Positions 1 to 39,181 of a stretch of DNA of 39,181 bases are shown one piece after another. The position numbers were made by a program, and so were the translations under genes. Below the pieces are notes generated by a model. It saw only the letters and a list, made by a program, of their open reading frames with translations. It was not told the DNA's origin and made no database searches. Source of the stretch: Elusimicrobiota bacterium (GTDB lineage Bacteria > Elusimicrobiota > Elusimicrobia > F11); assembly GCA_046153645.1 (NCBI GenBank), contig JBJXGI010000095.1, positions 1 through 39,181 of the forward strand, in the 5' to 3' direction. Within the stretch, counting starts at the first letter, position 1. The number at the start of each line of letters is the position of its first letter.

Positions 1-1
1 C

Positions 2-505
2 GGCGGGAATGCATTTACTTTAACAGCAACAGGCAATGACTTTATCTCTGGTTCCACTATTCTTTGGAATGGCTTAGAAAGAACAACCACTTTTATCAGT
101 GCCACTTCGCTAACAGCACTGATTCCCGCTTCGGATCTCACCTCAAGCGGAACTGTTAATGTGTCGGTGTTTACTTCAACTCCCGGCGGTGGCACTTCTG
201 CCTCTCAAATCTTCACAATTAATCAAGCCAGCAATCCAGCGCCAGTCCTATTGAGCATTTCCCCCAGCTCTACCACCGTTGGCGGAAGTGCGTTTACTTT
301 AACCGCATCAGGCAATGATTTTATCGCTGACTCCATCATTCGCTGGAATGGTTTAGATAGAGTCACTGCTTTTATCAATTCAACTTCCTTGACTGCTGTG
401 ATTCCTGTGTCCGATATCATCTCTAGTGGAACAGCAAATGTGACTGTCTATACTTCAACTCCTGGAGGAGGCGTTTCCACATCTCAACTTTTCACGATCA
501 ATCAA
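2..505 (+). repeat. Intragenic tandem repeat, 279-nt (93-aa) period, IPT/TIG domain
   Basis: ggcgggaatgcatttacttta at 2 recurs as ggcggaagtgcgtttacttta at 281; both units end in TSTPGGGxSxSQxFTINQ. Confidence 0.85.
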
Positions 506-1609
506 CCTTTATTTTCTACAACAACGTACACGATTTGGCCCGCCACAGCTGTACCGGCAACACAATCACCTGATCCAAACATTGAGATTGGGATAAAATT
601 TACCGCTGATGTTTCTGGTACTGTTGTTGGTATTCGTTTTTACAAACATAGCTTTAATACAGGAATTCACACCGGACATCTTTGGAGCTCAACAGGAACC
701 TTATTGGGATCTGTTACTTTCACATCAGAAACAACATCAGGATGGCAACAAGCCAATTTTTCAACACCCATCCTCATCAGCTCCAATACAACTTATGTGG
801 CCTCTTACTTTACAACCAAAGGTTATGGTGTCACTCGAAATTACTTCACCGCTTCTGGAGTTGATAATAGTCCTTTGCATGCGACAAGAAGTGTCACAGG
901 CAATAGAAATGGCGTATTCAAATATGGCTCAACAAGTGGATTTCCCAATAGCAGTTATCAAGACACCAATTATTGGGTTGATGTCGCATTTAAAAAATCC
1001 ATTGGTGGAGGATTATCAGTTAAGAAACGAGGACTACCCACTCCTATTATTTCTTTAAAAACCAACATTTATTTAACCGAAGAAATCACTGTTCAATACC
1101 CCGAGGATGCTCTTATTAAAGGTTTCGAATGGAATTTCACCAGGAAATCTTTAGAAACCGGCATTGGATCCCAAAATTCAAACACGATAAAAGCACTGAG
1201 TACTTTGCCCCAAGGGAAATTAAAACTACAAGACCAAAATCTTTTACCAGGAAATTATAGATTGGGTGTAACAGCTGTCGGGCTAAATAATGAAATGTCC
1301 AAAGAAGCCAGTTTGAACGTTATTCTTTTAGCCCCCACAATTGGGTCCGCCAGAATATTTCCTGATCCATGGAAGAAAAACCAACATGAGGGGATTCCAC
1401 TCACCTTTGACGGATTACCTCATAATTGCATTCTCAAAATATTCACACTCTCTGCTCAACTGGTCAAGACACTTGAGGTTGTAAACGGCTCGGTTACTTG
1501 GGATAGGAAAAATTCAGAGGGAGACACAATCGCTTCAGGCATTTATATTTATATTGCCATAGATGACAGTGGAAAAAAGACCCAAGGAAAGTTTGCGGTC
1601 ATAAATTAG
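2..1609 (+). CDS. Secreted protein, 5'-truncated: IPT/TIG repeats + DUF4082 domain + C-terminal T9SS type-A/FlgD-Ig-like sorting domain
   Basis: Frame is open from base 2 (GGNAFTLTATGNDFISGSTILWNG...). Two IPT-like repeats; DUF4082-like motifs (IEIGIKF, GIRFYK, SGWQQANF, NYWVDVAF); C-terminal ARIFPDPW...LKIFTLSAQLVKTL...WDRKNSEGDTIASGIYIY. Confidence 0.85.
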   Translation, partial: GGNAFTLTATGNDFISGSTILWNGLERTTTFISATSLTALIPASDLTSSGTVNVSVFTSTPGGGTSASQIFTINQASNPAPVLLSISPSSTTVGGSAFTLTASGNDFIADSIIRWNGLDRVTAFINSTSLTAVIPVSDIISSGTANVTVYTSTPGGGVSTSQLFTINQPLFSTTTYTIWPATAVPATQSPDPNIEIGIKFTADVSGTVVGIRFYKHSFNTGIHTGHLWSSTGTLLGSVTFTSETTSGWQQANFSTPILISSNTTYVASYFTTKGYGVTRNYFTASGVDNSPLHATRSVTGNRNGVFKYGSTSGFPNSSYQDTNYWVDVAFKKSIGGGLSVKKRGLPTPIISLKTNIYLTEEITVQYPEDALIKGFEWNFTRKSLETGIGSQNSNTIKALSTLPQGKLKLQDQNLLPGNYRLGVTAVGLNNEMSKEASLNVILLAPTIGSARIFPDPWKKNQHEGIPLTFDGLPHNCILKIFTLSAQLVKTLEVVNGSVTWDRKNSEGDTIASGIYIYIAIDDSGKKTQGKFAVIN

Positions 1610-1655
1610 AGATATCTCTCTATACAATTTCAATTACACCAACAACACCACACAT

Positions 1656-1687
1656 TTGATTAGTCTAATCTAAATTAGACTAATCAA
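1656..1687. terminator. Perfect 14-bp inverted repeat between convergent genes (possible bidirectional terminator or operator)
   Basis: ttgattagtctaat-ctaa-attagactaatcaa; AT-rich stem with no clear U-tract. Confidence 0.45.
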
Positions 1688-1717
1688 GTTTAGACAGTAA
1701 GGCAGAATGAATGTTCC

Positions 1718-2998
1718 TTAATTACCAAGAACTTCGAGAAGTGCCGCTTCTGTTTTTTTGTAATCACGTCGACGTTCGGCGTATTCATGTTTGAGCGCGA
1801 CAATTTTTTCAAGTGCATCAAGCACATCTGGCGCGTTTTTTACACCGCGATTATATTCGCCCATAATTTGAAGCAAGTATGTTTTCCCCATTTCAACTTG
1901 TTTTTCGCTGGAATGAACCAATTCATCTAAATGACGCAACTCTTCTTTTAGGACGAATAAAATAGATTTCGTCTTCGCCTCTAGATATTCAACTTGAAAA
2001 GCGTAAGCCTCGGTTTGTTTTTCGAGAGACATCGCGTTATTCTTAGATTGAAACCCATCAAACAAAGGAAGTGACGCTTTAACTCCAACCGCAGTGTCAT
2101 CTCGATTTTTTCTTTGAAACGACTCCCTTTCTCTCAGCGTGTAAAGATAATATCCGCCATAAAGATCAATGGACGGCCTCCAGTATGAAGCGGCTGTTTT
2201 TCTTTGCCACTCTGCCACCTGACGGTTCGAGTGCGCCCCAACCAAATCTGGTACTGACTCATGAGACGGAACTTCGTTTAGAATATGATCATCATGAGCA
2301 TGGGCAATGGCTTCAATGGTATTAAAAACGGATCCACCTGACTGTCCTAAAAGCGGCGCCAAATCCGCCTGAATCAAAATGGTTTCATGATGTTGGCTTT
2401 CCATTTCTTCTTTCATGCGCAGGTCCATCATTTGAAAACCGAGACGATCGGAGTCTGTGGTGAGACCCCGATTAATTCGACTGGTCGAAGCGGTTATATT
2501 TTTTTCGTTTTGAATTACAAATTCTTTCATCATTTTCGTCACTTCGCGTGAAAAAACCAAATCCCAAAACAATTTCCGCGCCGCTAACAACTCCGAACGA
2601 TAATTCTTGGCTGCTATCGCCGCTAATGATTCTGATTGCGCAAAACGAATATTCTCTTCATAAAGGTCACGCCTGCCACGGAATATATTTAGGCGCGCTT
2701 CCAAATCTCCATAAGGTTGGGTTTTCGTTTCGTAAAGGCCAGTTTTGAATAATTCGTAACCGGCCTCTAGTTTGACGGTTGGAGAAAAAGACCGCGCAAG
2801 GTGATGGGTTCTCCTCTGCGAACCAATAAAATGGGCTTGTGAACTTTTAATACTTAAGTTCCCACTCTTAGTCCACTTCGGCAAATCCTCATATAAAAGA
2901 TCGATGGGTTCAGAGGCGTTCAAAAAACTGACGAGAAAAAACGCAAACCCCGCAACCTGCACTCTACCCCGACTTCCACCTTGTGCAATTATTTTCAT
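1718..2998 (-). CDS. TolC/CzcC-family outer-membrane efflux protein
   Basis: Signal peptide; OEP motifs (YWRPSIDLYGGY, VGVKASLPLFDG, EYNRGVKNAPDVLDA); last gene of the RND operon. Start uncertain (2998 or 3019). Confidence 0.85.
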   Translation of the reverse strand: MKIIAQGGSRGRVQVAGFAFFLVSFLNASEPIDLLYEDLPKWTKSGNLSIKSSQAHFIGSQRRTHHLARSFSPTVKLEAGYELFKTGLYETKTQPYGDLEARLNIFRGRRDLYEENIRFAQSESLAAIAAKNYRSELLAARKLFWDLVFSREVTKMMKEFVIQNEKNITASTSRINRGLTTDSDRLGFQMMDLRMKEEMESQHHETILIQADLAPLLGQSGGSVFNTIEAIAHAHDDHILNEVPSHESVPDLVGAHSNRQVAEWQRKTAASYWRPSIDLYGGYYLYTLRERESFQRKNRDDTAVGVKASLPLFDGFQSKNNAMSLEKQTEAYAFQVEYLEAKTKSILFVLKEELRHLDELVHSSEKQVEMGKTYLLQIMGEYNRGVKNAPDVLDALEKIVALKHEYAERRRDYKKTEAALLEVLGN

Positions 2999-3002
2999 GG
3001 TA

Positions 3003-3464
3003 TTAATCCAAATTATCAAAGGCCACCAAAAGTGATCGAGTACCTTCTTTTAAATGGACATCAATATTAAATGGTTTTCGAGAAGCTTTTGGAGCACTTC
3101 CAGTAAACACATCATCAATTATTTTAAGATCAAACGGAGTTTTGGAATATTTCTTCTTATTCTCTACTTCAACAATTCCTTTGGCGGTTTTTTCAAACTT
3201 AGAGATATCAAGAACATTCATCTGTATATCATAAAGGTACAAACGAACTATTCCCTCATCTGAACGCACCAACTCCGCTTTATAAACCACCGCCGCCTTA
3301 GCTCCTTTCTTTGCATCTTTTTCATCAATGACAGGCGCAATCACCCCTCCTTGCTTCGATTGATCCGTCAACTTTGGTCCGTGCCCTTCATCATGAGCAA
3401 AAAAAGTGCCTCCCAAACCAAGACTTAAAACCCCAACAAATACAGCAACAGCATACTTTTTCAT
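3003..3464 (-). CDS. Small exported His-containing protein, putative periplasmic metal-binding protein
   Basis: Signal peptide followed by HDEGHGP; ATGA overlap with the RND gene stop. Confidence 0.7.
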   Translation of the reverse strand: MKKYAVAVFVGVLSLGLGGTFFAHDEGHGPKLTDQSKQGGVIAPVIDEKDAKKGAKAAVVYKAELVRSDEGIVRLYLYDIQMNVLDISKFEKTAKGIVEVENKKKYSKTPFDLKIIDDVFTGSAPKASRKPFNIDVHLKEGTRSLLVAFDNLD

Positions 3465-6400
3465 AGGTCGTCTCCTCGTAATTCAACATGTTCTTTTTTC
3501 TGGGAACTCAACATTTTTTCAACAGCTTTTCTCCCAAATCGATAAAAAACAGTAGGCGTTACCACAATATCAAGTAATGTAGATGAAATAAGCCCACCCA
3601 CAATGACCACCGCCACTGGATAGAGAATTTCTTTTCCAGGTTCTCCCGCTGAAAGCAACAGTGGAACCAAGGCCAATACCGCTGAAAACGCTGTCATAAG
3701 CACGGGCACAAGTCTTTCCAAAGACCCCCGAATCACCATTTCTTCTGTGAAGGCTTCGCCTTCTTCTTTCATTAAATGAATGTAATGACTGATCATCATA
3801 ATGCCGTTGCGCGTTGCAATGCCGCACAGTGTAATGAAGGCAATCAGCGTCGCCACCGATAAAACACGTTCCGTTAAATAAATGGCCACGATGCTGCCAA
3901 TAAGAGCCAGTGGCACATTCAACATGATCTGCAATGACAACATGATGGATCGAAAATGGATATAAAGCACAATAAAAATACCCATCAAAGAAAGAATTCC
4001 TAAGAAAAGAATCAGCCGAGAAGCTTTTTGTTGATTCTCAAATTGACCGCCAAAAGCAATGAAATATCCCGTGGGTAGTTTTACCTTCTCTCCAATTTTC
4101 TCCTGAACTTCTTTGATTAAACTTCCCAAATCACGGTCATGAGAATTAGCGGAGACCACAATTCGCCGTTGCATATCTTCTCGGTTCACCATATTAGGAC
4201 CCGTTCCCTTATAAATCTGAGCCACATCACCCAAACGAACGAGATGGGCATTGGGAAGCGTTTTCACCAACGTTGACTCAATTGTTTCTGGATTAGCGCG
4301 CGACTCATCGTCTAAACGCATAAAAATATCGTAGAGACGTTGTTTTTCCAAAAACTGCGCCACTGTTTCACCATTAAGAGCAATCTCCAAATCTTCAGCC
4401 AGTGTTCCCGGCCGAATGGCGTGAAGACCCGCTTCCTCTCGGTCAATAGCGATTTTTAGTTGCGGGATGAGAACCAAAGGCTCCAGTTGAAGATCTACAA
4501 TTCCGCTGATCTCTTTCATCACACGTTCCACCTGACTACCAAGACGGCGAAGTTCTGTAAGGTCAGAGCCAAATATTTTTACCGCAATTTGGGCACGAAC
4601 ACCCGAGAGAAGATGATCCAATCGGTGACTAATGGGTTGACCAATATTGATATAAACATCCCCCACAGCTTCAATTTTTTCTCTCAGATCTTGAAGAACC
4701 AAAGGCCTTGGGCGTCCGCCTTCTTTAAAATCAACATCAATTTCACTCCAGTGAACCCCTTCGGCATGCTCGTCCATCTCCGCCCGACCAGTTCGTCGAA
4801 TGGTGGATTTAACTTCAGGCACAGAAAGCATGGCCTCTTCCACTTTTTTCCCCAGCTCATCAGAAGCTGGAAGTGAGATGCCTGGTGCGGCCGCAACACC
4901 AATTGTGGCTGTTCCTTCATTAAATGCCGGCAGAAAATTGTGCCCCATCAAGGGAAGCAAGGAAAGTGACGCCATAAGTAACAACGCGCATCCCGCCAGC
5001 ACCAAATAGGGATGCTTGATGGTCTTTAAAAGAGTCCGCTGGTCCATTTCTTTTAGAAAACGAACCAATGATCCATCCTGATGCTGGGCAGTGGCTTTGG
5101 CCTTGGGCAATAAATAAGAACACAGCACAGGCGTCACAGTAAGTGAAATAAGCAACGATGCAATTAAAGAAACAATGTACGCCACGCCCAGCGGCGCGAA
5201 CAATCGGCCCTCAATACCACTCAATGCGAAAAGAGGCAAGAACACCAACACCACAATAATTGTTGAAAACACAATCGAATTGCGAACTTCAGATGAGGCC
5301 TGATAAACCACCAAAAGTGGGCTCTTTGGATTTTTTAAAGCACGGTTTTCTTTAAGCCGTCGAAATACATTTTCAACATCCACAATAGCATCATCTACCA
5401 ATTCTCCAATGGCAACCGCTAGGCCCCCCAGCGTCATAGTATTAATGCTGAGATCCATGATTTTAAAAACAATGGCGGTGATGAGAAGAGACAGCGGAAT
5501 CGTCACCAATGTAATGGCCGTCGTTCGGACATTTAAAAGAAAAAGAATCAAGATAATGGCGACCATGATCGCGCCATCGCGAAGGGCTTGTTCAACATTA
5601 GAGATTGAGGCTTGAATGAAGCGCGCCTGTTTAAAAAGATCACTCTCAATTTTTACATGAGCCGGCAACGTTTTCTGTAGGTCTGCAAGCATTTTGTCAA
5701 TTTTTTTGGTGAGCTCAATCGTGCTAACTCCCGGTTGTTTCTGAATAGTCATTACAACAGCATGTTTACCATTAATACTTCCTTCACCCCGTTTCATCTG
5801 AGCACCTATTTGAACGCGCGCCACATCTTTAACGCGAACCGGGTTTCCTAAATGAAGGCCAATCACAGAATTGGCAATTTCTTCAATGGATTCCACTCGA
5901 GCCAACGGGCGAATCAAAAACTCTTGCGCATCTATATTAATGAAACCGCCGGTTGTATTCTCGCTGATTTCCGATAAAGCATGTTTGAGGTCTTCTAGAG
6001 AAATCCCTTTCTTCTGCAATTTTTCACTCGACACCAATATTTGATATTGCTTCCGTTCACCGCCAAGAACAACCACTTGGCTAATTCCGGAAATGGTCAT
6101 AAGACGCGGCCTCACCGTCCAATCAGCCAATGTACGCAGTTCCATAGGAGAAACACTCTCATCGGGACTCGTGAGACCAACAAATTGGATTTCACCCATA
6201 ATAGAACTGACCGGTCCCATCACCGGAGACATTTCTGCCGGCAATCTTTCCTTTGCCAGTTGCAGTCGTTCTGAAACAAGCTGACGGTTATGGAAAATTT
6301 CTGTGCCCCATTCAAACTCGACATATACAATAGAGATACCGATCCCACTTGAAGATCTGATTCTCGTTACACCAGGGGTTCCATTCAAGGCTGATTCGAT

Positions 6401-6604
6401 GGGGAGTGTCACCAACGTCTCTACTTCTTCCGGGGCCAATCCATGAGCCTCTGTTAACACGGTAACAACGGGTCGGTTTAAATCGGGGAAAACATCAATC
6501 GGCAAGTGTGCGGCAATCCACCCTCCATAGACCAAAGAAGCCCCCGCAATCAATAAGACGGTAAGTCTGTTTCTTAGTGAAAATCGAATAATGGCGTTTA
6601 ACAT
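3461..6604 (-). CDS. CusA/CzcA-family heavy-metal efflux RND permease
   Basis: 1047 aa; LPIDVFPDL, GLAPEEVETLVTLPIE, TM4 AIGELVDDAIVDVEN, GSLERLVPVLMTA. Confidence 0.96.
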   Translation of the reverse strand: MLNAIIRFSLRNRLTVLLIAGASLVYGGWIAAHLPIDVFPDLNRPVVTVLTEAHGLAPEEVETLVTLPIESALNGTPGVTRIRSSSGIGISIVYVEFEWGTEIFHNRQLVSERLQLAKERLPAEMSPVMGPVSSIMGEIQFVGLTSPDESVSPMELRTLADWTVRPRLMTISGISQVVVLGGERKQYQILVSSEKLQKKGISLEDLKHALSEISENTTGGFINIDAQEFLIRPLARVESIEEIANSVIGLHLGNPVRVKDVARVQIGAQMKRGEGSINGKHAVVMTIQKQPGVSTIELTKKIDKMLADLQKTLPAHVKIESDLFKQARFIQASISNVEQALRDGAIMVAIILILFLLNVRTTAITLVTIPLSLLITAIVFKIMDLSINTMTLGGLAVAIGELVDDAIVDVENVFRRLKENRALKNPKSPLLVVYQASSEVRNSIVFSTIIVVLVFLPLFALSGIEGRLFAPLGVAYIVSLIASLLISLTVTPVLCSYLLPKAKATAQHQDGSLVRFLKEMDQRTLLKTIKHPYLVLAGCALLLMASLSLLPLMGHNFLPAFNEGTATIGVAAAPGISLPASDELGKKVEEAMLSVPEVKSTIRRTGRAEMDEHAEGVHWSEIDVDFKEGGRPRPLVLQDLREKIEAVGDVYINIGQPISHRLDHLLSGVRAQIAVKIFGSDLTELRRLGSQVERVMKEISGIVDLQLEPLVLIPQLKIAIDREEAGLHAIRPGTLAEDLEIALNGETVAQFLEKQRLYDIFMRLDDESRANPETIESTLVKTLPNAHLVRLGDVAQIYKGTGPNMVNREDMQRRIVVSANSHDRDLGSLIKEVQEKIGEKVKLPTGYFIAFGGQFENQQKASRLILFLGILSLMGIFIVLYIHFRSIMLSLQIMLNVPLALIGSIVAIYLTERVLSVATLIAFITLCGIATRNGIMMISHYIHLMKEEGEAFTEEMVIRGSLERLVPVLMTAFSAVLALVPLLLSAGEPGKEILYPVAVVIVGGLISSTLLDIVVTPTVFYRFGRKAVEKMLSSQKKEHVELRGDDL

Positions 6605-6690
6605 AAAAATCCTTTTTAAATAAAAACCTGGAAATGATTATTGAATGAAGGTAATAAGGAAGCAGGGACGAAAACCCCCACAAACAGCAG

Positions 6691-7101
6691 TTAAACGCGA
6701 GGAGGAGCTCGGTTGGAAAAAGAAGAAGGAAAAGATGTTTCGGTTGCAATCCAAGGCGGATCAGCACATCTCAGCCTATGTTGAGAAAAATTGACCAGGA
6801 AACGAGAATTAGACTTTACTAGCAAATCAGCTATTTCAAAAAATTCGGGAGAGGTAAGCCGGAAGTTCTGTATCAATACAACAGATGGCAAGGGTTTGCC
6901 CAAAAAAATGGGCCCATGGTCATGATCATTATTATGATGCTCAGTGTCAGATTGCGTTCCATCCTCATGATTGTGCGATAGGTGGGAATCGACAAAATGA
7001 TCCAGAGCATGAAGAATAACAGGAACAGGACCAGGCCCAGCGGAGAAAAAATAAATCGCACCAACTAAATACAACATTAATTTTCTTAAACGCCCTTTCA
7101 T
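6691..7101 (-). CDS. His-rich exported leader protein with C-terminal RAPP motif (putative ribosome-arrest regulatory uORF, CruR/CutF-like)
   Basis: N-terminal basic+hydrophobic segment, 9 His in about 32 residues, ends NRAPPRV*; lies 86 nt upstream of the RND gene. Alternative start at 7137. Confidence 0.75.
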   Translation of the reverse strand: MKGRLRKLMLYLVGAIYFFSAGPGPVPVILHALDHFVDSHLSHNHEDGTQSDTEHHNNDHDHGPIFLGKPLPSVVLIQNFRLTSPEFFEIADLLVKSNSRFLVNFSQHRLRCADPPWIATETSFPSSFSNRAPPRV

Positions 7102-7193
7102 AAAAACCAATTTAACATATAGCCCGTTGATATTCATCAGGAAATAAAAAAATGGGATTATTCAAAACATCTCATTGGTTTTATCTCCATAAA

Positions 7194-7547
7194 TTATTTA
7201 CCTACGATTGTTTGAAAACCACCATAGTGCATTCGCTTCATTTCAAAAGGCATATCTTTGGGTGTACAATCTTCTCCCATTTCCTTCATAACCTTGGCAT
7301 TAACAAGATTTCGGTGCGATCGAGATTTGTAAACAATATAGGAAAAAACCACTGTTTCACTGGGTTTGCACTTCATCATTTTTGTAAACGGGGTTCCCCA
7401 TTCGCATTTCAAATCGTCCCCAACACATTCTTTATAATCAAGGGCGCCCGCTTTACGCCACATTTTCTCTCCCATTTCTGCCATTTTTTTGTACGCCTTC
7501 AAATTTTTCTTTGGCACAGCAATCACGAAACCATCTACGTAACTCAT
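7194..7547 (-). CDS. DUF1428 family protein
   Basis: MSYVDGFVIAVP, GALDYKECVGDD, ETVVFSYIVYKSRSHR, MPFEMKRMHYGGF; strong SD aaaggag. Confidence 0.9.
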   Translation of the reverse strand: MSYVDGFVIAVPKKNLKAYKKMAEMGEKMWRKAGALDYKECVGDDLKCEWGTPFTKMMKCKPSETVVFSYIVYKSRSHRNLVNAKVMKEMGEDCTPKDMPFEMKRMHYGGFQTIVGK

Positions 7548-7650
7548 CTTTGATCTCCTTTCATCCCGATTTACGAGGAATCGAATTCCAACTTAAATTA
7601 AAAAATCATTACTTCGCAATAGCTTCGAGAGGGTATGCAGGTTATATACC

Positions 7651-7707
7651 GAAAAATTACTGAGGGTAGGATTCAGACCTACGAAGGACGTAGCCCAACA
7701 GATTTAC
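7651..7707 (-). repeat. Degenerate duplicate of the tRNA-Tyr 3' half (att-like direct repeat)
   Basis: 53/57 identical to 8386-8442; runs from the anticodon to 7 nt past the tRNA 3' end. Confidence 0.92.
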
Positions 7708-7870
7708 TACCTGGAACCGGGGCATCTTTTTTAAGCCCTGATTTAGACCAGTGAATAAGAGACTCTTTCATTTGTTCAGCCAAGTGTATTTTTTCAGACC
7801 ATGATAAAAGACGCCTATCACGCTGCCAATGGGTCTGTTTCTCAAAGAGTTTCTTAATTTCATCATTCAC
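7679..7870 (-). CDS. Small basic hypothetical protein, probable partner of the nucleotidyltransferase
   Basis: GTG at 7870 overlaps the upstream gene's end; helical WQRDRRLLSWSEKI segment; the C-terminus runs into the tRNA fragment. Confidence 0.55.
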   Translation of the reverse strand: MNDEIKKLFEKQTHWQRDRRLLSWSEKIHLAEQMKESLIHWSKSGLKKDAPVPGSKSVGLRPS

Positions 7871-8372
7871 TTGGAAACCTCGATTCAAATTTCTTCCAAC
7901 TTTCTAATAAACCAAATCGCTCAGAAAGTTGGCTAATATCTTTTCTGGTTACACTCCCAGATTCAATAAGGGCAAGCACTCGCGCAAAATCTTTTGACCG
8001 CCCCACACTCAGTGCAATAACCGCCAGATAACAGGCACTAACCACACGAAGCGGAATACCTTCAAAATCAGCTACCTCAGCTTTTTCCATGGCCTCCTGA
8101 GTTAATGAGCTAAATACAGGAATAAATTGAACGGGCCAAATCCCCACCTTAATGGCCTCCCCTTCTGGCTGGAACCCTCTCGTTGAACAAAAACCATATA
8201 CGCCACTCAAAATATCAAGTCCTTTCTGCGGCGGAACTGCAACTAACAAATCTGCATCCATCGTTGCAACGGGTTCGGTGTAACGCATTTGAGCCACTGC
8301 ACCAAAAAGAGCGTAGTTTTGGATAACACCAACCGATAACATTTCATTCAATAATTGGGCGAGTTCTTTCAT
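7863..8372 (-). CDS. Nucleotidyltransferase-fold protein (putative TA/Abi-type)
   Basis: YALFGAVA...ATMDADLLV (G...DxD) and late GRSKD motif. Confidence 0.65.
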   Translation of the reverse strand: MKELAQLLNEMLSVGVIQNYALFGAVAQMRYTEPVATMDADLLVAVPPQKGLDILSGVYGFCSTRGFQPEGEAIKVGIWPVQFIPVFSSLTQEAMEKAEVADFEGIPLRVVSACYLAVIALSVGRSKDFARVLALIESGSVTRKDISQLSERFGLLESWKKFESRFPSE

Positions 8373-8392
8373 GGTTCATTTTAAGGAAAAAT

Positions 8393-8476
8393 TGCTGAGG
8401 GTAGGATTCGAACCTACGAAGGGCGTAGCCCAACAGATTTACAGTCTGTCCCCGTTGACCGCTTGGGTACCTCAGC
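8393..8476 (-). tRNA. tRNA-Tyr (GTA), CCA not encoded
   Basis: Reverse complement folds as a cloverleaf: acceptor gctgagg/cctcagc, anticodon loop ctGTAaa, long variable arm, T-loop ttcgaat. Confidence 0.96.
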
Positions 8477-8489
8477 TAAAATTTGATTC

Positions 8490-8570
8490 TTATTCGCTAT
8501 CAATCGCAATGTAATCGAATATATTTCTAAGCCAGCACTGCGCTTCAAATGCCCAGCTTATTTTTGCCCT
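8490..8570 (-). pseudogene. N-terminal fragment of a RelE/ParE-family toxin (start codon lost)
   Basis: Reads (AGG)AKISWAFEAQCWLRNIFDYIAIDSE*, matching the ParE N-terminal pattern; overlaps the stop of an antitoxin-like tail. Confidence 0.6.
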
Positions 8571-9592
8571 GTTTGGATCCGGTGCTGCATTTCTTCATTT
8601 GAGATAGTTTGGCCTTTATCAGAATTCTTCAGACCTCGATGAACCATTTCAATGATATCTTTATTCTCTGGATACTTCTTTAATACTTCTTTCAAAATCT
8701 TCTGAAATTCAGCACAGGAGGTCTTTTGTCCTTCGGCGATTTCCTTGGCACGTTCGTCATCGTATGGCTCTTCACCACTCCAATGATCGCACTCATCTTT
8801 TGCTCGCTTTACTAAATAGACTATTTTCTTCTCTGGAGAATTCAAATAAAGATCCGGGCGATTCACAGTCCTTGAGATTATCTCCACCTTCCCGCTCTTA
8901 TTAATAGAGATCATGACAGCTGCAGCTGCTGGATAAAAGTCCTTTAAACCAGATGAAAGTATAATTTCTGGATTATTGTCCTCATTCAAGTCGAAGGCCT
9001 GATTGACACGCCATACGTCTTCTATCTTTAATTCATCCCACTCAAAATCCAAATTCGCCCAAACCATGTTTGGCAACTTCTTGTTCAAGATATCGCAAAG
9101 CTTTCCCGATGTTACAATTCTCTCTATCAATAAACCAATTTTCCGTTTGTTGTTATCAATCTCAACAAAGTAGACTGAATCCCCAAATTGATAAATGGAC
9201 CGACGCTCATTTGAGCAGGCTTCCTGCCAATATTTCGCCTTTTCTGGACGAAATCCGTGCTTCTTAGCGATACCCTCATCCAAAAGAACATCATAGTAAG
9301 GACATCCACTAAACTCGACTTTGCCCTCAAGAATCTTTGTAGCCCCTTGTTTCATTGAGTTCTCAGATTTACCGAACTGTTTGTCGCGACACACCCCCCA
9401 CCAACTTCCTGCTGAAACACAAAAATCTGCGTCAACAGTCGGACTATTACAGTCCGCATAATTCCAGGCTGGCGATGGACCGACGTACCAGATCATGGAC
9501 AGTTTCTCGGGCCCACTAGCGCCAAAACAAATAACATGGGAACCTAGCATCCATCCCAAGAAAAGACCAGCGATGCCGACTTTTTTCTTCAT
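8558..9592 (-). CDS. Secreted Cys-rich hypothetical protein with an antitoxin-like C-terminal tail
   Basis: Signal peptide; many Cys; one DxNxDxxPE motif (FDLNEDNNPEIIL); ATGA-coupled to the HEPN gene. Confidence 0.7.
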   Translation of the reverse strand: MKKKVGIAGLFLGWMLGSHVICFGASGPEKLSMIWYVGPSPAWNYADCNSPTVDADFCVSAGSWWGVCRDKQFGKSENSMKQGATKILEGKVEFSGCPYYDVLLDEGIAKKHGFRPEKAKYWQEACSNERRSIYQFGDSVYFVEIDNNKRKIGLLIERIVTSGKLCDILNKKLPNMVWANLDFEWDELKIEDVWRVNQAFDLNEDNNPEIILSSGLKDFYPAAAAVMISINKSGKVEIISRTVNRPDLYLNSPEKKIVYLVKRAKDECDHWSGEEPYDDERAKEIAEGQKTSCAEFQKILKEVLKKYPENKDIIEMVHRGLKNSDKGQTISNEEMQHRIQTGQK

Positions 9593-9933
9593 CTAAATTC
9601 TTTGAGCATTTTTTCAATTGACTTTCTTAATGGTTCCAGCTGTTTGGTCGCGATGGTCCAAACGATTTCGATATCCACCTCAAAATATTCATGGATCGCA
9701 ATATTCCGGAAACCGACGACCCGAGTCCAATTGATCTCTTTATATCGAGATCGGAATTCTTCTGGAATCTGCTTGGCAGCTTCCCCGATAACTTCAAGGT
9801 TTCTGGTCACTCCGTCAATAAGTAGGTCGTCACCTTGAAAATCCTCAAAGGTCTTCCCTAAAACAAATCGTTGCGTCTTGTTGATGGCAGTCAAAATATC
9901 CTTGAGAAACAGACTGATATCGCGTTTAGACAA
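9589..9933 (-). CDS. hepT: HepT-like (DUF86) HEPN ribonuclease toxin
   Basis: RNLEVIGEAAK and RNIAIHEYF (RX4HXY); TTG start at 9933 overlaps the MNT gene end. Confidence 0.9.
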   Translation of the reverse strand: MSKRDISLFLKDILTAINKTQRFVLGKTFEDFQGDDLLIDGVTRNLEVIGEAAKQIPEEFRSRYKEINWTRVVGFRNIAIHEYFEVDIEIVWTIATKQLEPLRKSIEKMLKEFR

Positions 9934-10222
9934 GAACCAGATCCTCCTCAATCGATCGCAATAAATCAGGGTTCCTTTTGACCGCCCCTTTGGTGACCAA
10001 ATCCACTTTCATTCCCAACAGAATTTTCAAAAATTCATAAAGGTCCACAACCTCGAAACCAACTGGTTGATCAAAATCGACTAAGATATCCAAGTCGCTG
10101 TTCTCTTTTTGGTCACCTCTCACATAAGAACCAAACAAACCAAGACTTCGAACATGATAGGTATCCCGAAGCTCTTTTTTTTGGTTGGCCAATGTCCTTT
10201 TGATCTCGTCCAATGATTTCAT
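9926..10222 (-). CDS. mntA: Minimal nucleotidyltransferase (MNT) antitoxin
   Basis: LFGSYVRGDQKENSDLDILVDF (GSX10DXD), KVDLVT; 98 aa from ATG 10222. Confidence 0.9.
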   Translation of the reverse strand: MKSLDEIKRTLANQKKELRDTYHVRSLGLFGSYVRGDQKENSDLDILVDFDQPVGFEVVDLYEFLKILLGMKVDLVTKGAVKRNPDLLRSIEEDLVLV

Positions 10223-10325
10223 ATGTTTATGCCTTACTTTTAAAAATAAGCTTCTTATCATTTATTCGTTTTCGGACACCAAAACTACAAAATTTAGAGA
10301 TTTCTTCGAAGGACATTATTTTGGC

Positions 10326-11135
10326 TTAGATAACTTTTATTTTTGAAGGGTCAAAATTCGGTTTTGGTATTTTTAATTTCATTTTTTCTAACGTATCGAC
10401 AATAACAGAGGCCACCACAAAATTACGGACCCATTTTTTATTTGAAGGAACCACAAACCAAGGAGTCTGTCCTTTACTGCAATTTGAAAGAACGCATTCA
10501 TAGGCTTTTTGATATTCATTCCAATGTTTTCGTTCTCCGACATCCTGCGGATTAAATTTCCAGTTTTTCATGGGATCTTTTAACCGCTCCAATAACCGCT
10601 GCTTTTGCTCTTCCTTACTAATATTTAAGAAAAATTTCAGAATAACTGTATTATTTTCGATTAAATTTTTTTCAAAACGATTGATTTGATCATAACGTTT
10701 TTCCCAAATTTCTTTCGGCACTAAATTATGAACTCGAACAACCAACACATCTTCATAATGGGAACGATTAAAAATCGTGATGTCACCCTTCGCCGGAAGC
10801 TTTTTATAAATTCTCCATAAAAAATCATGCTCTAACTCGTCTTGAGAAGGAGCTTTAAAAGGAATCACATCCGCTCCTTGGGGGTTTAACCCTTGAGCTA
10901 AACAACGAATCAGCCCATCTTTACCCGAAGTATCCATTCCTTGCAACACAACAAGCATTGCCTTCTTATTCTCTGCGTATAATAAATGTTGGAGTTCAAA
11001 TAATCGTTGTAATAATTTTCCTGTCTTTTCTTTTGTTTTTTCCTTATCAAGACCAAACGAGTCATCGGAATCAAACTTTAATAACTTAATAGAGCCTGGA
11101 GAATCCAGTTTTATTTTCTTTAAAAAATCCATCAC
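10326..11135 (-). CDS. ppk2: Polyphosphate kinase 2 family (class III-like)
   Basis: LQGMDTSGKDG, HDFLWR, FNRSHYEDVL, PWFVVPSNKKW. Confidence 0.93.
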   Translation of the reverse strand: MMDFLKKIKLDSPGSIKLLKFDSDDSFGLDKEKTKEKTGKLLQRLFELQHLLYAENKKAMLVVLQGMDTSGKDGLIRCLAQGLNPQGADVIPFKAPSQDELEHDFLWRIYKKLPAKGDITIFNRSHYEDVLVVRVHNLVPKEIWEKRYDQINRFEKNLIENNTVILKFFLNISKEEQKQRLLERLKDPMKNWKFNPQDVGERKHWNEYQKAYECVLSNCSKGQTPWFVVPSNKKWVRNFVVASVIVDTLEKMKLKIPKPNFDPSKIKVI

Positions 11136-11725
11136 TTTTTACCCCAAATCCTCTCGACGAATTGGTCACGCCCTGATCCATAACGATACGATTTATAACG
11201 AACTGGATTTTTCTTATAAAAATCCTGATGATATTCTTCGGCAGGATAAAACGAAACATAGGGGACAATATCTGTGACAATGGGTTTACTAAATTTTTTC
11301 AATTTTTCTAACTCATGCTTTGATTCCAAGGCCTCTTTCATTTGAAGTTTATGATGAGTAAAAATGGCCGTGCGGTATTGTTTTCCAATGTCCACAAATT
11401 GGCCATCCACTTGCGTTGGGTCAATGTTTCTCCAAAACACATCCAGTAATTTTTTATAACTTATTTTGGAAGAATCGTAAGTAATTTGAACTACTTCAGC
11501 GTGAGAAGTTAACCCATCTGAAACTTTTTGATACGTTGGATTTACCTCTTCCCCTCCTGAAAATCCAGAGATGACAGATTGCACTCCCGGTAAACCTTCA
11601 AAAGGAGTTTCCATACACCAAAAGCATCCACCAGCAAAAGTAGCTTGCTCAATTTTCTCATTTGATTGTGCATTGAGAAGACCAGATAAAAACAGAACTA
11701 AAACAAGCCATCGACTATTCTTCAT
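11132..11725 (-). CDS. msrA: Peptide-methionine (S)-S-oxide reductase, with signal peptide
   Basis: FAGGCFWC, FYPAEEYHQDFY. Confidence 0.95.
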   Translation of the reverse strand: MKNSRWLVLVLFLSGLLNAQSNEKIEQATFAGGCFWCMETPFEGLPGVQSVISGFSGGEEVNPTYQKVSDGLTSHAEVVQITYDSSKISYKKLLDVFWRNIDPTQVDGQFVDIGKQYRTAIFTHHKLQMKEALESKHELEKLKKFSKPIVTDIVPYVSFYPAEEYHQDFYKKNPVRYKSYRYGSGRDQFVERIWGKK

Positions 11726-11733
11726 TAGTTCTC

Positions 11734-12915
11734 CTATTTAAAAAAATTTAAAAGCTGGTTCCACGGGAGAGCCGTCACTTGATGAGACAGTTGAACGGGA
11801 TTTGGCGTTCGACATATCACGTATCCTTTTTTTGAGTTTGAGTATTCTTTCAAGAAAAGTTCAACATTCTTAGAATCGGATGGACGAGGAGAATCCGTCC
11901 ATTTCGTTTCTATCGGAATATAGGTTCCATTGGTTTGAATTACCCAATCAATTTCAGGACCACCAGGATCTCTCCAAAATAGAATTTTCGTTCTCGTTTT
12001 AGATAATCGTGCCATTCGAATCAATTCTAATCCTATAAACTGTTCAAAAAGTTGCCCTTTCCTTTCTGGTGTCACACGAACCCCTTCATCTGTGGCAAGA
12101 CGCCGAACGCCCAAATCAAAAATAAGAAATTTTTCAGACTTGGTTAGTTTCTTTCTCGTTTGACTTTTCGTTATAGGTTGAATTCTTTCGGCAATTAAAC
12201 AATCGACCAAAATATCAAAATAATCTTTGATCGTTGTGTGCGCGACACCCACATCTTGTGACAACTTTCTCAGATTGATAATTTGTCCAGACTCCAAAGA
12301 AGCCAACTCCAAAAATCGCCCAAAAGAAGCCACATTTCTCACCAAAGCTTCAGAACGAATTTCCTCTTCTAAATAAGTTGTGACATAGGAACGAAGATCC
12401 AACTCTTTCTCAACTGTATTTTTATTAAGAACTTGTCGAGGTAAAGACCCATAAAACAATAGATCTTCCAGCGATATCTTACGATCTCGCAACTCTAATA
12501 AGCTTAACGGGTCCAAATGGAGCGCCACAACTCTACCAGGAAGAAGATTGATCTGGGACCCCCGCTTGAGCTTTCTCGCTGAAGAGCCCGATAAAATAAA
12601 CAAAGCAATATTACGATCAATAAGATCTTGAACCACGTCCATCAAAGCAGGAACTTTTTGAACTTCATCAATTGAAACCAACGGACGACGCTTCAAATTC
12701 TTTTTTGTTAGCTCAATTTCGCCTCTTAATATATCAGGATTTTTTTCATATCTTTGCCGCAAATCAAAACGCACCAATGAAATAAGGACATCAGGCTTAA
12801 AAGATTCAATGAGCGTGGTTTTTCCTGTTTGCCTTGGGCCTAACAACAGAACACTTTTTTTTCTTCTCAGGCTGGCCGAAATCGTTTTAACAAGGGTCCG
12901 GGGTATGTAGTTCAT
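11734..12915 (-). CDS. AAA+ ATPase (AAA_14 + DUF4143 type)
   Basis: GPRQTGKTT, IDEVQK, LSGSS, GR motif, C-terminal EIDW...PIETK. Confidence 0.88.
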   Translation of the reverse strand: MNYIPRTLVKTISASLRRKKSVLLLGPRQTGKTTLIESFKPDVLISLVRFDLRQRYEKNPDILRGEIELTKKNLKRRPLVSIDEVQKVPALMDVVQDLIDRNIALFILSGSSARKLKRGSQINLLPGRVVALHLDPLSLLELRDRKISLEDLLFYGSLPRQVLNKNTVEKELDLRSYVTTYLEEEIRSEALVRNVASFGRFLELASLESGQIINLRKLSQDVGVAHTTIKDYFDILVDCLIAERIQPITKSQTRKKLTKSEKFLIFDLGVRRLATDEGVRVTPERKGQLFEQFIGLELIRMARLSKTRTKILFWRDPGGPEIDWVIQTNGTYIPIETKWTDSPRPSDSKNVELFLKEYSNSKKGYVICRTPNPVQLSHQVTALPWNQLLNFFK

Positions 12916-12970
12916 AAGCTCTATTTTCCAGGAAATATGAGCCTCTGTCAACAGAAAAGCCCATGAACCA

Positions 12971-13798
12971 TCACTTTTTGGTGTTTAATTTTTCATCGAT
13001 CACAACTTTAATATCTTCAAAATCTCTAATTCCGCGTCGTAAGCGACCATTGATAACCAACGTGGGAGTTGAGGTCACTCCCACAGCATTTCCTTCTGCT
13101 TTACTGTCTTGAATTCTTTTTAAAGCGGCAGGAGAAGCCATACACACATTTAACTTATCAACATCAACACCGCTTGATTTAGCATATTCATTTATTTTTT
13201 GAGTGACATTATCCTTATTGATGGTTCCTTGATTTTTAAAAACAAGATCCATCAATAAATTAAAAAGCTCAGGCTTTTGTTGATACGCGCAATCGGTTGC
13301 TAGTGCCGCTTTTTCTGCCCAATCATGCATGGCCAGCGGGAAATGTTTAAATATAAGCCTCACTTCTTCCGGTTTATATTTTGCGAATAACTCTTTCTTT
13401 AATAATTCATGCGTTTTTGAACAATAAGGGCATTGTAAATCTGAATATTCAACAACTGTCACCTTGGCCTTTGGATTTCCTTGAGAATATCCGATTTCAG
13501 GTTTCATTTGCGCCATCCGATCTAAATCAGGGTCTTTCAAATAATCAACAACAAATCCCCAAAAATATTGTTTTTCATCTTTGGTCATGTAAACGGTATA
13601 CGGCGCTCCTCCCACTGTAACTGGAACTGCCATTAAATTTCCAAAACTTGAATTGGTTGATTCCATGACTTTAATTTCAATTCTATTATCGAGACTCAAA
13701 GCCTTCTTTAGGTGATCTGCCATTTTAACTTTGTCTAAACAAAAAACATTTACAGATGTAATTATTAATATTGCTGCAAGCTGGAATATCTTTTTCAC
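12971..13798 (-). CDS. Exported DsbA/DsbG-like thioredoxin-fold protein
   Basis: Signal peptide, EYSDLQCPYC, KHFPL, GVTSTPTLVING. Confidence 0.9.
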   Translation of the reverse strand: MKKIFQLAAILIITSVNVFCLDKVKMADHLKKALSLDNRIEIKVMESTNSSFGNLMAVPVTVGGAPYTVYMTKDEKQYFWGFVVDYLKDPDLDRMAQMKPEIGYSQGNPKAKVTVVEYSDLQCPYCSKTHELLKKELFAKYKPEEVRLIFKHFPLAMHDWAEKAALATDCAYQQKPELFNLLMDLVFKNQGTINKDNVTQKINEYAKSSGVDVDKLNVCMASPAALKRIQDSKAEGNAVGVTSTPTLVINGRLRRGIRDFEDIKVVIDEKLNTKK

Positions 13799-13807
13799 TG
13801 TTTTCTC

Positions 13808-14617
13808 CTATATGAGTTCAATTGCTCTAACATTTTCTCGAAATCGTTGTGATCTTTTTGACTGATTAGACTTTCTAAAAAGATTATACAAACGCTTTTG
13901 AAGGTTTATCGTTTGCCCATGAAAAACAATTTCTCCTTTTTCATCTTTAAACAAATAAGAACCTTTTTCTTTTGGAAGACCGAGAATAAAATCAGTCGAA
14001 ATTCCTTTCGGCAAAACCAGGGTTTCACCTTGCATTAATATTTGAAGAGATTTCCAATTCGAAACTCCCATTTCTCGTTCTGCTTTTTTAAGCAGGTGTT
14101 TTAAAACATAAACAGTCGCTTCGGCATCACCATGAGCACGGTGGCGATCCGTTAAATCAATCATTAAATAATCACACAAAGCCCCTAAACTGCGCGAAGG
14201 CAATTCAGGATATAAATGGCGAGCCATTCGAACCGTACATAGTTTAGGCCGTTCCCATCCCATCCCTACCCGGGCATATTCACTTTTGATGAAAGAGTAA
14301 TCAAAAGCTGCATTATGGGCGACAAACACACCTTTATTCAAAAATTCAGCAAGCGGAATGGCTATTTCTGAAAACGTGGGTGCGTTAGTCACCATTTCAT
14401 TACTTATTCCAGTTAATTGCGTAATCCAAGAGGGAATGGCTTTCCCAGGATTTATTAATGTTTGAAACTTATCAAAGATAATTCCATCTCGATAATGGAA
14501 GGCAGCGATATCAATAACATGCTCATTCTCGGCTTTTCCACCGGTCGTTTCTGTATCAACAACACAAAAATCTAATTCACTGACCGCTAGCAACTCTAAC
14601 GATGAACCCACACTCAT
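13808..14617 (-). CDS. DEDDh 3'-5' exonuclease (DnaQ-like) with degenerate C-terminal GIY-YIG-like segment
   Basis: VVDTETTG, VAHNAAFD, HRAHGDA; tail LPKEKGSYLFKDEKGEIVFHG. Confidence 0.88.
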   Translation of the reverse strand: MSVGSSLELLAVSELDFCVVDTETTGGKAENEHVIDIAAFHYRDGIIFDKFQTLINPGKAIPSWITQLTGISNEMVTNAPTFSEIAIPLAEFLNKGVFVAHNAAFDYSFIKSEYARVGMGWERPKLCTVRMARHLYPELPSRSLGALCDYLMIDLTDRHRAHGDAEATVYVLKHLLKKAEREMGVSNWKSLQILMQGETLVLPKGISTDFILGLPKEKGSYLFKDEKGEIVFHGQTINLQKRLYNLFRKSNQSKRSQRFRENVRAIELI

Positions 14618-15381
14618 CGATAGACCTCTTTCGTAAAGCTGAACAAGTTTTCACTCGAAAATTGTCCGGGAGCTGATGCTTTCCCCAAATGCCCATAGGT
14701 AAATATGGATCCAAAACTATATCCTATGCTTCTAGAAGGAGCTCCTTCTTTTCCCATGGCAATAAAAACAGGGTGAGGATGTACCAATTGTTTCCCCCAC
14801 GTTAAAAAATTAAAAAGCTCGGTTTGATTTTTTGGAGTAACAGCTACTTTAAAAATATCTCCATTGAACTGAAGTGATTTTTTCACCAAAGAATTTATAT
14901 CTTTTAGAGAACCAACATTTTTAAAATTATGCGCAGAATGAATGACTGCTACACCTTTTTTCTTTGCCAATTGAGTCATGGCCTGACTAAAAGAAGTTTC
15001 TCTGATTTCTAAATCAACCAAATCAACCCTTGAGAGAAGCGCCGTTAAAAAAATTTCTCTTTTTTCATTAGACAAACGTTTTTCTATAGGGAGAATGACA
15101 CCGCATTCTTTATAGGACCTTAGGGTTAATAAAAGAGGCAATCGCGAATTCGTTTTTATTTTTTTAATAATAAATTGAGAGAGCAAAATAGCGGCGTGGG
15201 TGTTTCCATGAATAAACGAAAAAGAATCAAGACGCAGCTCTAAAACATCGGCGAATACTTCTTTTTTAAGGCGGTTTATAAATGAGGGCTCATTAAAAAA
15301 TTTTTCCGTGACAACAGCCACCACCAGGGGTCGGCCATTTAGAAGGCGCGAATATTTTTTTAGGAATAAAGACTTAGACAC
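14614..15381 (-). CDS. aroD: Type I 3-dehydroquinate dehydratase
   Basis: DVLELRLD, LLTLR, SAHNF, DIFKVAV, IAMG..G..SR, SAPGQ. Confidence 0.9.
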   Translation of the reverse strand: MSKSLFLKKYSRLLNGRPLVVAVVTEKFFNEPSFINRLKKEVFADVLELRLDSFSFIHGNTHAAILLSQFIIKKIKTNSRLPLLLTLRSYKECGVILPIEKRLSNEKREIFLTALLSRVDLVDLEIRETSFSQAMTQLAKKKGVAVIHSAHNFKNVGSLKDINSLVKKSLQFNGDIFKVAVTPKNQTELFNFLTWGKQLVHPHPVFIAMGKEGAPSRSIGYSFGSIFTYGHLGKASAPGQFSSENLFSFTKEVYR

Positions 15382-15421
15382 AGAGAAAAGTGTAGCAATT
15401 CGTGAAGAAAATTTTTATTTA

Positions 15422-18400
15422 TTACTGAATAAAAAATTCGAGGATGAAATTTGACCGGTATAGTGTTTGGGGAAAAGCCATTGAAAAATCTGCTTCAAAA
15501 TACACATAATCTGGAGTTAGCGTGCCTGAAAAACCATTTCCCTGTGAGGTATGGCTTCCCAAAGCTTTTCTCAAGACAACATCATTACTTCCATCTTGAA
15601 ACGCCGTAATTCCAAAATCAGGAATATTAGGCGTCTGACGATCTTTCATAATAAGCCATTGAAATGAATTGGGGGTATTATCATAAGGACTATTAGCAGA
15701 AGGAATAGCGCTAGTAGAATCTTTAATACTCCAGGCCACATTTAATTTATTTGAAGTTGTCGGCTGACCTGCCTGATCCCGAATTAAACCAGAAGGATCA
15801 GAGTCAAGATTCGAAGTATTCCCCGGCGTTGGGTCAACGTATCGAGGAGAGAAAGAAGGGTTGGTATTATCCGTGTATATTTGTATTCCCCATGAAGGAT
15901 CGTCTGTAATAGGTTGCACATCCAAAACAAGCATTTGCTGGGCTCGTACCCAACTGGTTGGTAATGAAGCCACACTCCAAGTAATTGTACTGGTCTCAAC
16001 AAGATTATTAACATTTAATAATTTGGTTCGTGTGATGGGATAAACATTAAAGGGATTAAATTTCCAATATGCAAACATAAGCCAAGCCGCTGAACTGGCT
16101 GCTTGATTGGAAGGATCCATCATAAAACCATAAGCAGTTCCTACATTGGTGGCGTAAGCCAAACCTTGTCCATTGGGAGACGTATTAATAACCGCTTTTA
16201 GAATTTCATTTAAGTATTGATCACCCTTGGCTTTATTATCGGTGGCATAAAAAGCAACAGCCATTTGAGCAGTCCCTTCTAACCAAACAGCATCTTTATC
16301 GACAGGAGCTGGGGTCCCCGGGGGATTAACATAGGGACCAGAAAAATCAAACCCGGTCACTGGCACACCTGTTAAATCAGCTGGCTTCGTATTTAAAAAA
16401 TCAGTTTCCGCTTGAGAAAGCACCACCGTGTAAGAAGATAAAGTTAAAGGAGCCCAAGAATAACAATCAAGTCCTCGATCATTATTATTGGCACCACTGC
16501 TATATTTTCCAACTCGGAATCTATTTTCAGCTGGAATATACATTTGTGTTTCAAGCCATGTTTTAATTTGATCGGCATAAATGTTATAGGTATTGTTATT
16601 TCTGAATTTAGCGTAAGCTTTAAAAGTGGCATATACGTCTAATTGATGCTCTGTCGCTTTATTGGTCATTAAAACGCCACCGCTGGTTCTACCGAAGAAA
16701 ACGCTTCCATCCGTATCACGCAGTCCAGCGATAAAACTAGCCAAAGAATCAATGACCGTATCATATGTGGACTGATTGGTTACATTTCTATAGTGTAAAA
16801 GAGCCAAAAGCATCCAAGCATTCGGACCCACACTACGCTCACCATTAATAATCCCAAAAGAAGACGCGGTTGAACTTACTGTATATTCATTATGAAAGCC
16901 AATAACGCCGGAATCATGAATCCCTTTATAAACATCAAAAATTTTCTTAGCTAAAAGCGTATCGCGTTTATATGTCATGGCCATTCCGGCTAAGGCTTCA
17001 TCATAAGTAACGGCACGGGGTAAATTTTTAAAACTTCGCACCAAACCTGTTGGTTCTTGCAATTCTTTAAGCCCAACATACACTTTTTCCGGATCAGGAA
17101 ATCCGCCATCGCTGGTTAAAAACTTAACATCATCAATTCCAAATTCTCCGCCCACCACTGGACCAATTTGAGAAGATAGAGCACCAACAGCAAAATAAGT
17201 TTGAATTTGATCAAAATCAAGTAAAGGTTCTTTGGCTTTAAATTCTGAAAGGGCAATAAAGACTCTTTGCCATGTATTGTTAAGAGGAATTCCAATTTCA
17301 CTTAAACGAATTTTGGATCTTTCAGCGCCTGGTGCGATATTACCGGAGCGAATAGCCACTTGGAGATCATAGGATGTTTTAACCCAAAACGTGAGATATC
17401 CCGATTCGTAAAAACGCATAAACCGAGTTCCACTAGCACCATCAACATTGGTAAACCAAACAGCAAATGCGTCTTGTAACCCAGAATTATTAACAAGATT
17501 AAACGTGGCTCGTCTATAGGTGACCCCTTCAGGAGACCCTGGGTCATTTTGTTCATTAAGTCCCATGACAGTTCCAGGGTTAGAACCTTGCGCGACACCC
17601 ACATAACCACCGGAGCCTAAATCAGAGTAGACATTAAGTGATTGAGTCCAGGTAATAGTGGCCACTGTCACCGGAGCTGAAGAAATAATAGCTCCTTGTG
17701 TTGCACGAACAGAACCACTCGCAGGGACATTAACTGAAGTTAAAAGTGTACTCAACCCTTGCGTTGGGTTTACTGAACCAATTCCCCCCGTCACACTCCA
17801 AGTCGGGAATGCATCTACAGTAACCCCATTGGCGTCTTTACCAACCGCATAAAAACTCCGCAGAGATCCAAAGGGAACTGTAATTGAACTTGGGTTAATG
17901 ATGAAATGAGTCAAGGGGCCTGGTTGCGCCGTATCCCATCTTAAGTTGTCAATATAAAAAGTTTGTGCCGATGAAATATTGCCAATAGCAAAAATAGAAA
18001 ATAAAAGTTTGGTGCGAGAAATATCTGCCCAAGGACGAGGCCCGGCCAAATCTTTGATTGGTACCACAACAGAACGCCATGTATCATCAAAAGTAACATA
18101 GTTGCTTAAATTTACTTTTGAAAGTTCAGCCCCTGCGGGAGTGTTTCCGGACCGAACACCAACAATTAATTTATTATTGAGAGCCGCCGGCGCTTTGAGC
18201 CAAAACCGAAGTGAGCCGTCATAATATCGATTCATGTCACGCGTAATCGCATCAGAAGCACTCGTGGACCATTGAATAAACCAACCAGAAAAACTTGCTG
18301 CGGTAGAAGTGTTATCTGAATTAATTGTTGTTTTAAATCGTTTCACACCTTCACGAACATCAGTGCTTGATTCATCTAATAAAGTTGGCGCACTCACCCC

Positions 18401-19378
18401 AAGGCCACCAAAGGCGCTCAATAGTTTTGAATCTGTTTCAATCACGATTGAATTGGCGATTGTTTCGCTGAGAAGCCCTAATTCTTGATTGAGATTAGAG
18501 TTATTAATTGTAAGGGCGGCCGTAATATTGGCTGCACCAAATGAACTGGTCAAAGAGCCTGAATTGGTGTTTGCTGTAAAAGTTGAAGCCATAACTCTTG
18601 TACTGGGGTTAACAGTCCCAACTGCACCTGGGACAGAAAAATCGCTATATAAATAAATAGGATCATTGGGCAGACCAGCGGCTCGACCTTCAACAGTAAA
18701 CTGTCTTTTTTTCCCAGGATTTACGGTTGTGGCTGAAGGGAAAATGACAAGAGAGTTAATTGGTTTAGTCCAACGCATATGATCAATTAAAAAAGTTGTA
18801 GGGGTCACGGCACCACCATTTGTTCGCGAAAAAACATAAGGACTTCGAATTTGAGTTAGATTAACTCCGCCGGCATTGTTGAAGTTTGCCAAAGGAATAT
18901 TAATTTCTTGCCATAACCCATTGGTGGTAGGAATATCGACAAAGTTAGTGACAATAGGTGCTCCGTGTTCAATTCCTAAACGAAGTGATTCAGTTGATTT
19001 GAGCCAAAACCGAACAGTCCCTCCTGAGTAATCTGAAAAATCCCTGAGCTGAACAAGAAAATTACCATATCCCGTAGAATTCATATAAAAAATACCACCC
19101 CAAGAATTTACAGTAATACTGGTAACCGTAACACCTTCTGGTGCTGGGGCATCTATTCCGGTTACTACTTTCACATAATCCAGTTGAATTCCACTACCCG
19201 AAAACGTCCCTTCTGAAAAAGGGAGAACACTATAAAGCCCAATATCACCTATATATTCCTTCATGGCTTCGGCGTAAATTGAAGAGCGCATGAACAATGA
19301 AAACAAAAAAAGAAAAAAGAATATTGTCATCCTCAAATATCTCTGTCTGAAATCTAAATTATTTTTGTTTTGGTTCAT
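15422..19378 (-). CDS. Large secreted modular protein: 3 CBM-like beta-sandwiches, Ig-like domains, putative (alpha/alpha)6 glycosidase domain, C-terminal pilin-like domain
   Basis: Signal peptide; three repeats with (V/L)xFW(L/V)K...WxxxxIxx...FxIDxx(R/K)(W/F); helical domain with TYDEAL, TEHQLD, LDCYSW, WLEGTAQMA; last ~200 aa homologous to 21585-22361. Confidence 0.8.
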   Translation of the reverse strand: MNQNKNNLDFRQRYLRMTIFFFLFLFSLFMRSSIYAEAMKEYIGDIGLYSVLPFSEGTFSGSGIQLDYVKVVTGIDAPAPEGVTVTSITVNSWGGIFYMNSTGYGNFLVQLRDFSDYSGGTVRFWLKSTESLRLGIEHGAPIVTNFVDIPTTNGLWQEINIPLANFNNAGGVNLTQIRSPYVFSRTNGGAVTPTTFLIDHMRWTKPINSLVIFPSATTVNPGKKRQFTVEGRAAGLPNDPIYLYSDFSVPGAVGTVNPSTRVMASTFTANTNSGSLTSSFGAANITAALTINNSNLNQELGLLSETIANSIVIETDSKLLSAFGGLGVSAPTLLDESSTDVREGVKRFKTTINSDNTSTAASFSGWFIQWSTSASDAITRDMNRYYDGSLRFWLKAPAALNNKLIVGVRSGNTPAGAELSKVNLSNYVTFDDTWRSVVVPIKDLAGPRPWADISRTKLLFSIFAIGNISSAQTFYIDNLRWDTAQPGPLTHFIINPSSITVPFGSLRSFYAVGKDANGVTVDAFPTWSVTGGIGSVNPTQGLSTLLTSVNVPASGSVRATQGAIISSAPVTVATITWTQSLNVYSDLGSGGYVGVAQGSNPGTVMGLNEQNDPGSPEGVTYRRATFNLVNNSGLQDAFAVWFTNVDGASGTRFMRFYESGYLTFWVKTSYDLQVAIRSGNIAPGAERSKIRLSEIGIPLNNTWQRVFIALSEFKAKEPLLDFDQIQTYFAVGALSSQIGPVVGGEFGIDDVKFLTSDGGFPDPEKVYVGLKELQEPTGLVRSFKNLPRAVTYDEALAGMAMTYKRDTLLAKKIFDVYKGIHDSGVIGFHNEYTVSSTASSFGIINGERSVGPNAWMLLALLHYRNVTNQSTYDTVIDSLASFIAGLRDTDGSVFFGRTSGGVLMTNKATEHQLDVYATFKAYAKFRNNNTYNIYADQIKTWLETQMYIPAENRFRVGKYSSGANNNDRGLDCYSWAPLTLSSYTVVLSQAETDFLNTKPADLTGVPVTGFDFSGPYVNPPGTPAPVDKDAVWLEGTAQMAVAFYATDNKAKGDQYLNEILKAVINTSPNGQGLAYATNVGTAYGFMMDPSNQAASSAAWLMFAYWKFNPFNVYPITRTKLLNVNNLVETSTITWSVASLPTSWVRAQQMLVLDVQPITDDPSWGIQIYTDNTNPSFSPRYVDPTPGNTSNLDSDPSGLIRDQAGQPTTSNKLNVAWSIKDSTSAIPSANSPYDNTPNSFQWLIMKDRQTPNIPDFGITAFQDGSNDVVLRKALGSHTSQGNGFSGTLTPDYVYFEADFSMAFPQTLYRSNFILEFFIQ

Positions 19379-19381
19379 AAA

Positions 19382-20677
19382 TTATTTGGCCACCGCGATA
19401 AGGCCACTGGTTTTTTGGCCATCGACTGTATATTGATAAATATAAACACCACTTTCGACAATTTTCCCATTTTCGTCGCGACCGTCCCACTGTAAATCGG
19501 TGTTACTCATGACGGTTTTAATTCTATGACCCGTCATATCAAAAATATCGATTTTGACATTTGAAGTAATATCGCCCAAAACAAAATTCGCTGAATCATT
19601 GGTTCCGTCTCCATTAGGAGTAATGATTTTTTCCATAGGACGACGGCCTTCCGGGGTCAGTGCGCCTGCGGGTAAAAGTGCCACAAAATTAAGTTTTGCC
19701 AAACGAACTGAAATTGTATTGGTTTGACGGTTAATTGACCCTCCAATAATTCTCCATTGAAACCCATCCCACCAAGCCAAAGTTGTTTTTTCGACAGGAA
19801 TATTTGTTCCATCAATTAAGCCGTCTTGACCATTGGGAAAAGTAAAATCAGGATAACCAATGGCCAGTTGAGTCAACCCATCAAACAAAGGCTGAGCCTC
19901 TAACTTATAAACACGAAGAGCATTTTCAACACCTGGTGGAATAAGAGGGCTATTTAATGGAATTTCATCAATTGTAATTGTAGTGGGCCCATGAAGAATA
20001 CCAGCAGGAATATCTAAAGTCGTATTTCCAACAATCGGGTTTCCATCAACTAAATCAAAACGCCCACCTTCAATTCCAAATACTTGAGCCGCATTGGCTT
20101 GAACTCCCAAAGAAATAAAAGGATCGGGGTCAGCACCGCTCGTTTTTGGAAAAGTAATTTGAGATAAAACTTCCAACGTTCCATTAACATACCGAATTCG
20201 CTCGGCCACAATACGATACTGAAAAGTCCCTGTAACCACTTTATCAGAAGGAATTTGAAAGGCAAAAGCAATGGGATCACTTCCTTCAACTGGAGCTAAC
20301 TCTTCCAAAGAAGGTAAAGGCTGTCCTGGAACTCCGGATGGCGGTGGAATAAACCGGTATTGAATTCTTATTCGGACTTCACGAGAAGCTTCTGGACCAA
20401 AATCACTTCCTGGTTTGGTTCGAGATATAAATGGAATAAGACCAGGGGGAACCTCTTGCCCTGCTTCACCGACAATAATAATTTCTTTCGTTATTTCTGA
20501 AGTTCTAGTGAGTGGTGTATGTTGAATTTTTAAATCTTGCGCTTGAACAACTCCCCCTGTTACAACCGCAGCGCCCACAGTTTTAACACTCACTGATTGG
20601 AACGCAAAACCACTTTCGCTCATTCCAATAAGGAATGCAGCCAGTAAAAGAAAGTGATTTTTAATTTTCATCTTCAT
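19382..20677 (-). CDS. Secreted protein with pilin-type N-terminal strand, ZU5-like middle region and T9SS type-B-like (CHU_C/gliding-motility) C-terminal domain
   Basis: Mature N-terminus FQSVSVKTVGAAVVTGG; EGG...LDIPAGIL; ITPNGDGTND...IFDMTG...WDGRDENGKIVESGVYIY. Confidence 0.8.
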   Translation of the reverse strand: MKMKIKNHFLLLAAFLIGMSESGFAFQSVSVKTVGAAVVTGGVVQAQDLKIQHTPLTRTSEITKEIIIVGEAGQEVPPGLIPFISRTKPGSDFGPEASREVRIRIQYRFIPPPSGVPGQPLPSLEELAPVEGSDPIAFAFQIPSDKVVTGTFQYRIVAERIRYVNGTLEVLSQITFPKTSGADPDPFISLGVQANAAQVFGIEGGRFDLVDGNPIVGNTTLDIPAGILHGPTTITIDEIPLNSPLIPPGVENALRVYKLEAQPLFDGLTQLAIGYPDFTFPNGQDGLIDGTNIPVEKTTLAWWDGFQWRIIGGSINRQTNTISVRLAKLNFVALLPAGALTPEGRRPMEKIITPNGDGTNDSANFVLGDITSNVKIDIFDMTGHRIKTVMSNTDLQWDGRDENGKIVESGVYIYQYTVDGQKTSGLIAVAK

Positions 20678-20686
20678 ATAACTAAT

Positions 20687-21493
20687 TTATTTCAGCTCTA
20701 CTTTGCCGGATTCTGTTAATGTGAAATTTCGCTCACTTTTTTCAATCAAAAACTCTCGCTCAGAATCTAAAATATTGATATTGGCCTTATATTTTCCTGG
20801 AAGTAGCTTAATATCACGAACCGCAGATGAATATTCCCTCAATTTTCCAGGATAGGTAGGTTGCCCTTTAGGAAAAGAGAAATTAACCATCAACTCATCT
20901 TCCGAATTGTAGATTTCAATAAGTCCTTCTGGCCTTAAATGAACATTCCCCTTATTTCGAATAAGCAGTCCACAATTAAATGTATTTGAAGAAACTTTAA
21001 GCCCTAAAGCAGCAATGTCTCCATCTACTTTTTCTGTTCCAGAAACAGCAGCGTAAATAGCTGAACTCATGACAAATTCAATAGAGGAACGACTTGCGCT
21101 CTTGGTGCGAAAAGAAAGCATTCCCACAAGTTCACCCTTGGCGGTTTTGGGAATATTAACGGTAAATTTAACGGTTTTTGACTCATCTGGTTTCAATACA
21201 AAAGGAATTGAGTCAATGTTTAACCAATCAGCAACTTTTATTTTTTTATTTTCATTTAGAATAAACCAATTTTTCGTTGTGGGAATGACATCAATGGTTT
21301 CTGGATCTGTGTTGAGAATTGTAACTTGGCCAGACACTTTTTCGCCTGGGAGCATTTTAAATTTTTGAATATTGGGAGTAATCGAAAGCGCATGAATGCT
21401 AGAAAAATAACTGGTGAGAATAAGCCCCACAAACATAAAAATTCTTTTTACTCCATCTTTGGGACTTTGAAGGAGAGCGAATTTTTTGCTCAT
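20687..21493 (-). CDS. Putative periplasmic pilus-assembly chaperone (PapD/EcpB/DUF916-like two-Ig-domain protein)
   Basis: Signal peptide ending SIHA, then LSITP...LPGEKVSGQVTILN, W...FVLKPDESKTVKFTVNIP, and IRNKGNVHLRP. Start moved downstream of the hairpin. Confidence 0.65.
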   Translation of the reverse strand: MSKKFALLQSPKDGVKRIFMFVGLILTSYFSSIHALSITPNIQKFKMLPGEKVSGQVTILNTDPETIDVIPTTKNWFILNENKKIKVADWLNIDSIPFVLKPDESKTVKFTVNIPKTAKGELVGMLSFRTKSASRSSIEFVMSSAIYAAVSGTEKVDGDIAALGLKVSSNTFNCGLLIRNKGNVHLRPEGLIEIYNSEDELMVNFSFPKGQPTYPGKLREYSSAVRDIKLLPGKYKANINILDSEREFLIEKSERNFTLTESGKVELK

Positions 21494-21540
21494 TATTTGG
21501 GACCCCGTTATTATATTCATATTATTTTTAAGATAAGACC

Positions 21541-21566
21541 AGCGGAGCCGCTGTTGCGGCTCCGCT
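21541..21566 (-). terminator. GC-rich 11-bp hairpin just after the putative major pilin gene (leaky terminator or mRNA stabiliser)
   Basis: agcggagccgc-tgtt-gcggctccgct; only a weak U-tract follows on the minus strand. Confidence 0.7.
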
Positions 21567-21584
21567 AGCAAATCTTTTTAACTC

Positions 21585-22361
21585 TTACTGAATATAAGCT
21601 TCAACTCTCAAGTTGGAGCGGTAAGTCTCCTGAACTTGCGCAGTGATGAAATTGCCTTGTAAGTAAACAAAGCTATTGGCACCATTGGGATGAGCTCCGA
21701 AGTCAGCTGGCGCTTGACCGAAGTGAATTTCGGCTCCACCAGCAGCTGTGTTGGTACGAATCATTGTAATGAAGGCTTCACCATCAACAAAGGCCAATGA
21801 GTTCAAAGCAGGAATATTTTGATCATTATATCTGTCTTTGAAATACAACCATTGGAAACTGTTGGGATCGCCTGCATTGTTTGGTTCAGCAGATGTAGGC
21901 GCTGTGATGGAAGAAGCTTTGATTGTCCACGCCATAGGAAGCGGTGACGCACTTGTCACACCAGAAGCTCCTTTCACTAAACCAGCGGCCATAGAGTCAG
22001 GATTGGTTTTATCACCAGGAGTGGGGTCAACGAACCTTGTGGTGGCATCGGACGCGGTATTATCAGAATAAATCTGAACTCCGCTTCCTACTCCGAGTAC
22101 AGTGGCATTCAAGAGAAGACCTTGATCGGCTCTCTTCCAGCCAGTTGAGGGAGGGGTCACACCAGACCAGGTAACAGTCCCACGAGGGGTTGTCCAGTTA
22201 CTGATATCACGGATATTCACGGACACGTTCGAGGTATTGGATCCGCCAACTAAAACAGAGGCAGCAACCGTAGCTCGACTGACAGATTGGAACGCGTGTA
22301 CAGGCGTCCAAACTCCGAGAGTAGCCGCGAACAGACTAAGAACTACTATTCGCTTATTCAT
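21585..22361 (-). CDS. Secreted beta-rich protein, putative major pilin/fibre subunit
   Basis: Strong SD (aaaggag), 23-aa signal peptide, small-residue-rich and Cys-free; shares its N-terminal strand with 19382-20677 and its body with the C-terminus of 15422-19378. Confidence 0.7.
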   Translation of the reverse strand: MNKRIVVLSLFAATLGVWTPVHAFQSVSRATVAASVLVGGSNTSNVSVNIRDISNWTTPRGTVTWSGVTPPSTGWKRADQGLLLNATVLGVGSGVQIYSDNTASDATTRFVDPTPGDKTNPDSMAAGLVKGASGVTSASPLPMAWTIKASSITAPTSAEPNNAGDPNSFQWLYFKDRYNDQNIPALNSLAFVDGEAFITMIRTNTAAGGAEIHFGQAPADFGAHPNGANSFVYLQGNFITAQVQETYRSNLRVEAYIQ

Positions 22362-22391
22362 TTTCTTTTCTCCTTTACTTCTTATTTTTGG

Positions 22392-22407
22392 ATCCTAAAT
22401 TTAGGAT
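22392..22407. other. Perfect 16-bp palindrome upstream of the putative pilin RBS
   Basis: atcctaaatttaggat. Confidence 0.4.
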
Positions 22408-22418
22408 TCCCCTAACTT

Positions 22419-23420
22419 CTAAAAAGCTGTTGTAATGGAAACTCTATGACTGCCATTACTACCATCAACATTTAACGGCCATAAAATGGCGTAATCAAAT
22501 TTGAGTGACATTTTATTTTTGGCGATAGGAATGACATATCCCATACCACCGCCCAGTTGATCTTTGTTACCACCAAAACGGAGGGCGAGGATATCTTTGA
22601 CCATCCACGCTTCCCAACCGGCTGAAACCACGGTTTGACCTTTACGCCTAGAAATATCAAGCATGGGATTTAATAAAGGAAGAGCTGGATCATGATAAGA
22701 AACTCCAATGGCATATCGAGCAGGGACCCGGTCCGTTGTTTGTAACCCCATATCGGGTTCATTTATATTCTTACCAGCAAAACCAAATTTTAGGCCAGGA
22801 AGATTTTCAAAATGAGGATGAATCATAAGCCCTAGATCAATAGCAAAAGCACCAGAATCACGCCCTCCTCTAAAAACAGGGTCCACATCAGACCGTTGAT
22901 TGGTAGCAAAAGAGCGTTTTAGATATTTTAAATTTGCTCCATAAGATAAGACTGGTTTACTTGGAAGACTTTCAAATTGATAGGAATCGGCTGCAGTTAA
23001 AGAAAAGGCATCTTCTCTATAAAGAGTTGAGGCTGAAAAATTGGTCCAACTAAAAGCATAACTTCCAAATTTTTTATTTTTAATATTAGGAGCATAACTG
23101 AAATAACCCAATCCCAATCGAGAGGTATCTTCCCCTGAATATAGATTGAGCCCAGTAAATAATTGGGCATACATAAAGGTAAGTTCTGTTTGTGAAAGAA
23201 GAGCGATTCCTGAAGGGTTATAAACGGGTGCATTTGAATCTTCCGCGTAAGCTGTATAAGCGCCACCAAGCGCGGCCGGGCGAGCGCCCCATAAAAGTTC
23301 TTGAAAAGCACTATAAGAGGGAGAAACCAAAGAAAAGAGGGTGCAGAGGAGCAAACCGGTTTTTCGTAAAAAACCAAAAGACAAAACCCTCTTCATTGAT
23401 GGGCCAAACACTTTAAACAT
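22419..23420 (-). CDS. PorV/PorP(SprF)-like outer-membrane beta-barrel
   Basis: GARPAALGGAYTA...YNPSGIA N-terminal motif, KNINEP, DYA...SHRVSITTAF with terminal Phe; SD ggag before 23420. Confidence 0.8.
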   Translation of the reverse strand: MFKVFGPSMKRVLSFGFLRKTGLLLCTLFSLVSPSYSAFQELLWGARPAALGGAYTAYAEDSNAPVYNPSGIALLSQTELTFMYAQLFTGLNLYSGEDTSRLGLGYFSYAPNIKNKKFGSYAFSWTNFSASTLYREDAFSLTAADSYQFESLPSKPVLSYGANLKYLKRSFATNQRSDVDPVFRGGRDSGAFAIDLGLMIHPHFENLPGLKFGFAGKNINEPDMGLQTTDRVPARYAIGVSYHDPALPLLNPMLDISRRKGQTVVSAGWEAWMVKDILALRFGGNKDQLGGGMGYVIPIAKNKMSLKFDYAILWPLNVDGSNGSHRVSITTAF

Positions 23421-23461
23421 GTTTTCTCCGATATCAATAATCCGTTCTGATACTTAAGATC

Positions 23462-23495
23462 ATTGTACGAAACCTGGTCTTAAGATGTCCTTAAG
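23462..23495 (-). promoter_or_regulatory. Putative promoter: CTTAAG-N5-CTTAAG direct repeat (PmrA/QseB-type OmpR-family box) and TACAAT -10
   Basis: cttaag-atgtc-cttaag at 23479-23495; TACAAT on the minus strand at 23467-23462; extra TTAAGA copies at 23454 and 23520. Confidence 0.5.
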
Positions 23496-23646
23496 AAGCA
23501 GTAAATAAATAGTAAATTTTTAAGACCGACCAGCACCTTGGTTAGGAAGGAAAAAGCGATCTTTGACTGGGGTTTCTATATCATTTCAAGGTAGGATGAT
23601 CAACAGAAAAAACAACGAATTTTCAGAGAGAAAAACGCTGCTACTT

Positions 23647-25176
23647 CTAAGCCGTTTTTTCAAACTGATGGGCAATGTTCCGGTAAAAACAAATACTGCC
23701 TTTTTGATTTTTTTTAGCCCAATAAAGCGCGCGGTCAGCCGCTTCAATTAAATCACGGCCCGTACGCGCGTCCGAGGTATACATAGAAATACCCAAGGTT
23801 ACGCTGACATGAATAGATTGCCCACTCGACGTAGGAAGGGCTGTTTTCTTGAGAGCCGAAGTTAATCGTTCTGCCATCAACCAAGCTTCCTGCTCTGTTA
23901 TTTCTGGCAAAAGCATGACGAATTCATCACCAGCGTATCGCGCTGCTAAGTCAATGCGCCTGGTATTAACTTTAATTGTTTGGGCCAGGAATTCGAGTAC
24001 TCGATCTCCTAATAAATGCCCATGGGTATCATTAATCTGTTTGAATGAATCAACATCCATCATGACCAAAGCCAAGTTATATGAATACCGATCGGCTCGA
24101 TCCATTTCCTCTTTTAAACGCTCTTGGAAATACCGGTAAACATAGAGTTTGGTTAATCCATCGGTAATCGCTTGACGCTCAATATCCTCAAATAAACGGG
24201 CGTTTAAAATTGCCATTCCAACTTGAACAGCTAACGAACGGAGTGATTCAATTTGATCATCATCTATCATTTGTTGGCTCAATAAATTATCAACAGCCAA
24301 ACATCCCACCACTTGACCATTAACAATTAATGGAATATAGGCAACCCTACCACCAACCACATGAGCATTAAACCCACTCGCATTCGATAAAATAGCATCA
24401 ACAAGAGAATTAATTCCTGATCTTAAAACATATGTCTCTTGTTCTAAATCAAGAAATCGGTCTGGAATTTGCATCCCCGCATAGCCCTTCACTTCAGATC
24501 GCTCAGAATCAACCAGATAAAACCTGACTCGGTCAAAATTCAGGCGCCTGACAATACTTTCTGCCACAGACTCCAACATTTCTCTTAAACGAGGCCTCTC
24601 GAATACGGCAGAGGCGACTTCAGAGCCTGCTTTTAAAAATTGGGCCCTTTTTTTATTTTTATCTTCTTTATGTAATTGAATTAATTTTGTTGAAATAATT
24701 TCACCTATATCTTCTAACAAGGGAAAATCTCTTGCTCCATTTCTACGTTTTCCATAAAAAGAAGGAAGATGCCCCAAAATTTTTCCACTGGCCAAAGCAT
24801 GAGGTCGTTCTATTTGAAGAGCTCCAATTAATTCTGCCCCAGACTGGAGCGGAATAAAGGCCACCCAAGGTCTTTTACTAGAAATAACAACTGGCTTTCT
24901 CTCAAAAACCAACGGTGCCAATAAACTGTTTTGACCAATAATAATTTCTTCTTCACCCTCATAAAGTGCTCCTTCATGAAGAATATATTGCATAACCATG
25001 GTCTTTTTCTGAGGAACCCACCAAAAAATAGAAACCGAAGACAAATTAAGGCGATCACTCAAATACCCCATCCCACCTTGAAACATTGACTCAATATTTT
25101 CCGATGATTGATTCAATTGGTTTTGAAAATTCCGAAGGAGTGACTCGAACATGGTTAAAGCTCTAAACTGACTCAT
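23647..25176 (-). CDS. GAF-domain diguanylate cyclase
   Basis: TDGLTKLY, DVDSFKQINDTHGHLLGD, RxxD I-site (RRID), RYAGDEF; GAF regions upstream; no obvious TM helices. Confidence 0.92.
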   Translation of the reverse strand: MSQFRALTMFESLLRNFQNQLNQSSENIESMFQGGMGYLSDRLNLSSVSIFWWVPQKKTMVMQYILHEGALYEGEEEIIIGQNSLLAPLVFERKPVVISSKRPWVAFIPLQSGAELIGALQIERPHALASGKILGHLPSFYGKRRNGARDFPLLEDIGEIISTKLIQLHKEDKNKKRAQFLKAGSEVASAVFERPRLREMLESVAESIVRRLNFDRVRFYLVDSERSEVKGYAGMQIPDRFLDLEQETYVLRSGINSLVDAILSNASGFNAHVVGGRVAYIPLIVNGQVVGCLAVDNLLSQQMIDDDQIESLRSLAVQVGMAILNARLFEDIERQAITDGLTKLYVYRYFQERLKEEMDRADRYSYNLALVMMDVDSFKQINDTHGHLLGDRVLEFLAQTIKVNTRRIDLAARYAGDEFVMLLPEITEQEAWLMAERLTSALKKTALPTSSGQSIHVSVTLGISMYTSDARTGRDLIEAADRALYWAKKNQKGSICFYRNIAHQFEKTA

Positions 25177-26450
25177 GCGGCAACTCCCGTGTTAACCTTG
25201 GGACGATAACGATGGATTGATAAAGTTGTTTTTATATCATGATTGGCCACTGCAATTTCTTGCTGAAGTAAAGGCAAAGAATACGCTTTATCTCGAATTG
25301 ACGACAAAACCCTTCCTCCCATTTTGGCCAATATCTGCTCAACGGAACCTAATTCGACGATTTTTGGTAATCGCCTCGCGCATGAAAAAGAATCCCAAAA
25401 AACATTTCTTGCCCAAGGGAAACGCTCAAATAATACATCCATGACAGATAAATGCGCAGGAAGAGCCCCAATATTTCGAGCATGCGATAACAAGCGTTCC
25501 GGTTCAGACATAAATTGAATAAATTGCCACGCCAAGTCTTTTTCTTTGGAATAGTTAAGAACCGATAAATTACTTCCACCTAAAAAAGTAAAACGCCCCT
25601 TTGGCCCAGAAGGGAGAGGAACAATTCCGACATTTTCAATGACTTCAGGTTGAGCATACTGATATTGGGGGTTAAAACATGTATCAACAGGCCAACTGCC
25701 AGACAACTGCATAGCGGCATGCCCTGTAAAAAAATTTCCTTCGGGCATAAAATTATTTGGAATAGGCATGAGTCCGTCATTAATTAAATCAAAATAATAA
25801 ACACAACCTTCAATAAGACGTGCGTGAGTTAAACTCGCTTCCTTCGTTTCTTCTGCTATAAATTCTCCCCCCGCACCCCAAACCCATGGGGCCAAGTCGT
25901 GCATTTGTACTGATATTTTTTGCCCGGGAAATCCAAGAGGCACTTTAATTTTCTCTGTTTCCCCTTTTTTAATATATGAATGAATTTCTTGGCATGCGGA
26001 TTTCAGACCCTTCCAATCCTCTAAAGAACTTACTTTAATTCCCATTTTTTCAAAAATATCCCGACGATAATACAGCACCCGAATATCAGTAAACCAAGGA
26101 ACTCCAAATAAATCATGGGAAAAAGAACCGTCTGATGAATCACCAATCCAACCTGCCGCTTGCGCGTGAGAATTCAAAATGTCAGAGGGAACTTTATCAA
26201 GAGCATTAAGATAACTAAGCGTTGTCGTCCAGGTTGTTCCCACTTGAATAACATCGGGAGAAGAAATAGAACGCCCTTTAACAACATCCATGAGCTGATT
26301 CCAGGCTAAAGACCAGGGATGAATAGAAAGCTGCACCTTCACTTCTGGATGAATCTGCTCAAACTCATTAATTAAATTTGAAACCGCTGCTCGGGTCGCA
26401 AACCCAGCATTTGGCATAACCCAAAAATGTAGTTCTTTTCTATAACTCAC
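25173..26450 (-). CDS. Sugar ABC-type solute-binding-fold protein lacking a signal peptide
   Basis: PDVIQVGTTW, GVPWFTDIRVLYYRRD, FLGGSNL; GTG start with SD ggag and an in-frame TAG 6 codons upstream. Confidence 0.85.
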   Translation of the reverse strand: MSYRKELHFWVMPNAGFATRAAVSNLINEFEQIHPEVKVQLSIHPWSLAWNQLMDVVKGRSISSPDVIQVGTTWTTTLSYLNALDKVPSDILNSHAQAAGWIGDSSDGSFSHDLFGVPWFTDIRVLYYRRDIFEKMGIKVSSLEDWKGLKSACQEIHSYIKKGETEKIKVPLGFPGQKISVQMHDLAPWVWGAGGEFIAEETKEASLTHARLIEGCVYYFDLINDGLMPIPNNFMPEGNFFTGHAAMQLSGSWPVDTCFNPQYQYAQPEVIENVGIVPLPSGPKGRFTFLGGSNLSVLNYSKEKDLAWQFIQFMSEPERLLSHARNIGALPAHLSVMDVLFERFPWARNVFWDSFSCARRLPKIVELGSVEQILAKMGGRVLSSIRDKAYSLPLLQQEIAVANHDIKTTLSIHRYRPKVNTGVAA

Positions 26451-26503
26451 TGAAGCTCCGTTGATCTATTCAACCGCTTTAATTAATAATAATCAGGAAA
26501 TTT

Positions 26504-27418
26504 TCATAATTCCCATCTAATTCCATCAATATCGACTGTTAAAGGTGTATTCAACAGTCCTGCCACTAAAGCAAAAGGCACATTTATAGAAGTTTTTACC
26601 AAGCCAGGATAAGATGCTCCAATGGGCAAAGATATTTCCTGCCAATCAGTGCTTAACCGATTAAAACCATTAGAACCACTGACCAAAATAAAAGAAACGG
26701 TTTGTGGTGTCCGGTCACTAACATTAATTCGTATTTGTTCACCCACAGATAAAGTGCGATTAAGTCTCATCGTAAACTTAAGCGTACTTAATGAAGAAAG
26801 ATTTTTTGATAATCCTGCTGTTGGACCCGGAGCGCATCCGACACCGGGAGAGGTGGCCTTATCTAATGTAATTCCCCAAAAATCACCAGTAACCAAATTT
26901 GTCGCTCGCTGATATTTGGTTCCTTCAGGGGTGTAACCTGTGGATACTTCGCTTAAAAAATTAGATGGACATATCGTAAAAATATCACTTGAAATCCCTG
27001 CTTCGGAGGGAAGACCATCGTCGGTATAAACATTAAAAAAAGATGAAACTGGTTTGTAGGCCACAACCGCAATTTGAACGGTGGTGGTAAGACCGTCATA
27101 AGTAGCCGTAACAACTGCATCACCTAACTGATTGGCTTGAAACGTAACTGTTGGACCAATGGAAGAGCTAAGAGTTCCAACAGCACTTGAGGAAACAGTC
27201 CAAGTTGGAGTTACATTAATATCCTGACCATTTAACTGCCCTTTTGCAATAAGAGTGACACTTTCATTTTTAACAACGGAGGTCGCTGGAGGAGTAACAG
27301 AAAATTCATAAGTAGAAGCACTCAGGCGATTTTTTTTGGAGCAGGAAGAAAGAATAAATAAAGAACCTAACATACAGGTAAAAAGAAAAAAAGATTTATT
27401 CAAACGGTTTAATAACAT
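26504..27418 (-). CDS. Lipoprotein with Ig-like and CBM-like domains
   Basis: Lipobox LSSC; Ig+CBM pair resembling modules in 15422-19378 (PTWxV, NVYxD, PEG, WQEISLPI, IDGIRW). Confidence 0.75.
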   Translation of the reverse strand: MLLNRLNKSFFLFTCMLGSLFILSSCSKKNRLSASTYEFSVTPPATSVVKNESVTLIAKGQLNGQDINVTPTWTVSSSAVGTLSSSIGPTVTFQANQLGDAVVTATYDGLTTTVQIAVVAYKPVSSFFNVYTDDGLPSEAGISSDIFTICPSNFLSEVSTGYTPEGTKYQRATNLVTGDFWGITLDKATSPGVGCAPGPTAGLSKNLSSLSTLKFTMRLNRTLSVGEQIRINVSDRTPQTVSFILVSGSNGFNRLSTDWQEISLPIGASYPGLVKTSINVPFALVAGLLNTPLTVDIDGIRWEL

Positions 27419-27473
27419 ATTTCTCCAAATTTAACCGAGTGTAAAATTAATAAAAAAAAACGGCGGGTGCAAC

Positions 27474-28073
27474 CTAAAATCTTTTTTTCCAGCGAACCTG
27501 GGTTTTTCCTGAAAAATAGGCTAATTCCATAGAATGATCTTGCACAGAATAAAGGGAGTCATAGGCACTCTTATAGGCATCGAACATGGAGGCAATCCAT
27601 AAAGCCCCCGCAGAAATCCCCAAGACCAAGGCAATGGAACGTTCATCTTCATAGTCTGAATAAAGAGAATCATCTTTAGAACCCTTATTCTTATACTCAT
27701 CATAAGACTGATTCGCCTGTTGTCGAACAACATAACTCCCAACTGCGGTGGTTAAAAATCCAAAAAGGAATACACCTCCTTTTTTTCTTTGTTGATTAAA
27801 TGCCTGTCCCCAACCGGGAACAATAACCGAACGAATGAGCGCACTCTTAGGAGATCTTTGTGTCAAATCAAACACGTGATATTGAATTTCGTCGCCTTCT
27901 CCTTTAACACCAAAGATACGGCCAAACACAGCGCGCCCAGCTTCAGCAGGGAGAAAAATAGGTTTATCCAAATTTAAATAGTCAATCCCTTGATCTTGAG
28001 CGTATCCCAAGGAAACGTTTAAAGTAAAAATGGTTAAAACCGATAGAAAGTGAAATGTTGTTTTAAGGTTCAT
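27474..28073 (-). CDS. DUF5683-like membrane protein
   Basis: SPKSALIRSVIVPGWGQAFN...KKG, two hydrophobic helices, LWIASMFDAY. Confidence 0.7.
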   Translation of the reverse strand: MNLKTTFHFLSVLTIFTLNVSLGYAQDQGIDYLNLDKPIFLPAEAGRAVFGRIFGVKGEGDEIQYHVFDLTQRSPKSALIRSVIVPGWGQAFNQQRKKGGVFLFGFLTTAVGSYVVRQQANQSYDEYKNKGSKDDSLYSDYEDERSIALVLGISAGALWIASMFDAYKSAYDSLYSVQDHSMELAYFSGKTQVRWKKRF

Positions 28074-28722
28074 ACTGGATATCATCTATATAAATTGTTC
28101 CACCCTCTCCAGCATTGGTGGTTCGCGGCGGTTGAGCATATTGAAAAGAGAAAGTAGCGAATACTTTCACATTATTAAAATGTGAGGGGGTGATATTCAA
28201 TGTAACTGCCCTCCAATCAGAAGTAAGATCAGTAGAAGTTAATTCGGTTCTAGAAGGGGTGATTCCTCCATCCCCATCATCCGGCCCTTCAATACGTAAA
28301 GTTGTATGACTTGATAATGCTCCCCTGATAAAAAATTTCATTTTGGTATAACCAGAAGCAGAAAGATCTTTACCCATAGCAGAAGTTAAATTTGTGAAAT
28401 TGGGAGTGATGAGCAATGAAAATCCAGCAAACAAATGATTACCGGGAGATGGGTCATTCCCATTCCACGTGTATCCAATGGCATTAACTGTTCGACGAGG
28501 ACTGGTTTGATCAGCAAGATTAATTGATTGATTATCTCCGCTAGGAATAAAACCTAACCCACCACCCGTCTTCAGTTCTTCATCATAAATTGTATAAATC
28601 GCAGCACTTTGAGGAACCGCACTTTCACTCATCGGATTGGTCAATCGTTCAACAGGATTCCTTTTACAAGCAGAAAAACCGAGCAAAAAAAACAACACAG
28701 ACAATCTTAACATCCTTGTCAC
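28063..28722 (-). CDS. Lipoprotein with a single CBM-like beta-sandwich
   Basis: Lipobox FSAC; DLSASGYTKMKFFIRG, LTSDWRAVTL, IYIDDIQY. Confidence 0.75.
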   Translation of the reverse strand: MTRMLRLSVLFFLLGFSACKRNPVERLTNPMSESAVPQSAAIYTIYDEELKTGGGLGFIPSGDNQSINLADQTSPRRTVNAIGYTWNGNDPSPGNHLFAGFSLLITPNFTNLTSAMGKDLSASGYTKMKFFIRGALSSHTTLRIEGPDDGDGGITPSRTELTSTDLTSDWRAVTLNITPSHFNNVKVFATFSFQYAQPPRTTNAGEGGTIYIDDIQYEP

Positions 28723-29879
28723 TTTTTCTCACCTTCGGGCAATAATGACACTTCAACTCTCTTATTTTGATTTCTTCCCTCTGGAGAATCATTGGACTCC
28801 GGAGTCAATGGCTTTTCTTCGCCTAACCCATCAACCTCCATCCGAATTTCATCAACACCGTTACTTTCAAGGTAATCAGCTACAGCATTGGCTCTCTCGA
28901 GAGAAAGTCGTTTATTTGTATCAGCTGAACCGACATTATCGGTATGACCTTCTATAGAAATAATAGTTTTGGGATATTTTTTTGCCAAAGAAACAATTTC
29001 ATCTAATATTTTTTTTGTTTCCGAAGAAAAAGCAGTTCTAGCACCGGAAAAGGGAATATTTTTTTTAACTCTTTCTATTAATTTTGGGTTTATATTTTCG
29101 AGAGTTGGATTTAAATCTGTTGGAGTTTCAGAGTTTACCTGTGGTTCTGGTTCAAAATTCTCTTTAGGCTTGGGCTCATTTTTTCCATCAAAGAATATTT
29201 CATCTACGAAAAATGTCGCCCCATAGGGGTTATCTAATTTTCGAACACTAAAAGAGAACCCGCCGGCAATATGTCTCAAATCTTTTCCCATGAGATCTAT
29301 TTCATATTCTTTCCATTCTCTGGTTAATTTAATAGGACCATAGGTGATACCATCTGTATCTGGATAAGGACCCACAAGGCCACCAATTTTAATTTGAGAA
29401 ATCTCCTCACCTCCACGGGCGCCTCTCATCCAAAAAGTAAGTTTATTTGCATGACTCAGATTAAAGCCAGCTCCTTTAATTTTTGCCCAATTATTGGCCG
29501 GAGTAAGCCAATACATGCCTGCCCACCCTAAACGTCCTTTAGCAGAATATGAAACACGAATACAAGATCGTCCCTTTTGGTTTAATCTTAACGGAGCAGA
29601 TTCATCAAATGAGGTGATCTTTAACGCCGTTCCATCCCCCATATAACCACTGGCTATAAATTGAGGTTGTTGCGAACCACTTTCACCATACACAACGAGA
29701 GGAAGTTTGGTTTCTTTTGCCGCTATTGGAATGCCCCCAGGATTAGAAAGAGAATATTCATCTCTCCGTTCAAGTGGAGCAGGGATTCTCCCCTTGGCAA
29801 ACAGAAATAAAAAATTGCCGCATAAAACCATCAGCGCAATTAATCCTATTCGATAAAAATAATAAAAAGAAAAAGTCAT
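28719..29879 (-). CDS. CBM-like domain + OmpA-family peptidoglycan-binding domain
   Basis: N-domain paralogous to 29925-30596; IEGHTDNVG...NKRLSLERANAV...NKRVEV. Confidence 0.85.
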   Translation of the reverse strand: MTFSFYYFYRIGLIALMVLCGNFLFLFAKGRIPAPLERRDEYSLSNPGGIPIAAKETKLPLVVYGESGSQQPQFIASGYMGDGTALKITSFDESAPLRLNQKGRSCIRVSYSAKGRLGWAGMYWLTPANNWAKIKGAGFNLSHANKLTFWMRGARGGEEISQIKIGGLVGPYPDTDGITYGPIKLTREWKEYEIDLMGKDLRHIAGGFSFSVRKLDNPYGATFFVDEIFFDGKNEPKPKENFEPEPQVNSETPTDLNPTLENINPKLIERVKKNIPFSGARTAFSSETKKILDEIVSLAKKYPKTIISIEGHTDNVGSADTNKRLSLERANAVADYLESNGVDEIRMEVDGLGEEKPLTPESNDSPEGRNQNKRVEVSLLPEGEKK

Positions 29880-29884
29880 AGAGA

Positions 29885-29917
29885 ACCCTGCTCCCTAGTT
29901 TCCTATGAGAGCAGGGT
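29885..29917 (-). terminator. Intra-operon hairpin (leaky terminator or stabiliser)
   Basis: Minus strand accctgctc-tcatag-GAAA-ctagg-gagcagggt, ending 5 nt before the next ATG. Confidence 0.6.
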
Positions 29918-29924
29918 AAAAAAA

Positions 29925-30596
29925 TTATTTCTCTAAACGAATCTCATCGACATAGATATTGAAACCTTTGGGGTTCGCATCGGCGTTAGCCGCAAATCCA
30001 AAACCACCAATGATATGGCTCAAATCAAGTCCTTTGAGATCAATAGTATATTGTTTCCATTCTTTTCCGAGTGACACAGGAGCAATTGAGGCTTCATCAG
30101 AATCACCTTCTTCGGTCTGACCTGTAATTCCCCCAATGAAGAATTTATCAACAACTTCATCCCCTCTTTCTCCCTTGGCCCAGAAAGTAAGTTTTGTATA
30201 GCTAGAAAGATCAAAACCACCACGTTTATCTCCCCAGTTATTGGCTGGATGTTGCCAGTAAATACCACCCCATCCCGCACCTTGCTTTCTTTCTGCTGTG
30301 TACTTGATTTGAATACAAGTATCTTCTGTAGCAGCAGCTTTATCTTTTTTAGCATCCTTGGTTGCTGGTTTATCTGCCTTTACCCAACCTTGGTTCAATT
30401 TCAGATCTCCAAAATCGCCCATCCATCCTGAAGGCGCATAATGGTTCAAACGAGAACCACGATCTGCGTAGATATAAAAGGTAGCATCCCCGGCAGACTT
30501 TTCTTTCCCTTTTTCCACAGGCGCCGCCGAAACCAAACTGGAAATAAACAAGCCTAATCCAAGAATAAACACCTGAGCTGCTTTATGATTCTTCAT
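29925..30596 (-). CDS. Secreted stand-alone CBM-like protein
   Basis: Very strong SD (gaggaggag), signal peptide, PSGWMGD, GWGGIYWQHPANNW, DLSSYTKLTFWAKG, IYVDEIRL. Confidence 0.8.
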   Translation of the reverse strand: MKNHKAAQVFILGLGLFISSLVSAAPVEKGKEKSAGDATFYIYADRGSRLNHYAPSGWMGDFGDLKLNQGWVKADKPATKDAKKDKAAATEDTCIQIKYTAERKQGAGWGGIYWQHPANNWGDKRGGFDLSSYTKLTFWAKGERGDEVVDKFFIGGITGQTEEGDSDEASIAPVSLGKEWKQYTIDLKGLDLSHIIGGFGFAANADANPKGFNIYVDEIRLEK

Positions 30597-30655
30597 TTTT
30601 ACTCCTCCTCGTTTTGAGAGATTTTATACATCATTCCCATCTCTCCGGGGAAAAA

Positions 30656-32629
30656 TCAACGCGCCTGATACCCTGGCTGCGAAGGATTTTCAAATTGAAA
30701 CAAAAATCCGAATCGATGTGTAAACAAAGTTCGTATTTCATCAAATGAGCCTAAATCTGAGTTATTAAACAAGCTATCATCTTGACGAGCACCAAGATAA
30801 GATATTTTGATATTTGTATTCAAACTCAATTTATAACTCACTCCACCTCCAAACAATCGATCATAAATCAAACCAAAAAATCTATGTGTATTTCTTTCAG
30901 GGCCCCAAACACTTGAACCAAAATGCGCCCATGTCGTCATACGTTTGGTATCCAAACTTGTTTCAAATGAATAATACTCAGACAGCGGTTTCGTCGTTGA
31001 GGCATTATCTGTATAAGCAAGACCAGAAATTGCTGGAGACTGCCCTCCCGCAAAACCAACAAACCATCTTCTTTGTTGGATTTTTCCTGTTAATAAAACT
31101 TTAAATTCATGCAGAGGATGTTTTGTTGCCCAAGCCCCTGATCTTCCCGCTGATTCCCAAACGATATGACCGCCCTCATCATAATAATACTGTCGATCCG
31201 TCGTGGTGCGATAATCACTTAAAATATGCTGAAAACCAAGGATAAAAAAAGCATCTTCGTCCTTACTTATATTCCAAGAAGAAAAATCATTTGATCCATA
31301 TTTGAATAATGAAGTTCCAGGGGTAGGGTCTAGAACTAAAGTACTGGTTAAGAAAACCGCCTCACGATTATCCCAATTCACTGTAAAAGGTGATTCAGGC
31401 CCTCGCGGATTGGCCAATACAGCTCCAATATTATTAGGTGTTCCCTGATACAAAAACGGGATGGGACCTTCAATTGGCTTACGATAAGTATATGAAAATG
31501 ATCCACGAAGGGTTTTAACAAAGTTTGTAGCAAAACCCAAGTCAATTTGATTTTTATTTCCGGCAAGAATTCCAGCATGTGTTGCTTCGGCATTGTAATC
31601 AAACACCATATTCTTCACAGGAAAAGAACTTTCCCATCTGATTTTTTCTGCCAGCGCGTCTTCTTTTTTAGATTTTTTTTGTGAAACTTGAGTGGCTGAC
31701 CCGCCAAGACCAGAGCCGAAGGAAGTTTTGTCACTCACCAAATATGTTTTCCCCACTCGGAATGGATTATACAACGCCCCTACCTGTAAATTAAACCCTT
31801 TGTCCGAGGGAAAATACCAAGAAAGTGAGTACGCCATGTTTCGTTCGTCTGGATCATCGAAAGGAGTGGGAACATCTTGATTCTGATATACAAAGGTAAA
31901 TTTACTTGTATTCAATGGTAGGCTAATGCGACCAAATACACCTTCAGAAAAACCCCATTGAAGTTCTCGGCCATAAGCAGCGGCCGTTTCTAAACCGAAA
32001 AATTGAGCCCCCCCCTCAAACCCACGAGGAATTCTACGCTTAGAAATATTCTGATAAAAATCTTGATTATAACTTTCAGGATAAGAACCAAAAAAACCAG
32101 AACCACCAAGGTAATTATCATCTGGATAGGAAGCGGCGTATAACCGAAAAAAATCGCCTTGTTCATACCAATCCCCATGACCAACGCCTTCATAACCACG
32201 AATGTACCAATTGTCTTTATCAAGGCGGGCTTCAGCTTGTTTTACAAATATGTGCCGATCAGAGATATCATTGCGATGTTCTATATTTACTGGTCGCCAA
32301 AATCGATCAGCGTACTCTAATTGACCATGAAATAAAACTCGCCCAAAAAAATCAGGTGTTATTCTTGTGGCAACTTCGGTTAGTAAACTTTGCCCCCATC
32401 CAGCTTTCCAGGGGGAATTACTCGTAGGATCCTTCAAAAATGATTTATTGACCCCAGTATCACTCACCCGCCAACCAGGAACCGTTCGATTTAATGTATT
32501 TTCAAAAATAAGTTCATGAGACAAACGCAATGATCCAGGTTCCACATAAACCGCATCATCGGCTTTCGTTGAAGAAACCAAAAATAAACAAATTAAAAAA
32601 AAGGGTGTCTTATATAATTGTTTTTTCAT
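30656..32629 (-). CDS. Hypothetical exported protein, probable outer-membrane beta-barrel
   Basis: Signal peptide; aromatic/Gly-rich alternating strands throughout; no alpha-helical TM segments. Confidence 0.6.
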   Translation of the reverse strand: MKKQLYKTPFFLICLFLVSSTKADDAVYVEPGSLRLSHELIFENTLNRTVPGWRVSDTGVNKSFLKDPTSNSPWKAGWGQSLLTEVATRITPDFFGRVLFHGQLEYADRFWRPVNIEHRNDISDRHIFVKQAEARLDKDNWYIRGYEGVGHGDWYEQGDFFRLYAASYPDDNYLGGSGFFGSYPESYNQDFYQNISKRRIPRGFEGGAQFFGLETAAAYGRELQWGFSEGVFGRISLPLNTSKFTFVYQNQDVPTPFDDPDERNMAYSLSWYFPSDKGFNLQVGALYNPFRVGKTYLVSDKTSFGSGLGGSATQVSQKKSKKEDALAEKIRWESSFPVKNMVFDYNAEATHAGILAGNKNQIDLGFATNFVKTLRGSFSYTYRKPIEGPIPFLYQGTPNNIGAVLANPRGPESPFTVNWDNREAVFLTSTLVLDPTPGTSLFKYGSNDFSSWNISKDEDAFFILGFQHILSDYRTTTDRQYYYDEGGHIVWESAGRSGAWATKHPLHEFKVLLTGKIQQRRWFVGFAGGQSPAISGLAYTDNASTTKPLSEYYSFETSLDTKRMTTWAHFGSSVWGPERNTHRFFGLIYDRLFGGGVSYKLSLNTNIKISYLGARQDDSLFNNSDLGSFDEIRTLFTHRFGFLFQFENPSQPGYQAR

Positions 32630-34572
32630 TTTATTTCATCATTCAAAGCAATAGACCGTTTTTTCCTTAAAGGGAAAGACAATGATTCTTTCCAGGGTCC
32701 ATTTTTAAAAGCATAAAACGCTGGACGAAGTCTCCTAAGAAAAGGGCTTGAGTTGCCATCACCTTGAGTTGCAACACCCAACCATTCTTCATACATCGAC
32801 CCATCAATAAAAGGACCGTTAAACTGGACTGTTGTATCTTGAGACCAAACATCACCCTGAGGCCCAGACTTCCACCACTCATCAACCCACTCAAAAAGAA
32901 CACCGCCTAAAGAATTACCCATTCCATATCCAGCGCTATTGACCATAATATCTTTCCAGTTATTTAAAAGATAGGTCGATTGCGCTTTCTCTATATCTGA
33001 GGTCTTCATTCCTTCGGCATAAGCCGGGCATCCAAATTCTCCGATTAAGACTGGTTTTTTCCAAACACGGGCTAAATTCTGCCAAAAACTTTTTCCCATC
33101 CCATTCATACCGCGGTAAGCATTTATGGCCAATACATCAATTTCTGGGGCTTCGCGCGCTACGATATCAATATATTCAATATCTCCAATAGAAAGAGCCA
33201 CCGGACGATCAGGATCCAATAACTTAATCATTCGGGCGATGGAATTTACAAACTTTAAAAAGACTTGGGGTTTTAAATCTGCATTATTTCCATGCCCATA
33301 ATTATTTTCATTTCCCAACACCCACATCAGAACATAATCCTCATTGCGATGCCCCATGACCATTTCCTGGACACTGCGCCTCATATTCTCTCTTTGTTCC
33401 GGATTATTATAATCCGTTCCTTGCTCCCAAGACGCGTCAGAACCAACCGTATAGGCTCCCAGTAAATCCCCCATTAAAACCCTAATTCCATAGCGCTCGT
33501 TTAAGTCCTTAAGTAGTTCTTTATTTTCTCCATGATGATAAAGTCTAATGGTATTAGCGCCCATTTTTTGCAACAGTTTAAAATCCCCCACAGGATTTTC
33601 AGAATGATCACGCTGATTGTTTCCATTCTCATCAACCCAAGACTCATAAGGGGCGTCAATAATTCCATTATTATTTGTATCTTCTTCCATCCAATCAGAG
33701 TGCGGTTTAAAATTATCCCAATCGGGAGAACGTCCAACCGGAGAAGGTGAATAACTTACCCCGCGAATAATATAGGGTTTTCCCTCCACAAAAAGACGCC
33801 AATGGCCATTCTGATATTGGGCCAATTGAACTTTTCCAACGCCTTTAAATTTTTTGACATATCCCAAAGGACCAGAAGATTTTTTTTGCAATCGCCCTTT
33901 GGCCCAATGTCCTGGATTAACGATAAAAACATCATTGGTTCCTTTTCGATCAAATCCGTTTTCTACTGTAATACCCGCGTCAACCAAAGTTAAGCCCCAG
34001 GGAGGATTTTGCTCTAAAAGACGATAAACTGAATCAAGTGCCGCCACTCCAATGTACCAAGGCCGCCCCTCTTGCCACATCACTTCTTTTGGAAAATGCA
34101 CCACTATTGAATAATATGCTTTTAAAGCTTGCTTCGAATATCCAGATAATTCTAAGCACTTGGCGACATTAAACAAACGTAAACCTGGTTGAGATCCCCC
34201 ACTCATTGAAGCCCACTTGAAAAAAGCCAACTGCGGTTTTTTAAGCGGTTGAAATTCTTCTAAAGATCCAACCAGTCGGTTTAACTTGACGTATTTTTGA
34301 TATACAGGTTCTCGAAAAATTCCCGTCTCATTTGGATATATTCCTGTGCCAACAGCTTTAGCCAATCCGCGCCGATCAGTAACAATATATCGATAATCAG
34401 ATGTGCCAACATTTTCAAAACGACCATAAGACTCAAAATTAACGGGGTTTTCAATTCCTGTATCTTGGAGAGGAAAAAGAGGAGTTTCTCCGGCGAAGAA
34501 AAACGATGGAGGTAAGATGAGAATAAAAAAACAGAATATCTGTCTAGAATATTTCTTTACGTTTAATCTCAA
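32626..34572 (-). CDS. Exported clan GH-A glycoside hydrolase (GH2 TIM-barrel-like) with N-terminal helical/TPR-like region
   Basis: MGANTIRLY, MWVLGNENN (acid/base), INAYRG, PVLIGEFG (nucleophile), FEWVDEWWK. Confidence 0.85.
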   Translation of the reverse strand: MRLNVKKYSRQIFCFFILILPPSFFFAGETPLFPLQDTGIENPVNFESYGRFENVGTSDYRYIVTDRRGLAKAVGTGIYPNETGIFREPVYQKYVKLNRLVGSLEEFQPLKKPQLAFFKWASMSGGSQPGLRLFNVAKCLELSGYSKQALKAYYSIVVHFPKEVMWQEGRPWYIGVAALDSVYRLLEQNPPWGLTLVDAGITVENGFDRKGTNDVFIVNPGHWAKGRLQKKSSGPLGYVKKFKGVGKVQLAQYQNGHWRLFVEGKPYIIRGVSYSPSPVGRSPDWDNFKPHSDWMEEDTNNNGIIDAPYESWVDENGNNQRDHSENPVGDFKLLQKMGANTIRLYHHGENKELLKDLNERYGIRVLMGDLLGAYTVGSDASWEQGTDYNNPEQRENMRRSVQEMVMGHRNEDYVLMWVLGNENNYGHGNNADLKPQVFLKFVNSIARMIKLLDPDRPVALSIGDIEYIDIVAREAPEIDVLAINAYRGMNGMGKSFWQNLARVWKKPVLIGEFGCPAYAEGMKTSDIEKAQSTYLLNNWKDIMVNSAGYGMGNSLGGVLFEWVDEWWKSGPQGDVWSQDTTVQFNGPFIDGSMYEEWLGVATQGDGNSSPFLRRLRPAFYAFKNGPWKESLSFPLRKKRSIALNDEIK

Positions 34573-34669
34573 TTCAGTTAACGCCGTTATCTATAGAAAA
34601 TTTCTTTGCTCGACGGATTTCATCGGCAAAACTTTCGGAAAGAGTTTACTACAATCGCGAAAAGAATCG

Positions 34670-35575
34670 CTAGCCTTTTAAAGCACCGGCGGTGACACCG
34701 GCAATAATATGACGTTGAAGAAAGATATAAATAATAACTATGGGGATAATCGAAATAGTCATTCCGGCCATTAATAGCGGATACTCAGTGAGAGTTCCCC
34801 CCCAAAATTTAACCAATCCGAGCTGGAGAGGCATAAGTGATTGAGACTGTAAAACCAATTGCGCCAACATAAATTCATTCCAAACACTTAAAGCAGTAAA
34901 TAAAGCCACAACAGCCAAGGCAGGTTTTGCTAGAGGTAAAGCGACATGTCGATAAATACCGAACCGACCACATCCGTCAATGCGAGCCGCATCTTCTAAA
35001 TCTTTTGGAATACGTTCAAAAAAGGGACGCAATATAAATAACCCTAAGGCAAGTCCACCATTAATTTGTGGGAGCATATACCCCAGTCGAGTATCAATTA
35101 ATCCCAATTTAGCCAGAAGAACATACAAAGCAACAATCGCGCCCGGAACTGGAATCATAATCGTAATAAGAAACATGTAATAAATAAAATTTTTCCCTGG
35201 AAACTGAAATCTGGCAAAAGCATAAGCCGCCATTGAGGAAATAAATAAAACGCCTAACACGCAAACGGTCGTATAAAAAATGCTATTAAAAAAATAAATA
35301 CCAAATTTTCCTTTTGTCCAGGCTTGTGCATAATTTTCAAAATGCGCGTGAACAGGAATAAGACTTAAGTCAGAAAACACAGTTGATTGCGTTTTTAAAG
35401 ATGAGGATAACATCCAGATCAAAGGGAAAATACAACTAGCAGCCACCACCAGCAGAATAGAATGCTTAACAAGACTCTTGACGACTCGAATTGCCTTTAA
35501 ACGAATTTGTTCGGAGGCATATTTTTTCTTCTGTGGCGAAATAATCTGAGAAGGAACTATATTTGAAGTAGACAT
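34670..35575 (-). CDS. Carbohydrate ABC transporter permease (MalG-like)
   Basis: IPKDLEDAARIDG loop, AYAFARFQFPG, AGALKG end. Confidence 0.95.
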   Translation of the reverse strand: MSTSNIVPSQIISPQKKKYASEQIRLKAIRVVKSLVKHSILLVVAASCIFPLIWMLSSSLKTQSTVFSDLSLIPVHAHFENYAQAWTKGKFGIYFFNSIFYTTVCVLGVLFISSMAAYAFARFQFPGKNFIYYMFLITIMIPVPGAIVALYVLLAKLGLIDTRLGYMLPQINGGLALGLFILRPFFERIPKDLEDAARIDGCGRFGIYRHVALPLAKPALAVVALFTALSVWNEFMLAQLVLQSQSLMPLQLGLVKFWGGTLTEYPLLMAGMTISIIPIVIIYIFLQRHIIAGVTAGALKG

Positions 35576-35576
35576 A

Positions 35577-36500
35577 CTAATCAGCCTTTACCCGTTTAGA
35601 AATTTGGATCTGAATCATCGACAAAATAAGCAAAAACCCACCAAATACCAAACCCATAGCGCAAGCATACCCCAAACGAGAACCAGGCGTAATTTCGTTT
35701 AATATTCTTTTCATAGGAACTTCGGTATGACTCCCTGGGCCGCCACCAGTGGTGGTAATGACCAAATCATAAATTTGCATTGTCCCCAAAATCGTCAGAA
35801 CACTAACAAGAATAAAGACGGGAATCATAAGAGGCACTGTAACTTTCCAAAAAATCCGCCATTCACTGGCCCCATCCACTCGCGCTGCTTCATATAATTC
35901 TCTTGGGATACCTTGTAACCCTGCCAACAAGATAATGAAACCCCATCCAAAACCTTTCCACATATGAACAACAGAAAGGGAAGTAAGTGCTGTTGTGGGA
36001 TCAGCCAACCACGCTCGTTTCCAAGTTTCAAGGCCCAACTTCGTAAAAACAGAATTAAGCAATCCGTAATCACCTTGATAAATCCAATTCCAGATAAGGC
36101 CCACAACAATTCCAGACAAGATCGGAGGAAGGAAAAAAATGGAACGATAAATCTGACCACCTTTAATATCTCGATCAACCAACCAAGCCAACATAAGCGC
36201 CAACCCATTTTGAACAGTGAGCGCAAGGATCGTGATATAAATGGCATTCTTAATGGAGATCCACCATTCGGGGTTATCAAATAAGATATCTTTGAAATTA
36301 AAAATCCCAACAAATGGTGCCCGAGAAAATTCAGATATTCCATTCCACTTATATAAAGATAACTGCAACACTTTGAAATAAGGATAGAGGTTAAACATGA
36401 CGAACATCAAAACCGCTGGGATGATAAATAAATAATTACTCATCACCGACCAATCGGTTAAAAATGAAAAACGCTGTTTTAAACTCTGCTTTTGAGCCAT
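35577..36500 (-). CDS. Carbohydrate ABC transporter permease (MalF-like)
   Basis: LAGLQGIPRELYEAARVDGA, TGGGP, GYACAMG. Confidence 0.95.
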   Translation of the reverse strand: MAQKQSLKQRFSFLTDWSVMSNYLFIIPAVLMFVMFNLYPYFKVLQLSLYKWNGISEFSRAPFVGIFNFKDILFDNPEWWISIKNAIYITILALTVQNGLALMLAWLVDRDIKGGQIYRSIFFLPPILSGIVVGLIWNWIYQGDYGLLNSVFTKLGLETWKRAWLADPTTALTSLSVVHMWKGFGWGFIILLAGLQGIPRELYEAARVDGASEWRIFWKVTVPLMIPVFILVSVLTILGTMQIYDLVITTTGGGPGSHTEVPMKRILNEITPGSRLGYACAMGLVFGGFLLILSMIQIQISKRVKAD

Positions 36501-37799
36501 TTATTTATCTTTAAGAGCTTTTTCTTTCGCTTTTTGAACAGCTTTGGCAATTTCTTCTGCTGTTTTTTCTCCAATTAAAATGGATTGAATTCCCTTTGTC
36601 AAAGCTTCCTGAACTTTAGGCGCTTCCGTTACTTCAAACCGATTGGGATGAATTGAATCTTTCATTAAATTCGCAAATAACATAAGTACAGGAGAATCTT
36701 TTATTTCAGCATCTTTAACTGCTGGAAGGTTTTTAGTGGCACTTGCCAAATAAGAGGCTTGCTCTTTTTGCGACAACCATTTTAAAAAATCAACCGCGGC
36801 TTCTTTTCTAGCGGATTTAGCATTTACATAAAAAACAGATCCCGCCCCACCCCAAACCGTCTGAGGAAACTTATCGCCTAAACGTGGGGGACGAAAGGGA
36901 GCATACTCGAGAGAAGCGTTCATTCCAGAATACACATTAACGCCCCATGACCCATTAAATGTAATAGCGGATCTTTCTGAAGAAAAGGATTGCTCAGAAT
37001 TTTTATTCTGCAAAGTGACCAAACCAGGGTCGGCAATATTTGCTTTTCTCAAATCTTCAAATACCTTTAATACCGTGATCCAATCAGGGTCAGTATAAGA
37101 AACTTTCCCGCGAAAAGTATCCATCACTTTTTCAGCTCCCATAAGGTTATGAGCAAAGTCAGTGACAAGTGAATAAATTAACCAAGTTTCTGACCAACCA
37201 CTAACAAAACCATTCACTCCAATCGCTTTTAATTTTTTACCTGCTTCAAGAAATTCTTTCCAAGTAGCAGGAGGGGTTTCAGGATCAAGCCCCGCCTTTT
37301 TAAAGAGATTTTTATTATAAATCATTGGAATGGTTGTAACGTCAATGGGAATACCATAAAAACCCGAAGGAACATTAAACTGGTTTCCCTCTTTGAAATA
37401 AGCCGTATTAATAGCTTCAGGATAAAAAGAGTTTTTCCAAGATTCTTGGTCTGCTTCCAGTTGTGTTGAAAGGTTTTCCACGTGACCGGCTTCAACAAAT
37501 TTAGCGAGATTACTGGAATCGCCTAAAATTCCATAAATTTCCGGAAGGCTATTTGTTTGCGCGCCAACTTCAACTTTTTGAGAATACAAATCGGAAGGGG
37601 CGTATAATTGAAATTGCACTTCTTTTCCCGTCTCAGTTTTATAGCGCTTTGTAATTTCATTAAAAGCTTCTTCTCTATCGGTCATCCAGTGCCAAACAAC
37701 AACAGCGTTTGATTGCTGATTAGATTCTTTTTTACAACTGGGTAAAAATGCCACCAGAGAAAATAATCCTGCCAAAAGTAAAGCTTTACAATTTTTCAT
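36501..37799 (-). CDS. Carbohydrate ABC transporter solute-binding lipoprotein
   Basis: Lipobox LPSC; YGIP...MIYNKNLFKKAGLDPETPPATWKEF; FNGSW. Confidence 0.93.
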   Translation of the reverse strand: MKNCKALLLAGLFSLVAFLPSCKKESNQQSNAVVVWHWMTDREEAFNEITKRYKTETGKEVQFQLYAPSDLYSQKVEVGAQTNSLPEIYGILGDSSNLAKFVEAGHVENLSTQLEADQESWKNSFYPEAINTAYFKEGNQFNVPSGFYGIPIDVTTIPMIYNKNLFKKAGLDPETPPATWKEFLEAGKKLKAIGVNGFVSGWSETWLIYSLVTDFAHNLMGAEKVMDTFRGKVSYTDPDWITVLKVFEDLRKANIADPGLVTLQNKNSEQSFSSERSAITFNGSWGVNVYSGMNASLEYAPFRPPRLGDKFPQTVWGGAGSVFYVNAKSARKEAAVDFLKWLSQKEQASYLASATKNLPAVKDAEIKDSPVLMLFANLMKDSIHPNRFEVTEAPKVQEALTKGIQSILIGEKTAEEIAKAVQKAKEKALKDK

Positions 37800-37828
37800 A
37801 TTGGTTATCCTTTTCTAAATAAGGGTAT

Positions 37829-37847
37829 AAAAAAACCGCAGGGTTTT
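37829..37847 (-). terminator. Weak possible terminator after tRNA-Thr
   Basis: Minus strand aaaacc-ctgc-ggtttt followed by more T. Confidence 0.3.
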
Positions 37848-37868
37848 AACGTCTAGGAAGGTTAGGGA

Positions 37869-37940
37869 AGCCGATGAAGGGATTTGAACCCCCAACCTAC
37901 GGTTTACAAAACCGTTGCTCTACCGTTGAGCTACATCGGC
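37869..37940 (-). tRNA. tRNA-Thr (TGT), CCA not encoded
   Basis: Cloverleaf: acceptor gccgatg/catcggc, anticodon arm acggt-ttTGTaa-accgt, T-loop ttcaaat. Confidence 0.96.
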
Positions 37941-37996
37941 ACGGCTTAACTAGACTAACACCACACGAATAGCACAATGGTATAAAACCAAAACCG

Positions 37997-38755
37997 TCAT
38001 GAAAACTGGTGTAATAAAATTCCTGCTGCCACGCCAACGTTAAGAGAATCAATTCCTTGTCGGCCTAAGGCACCGTCAATCTTAACTAAATAATCGCACT
38101 TTTTGCGGATTAAATGATGGATCCCTTCTCCTTCAGATCCCATCACTAAGCCAAATGGATTAGGAATATCGGAAGACTTAAGACTGTTCCCATCCACATC
38201 CGCTCCCACAAACCAAAAACCCCGTTCTTTCCCCATTTCCATCGCCGTCGCCAAGTTGGCAACCTGACCAATAGGGATAAGTCGCGCGGCCCCAGCTGAA
38301 GACCGCACCACTGTTGAGGTAATCCCAGCTGCCCGCCACTTAGGAATAATGACTCCAGATACACCAAAAAAAACTGCGGATCTTAAAATGGATCCCAAAT
38401 TATGAGGATCCATAATCCCATCTAAAAACAAAACACTGACACCTTTATGAGGTCGAGCAAGCGCCGCATCCCAAATGTCTTCTAAATCCGCAAACGCAAA
38501 AGGAGGAACTTGGGCCAACATACCCTGATGATTTTCATCATTGGTCATTTGGTCTAATTGTTTTCTTTCAACCCAATAAATAATTGACCTTTTTTCTTTT
38601 GCTAACTGCATCATCTCGTCAACATTCGAGCCACTAATACCTTTAGCAAAAAAAAGTTTTAAAACGGTCCCTCGCTCCATTGCTTCACGCACCGGCCAAC
38701 GACCATAAATTAAATCTGTTCCTGATTCATTCTTACTTTGATTTCGGTTTCTCAT
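37997..38755 (-). CDS. rlmB: 23S rRNA (guanosine-2251-2'-O)-methyltransferase
   Basis: NHQG, DGIMDPHNLGSILRSA, MGSEGEG, SLNVGVAAG; follows cysS. Confidence 0.93.
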   Translation of the reverse strand: MRNRNQSKNESGTDLIYGRWPVREAMERGTVLKLFFAKGISGSNVDEMMQLAKEKRSIIYWVERKQLDQMTNDENHQGMLAQVPPFAFADLEDIWDAALARPHKGVSVLFLDGIMDPHNLGSILRSAVFFGVSGVIIPKWRAAGITSTVVRSSAGAARLIPIGQVANLATAMEMGKERGFWFVGADVDGNSLKSSDIPNPFGLVMGSEGEGIHHLIRKKCDYLVKIDGALGRQGIDSLNVGVAAGILLHQFS

Positions 38756-39180
38756 GATATTTTCTTCAAACGTTGACCAGACGACGTGTCTTCGATTAAA
38801 ACCCCTTTCGATTTGAGCAAATCTCTAATGTCATCAGACTTTTTCCAATCCTTAGATTTTCGGGCCGATTCCCGTTGCTGAGCCAGGTCTAAAATTTCTT
38901 GAGACCAATCACTCTCAACACTTAACGTAATTCCAAGCACCTCAAACATAGAATCCATAGCACATTTTTTGATCCCGTACTCATTGGTATTATTGGAATT
39001 CTCTTTTTCCAAAGAAAAAACGTCTGAACAAACTTGATTGAGAGCTGCCAAAGCAACAGGAGTGTTTAAATCATTGGCCAAAGCTTCTTCAAAAGCAAAC
39101 AAATAAGGGTCTTCAACTTTCTTATGACTTAAATTTAATCCTTTGGATTTTTCACAAGCAATTAAATAGGCTCCTTTAAT
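38752..39180 (-). CDS. cysS: Cysteine--tRNA ligase, C-terminal part (truncated by window edge)
   Basis: FEEALANDLNTPVAL, RESARKSKDWKKSDDIRDLL...IEDT; frame open to the window end. Confidence 0.93.
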   Translation of the reverse strand: MKGAYLIACEKSKGLNLSHKKVEDPYLFAFEEALANDLNTPVALAALNQVCSDVFSLEKENSNNTNEYGIKKCAMDSMFEVLGITLSVESDWSQEILDLAQQRESARKSKDWKKSDDIRDLLKSKGVLIEDTSSGQRLKKIS

Positions 39181-39181
39181 T

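Follow-up and report, generated by a model that had tools for sequence, protein, structure and literature searches.

The window, the whole 39,181-nt stretch of DNA that was analysed, encodes a giant protein of 1318 aa whose C-terminal end (T) resembles a stand-alone protein of 258 aa (P). What is the domain that these two proteins have in common, and what does the operon around it build? The features on which the first question turns are:

15422..19378, minus strand: giant protein of 1318 aa; signal-peptide-like N-terminus, CBM30-like module, further CBM-like modules, helical-barrel domain and T
15422..16045, minus strand: T, the C-terminal pilin-like domain of the giant; residues 1112-1318 plus stop, without N-terminal strand
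21585..22361, minus strand: P; signal peptide 1-23, N-terminal strand 24-40, beta-rich core 41-258
22242..22292, minus strand: residues 24-40 of P, a candidate donor strand that is conserved in the family

One domain in two proteins

T comprises the last ~207 aa of the giant. A sequence-only reading of the window had called T a paralogue of P, and this held when the pairwise alignment was run: BLASTP aligned giant residues 1131-1318 with P residues 62-258 at 74/208 identities (36%, E 7e-30), and the local alignment score of 280 compared with a mean of 36.4 (sd 6.1, maximum 73) for 1000 shuffles. All eight colinear blocks listed in that reading were present in the translations where it had placed them and were aligned by BLASTP. 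The similarity had also been said to begin after the N-terminal strand of P, which was borne out by HHalign: profiles of the 63 stand-alone proteins (A2) and of 29 fused domains (A3) aligned over 202 columns with a probability of 100 (E 1.3e-53), starting at P residue 42, directly past the strand and its GG turn. In the giant, the residues preceding T are the end of an unrelated helical domain. The proposed location of T, 15422..16040, was right except for its edge, as the domain starts at about window position 16045. We concluded that a single domain occurs in both proteins, with an N-terminal strand in P and without one in the giant. A tblastn search of the own genome (99.7% complete) found no copies of the domain beyond these two.

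Related loci were found by an alignment-based scan of genome contigs; a scan with a single protein gave no matches. The census held 110 domain proteins in 57 loci, all five operon genes lying within the fetched stretch in 23/57, and the family was present in 56/301 genomes of the phylum. Among the short copies 56/60 matched the P profile in its N-terminal part, and among 42 called C-terminal fusions 36 matched the profile from position 33 or later only; five of the others had no match to the P profile at threshold, and one was a long stand-alone copy that its length had put in the wrong class. The cargo fused to the domain in other genomes, listed as the earlier reading had suggested, was varied (CBM-like, GH2-like, GH81 and Ig).

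That reading also assumed a conserved terminal beta-strand for chaperone recognition. This stood in part: the last strand of the domain is conserved (Glu at position -5 in 85/102, Phe/Tyr at -3 in 79/102) and a chaperone-like gene adjoins, but in 8/110 proteins cargo follows the domain. The last strand thus does not require a free C-terminus in every protein, and the general rule that it does was dropped.

In the strand of P, Ala34 was conserved in 59/63 family members and Gly40 in 52/63. The predicted model of P showed a confident single-domain core, with residues 1-39 unplaced and the strand free. Its best structural neighbours by VIA were TLP-1b (Z 6.2), CS17 (5.5), TasA and Csu (5.0 each) and CfaB/CfaE (4.9); many chaperone-usher pilins fell at Z 4.3-5.5, and every fold match of P stayed below Z 8. 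Most neighbours were donor-strand pilins, with which some glycosidase (beta-)domains tie. The proposed structural comparison with pilins, TasA and WxL domains thus gave weak matches to the first two. Foldseek with the P model gave no match at E<=0.001, and the 50 VIA rows for P held no WxL structure, although P and WxL domains may still be kin. Leads from Atlas features were SCPU (0.91; in 15% of the members of the cluster) and WxL (0.90; in 56%). A PDB sequence search with the pilin profile returned nothing significant. The 63 stand-alone and 29 fused members showed no consistent Pfam family, and neither P nor T matched an NCBIfam family, so that the domain did not map to a known monomeric family. 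A shared acceptor or polymerisation domain, as first proposed, remains the best reading of the sequences and of the predicted model: most fold neighbours are donor-strand pilins, and the strand occurs in stand-alone copies and is absent from C-terminal fusions. The domain is likely an incomplete Ig-like pilin with a groove into which the next subunit would insert its strand, and a surface fibre is the likely product of the operon.

The neighbouring gene products

The remaining features of the operon are:

16043..17098, minus strand: unnamed domain of the giant, residues 761-1112, with invariant Asp/Glu residues
19382..20677, minus strand: 431-aa protein; signal peptide, P-like N-terminal strand, Ig-like region 45-195, ZU5-like region 193-337, type IX sorting domain 344-431
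19385..19648, minus strand: T9SS-type C-terminal sorting domain of the 431-aa protein, by HMM and fold match
20552..20602, minus strand: candidate donor strand of the 431-aa protein, residues 26-42, resembling that of P
20687..21451, minus strand: chaperone-like protein, ~254 aa, with weak WxLIP/DUF916 similarity
21538..21569, minus strand: 14-pair GC-rich RNA hairpin directly 3' of the P gene; -33.5 kcal/mol for 70 nt, z -8.1
22419..23420, minus strand: PorV-superfamily outer-membrane barrel, 333 aa; PorV_fam 50.7 bits, below the cut-off of 90

The CBM30-like module of the giant (residues 363-480) scored above the Pfam cut-off. Its helical domain, residues 761-1112, had no Pfam match and no significant PDB match and is likely an (alpha/alpha)6 glycosidase-like barrel. 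With such cargo the giant would be a tip adhesin or enzyme, and T its acceptor-only attachment module.

The 431-aa protein is the putative base, or anchor, of the fibre. Its sorting domain scored 38.2 bits with TIGR04131 (cut-off 35) and 27.3 with TIGR04183 (cut-off 23), and superposed on the substrate CTD in 8glk with VIA Z 9.7 (rmsd 2.1, 75 residues); VIA rows were used here, since Foldseek of the whole 431-aa model was swamped by multi-domain noise. No sorting domain was found on P or the giant. The base matched P solely in columns 1-44, signal peptide included, and had no match to the pilin domain. Base and P strands from the same locus were more similar than other pairings (21.2 vs 6.9, 31 pairs; reached by none of 20000 permutations). 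The same was seen within family f1 (36.0 vs 19.2, no permutation of 20000 that high), while in family f17 the difference was not significant (6.0 vs 2.9, p=0.10, 10 pairs). The pilin of the own locus ranked first for just 9/31 anchors. The comparison as a whole keeps about 7 anchors whose N-terminal strand was missed by the automatic window.

The chaperone-like protein of the window reached 21.0 bits against WxLIP (DUF916/DUF3324), below the cut-off of 27.3. WxLIP_PGBD was matched by 10/31 members of its family at E<=0.01 (best 3e-5) and WxLIP_HBD by one; EfmWxLIP1 structures matched the protein at E 0.26-0.3 only. PapD_N was not among the families matched by the 31 members at E<=0.01, and the PapD-family chaperone (PF00345) had no match in the own genome, with a positive control. 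No C-terminal hydrophobic or membrane helix was seen in the family alignment (A4). An Arg follows two residues past the N-terminal Pro in 18/31 members, which may correspond to Arg8 of PapD. The TTG at 21571, which overlaps the hairpin, is probably not the start of this gene.

The hairpin itself, a putative transcript stabiliser or attenuator, has counterparts elsewhere. Hairpins with z<-3 were found 3' of 30/58 stand-alone genes, compared with 17/190 other operon genes; when only gaps of >=40 nt were counted, the figures were 27/43 and 12/84. The P gene also has a strong ribosome-binding site, and the two features together suggest that P is made in excess, as would suit a major pilin. A promoter scan was at chance level (20 hits vs 19.4 expected), and the operon had no listed RNA holder.

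The barrel clustered with barrels of related operons (37/40 in the starred group, 97/93; 39/40 in the unstarred group) and matched none of the PorP/SprF models; some barrels of related loci are fused to an OmpA-like domain. Of 17 other PorV-like genes examined in the own genome, 10 come directly after an ORF whose end is CTD-like. The genome also holds a SprA-like ORF of 1801 aa, with three TIGR04189 stretches (best 49.6 bits, cut-off 200) and a weak SprA_N match. A SprA-like gene occurs in 54/56 pilin-positive genomes, which is non-discriminating because 260/301 genomes of the phylum have one. GldM/GldN gave no match, nor did they match in any control genome. The outer-membrane usher (PF00577) was found neither in the own genome (0/1, 99.7% complete) nor in the other operon-carrying genomes (0/40), with a positive E. 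coli control. As no usher gene was found, parts resembling type IX secretion are likely to anchor the fibre to the outer membrane.

A proposed pilus without an usher and the competing explanations

We propose that the operon probably encodes a chaperone-guided donor-strand pilus that works without an usher, in which P would form the shaft, the giant the tip and the 431-aa protein the base, seated on the PorV-like barrel. All five products have signal-peptide-like N-termini and would enter the periplasm, where the 254-aa chaperone would shield each groove, as its weak WxLIP similarity and constant synteny suggest. P would then polymerise by donor-strand exchange into an abundant shaft, consistent with its fold neighbours, its free conserved strand and the hairpin. 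The giant could only end a chain, because it has the domain and lacks the strand, and would place its sugar-binding and glycosidase-like modules at the tip of the fibre; the 431-aa protein, with a strand and no match to the domain, would cap the opposite end. Its sorting domain would be exported by the SprA-like protein and stay on the PorV-like barrel, as type B cargo does on PorP/SprF, barrel and translocon standing in for the usher.

The same parts would serve equally well in a short fixed complex of base, one or a few P and tip, in which strands are lent to hold the enzyme near the surface and no long fibre forms. One chain in the census, L082:6586-8364, even unites strand, domain and sorting tail. 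We consider this unlikely, since P has both strand and domain and nothing in its sequence limits the length of a chain; the suggested excess of P and the two to three stand-alone copies in several loci also argue against it. It is more doubtful still that the chain stays in the periplasm, its CTD/FlgD-like domain docking the inner face of the barrel to organise glucan-processing enzymes. Such a scaffold would agree with the weak FlgD_ig match of the C-terminal domain of the base, with the silence of GldM/GldN (shared by the controls), with the sugar ABC transporter and OmpA-CBM protein in the neighbourhood and with the OmpA-like domain on some barrels. It does not sit well with the superposition of the base domain on T9SS substrate CTDs, with the CTD-like ORFs directly before other PorV-like genes, or with the replacement of the base tail by another sorting signal where the SprA-like gene was not found.

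We see only a small chance that the fibre is a chaperone-usher-like pilus with an unrecognised pore and that the CTD protein and PorV-like barrel are anchors or bystanders. The 657-aa protein at 30656-32629, without family match and upstream in several loci, would be a candidate, and a remote pore may escape the usher HMM. However, many complete operons (L022, L023, L064, L068, L073, L074, L080, L081) have no homologue of it within the fetched stretch, whereas CTD base and barrel remain with the pilin, and it does not resemble the large protein that follows the operon of Omnitrophota type. Finally, the domain might be a monomeric module binding carbohydrate or envelope, alone in P and appended in the giant, with the strand as pro-peptide or linker. 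Weak fold matches that include glycosidase accessory domains would allow this, and the low model confidence at residues 24-39 equally fits plain disorder. We regard it as very improbable, as it leaves unexplained why the strand is conserved, missing in C-terminal fusions and repeated, with co-variation, on a third protein that does not otherwise match P, and why the chaperone-like gene is constant.

The usher-less pilus may have a wider form, which we put forward only tentatively: the base may select the secretion system, giving a new pilus class in two versions, one in Elusimicrobiota and kin and one of Omnitrophota type. Among 17 genomes reached through the loci of the alignment-based scan, a SprA-like gene was found in 8/9 with the CTD/barrel form and 0/8 with the Omnitrophota-type form, the latter eight being small, incomplete and probably close kin. 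The Omnitrophota-type base ended in CFI-box-CTERM in 4/4 tested, beside a GspC-like gene; secretins were found in five such genomes on contigs other than that of the operon, so that the GspC-like neighbour is the sole link to type II secretion. In the version of Elusimicrobiota and kin, the first subunit to exit would be the base, CTD-first through the SprA-like translocon and pulling the strand-exchanged polymer behind it. Growth would take place at the periplasmic end until the acceptor-only tip enzyme halts it and leaves last, the reverse of the chaperone-usher order. In Omnitrophota-type loci the pilin-chaperone kit would have been re-routed by swapping the base tail to CFI-box-CTERM beside the type II secretion gene.

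Relation to known pili and secretion systems

To our knowledge, every known chaperone-assisted donor-strand pilus of outer-membrane bacteria needs an usher. We found no paper on a donor-strand pilus combined with type IX parts or on an Elusimicrobiota version, though the Elr and Pam supplements may list more distant systems. If the proposal is true, it would add a third route, in which type IX-like parts export and anchor a pilus polymer and only one of its subunits carries the signal. It would mean a pilus with swappable enzyme or lectin tips and SprA-like and PorV-like proteins acting outside Bacteroidota, and the unnamed domain family would gain a testable role. If the base does select secretion, a working type IX-like translocon would exist across a phylum outside Bacteroidota, and the CFI-box-CTERM tail would gain a candidate function.

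Compared with chaperone-usher pili (archaic Csu/SCPU, alternate CFA/I-CS17, classical Fim/Pap), the operon is alike in the weak fold matches of its pilin (to CS17, Csu, CfaB, CfaE and the pilin domains of PapG/FimH), in a soluble chaperone-like protein and in a tip whose C-terminal pilin domain has no donor strand, as confirmed here. The base as donor-only terminator presumably resembles PapH. In contrast to these pili it has no usher and no PapD_N match, and its pilin core is larger (~215 aa).

Recently described usher-less pili, Elr/WxL (bioRxiv 10.64898/2026.10.17.759780) and Pam (PMC13278184), belong to hosts without an outer membrane. The Elr/WxL pilus of Enterococcus faecalis, described as found only in Bacillota, has the division of labour proposed here: a small pilin with N-terminal donor strand, a chaperone, an anchored strand-bearing base, no usher, and a large tip adhesin with C-terminal pilin domain and variable cargo. 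Its donor consensus is [S/T]-x-[G/A]-x-[V/I]-x-F; here the small-residue position is Ala in 59/63, the full [GA]x[VI]xF occurs in 10/63 and the looser [GA]x[VILAFT]x[FVILT] in 53/63. The WxL domain (PF13731) was found in 0/63 stand-alone and 0/29 fused members at E<=0.1. The present system differs from Elr/WxL in a chaperone without membrane helix, in a base tail that is a T9SS sorting domain and not LPxTG, and in an outer-membrane barrel encoded in the operon. The Pam pili of CPR bacteria also belong to the donor-strand type and have chaperones, an acceptor-only tip (PamT), a donor-only anchor (PamR) and no usher. Their chaperones and anchor are membrane-anchored, in cells that lack an outer membrane, and their pilins are two-domain proteins, whereas P is modelled as a single domain, the chaperone here has no membrane helix, and P and T match no NCBIfam model.

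TLP-1b (9ikk) was the best fold match of P (Z 6.2, rmsd 4.2, 142 residues), and the TasA fibre (PDB 8aur) matched with Z 5.0 (rmsd 4.3, 143 residues); P shares 8-13% identity with them, with Z < 8 and no PDB sequence match. TLP-1 and P are similar in size, and the N-terminal strand of TLP-1 is likewise predicted to be disordered in the monomer (PMC11494351).

With T9SS type B cargo on PorP/SprF (PMC9143113, PMC10994853), the operon has in common a type B sorting domain above cut-off, a dedicated barrel, a SprA-like gene in the genome and barrels that are sometimes OmpA-fused (compare PorE). The known cargo is a single chain, whereas here it would be the base of a polymer in a host outside Bacteroidota, on a barrel that matches PorV_fam weakly and no PorP/SprF model, in a genome where the motor genes searched for, GldM/GldN, were not found by models that were silent in the control as well.

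The domain common to the giant protein and the 258-aa protein

The 1318-aa giant protein and the stand-alone protein P were found to have their C-terminal ~200 residues in common (74/208 identities, E 7e-30), and the alignment score of 280 lay far above the best of 1000 shuffles (73).

Window 15422-19378, minus strand: giant ORF, 1318 aa
Window 21585-22361, minus strand: P, 258 aa
Window 19667-20101, minus strand: ZU5-like domain of the 431-aa protein (putative base)

The sequence-only reading had taken the giant's C-terminus for a paralogue of P, which both pairwise and profile-profile alignment bore out, and all eight colinear blocks that it quoted were found in the two translations. Its remark that the likeness starts past P's N-terminal strand holds, because the profile of 63 stand-alone proteins and that of 29 fused domains aligned from P residue 42 onward (probability 100). 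These two are the only copies in the own genome.

A model of P built from 31 sequences (mean pLDDT 82.9, pTM 0.80) was confident for a beta-rich core spanning 41-258, with residues 1-39 left unplaced. In the VIA structure comparison the best match was TLP-1b (Z 6.2, rmsd 4.2, 142 residues), followed by a glycosidase domain (5.7), CS17 (5.5), a second glycosidase domain (5.1), TasA and Csu (both 5.0), CfaB and CfaE (both 4.9) and many further chaperone-usher pilins. The fold evidence is weak by itself, because all these values lie below Z 8, where a match may reflect merely a common arrangement, and a Foldseek search with the P model gave no match at E<=0.001. The predicted fold is consistent with a donor-strand pilin, and TLP-1 (PMC11494351) is weakly the nearest solved fold. 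No Pfam domain recurred among family members, and NCBIfam listed none for P or for the giant's P-like domain.

The N-terminal strand, the putative base and the chaperone-like protein

P's residues 24-40 form a conserved stretch (Ala34 in 59/63 members, Gly40 in 52/63), with which the mature 431-aa protein opens as well. The match between the two profiles was confined to columns 1-44, signal peptide included. We scored 16-residue windows of the pilin and the 431-type protein from 31 loci; with about 7 windows mis-picked by the script kept in the count, own-locus pairs averaged 21.2 versus 6.9 for other pairs, a value reached by 0/20000 permutations. Within family f1 the means were 36.0 and 19.2 (0/20000 permutations as high), and within family f17 the excess was not significant (6.0 versus 2.9, p=0.10). 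For 9 of the 31 anchors the pilin of the same locus came out on top, and for 16 it was among the best three. A stretch common to two genes and changing together would be expected if both enter one groove.

In the model of the 431-aa protein (pLDDT 84.2), residues 45-195 form an Ig-like domain. This is joined by a ZU5-like domain (Z 11.1, rmsd 2.6 over 118 residues) and by a C-terminal sorting domain (CTD) like that of type IX (T9SS) substrates (Z 9.7, rmsd 2.1, 75 residues), which exceeded the cut-offs of both type B and type A HMMs. An HFS motif, the self-cleavage site known from ZU5 domains, occurs in 7/29 aligned base subunits, the window's base being without it; it could permit fibre release in some lineages.

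WxLIP_PGBD was matched by 10/31 chaperone-like members at E<=0.01, the window's protein reaching 21.0 bits (cut-off 27.3). PapD_N was listed for 0/31 members and had no match in the own genome. The alignment showed a signal peptide, and a C-terminal membrane helix was not seen. By analogy with ElrE (bioRxiv 10.64898/2026.10.17.759780), we infer that the ~254-aa protein may act as a chaperone.

Distribution, operon forms and candidate export genes

The closest named homologues (41-47% identity) belong to Elusimicrobiota assemblies, which suggests a host from this phylum; others stand under the titles Firestonebacteria, Goldiibacteriota, Omnitrophota, Caldiserica, Clostridia and Planctomycetia. 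Within the phylum 56/301 genomes carried the domain, 47 of the 56 with at least two matches, and family f7 had none (0/88). The gene order in the window is PorV-like barrel (333 aa), P, chaperone-like protein, 431-aa protein, giant. All five genes lay within the fetched stretch at 23/57 loci, many others being cut by contig ends and certain genomes contributing more than one locus; a second, Omnitrophota-type form accounted for 8/57.

The census gave 110 domain proteins: 60 short, 42 called C-terminal fusions and 8 domain-first with cargo after. Among the short copies, 56/60 matched the P profile in its N-terminal part; of the remaining four, three consist of nothing but signal peptide and core, and one probably has a mis-called start. 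Of the C-terminal fusions, 36/42 aligned to the profile no earlier than position 33, 5 had no match at threshold and one is a long stand-alone copy put in this class because of its length. On visual inspection, six of the domain-first proteins had a short strand of the form [GA]x[VL]x[VI] following the signal peptide; one had no strand, and one joined strand, domain and sorting tail. Fused cargo varied by locus (CBM30-like modules, GH2-like barrels, GH81, Ig domains).

Several side observations were made:

L082:6586-8364: 592-aa single chain of N-terminal strand, pilin-like domain and CTD, no chaperone gene within the fetched stretch
L077:6714-10634: orphan tip gene apart from the operon, GH81 and C-terminal pilin-like domain
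Window 16043-17098, minus strand: unnamed helical-barrel domain of the giant, a candidate new glycosidase family; invariant D33, E150, D211, D251 and E274 (numbering of its alignment), also found as separate proteins and within other subunits
Window 23647-37799, minus strand: upstream sugar-use cluster, with synteny largely kept in family f1 and in part elsewhere (ABC transporter, GH2-like enzyme, unknown 657-aa protein, CBM-like proteins, one OmpA-fused, DUF5683 protein, solute-binding protein, GAF-GGDEF)
Window 7863-10261, minus strand: short ORFs flanked by an efflux cluster and a gene like that of polyphosphate kinase, one (169 aa) nucleotidyltransferase-like by eye
Window 2-1609, plus strand: ORF open at its 5' side that combines choice-of-anchor Z repeats with DUF4082 and has a CTD-like end; probably further cargo of the type IX-like system
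L078:279-1700, L113:4870-6465, L117:4168-5715, L118:11177-12889: the barrel of the operon carries a fused OmpA-like, peptidoglycan-binding domain

In the own genome (2.6 Mb) there were 23 matches to the PorV family and 10 to type A CTDs. Of its other PorV-like barrel genes, 17 were examined, and 10 of these lay directly after an ORF whose end is CTD-like.

G000:C100:33154-38559 (L087:9155-14560): SprA-like ORF, 1801 aa, far below the family cut-off
Own-genome (G000) contigs C20, C30, C33, C40, C43, C69, C71, C74, C84, C99: CTD-cargo and PorV-like barrel pairs

In the barrel tree, in which three rows are unsure owing to long branches, operon barrels of distant genomes clustered apart from the other barrels of the own genome; 37/40 fell in the starred group, the label needing 2 changes versus 16.9 when shuffled. 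A SprA-like gene was present in 260/301 genomes of the phylum and 54/56 pilin-positive ones, and therefore does not discriminate within the phylum. Searches for GldM and GldN were empty, with the control silent too. Judged by sequence, the family of the 1801-aa protein suggests a type IX-like translocon outside Bacteroidota.

The contrast set comprised 17 genomes reached through the homologous loci. A SprA-like gene was found in 8 of the 9 with the CTD/barrel operon and in 0/8 of the other form (titles Omnitrophota or Planctomycetia); this counts as one event, not eight, because these eight genomes are incomplete and probably kin. They have pilin, fused subunit and chaperone, with no CTD base or barrel within the fetched stretch. 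Their base-type proteins retain the N-terminal strand, followed by domains of the PKD or ZU5-like kind, and the tail is CFI-box-CTERM in 4/4 that were complete and tested. A GspC-like gene follows the base in the one locus scanned for it, with like-sized, like-ending genes in three more; a large protein without known family (1341 aa in L134) also follows. The comparison shows that the base tail changes with the secretion genes at hand.

L124:5048-7633, L125:6927-10832, L129:7219-9801, L119:10078-13983; L134:14249-14944: Omnitrophota-type base and locus entries

Assembly model and known systems

We consider it probable that the operon encodes a chaperone-guided donor-strand pilus. P would form the shaft, the groove of each subunit being filled by the strand of the next in a surface polymer; the giant would be an acceptor-only tip with sugar-binding and glycosidase-like cargo, and the 431-aa protein a donor-only base, exported via its CTD and retained at the barrel that the operon encodes. 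In the simplest answer, subunits without CTD would cross the outer membrane as one polymer, base leading.

A 14-pair hairpin (z -8.1) lies directly 3' of the P gene, and hairpins of varying sequence follow 30/58 stand-alone genes (z<-3 versus doublet shuffle), compared with 5/52 chaperone, 2/46 base, 3/49 fused and 7/43 barrel genes. Restricted to gaps of at least 40 nt, the counts were 27/43 versus 12/84 for the others, kin not being independent. This pattern fits an excess of P, as for a shaft subunit; that the proteins form a short fixed complex instead appears unlikely to us, and a periplasmic scaffold is more doubtful still. The search for an usher came up empty in the own genome and in all 40 further genomes with the operon, and export through an unrecognised one seems improbable. 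That the shared domain is a monomeric binding domain we regard as very improbable.

We found no paper on a donor-strand pilus combined with type IX parts in Elusimicrobiota. Bacteroidota type B cargo (PMC10994853, PMC9143113) exits SprA CTD-first and remains on a dedicated barrel, and the anchor of the operon resembles such a type B-like anchor. Compared with the Elr/WxL, chaperone-usher and Pam pili (PMC13278184), the pilus favoured here would work similarly, but the operon departs from each in a defining feature.

Follow-up and report, generated by a model that had tools for sequence, protein, structure and literature searches.

The closest known counterpart to the locus presented here is the Gram-positive Elr/WxL pilus. 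In the Elr pilus of Enterococcus faecalis, cryo-EM places the donor strand of ElrD antiparallel to strand F, and the sections of the preprint consulted report the Elr/WxL system in Bacillota only (Sleutel et al., bioRxiv 10.64898/2026.10.17.759780). Searches combining WxL with donor strands returned that preprint and one review, and no account of an Elusimicrobiota system. Likewise, searches on type IX secretion (T9SS) beyond Bacteroidota, on type IX secretion or SprA in Elusimicrobiota, and on DUF916 with pilus and usher gave no description of this system. The literature covered, which included few subscription papers, held no account of an usher-less donor-strand pilus in Elusimicrobiota or of a T9SS-borne one. 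For Endomicrobium, the consulted part of one paper mentions only type IV/Tad and type II pilins (PMC8809381). Concerning secretion, the consulted portions of the T9SS literature describe Bacteroidota type B tails as staying bound to their cognate barrels (PMC9143113, PMC12618676) and T9SS substrates as leaving SprA tail-first (PMC10994853).

The locus is a minus-strand run of five genes, V, P, C, A and T, from an uncultured Elusimicrobiota bacterium, within a stretch of 39,181 nucleotides that was analysed as a whole (the window; Table 1). On our best reading, A would serve as the donor-only base for a fibre built with the chaperone, and would be docked on V; the whole would function in the manner of a chaperone-usher pilus without being one. 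Members of the P family turn up in 73/401 sampled Elusimicrobiota genomes (878 representatives at 50% clustering). A genome-wide pattern scan retrieved two loci, one in an uncultured Elusimicrobia genome and one a short, weak match in Phycisphaerales. In 48 of 62 operons V lies no more than 4.5 kb from P or A, and in 33 it directly follows A; within the same distance, C is found in 55/62 operons and T in 53/62, with some of the misses being contig ends.

Table 1. Coordinates of genes, domains and predicted elements of the operon within the window.
Feature	Position	Strand	Remarks
V (333 aa), outer-membrane barrel resembling PorV/PorQ, on which the A tail is predicted to dock	22419..23420	-	NF033709
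P, 258 aa, predicted major pilin	21585..22361	-	signal peptide, donor strand, incomplete Ig-like acceptor domain
P donor strand (predicted), mature residues 1-17	22242..22292	-	inward V32, A34, V36, V38; unstructured in monomer model; couplings
P residues 62-66 (TVTWS)	22164..22178	-	predicted second acceptor-groove edge, parallel to donor strand; coupling; coil in monomer model
P C-terminal strand, residues 244-258	21588..21632	-	predicted antiparallel partner of donor strand; coupling
14-bp GC-rich hairpin directly 3' of P stop codon	21538..21569	-	
C, chaperone of two domains, a relative of WxLIP (DUF916/DUF3324)	20687..21571	-	no membrane helix at the C-terminus; actual start probably downstream of 21571
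A, 431 aa, predicted donor-only base subunit	19382..20677	-	signal peptide, donor strand, Ig/FnIII-like, ZU5-like, T9SS-type tail
A donor strand (predicted), mature residues 1-17	20552..20602	-	inward V34, A36, V38, T40; match and co-variation, model
A Ig/FnIII-like domain	about 20539-20093	-	
A ZU5-like domain	about 20101-19667	-	
A T9SS-type C-terminal domain	19385..19648	-	CHU_C, TIGR04131, fold match 8GLK_D
T, 1318 aa, predicted acceptor-only tip	15422..19378	-	CBM30-like modules, helical barrel (probable), C-terminal pilin domain
T C-terminal P-like acceptor domain	15425..16027	-	no donor strand; matches residues 62-258 of P at 36% identity (E 7e-30)

An earlier note on this DNA had drawn attention to a 17-mer common to the N-termini of P and A, two otherwise dissimilar proteins. 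Re-translation of both loci confirmed it: FQSVSRATVAASVLVGG in P (window 22292-22242, minus strand) and FQSVSVKTVGAAVVTGG in A (window 20602-20552, minus strand) are identical at 11/17 residues. Both follow directly on a hydrophobic leader with an A-x-A-like site (V-H-A in P and G-F-A in A), where cleavage is predicted from the sequence. The similarity of P and A is confined to this N-terminal stretch (BLASTP E 6e-4), the other pieces giving E values of at least 0.35. The description of the strand as ending in GG holds at this locus; across relatives the terminal GG is lineage-specific and not general. Chance was rejected as the source of the match: among 905,212 windows of 17 residues, taken from all six-frame open stretches of at least 100 codons in the same genome, the closest match to the P 17-mer other than itself is A (11 identities), followed by four with 8. 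In the AlphaFold monomers the strand of A is unstructured (pLDDT 51-60 over the first 20 residues), and in P the first 15 modelled residues have pLDDT < 50 with the rest above 90. The strand motif scores at least 5 bits in 40/60 A proteins, yet also in a conserved internal segment of 26/54 V proteins, and by itself is thus not specific; that V segment shows no co-variation with P (z -0.1). The shared 17-mer is likely a donor β-strand.

The earlier note had proposed following the two N-termini across homologous operons. To this end, 80 regions were fetched, and the 62 operons with intact P and A N-termini, from 49 Elusimicrobiota genomes, were kept. Regions with P or A missing or cut (e.g., L050, L060, L061, L066-L068, L093, L095, L101 and L110-L112) and second anchors without their own pilin in view (L052-L054, L100, L107 and L109) were left out, and loci of a mirror type were tested apart. 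A matrix derived from the pilins served to anchor the strands, with 26/135 anchors set or corrected by hand. The match proved to be kept in other genomes and to co-vary. First, the BLOSUM score between P and A strands is 21.3 within an operon vs 4.9 with other operons, and 0/20,000 permutations scored as high; of the 62 pilins, the own one comes first for 20 anchors and is among the top five for 37. Second, 31 tree-independent pairs (from a tree of pilin bodies) comprised 23 positive, 5 negative and 3 zero cases (sign p 0.0009), and the result stands with automatic anchors left uncorrected, one being still hand-set (21 positive, 7 negative). Third, swaps between operons within one genome were positive in 14/14 cases, by which genome composition was rejected as the cause. 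Strand length co-varies too (Spearman 0.49, n 55, on heuristic cleavage sites). Two downstream control segments were null in this test; the signal-peptide control showed some own-operon excess (z 4.3), smaller than that of the strand and non-significant in the pairs (18 positive, 11 negative). Neither strand positions 1-5 alone (16 positive and 11 negative pairs) nor the four inward positions by themselves (10 and 3, sign p 0.09) reached significance in the sign test.

The same data bear on the idea that the shared N-terminus is a relic of 5' gene conversion, or a tag for processing or glycosylation, rather than a structural strand. The strand is indeed rich in Ser/Thr, it begins exactly at the predicted cleavage site, and a slight own-operon similarity reaches into the signal peptide. 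However, identical residues share the same codon in 151/359 cases vs 145.6 expected; this lack of an excess of common codons indicates that the match is kept at the protein level, and recent gene conversion was rejected on this ground. The donor motif is, moreover, found in just 1/66 T proteins and 2/59 C proteins, which take the same route; the match is operon-specific even inside a single genome, as the 14/14 swaps attest; the strand moves to a lectin where the anchor has an acceptor domain; and it couples to the edges of the groove. We accordingly give a relic or tag next to no credence, and a donor strand remains the preferred reading.

The geometry of this strand can be approached from the pilins themselves. 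A mean-field coupling analysis of 219 pilins recovers the intramolecular strand pairings, and the top-ranked registers of the N-terminal strand run antiparallel to the strand at the C-terminus (31-252 to 39-244) and parallel to residues 59-66, falling on alternating outward positions. Twelve shuffles of the N-terminal block gave best scores of 0.59-1.04 vs 1.33 for the real alignment, this null removing relatedness as well; the couplings themselves are of modest size, and at window 7 a third register (32-195) ties. They support the prediction that the P strand adopts a donor-strand geometry, antiparallel to strand F, the arrangement that cryo-EM gives for ElrD. Docking of the strand within its own subunit was rejected, as the link of residues 39-43 appears too short for strand 43-52 to return to a place beside residue 255. 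The nearest folds to P are those of donor-strand filaments (TLP-1, CS17, CsuE, CfaE, Caf1 and TasA), along with some glycosidase Ig domains; these matches are weak (Z 4-6.4), the best having Z 6.4 and rmsd 4.5 over 152 residues. Foldseek with the P model returned nothing at E <= 0.001, and the ESM Atlas gave no usable match to P.

The earlier note had likened the strand to those of chaperone-usher pilins. The donor-strand part of that proposal is supported by the co-variation and the coupling geometry; the pilus type is not, with no usher found and a chaperone related to WxLIP and not to PapD. By Pfam, the C protein of this operon matches WxLIP weakly. A profile of 54 C proteins has as its best PDB matches the Enterococcus WxLIP structures 9I25/9I1Y, over the full length (E 0.0016), and aligns with a Paenibacillus DUF916 protein at 97.6% hhalign probability; 7/54 match PF06030 and 2/54 PF11797 below the Pfam cut-offs, pointing to remote homology. 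PapD_N (PF00345) found no match at E <= 0.01 in these 54 chaperones, and 0/59 have a C-terminal membrane helix. An outer-membrane usher (PF00577) was recovered neither from the 99.7% complete genome of this bacterium nor from five others (0/5), the E. coli control being positive, and a classical chaperone-usher pilus was rejected. The WxL domain itself (PF13731) was matched by 0/66 pilins at E <= 0.1 and by nothing in the genome, and hhalign of P against 8 WxL domains gave a probability of 0.05%, i.e., no detectable WxL similarity.

A and T are predicted to form the two ends of the fibre. The model of A proceeds from an unstructured N-terminus through an Ig-like and a ZU5-like domain (Z 11.2, rmsd 2.5, 118 residues) to a T9SS tail, which scores 40.8 bits with CHU_C (cut-off 27) and 38.2 bits with TIGR04131 (cut-off 35). 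The tail model matches that of a T9SS substrate, 8GLK_D (Z 9.7, rmsd 2.1, 75 residues); since the latter is a type A tail, the A/B typing of the A tail rests on the HMM. T combines CBM30-like modules with a pilin domain that lacks the strand, and its residues from about 770 to 1110, for which there is no PDB sequence match, form a probable glycosidase-like helical barrel.

In nine lineages (G370, G049, G349, G133, G373, G177, G170, G038 and G014) we found mirror operons in which this arrangement is inverted: the protein with the tail starts with a pilin acceptor domain, mostly lacking a strand, and a strand stands at the start of CBM11/CBM30-like proteins (lectins) that have neither pilin domain nor tail. 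When 12 lectins from these 9 operons, with boundaries set by eye, were compared with pilins, the own pilin ranked 1 of 82 for 6/12 (in G370, three in G049, G349 and G133; permutation p 0.0005). The remaining 6/12 do not pick their own pilin, and 4/9 operons contribute the rank-1 lectins. Thus, the operons keep one donor-only and one acceptor-only end even as the cargoes trade places, which is what a head-to-tail chain needs.

A strong hairpin follows 41/73 pilin genes vs 2/65 T, 6/68 A, 7/61 C and 10/50 V genes. Its presence 3' of the P stop codon, here and in those relatives, fits a major subunit, and it likely lets P mRNA exceed that of the downstream genes. A promoter scan remained at chance level (20 found, 19.4 expected). 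The hairpins bear on whether the same strand chemistry might yield a short display stalk, made of A, one or few P and T, in place of a long pilus. Assembly completed in the periplasm before export would limit length, and the tips, which bear CBMs and glycosidase domains (GH2, GH72-like, GH81 and glycoamylase), need no more than a stalk. Yet the hairpins suggest an excess of P, several operons have 2-3 pilin genes, and the P strand couples to P's own groove, whereby P can chain on P. We hold a short stalk to be improbable and continue with a polymer of P.

For export and anchoring, the genome offers parts resembling those of the T9SS. V matches NF033709 (PorV/PorQ) at E 1.9e-13, below the family cut-off. 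A distant SprA homolog is present as a 1800-aa ORF, three segments of which match TIGR04189 (best E 7e-14, 49.6 bits; cut-off 200). SprA relatives occur in 356/401 Elusimicrobiota genomes and, being near-universal, say little by their co-occurrence with the operon. A GldM profile found no match, its positive control being likewise silent. Of the 15 tail-bearing ORFs in the genome, 12 are accompanied by a V-like gene, whether fused to them, next to them or in their operon, the pattern of type B tails and their cognate shuttles as given in the consulted parts of PMC9143113 and PMC12618676. Another possibility is that V itself, or an unrecognised usher-like protein encoded elsewhere, is the assembly and export pore, with the SprA-like protein uninvolved. 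V is operon-linked, and on a Deinococcus plasmid a similar chaperone goes together with an usher-like barrel protein of 1018 aa lacking any Usher match in Pfam, showing that Pfam can miss atypical ushers. Against such a pore, no operon that was read contains a large barrel gene, V-like genes stand beside many unrelated tail-bearing proteins of the same genome, and PorV-type barrels are small and act as shuttles (PMC10994853). We deem it very unlikely, and keep V as the docking barrel.

These lines of evidence can be assembled into a working scheme. All five proteins would reach the periplasm by Sec, where C would fill the groove of P and that of the last domain of T. The chain would start at T, which can only accept, grow by strand exchange among P subunits, and end when A donates its strand; the need to fit one and the same groove would keep the strands of P and A alike. 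We have high confidence in these periplasmic steps (chaperone filling, the T-P-A chain and the groove-constrained strands) taken jointly. The chain may then leave tail-first through the SprA-like translocon, with A carrying P and T along, a hitch-hiking export that we put forward tentatively. Finally, the fibre would stay on V, displaying the glycan-binding and probable glycosidase domains of T, and docking of the A tail on V appears rather likely. In its core, that P polymerizes by strand insertion and that A plugs the last groove and ties the fibre to the outer membrane via its T9SS-type tail, likely on V, the scheme is well favored. With no usher to impose direction, both polarities could be built, namely a donor-only anchor with an acceptor-only tip, as here, and an acceptor-only anchor with donor-only lectin tips. 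Whether all this amounts to a new diderm pilus route, in which a donor-strand fibre is put together in the periplasm by a chaperone of the WxL type, a type IX-tailed terminal subunit drags this non-covalent fibre through a minimal SprA translocon onto its own PorV-like barrel, and both polarities are made, is a conjecture that we place a little under even.

The system as read here would carry the chaperone and donor-strand design of the newly described Gram-positive pilus over to a diderm phylum, with parts resembling type IX secretion in place of the usher and the sortase, both known surface attachments. Should the fibre cross SprA, type IX secretion can move non-covalent polymers and works outside Bacteroidota. 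The 62 natural donor/acceptor pairs are usable for studying strand specificity, and the mirror operons provide a handle on whether fibre polarity matters without an usher. The system also suggests how the poorly known Elusimicrobiota bind and digest glycans.

Among known systems, the TLP-1a/b fibrils (9IKJ, 9IKK; PMC11494351, consulted in part) and TasA (8AUR) provide the top fold matches to P (Z 6.4 and 6.0; TasA 4.9-5.0) and share its similar size and N-terminal donor strand; they differ from it in sequence (7-11% identity, rmsd about 4.5), with nothing indicating one family. Chaperone-usher pili (type 1, P, CFA/I, Csu and Caf1) likewise consist of incomplete Ig subunits with a free N-terminal extension antiparallel to strand F, a placement predicted here. 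In contrast to them, our locus comes without a detected usher or any PapD_N match among 54 chaperones, its base subunit lacks a pilin domain, and its pilin is larger, with long insertions. As for the type B/PorP-SprF shuttle pairs of the T9SS, in the parts of PMC9143113, PMC12618676 and PMC10994853 consulted, the common features are an A tail over the TIGR04131 cut-off, a linked small barrel of its own and an SprA-like gene in the genome. The differences are the occurrence outside Bacteroidota, a PorV/PorQ-like barrel below cut-off, a distant SprA homolog, and a tail-bearing protein that would carry a non-covalent polymer.

The Elr/WxL pilus, as far as the consulted sections of the preprint describe it, shares most with the present locus: one or more pilins whose N-terminus bears a donor strand, a tip with a C-terminal acceptor domain only, a donor-only terminator (ElrB in Elr, placed by modelling, and A here), and a DUF916/DUF3324-type chaperone, here remotely homologous, without an usher. 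The Elr donor pattern x-[G/A]10-x-[V/I]12-x-F14 is echoed by A10 in 66/73 P and 44/62 A proteins and by F14 in 48/73 P and 37/62 A proteins. The two part ways in that the host here is a diderm of the Elusimicrobiota and not one of the Bacillota, the chaperone lacks a membrane helix (0/59), the role of terminator falls to an Ig-ZU5-tail protein of 400 residues next to a PorV-like barrel instead of to an LPxTG sortase substrate, and operons of mirror polarity occur alongside.

Four operons of mirror polarity (Table) were found in other Elusimicrobiota genomes. In these, a tail of the kind known from type IX secretion (T9SS) is fused to an acceptor-only pilin domain, while the lectins, three of them in G049, are donor-only; such an operon often has two chaperones. 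Elsewhere, tandem operons occur at L052-L054, L084, L086, L107 and L109, where every successive anchor adjoins a gene for V, the PorV-like barrel, with L052-L054 displaying one pilin followed by two tip/anchor/barrel sets. The tip gene of G079, with an internal TGA, and the pilin ORF of G249, which lacks its 5-prime end, are broken genes or assembly errors. Beyond the phylum, plasmid CP058536 of Deinococcus sp. D7000 codes for a pilin-like protein, a WxLIP-like chaperone, a second pilin-like protein and a 1018-aa usher-like protein, the last without a match to the Usher Pfam family.

Coordinates of the features discussed
Feature	Location	Genome
Mirror-polarity operon	L090:3832-9045	G370
Mirror-polarity operon	L128:5415-13151	G049
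Mirror-polarity operon	L130:5031-11155	G349
Mirror-polarity operon	L133:3964-8899	G133
Tip gene, internal TGA	L046:6240-7591	G079
Pilin ORF, truncated	L050:7258-7923	G249
Pilin/chaperone/usher-like locus	L119:4951-10553	Deinococcus sp. D7000
T residues 770-1110	window 16049-17071	G000
GAF-GGDEF and sugar-binding-protein genes	window 23647-26450	G000
Lipoprotein-like ORF, 304 aa	window 26504-27418	G000
DUF4082 protein with tail	window 161-1609	G000
8738-codon frame with terminal tail	G000:C79:12477-38690	G000
Distant SprA/Sov homolog, 1800 aa	L117:11155-16560 (C100)	G000

For residues 770-1110 of the tip protein T, the closest Atlas clusters are nameless and the closest named ones are helical-barrel glycosidases; other tips feature GH2, GH72-like, GH81 or glycoamylase domains. 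The GAF-GGDEF and sugar-binding-protein genes lie directly upstream of V, and similar genes are present in L032, L033, L034, L036, L061 and L097, hinting at control linked to sugar and c-di-GMP. Further upstream, inside a sugar-uptake and GH2 cluster, the lipoprotein-like ORF resembles residues 492-630 of T.

In the same genome, a tail-only ORF of 113 codons follows the 8738-codon frame, and the tail-bearing DUF4082 protein has no V-like neighbor in view. Relatives of the distant SprA/Sov homolog are carried by 281 of the 293 high-quality genomes sampled from the phylum, which suggests that a type IX-like system in minimal form is spread throughout Elusimicrobiota.
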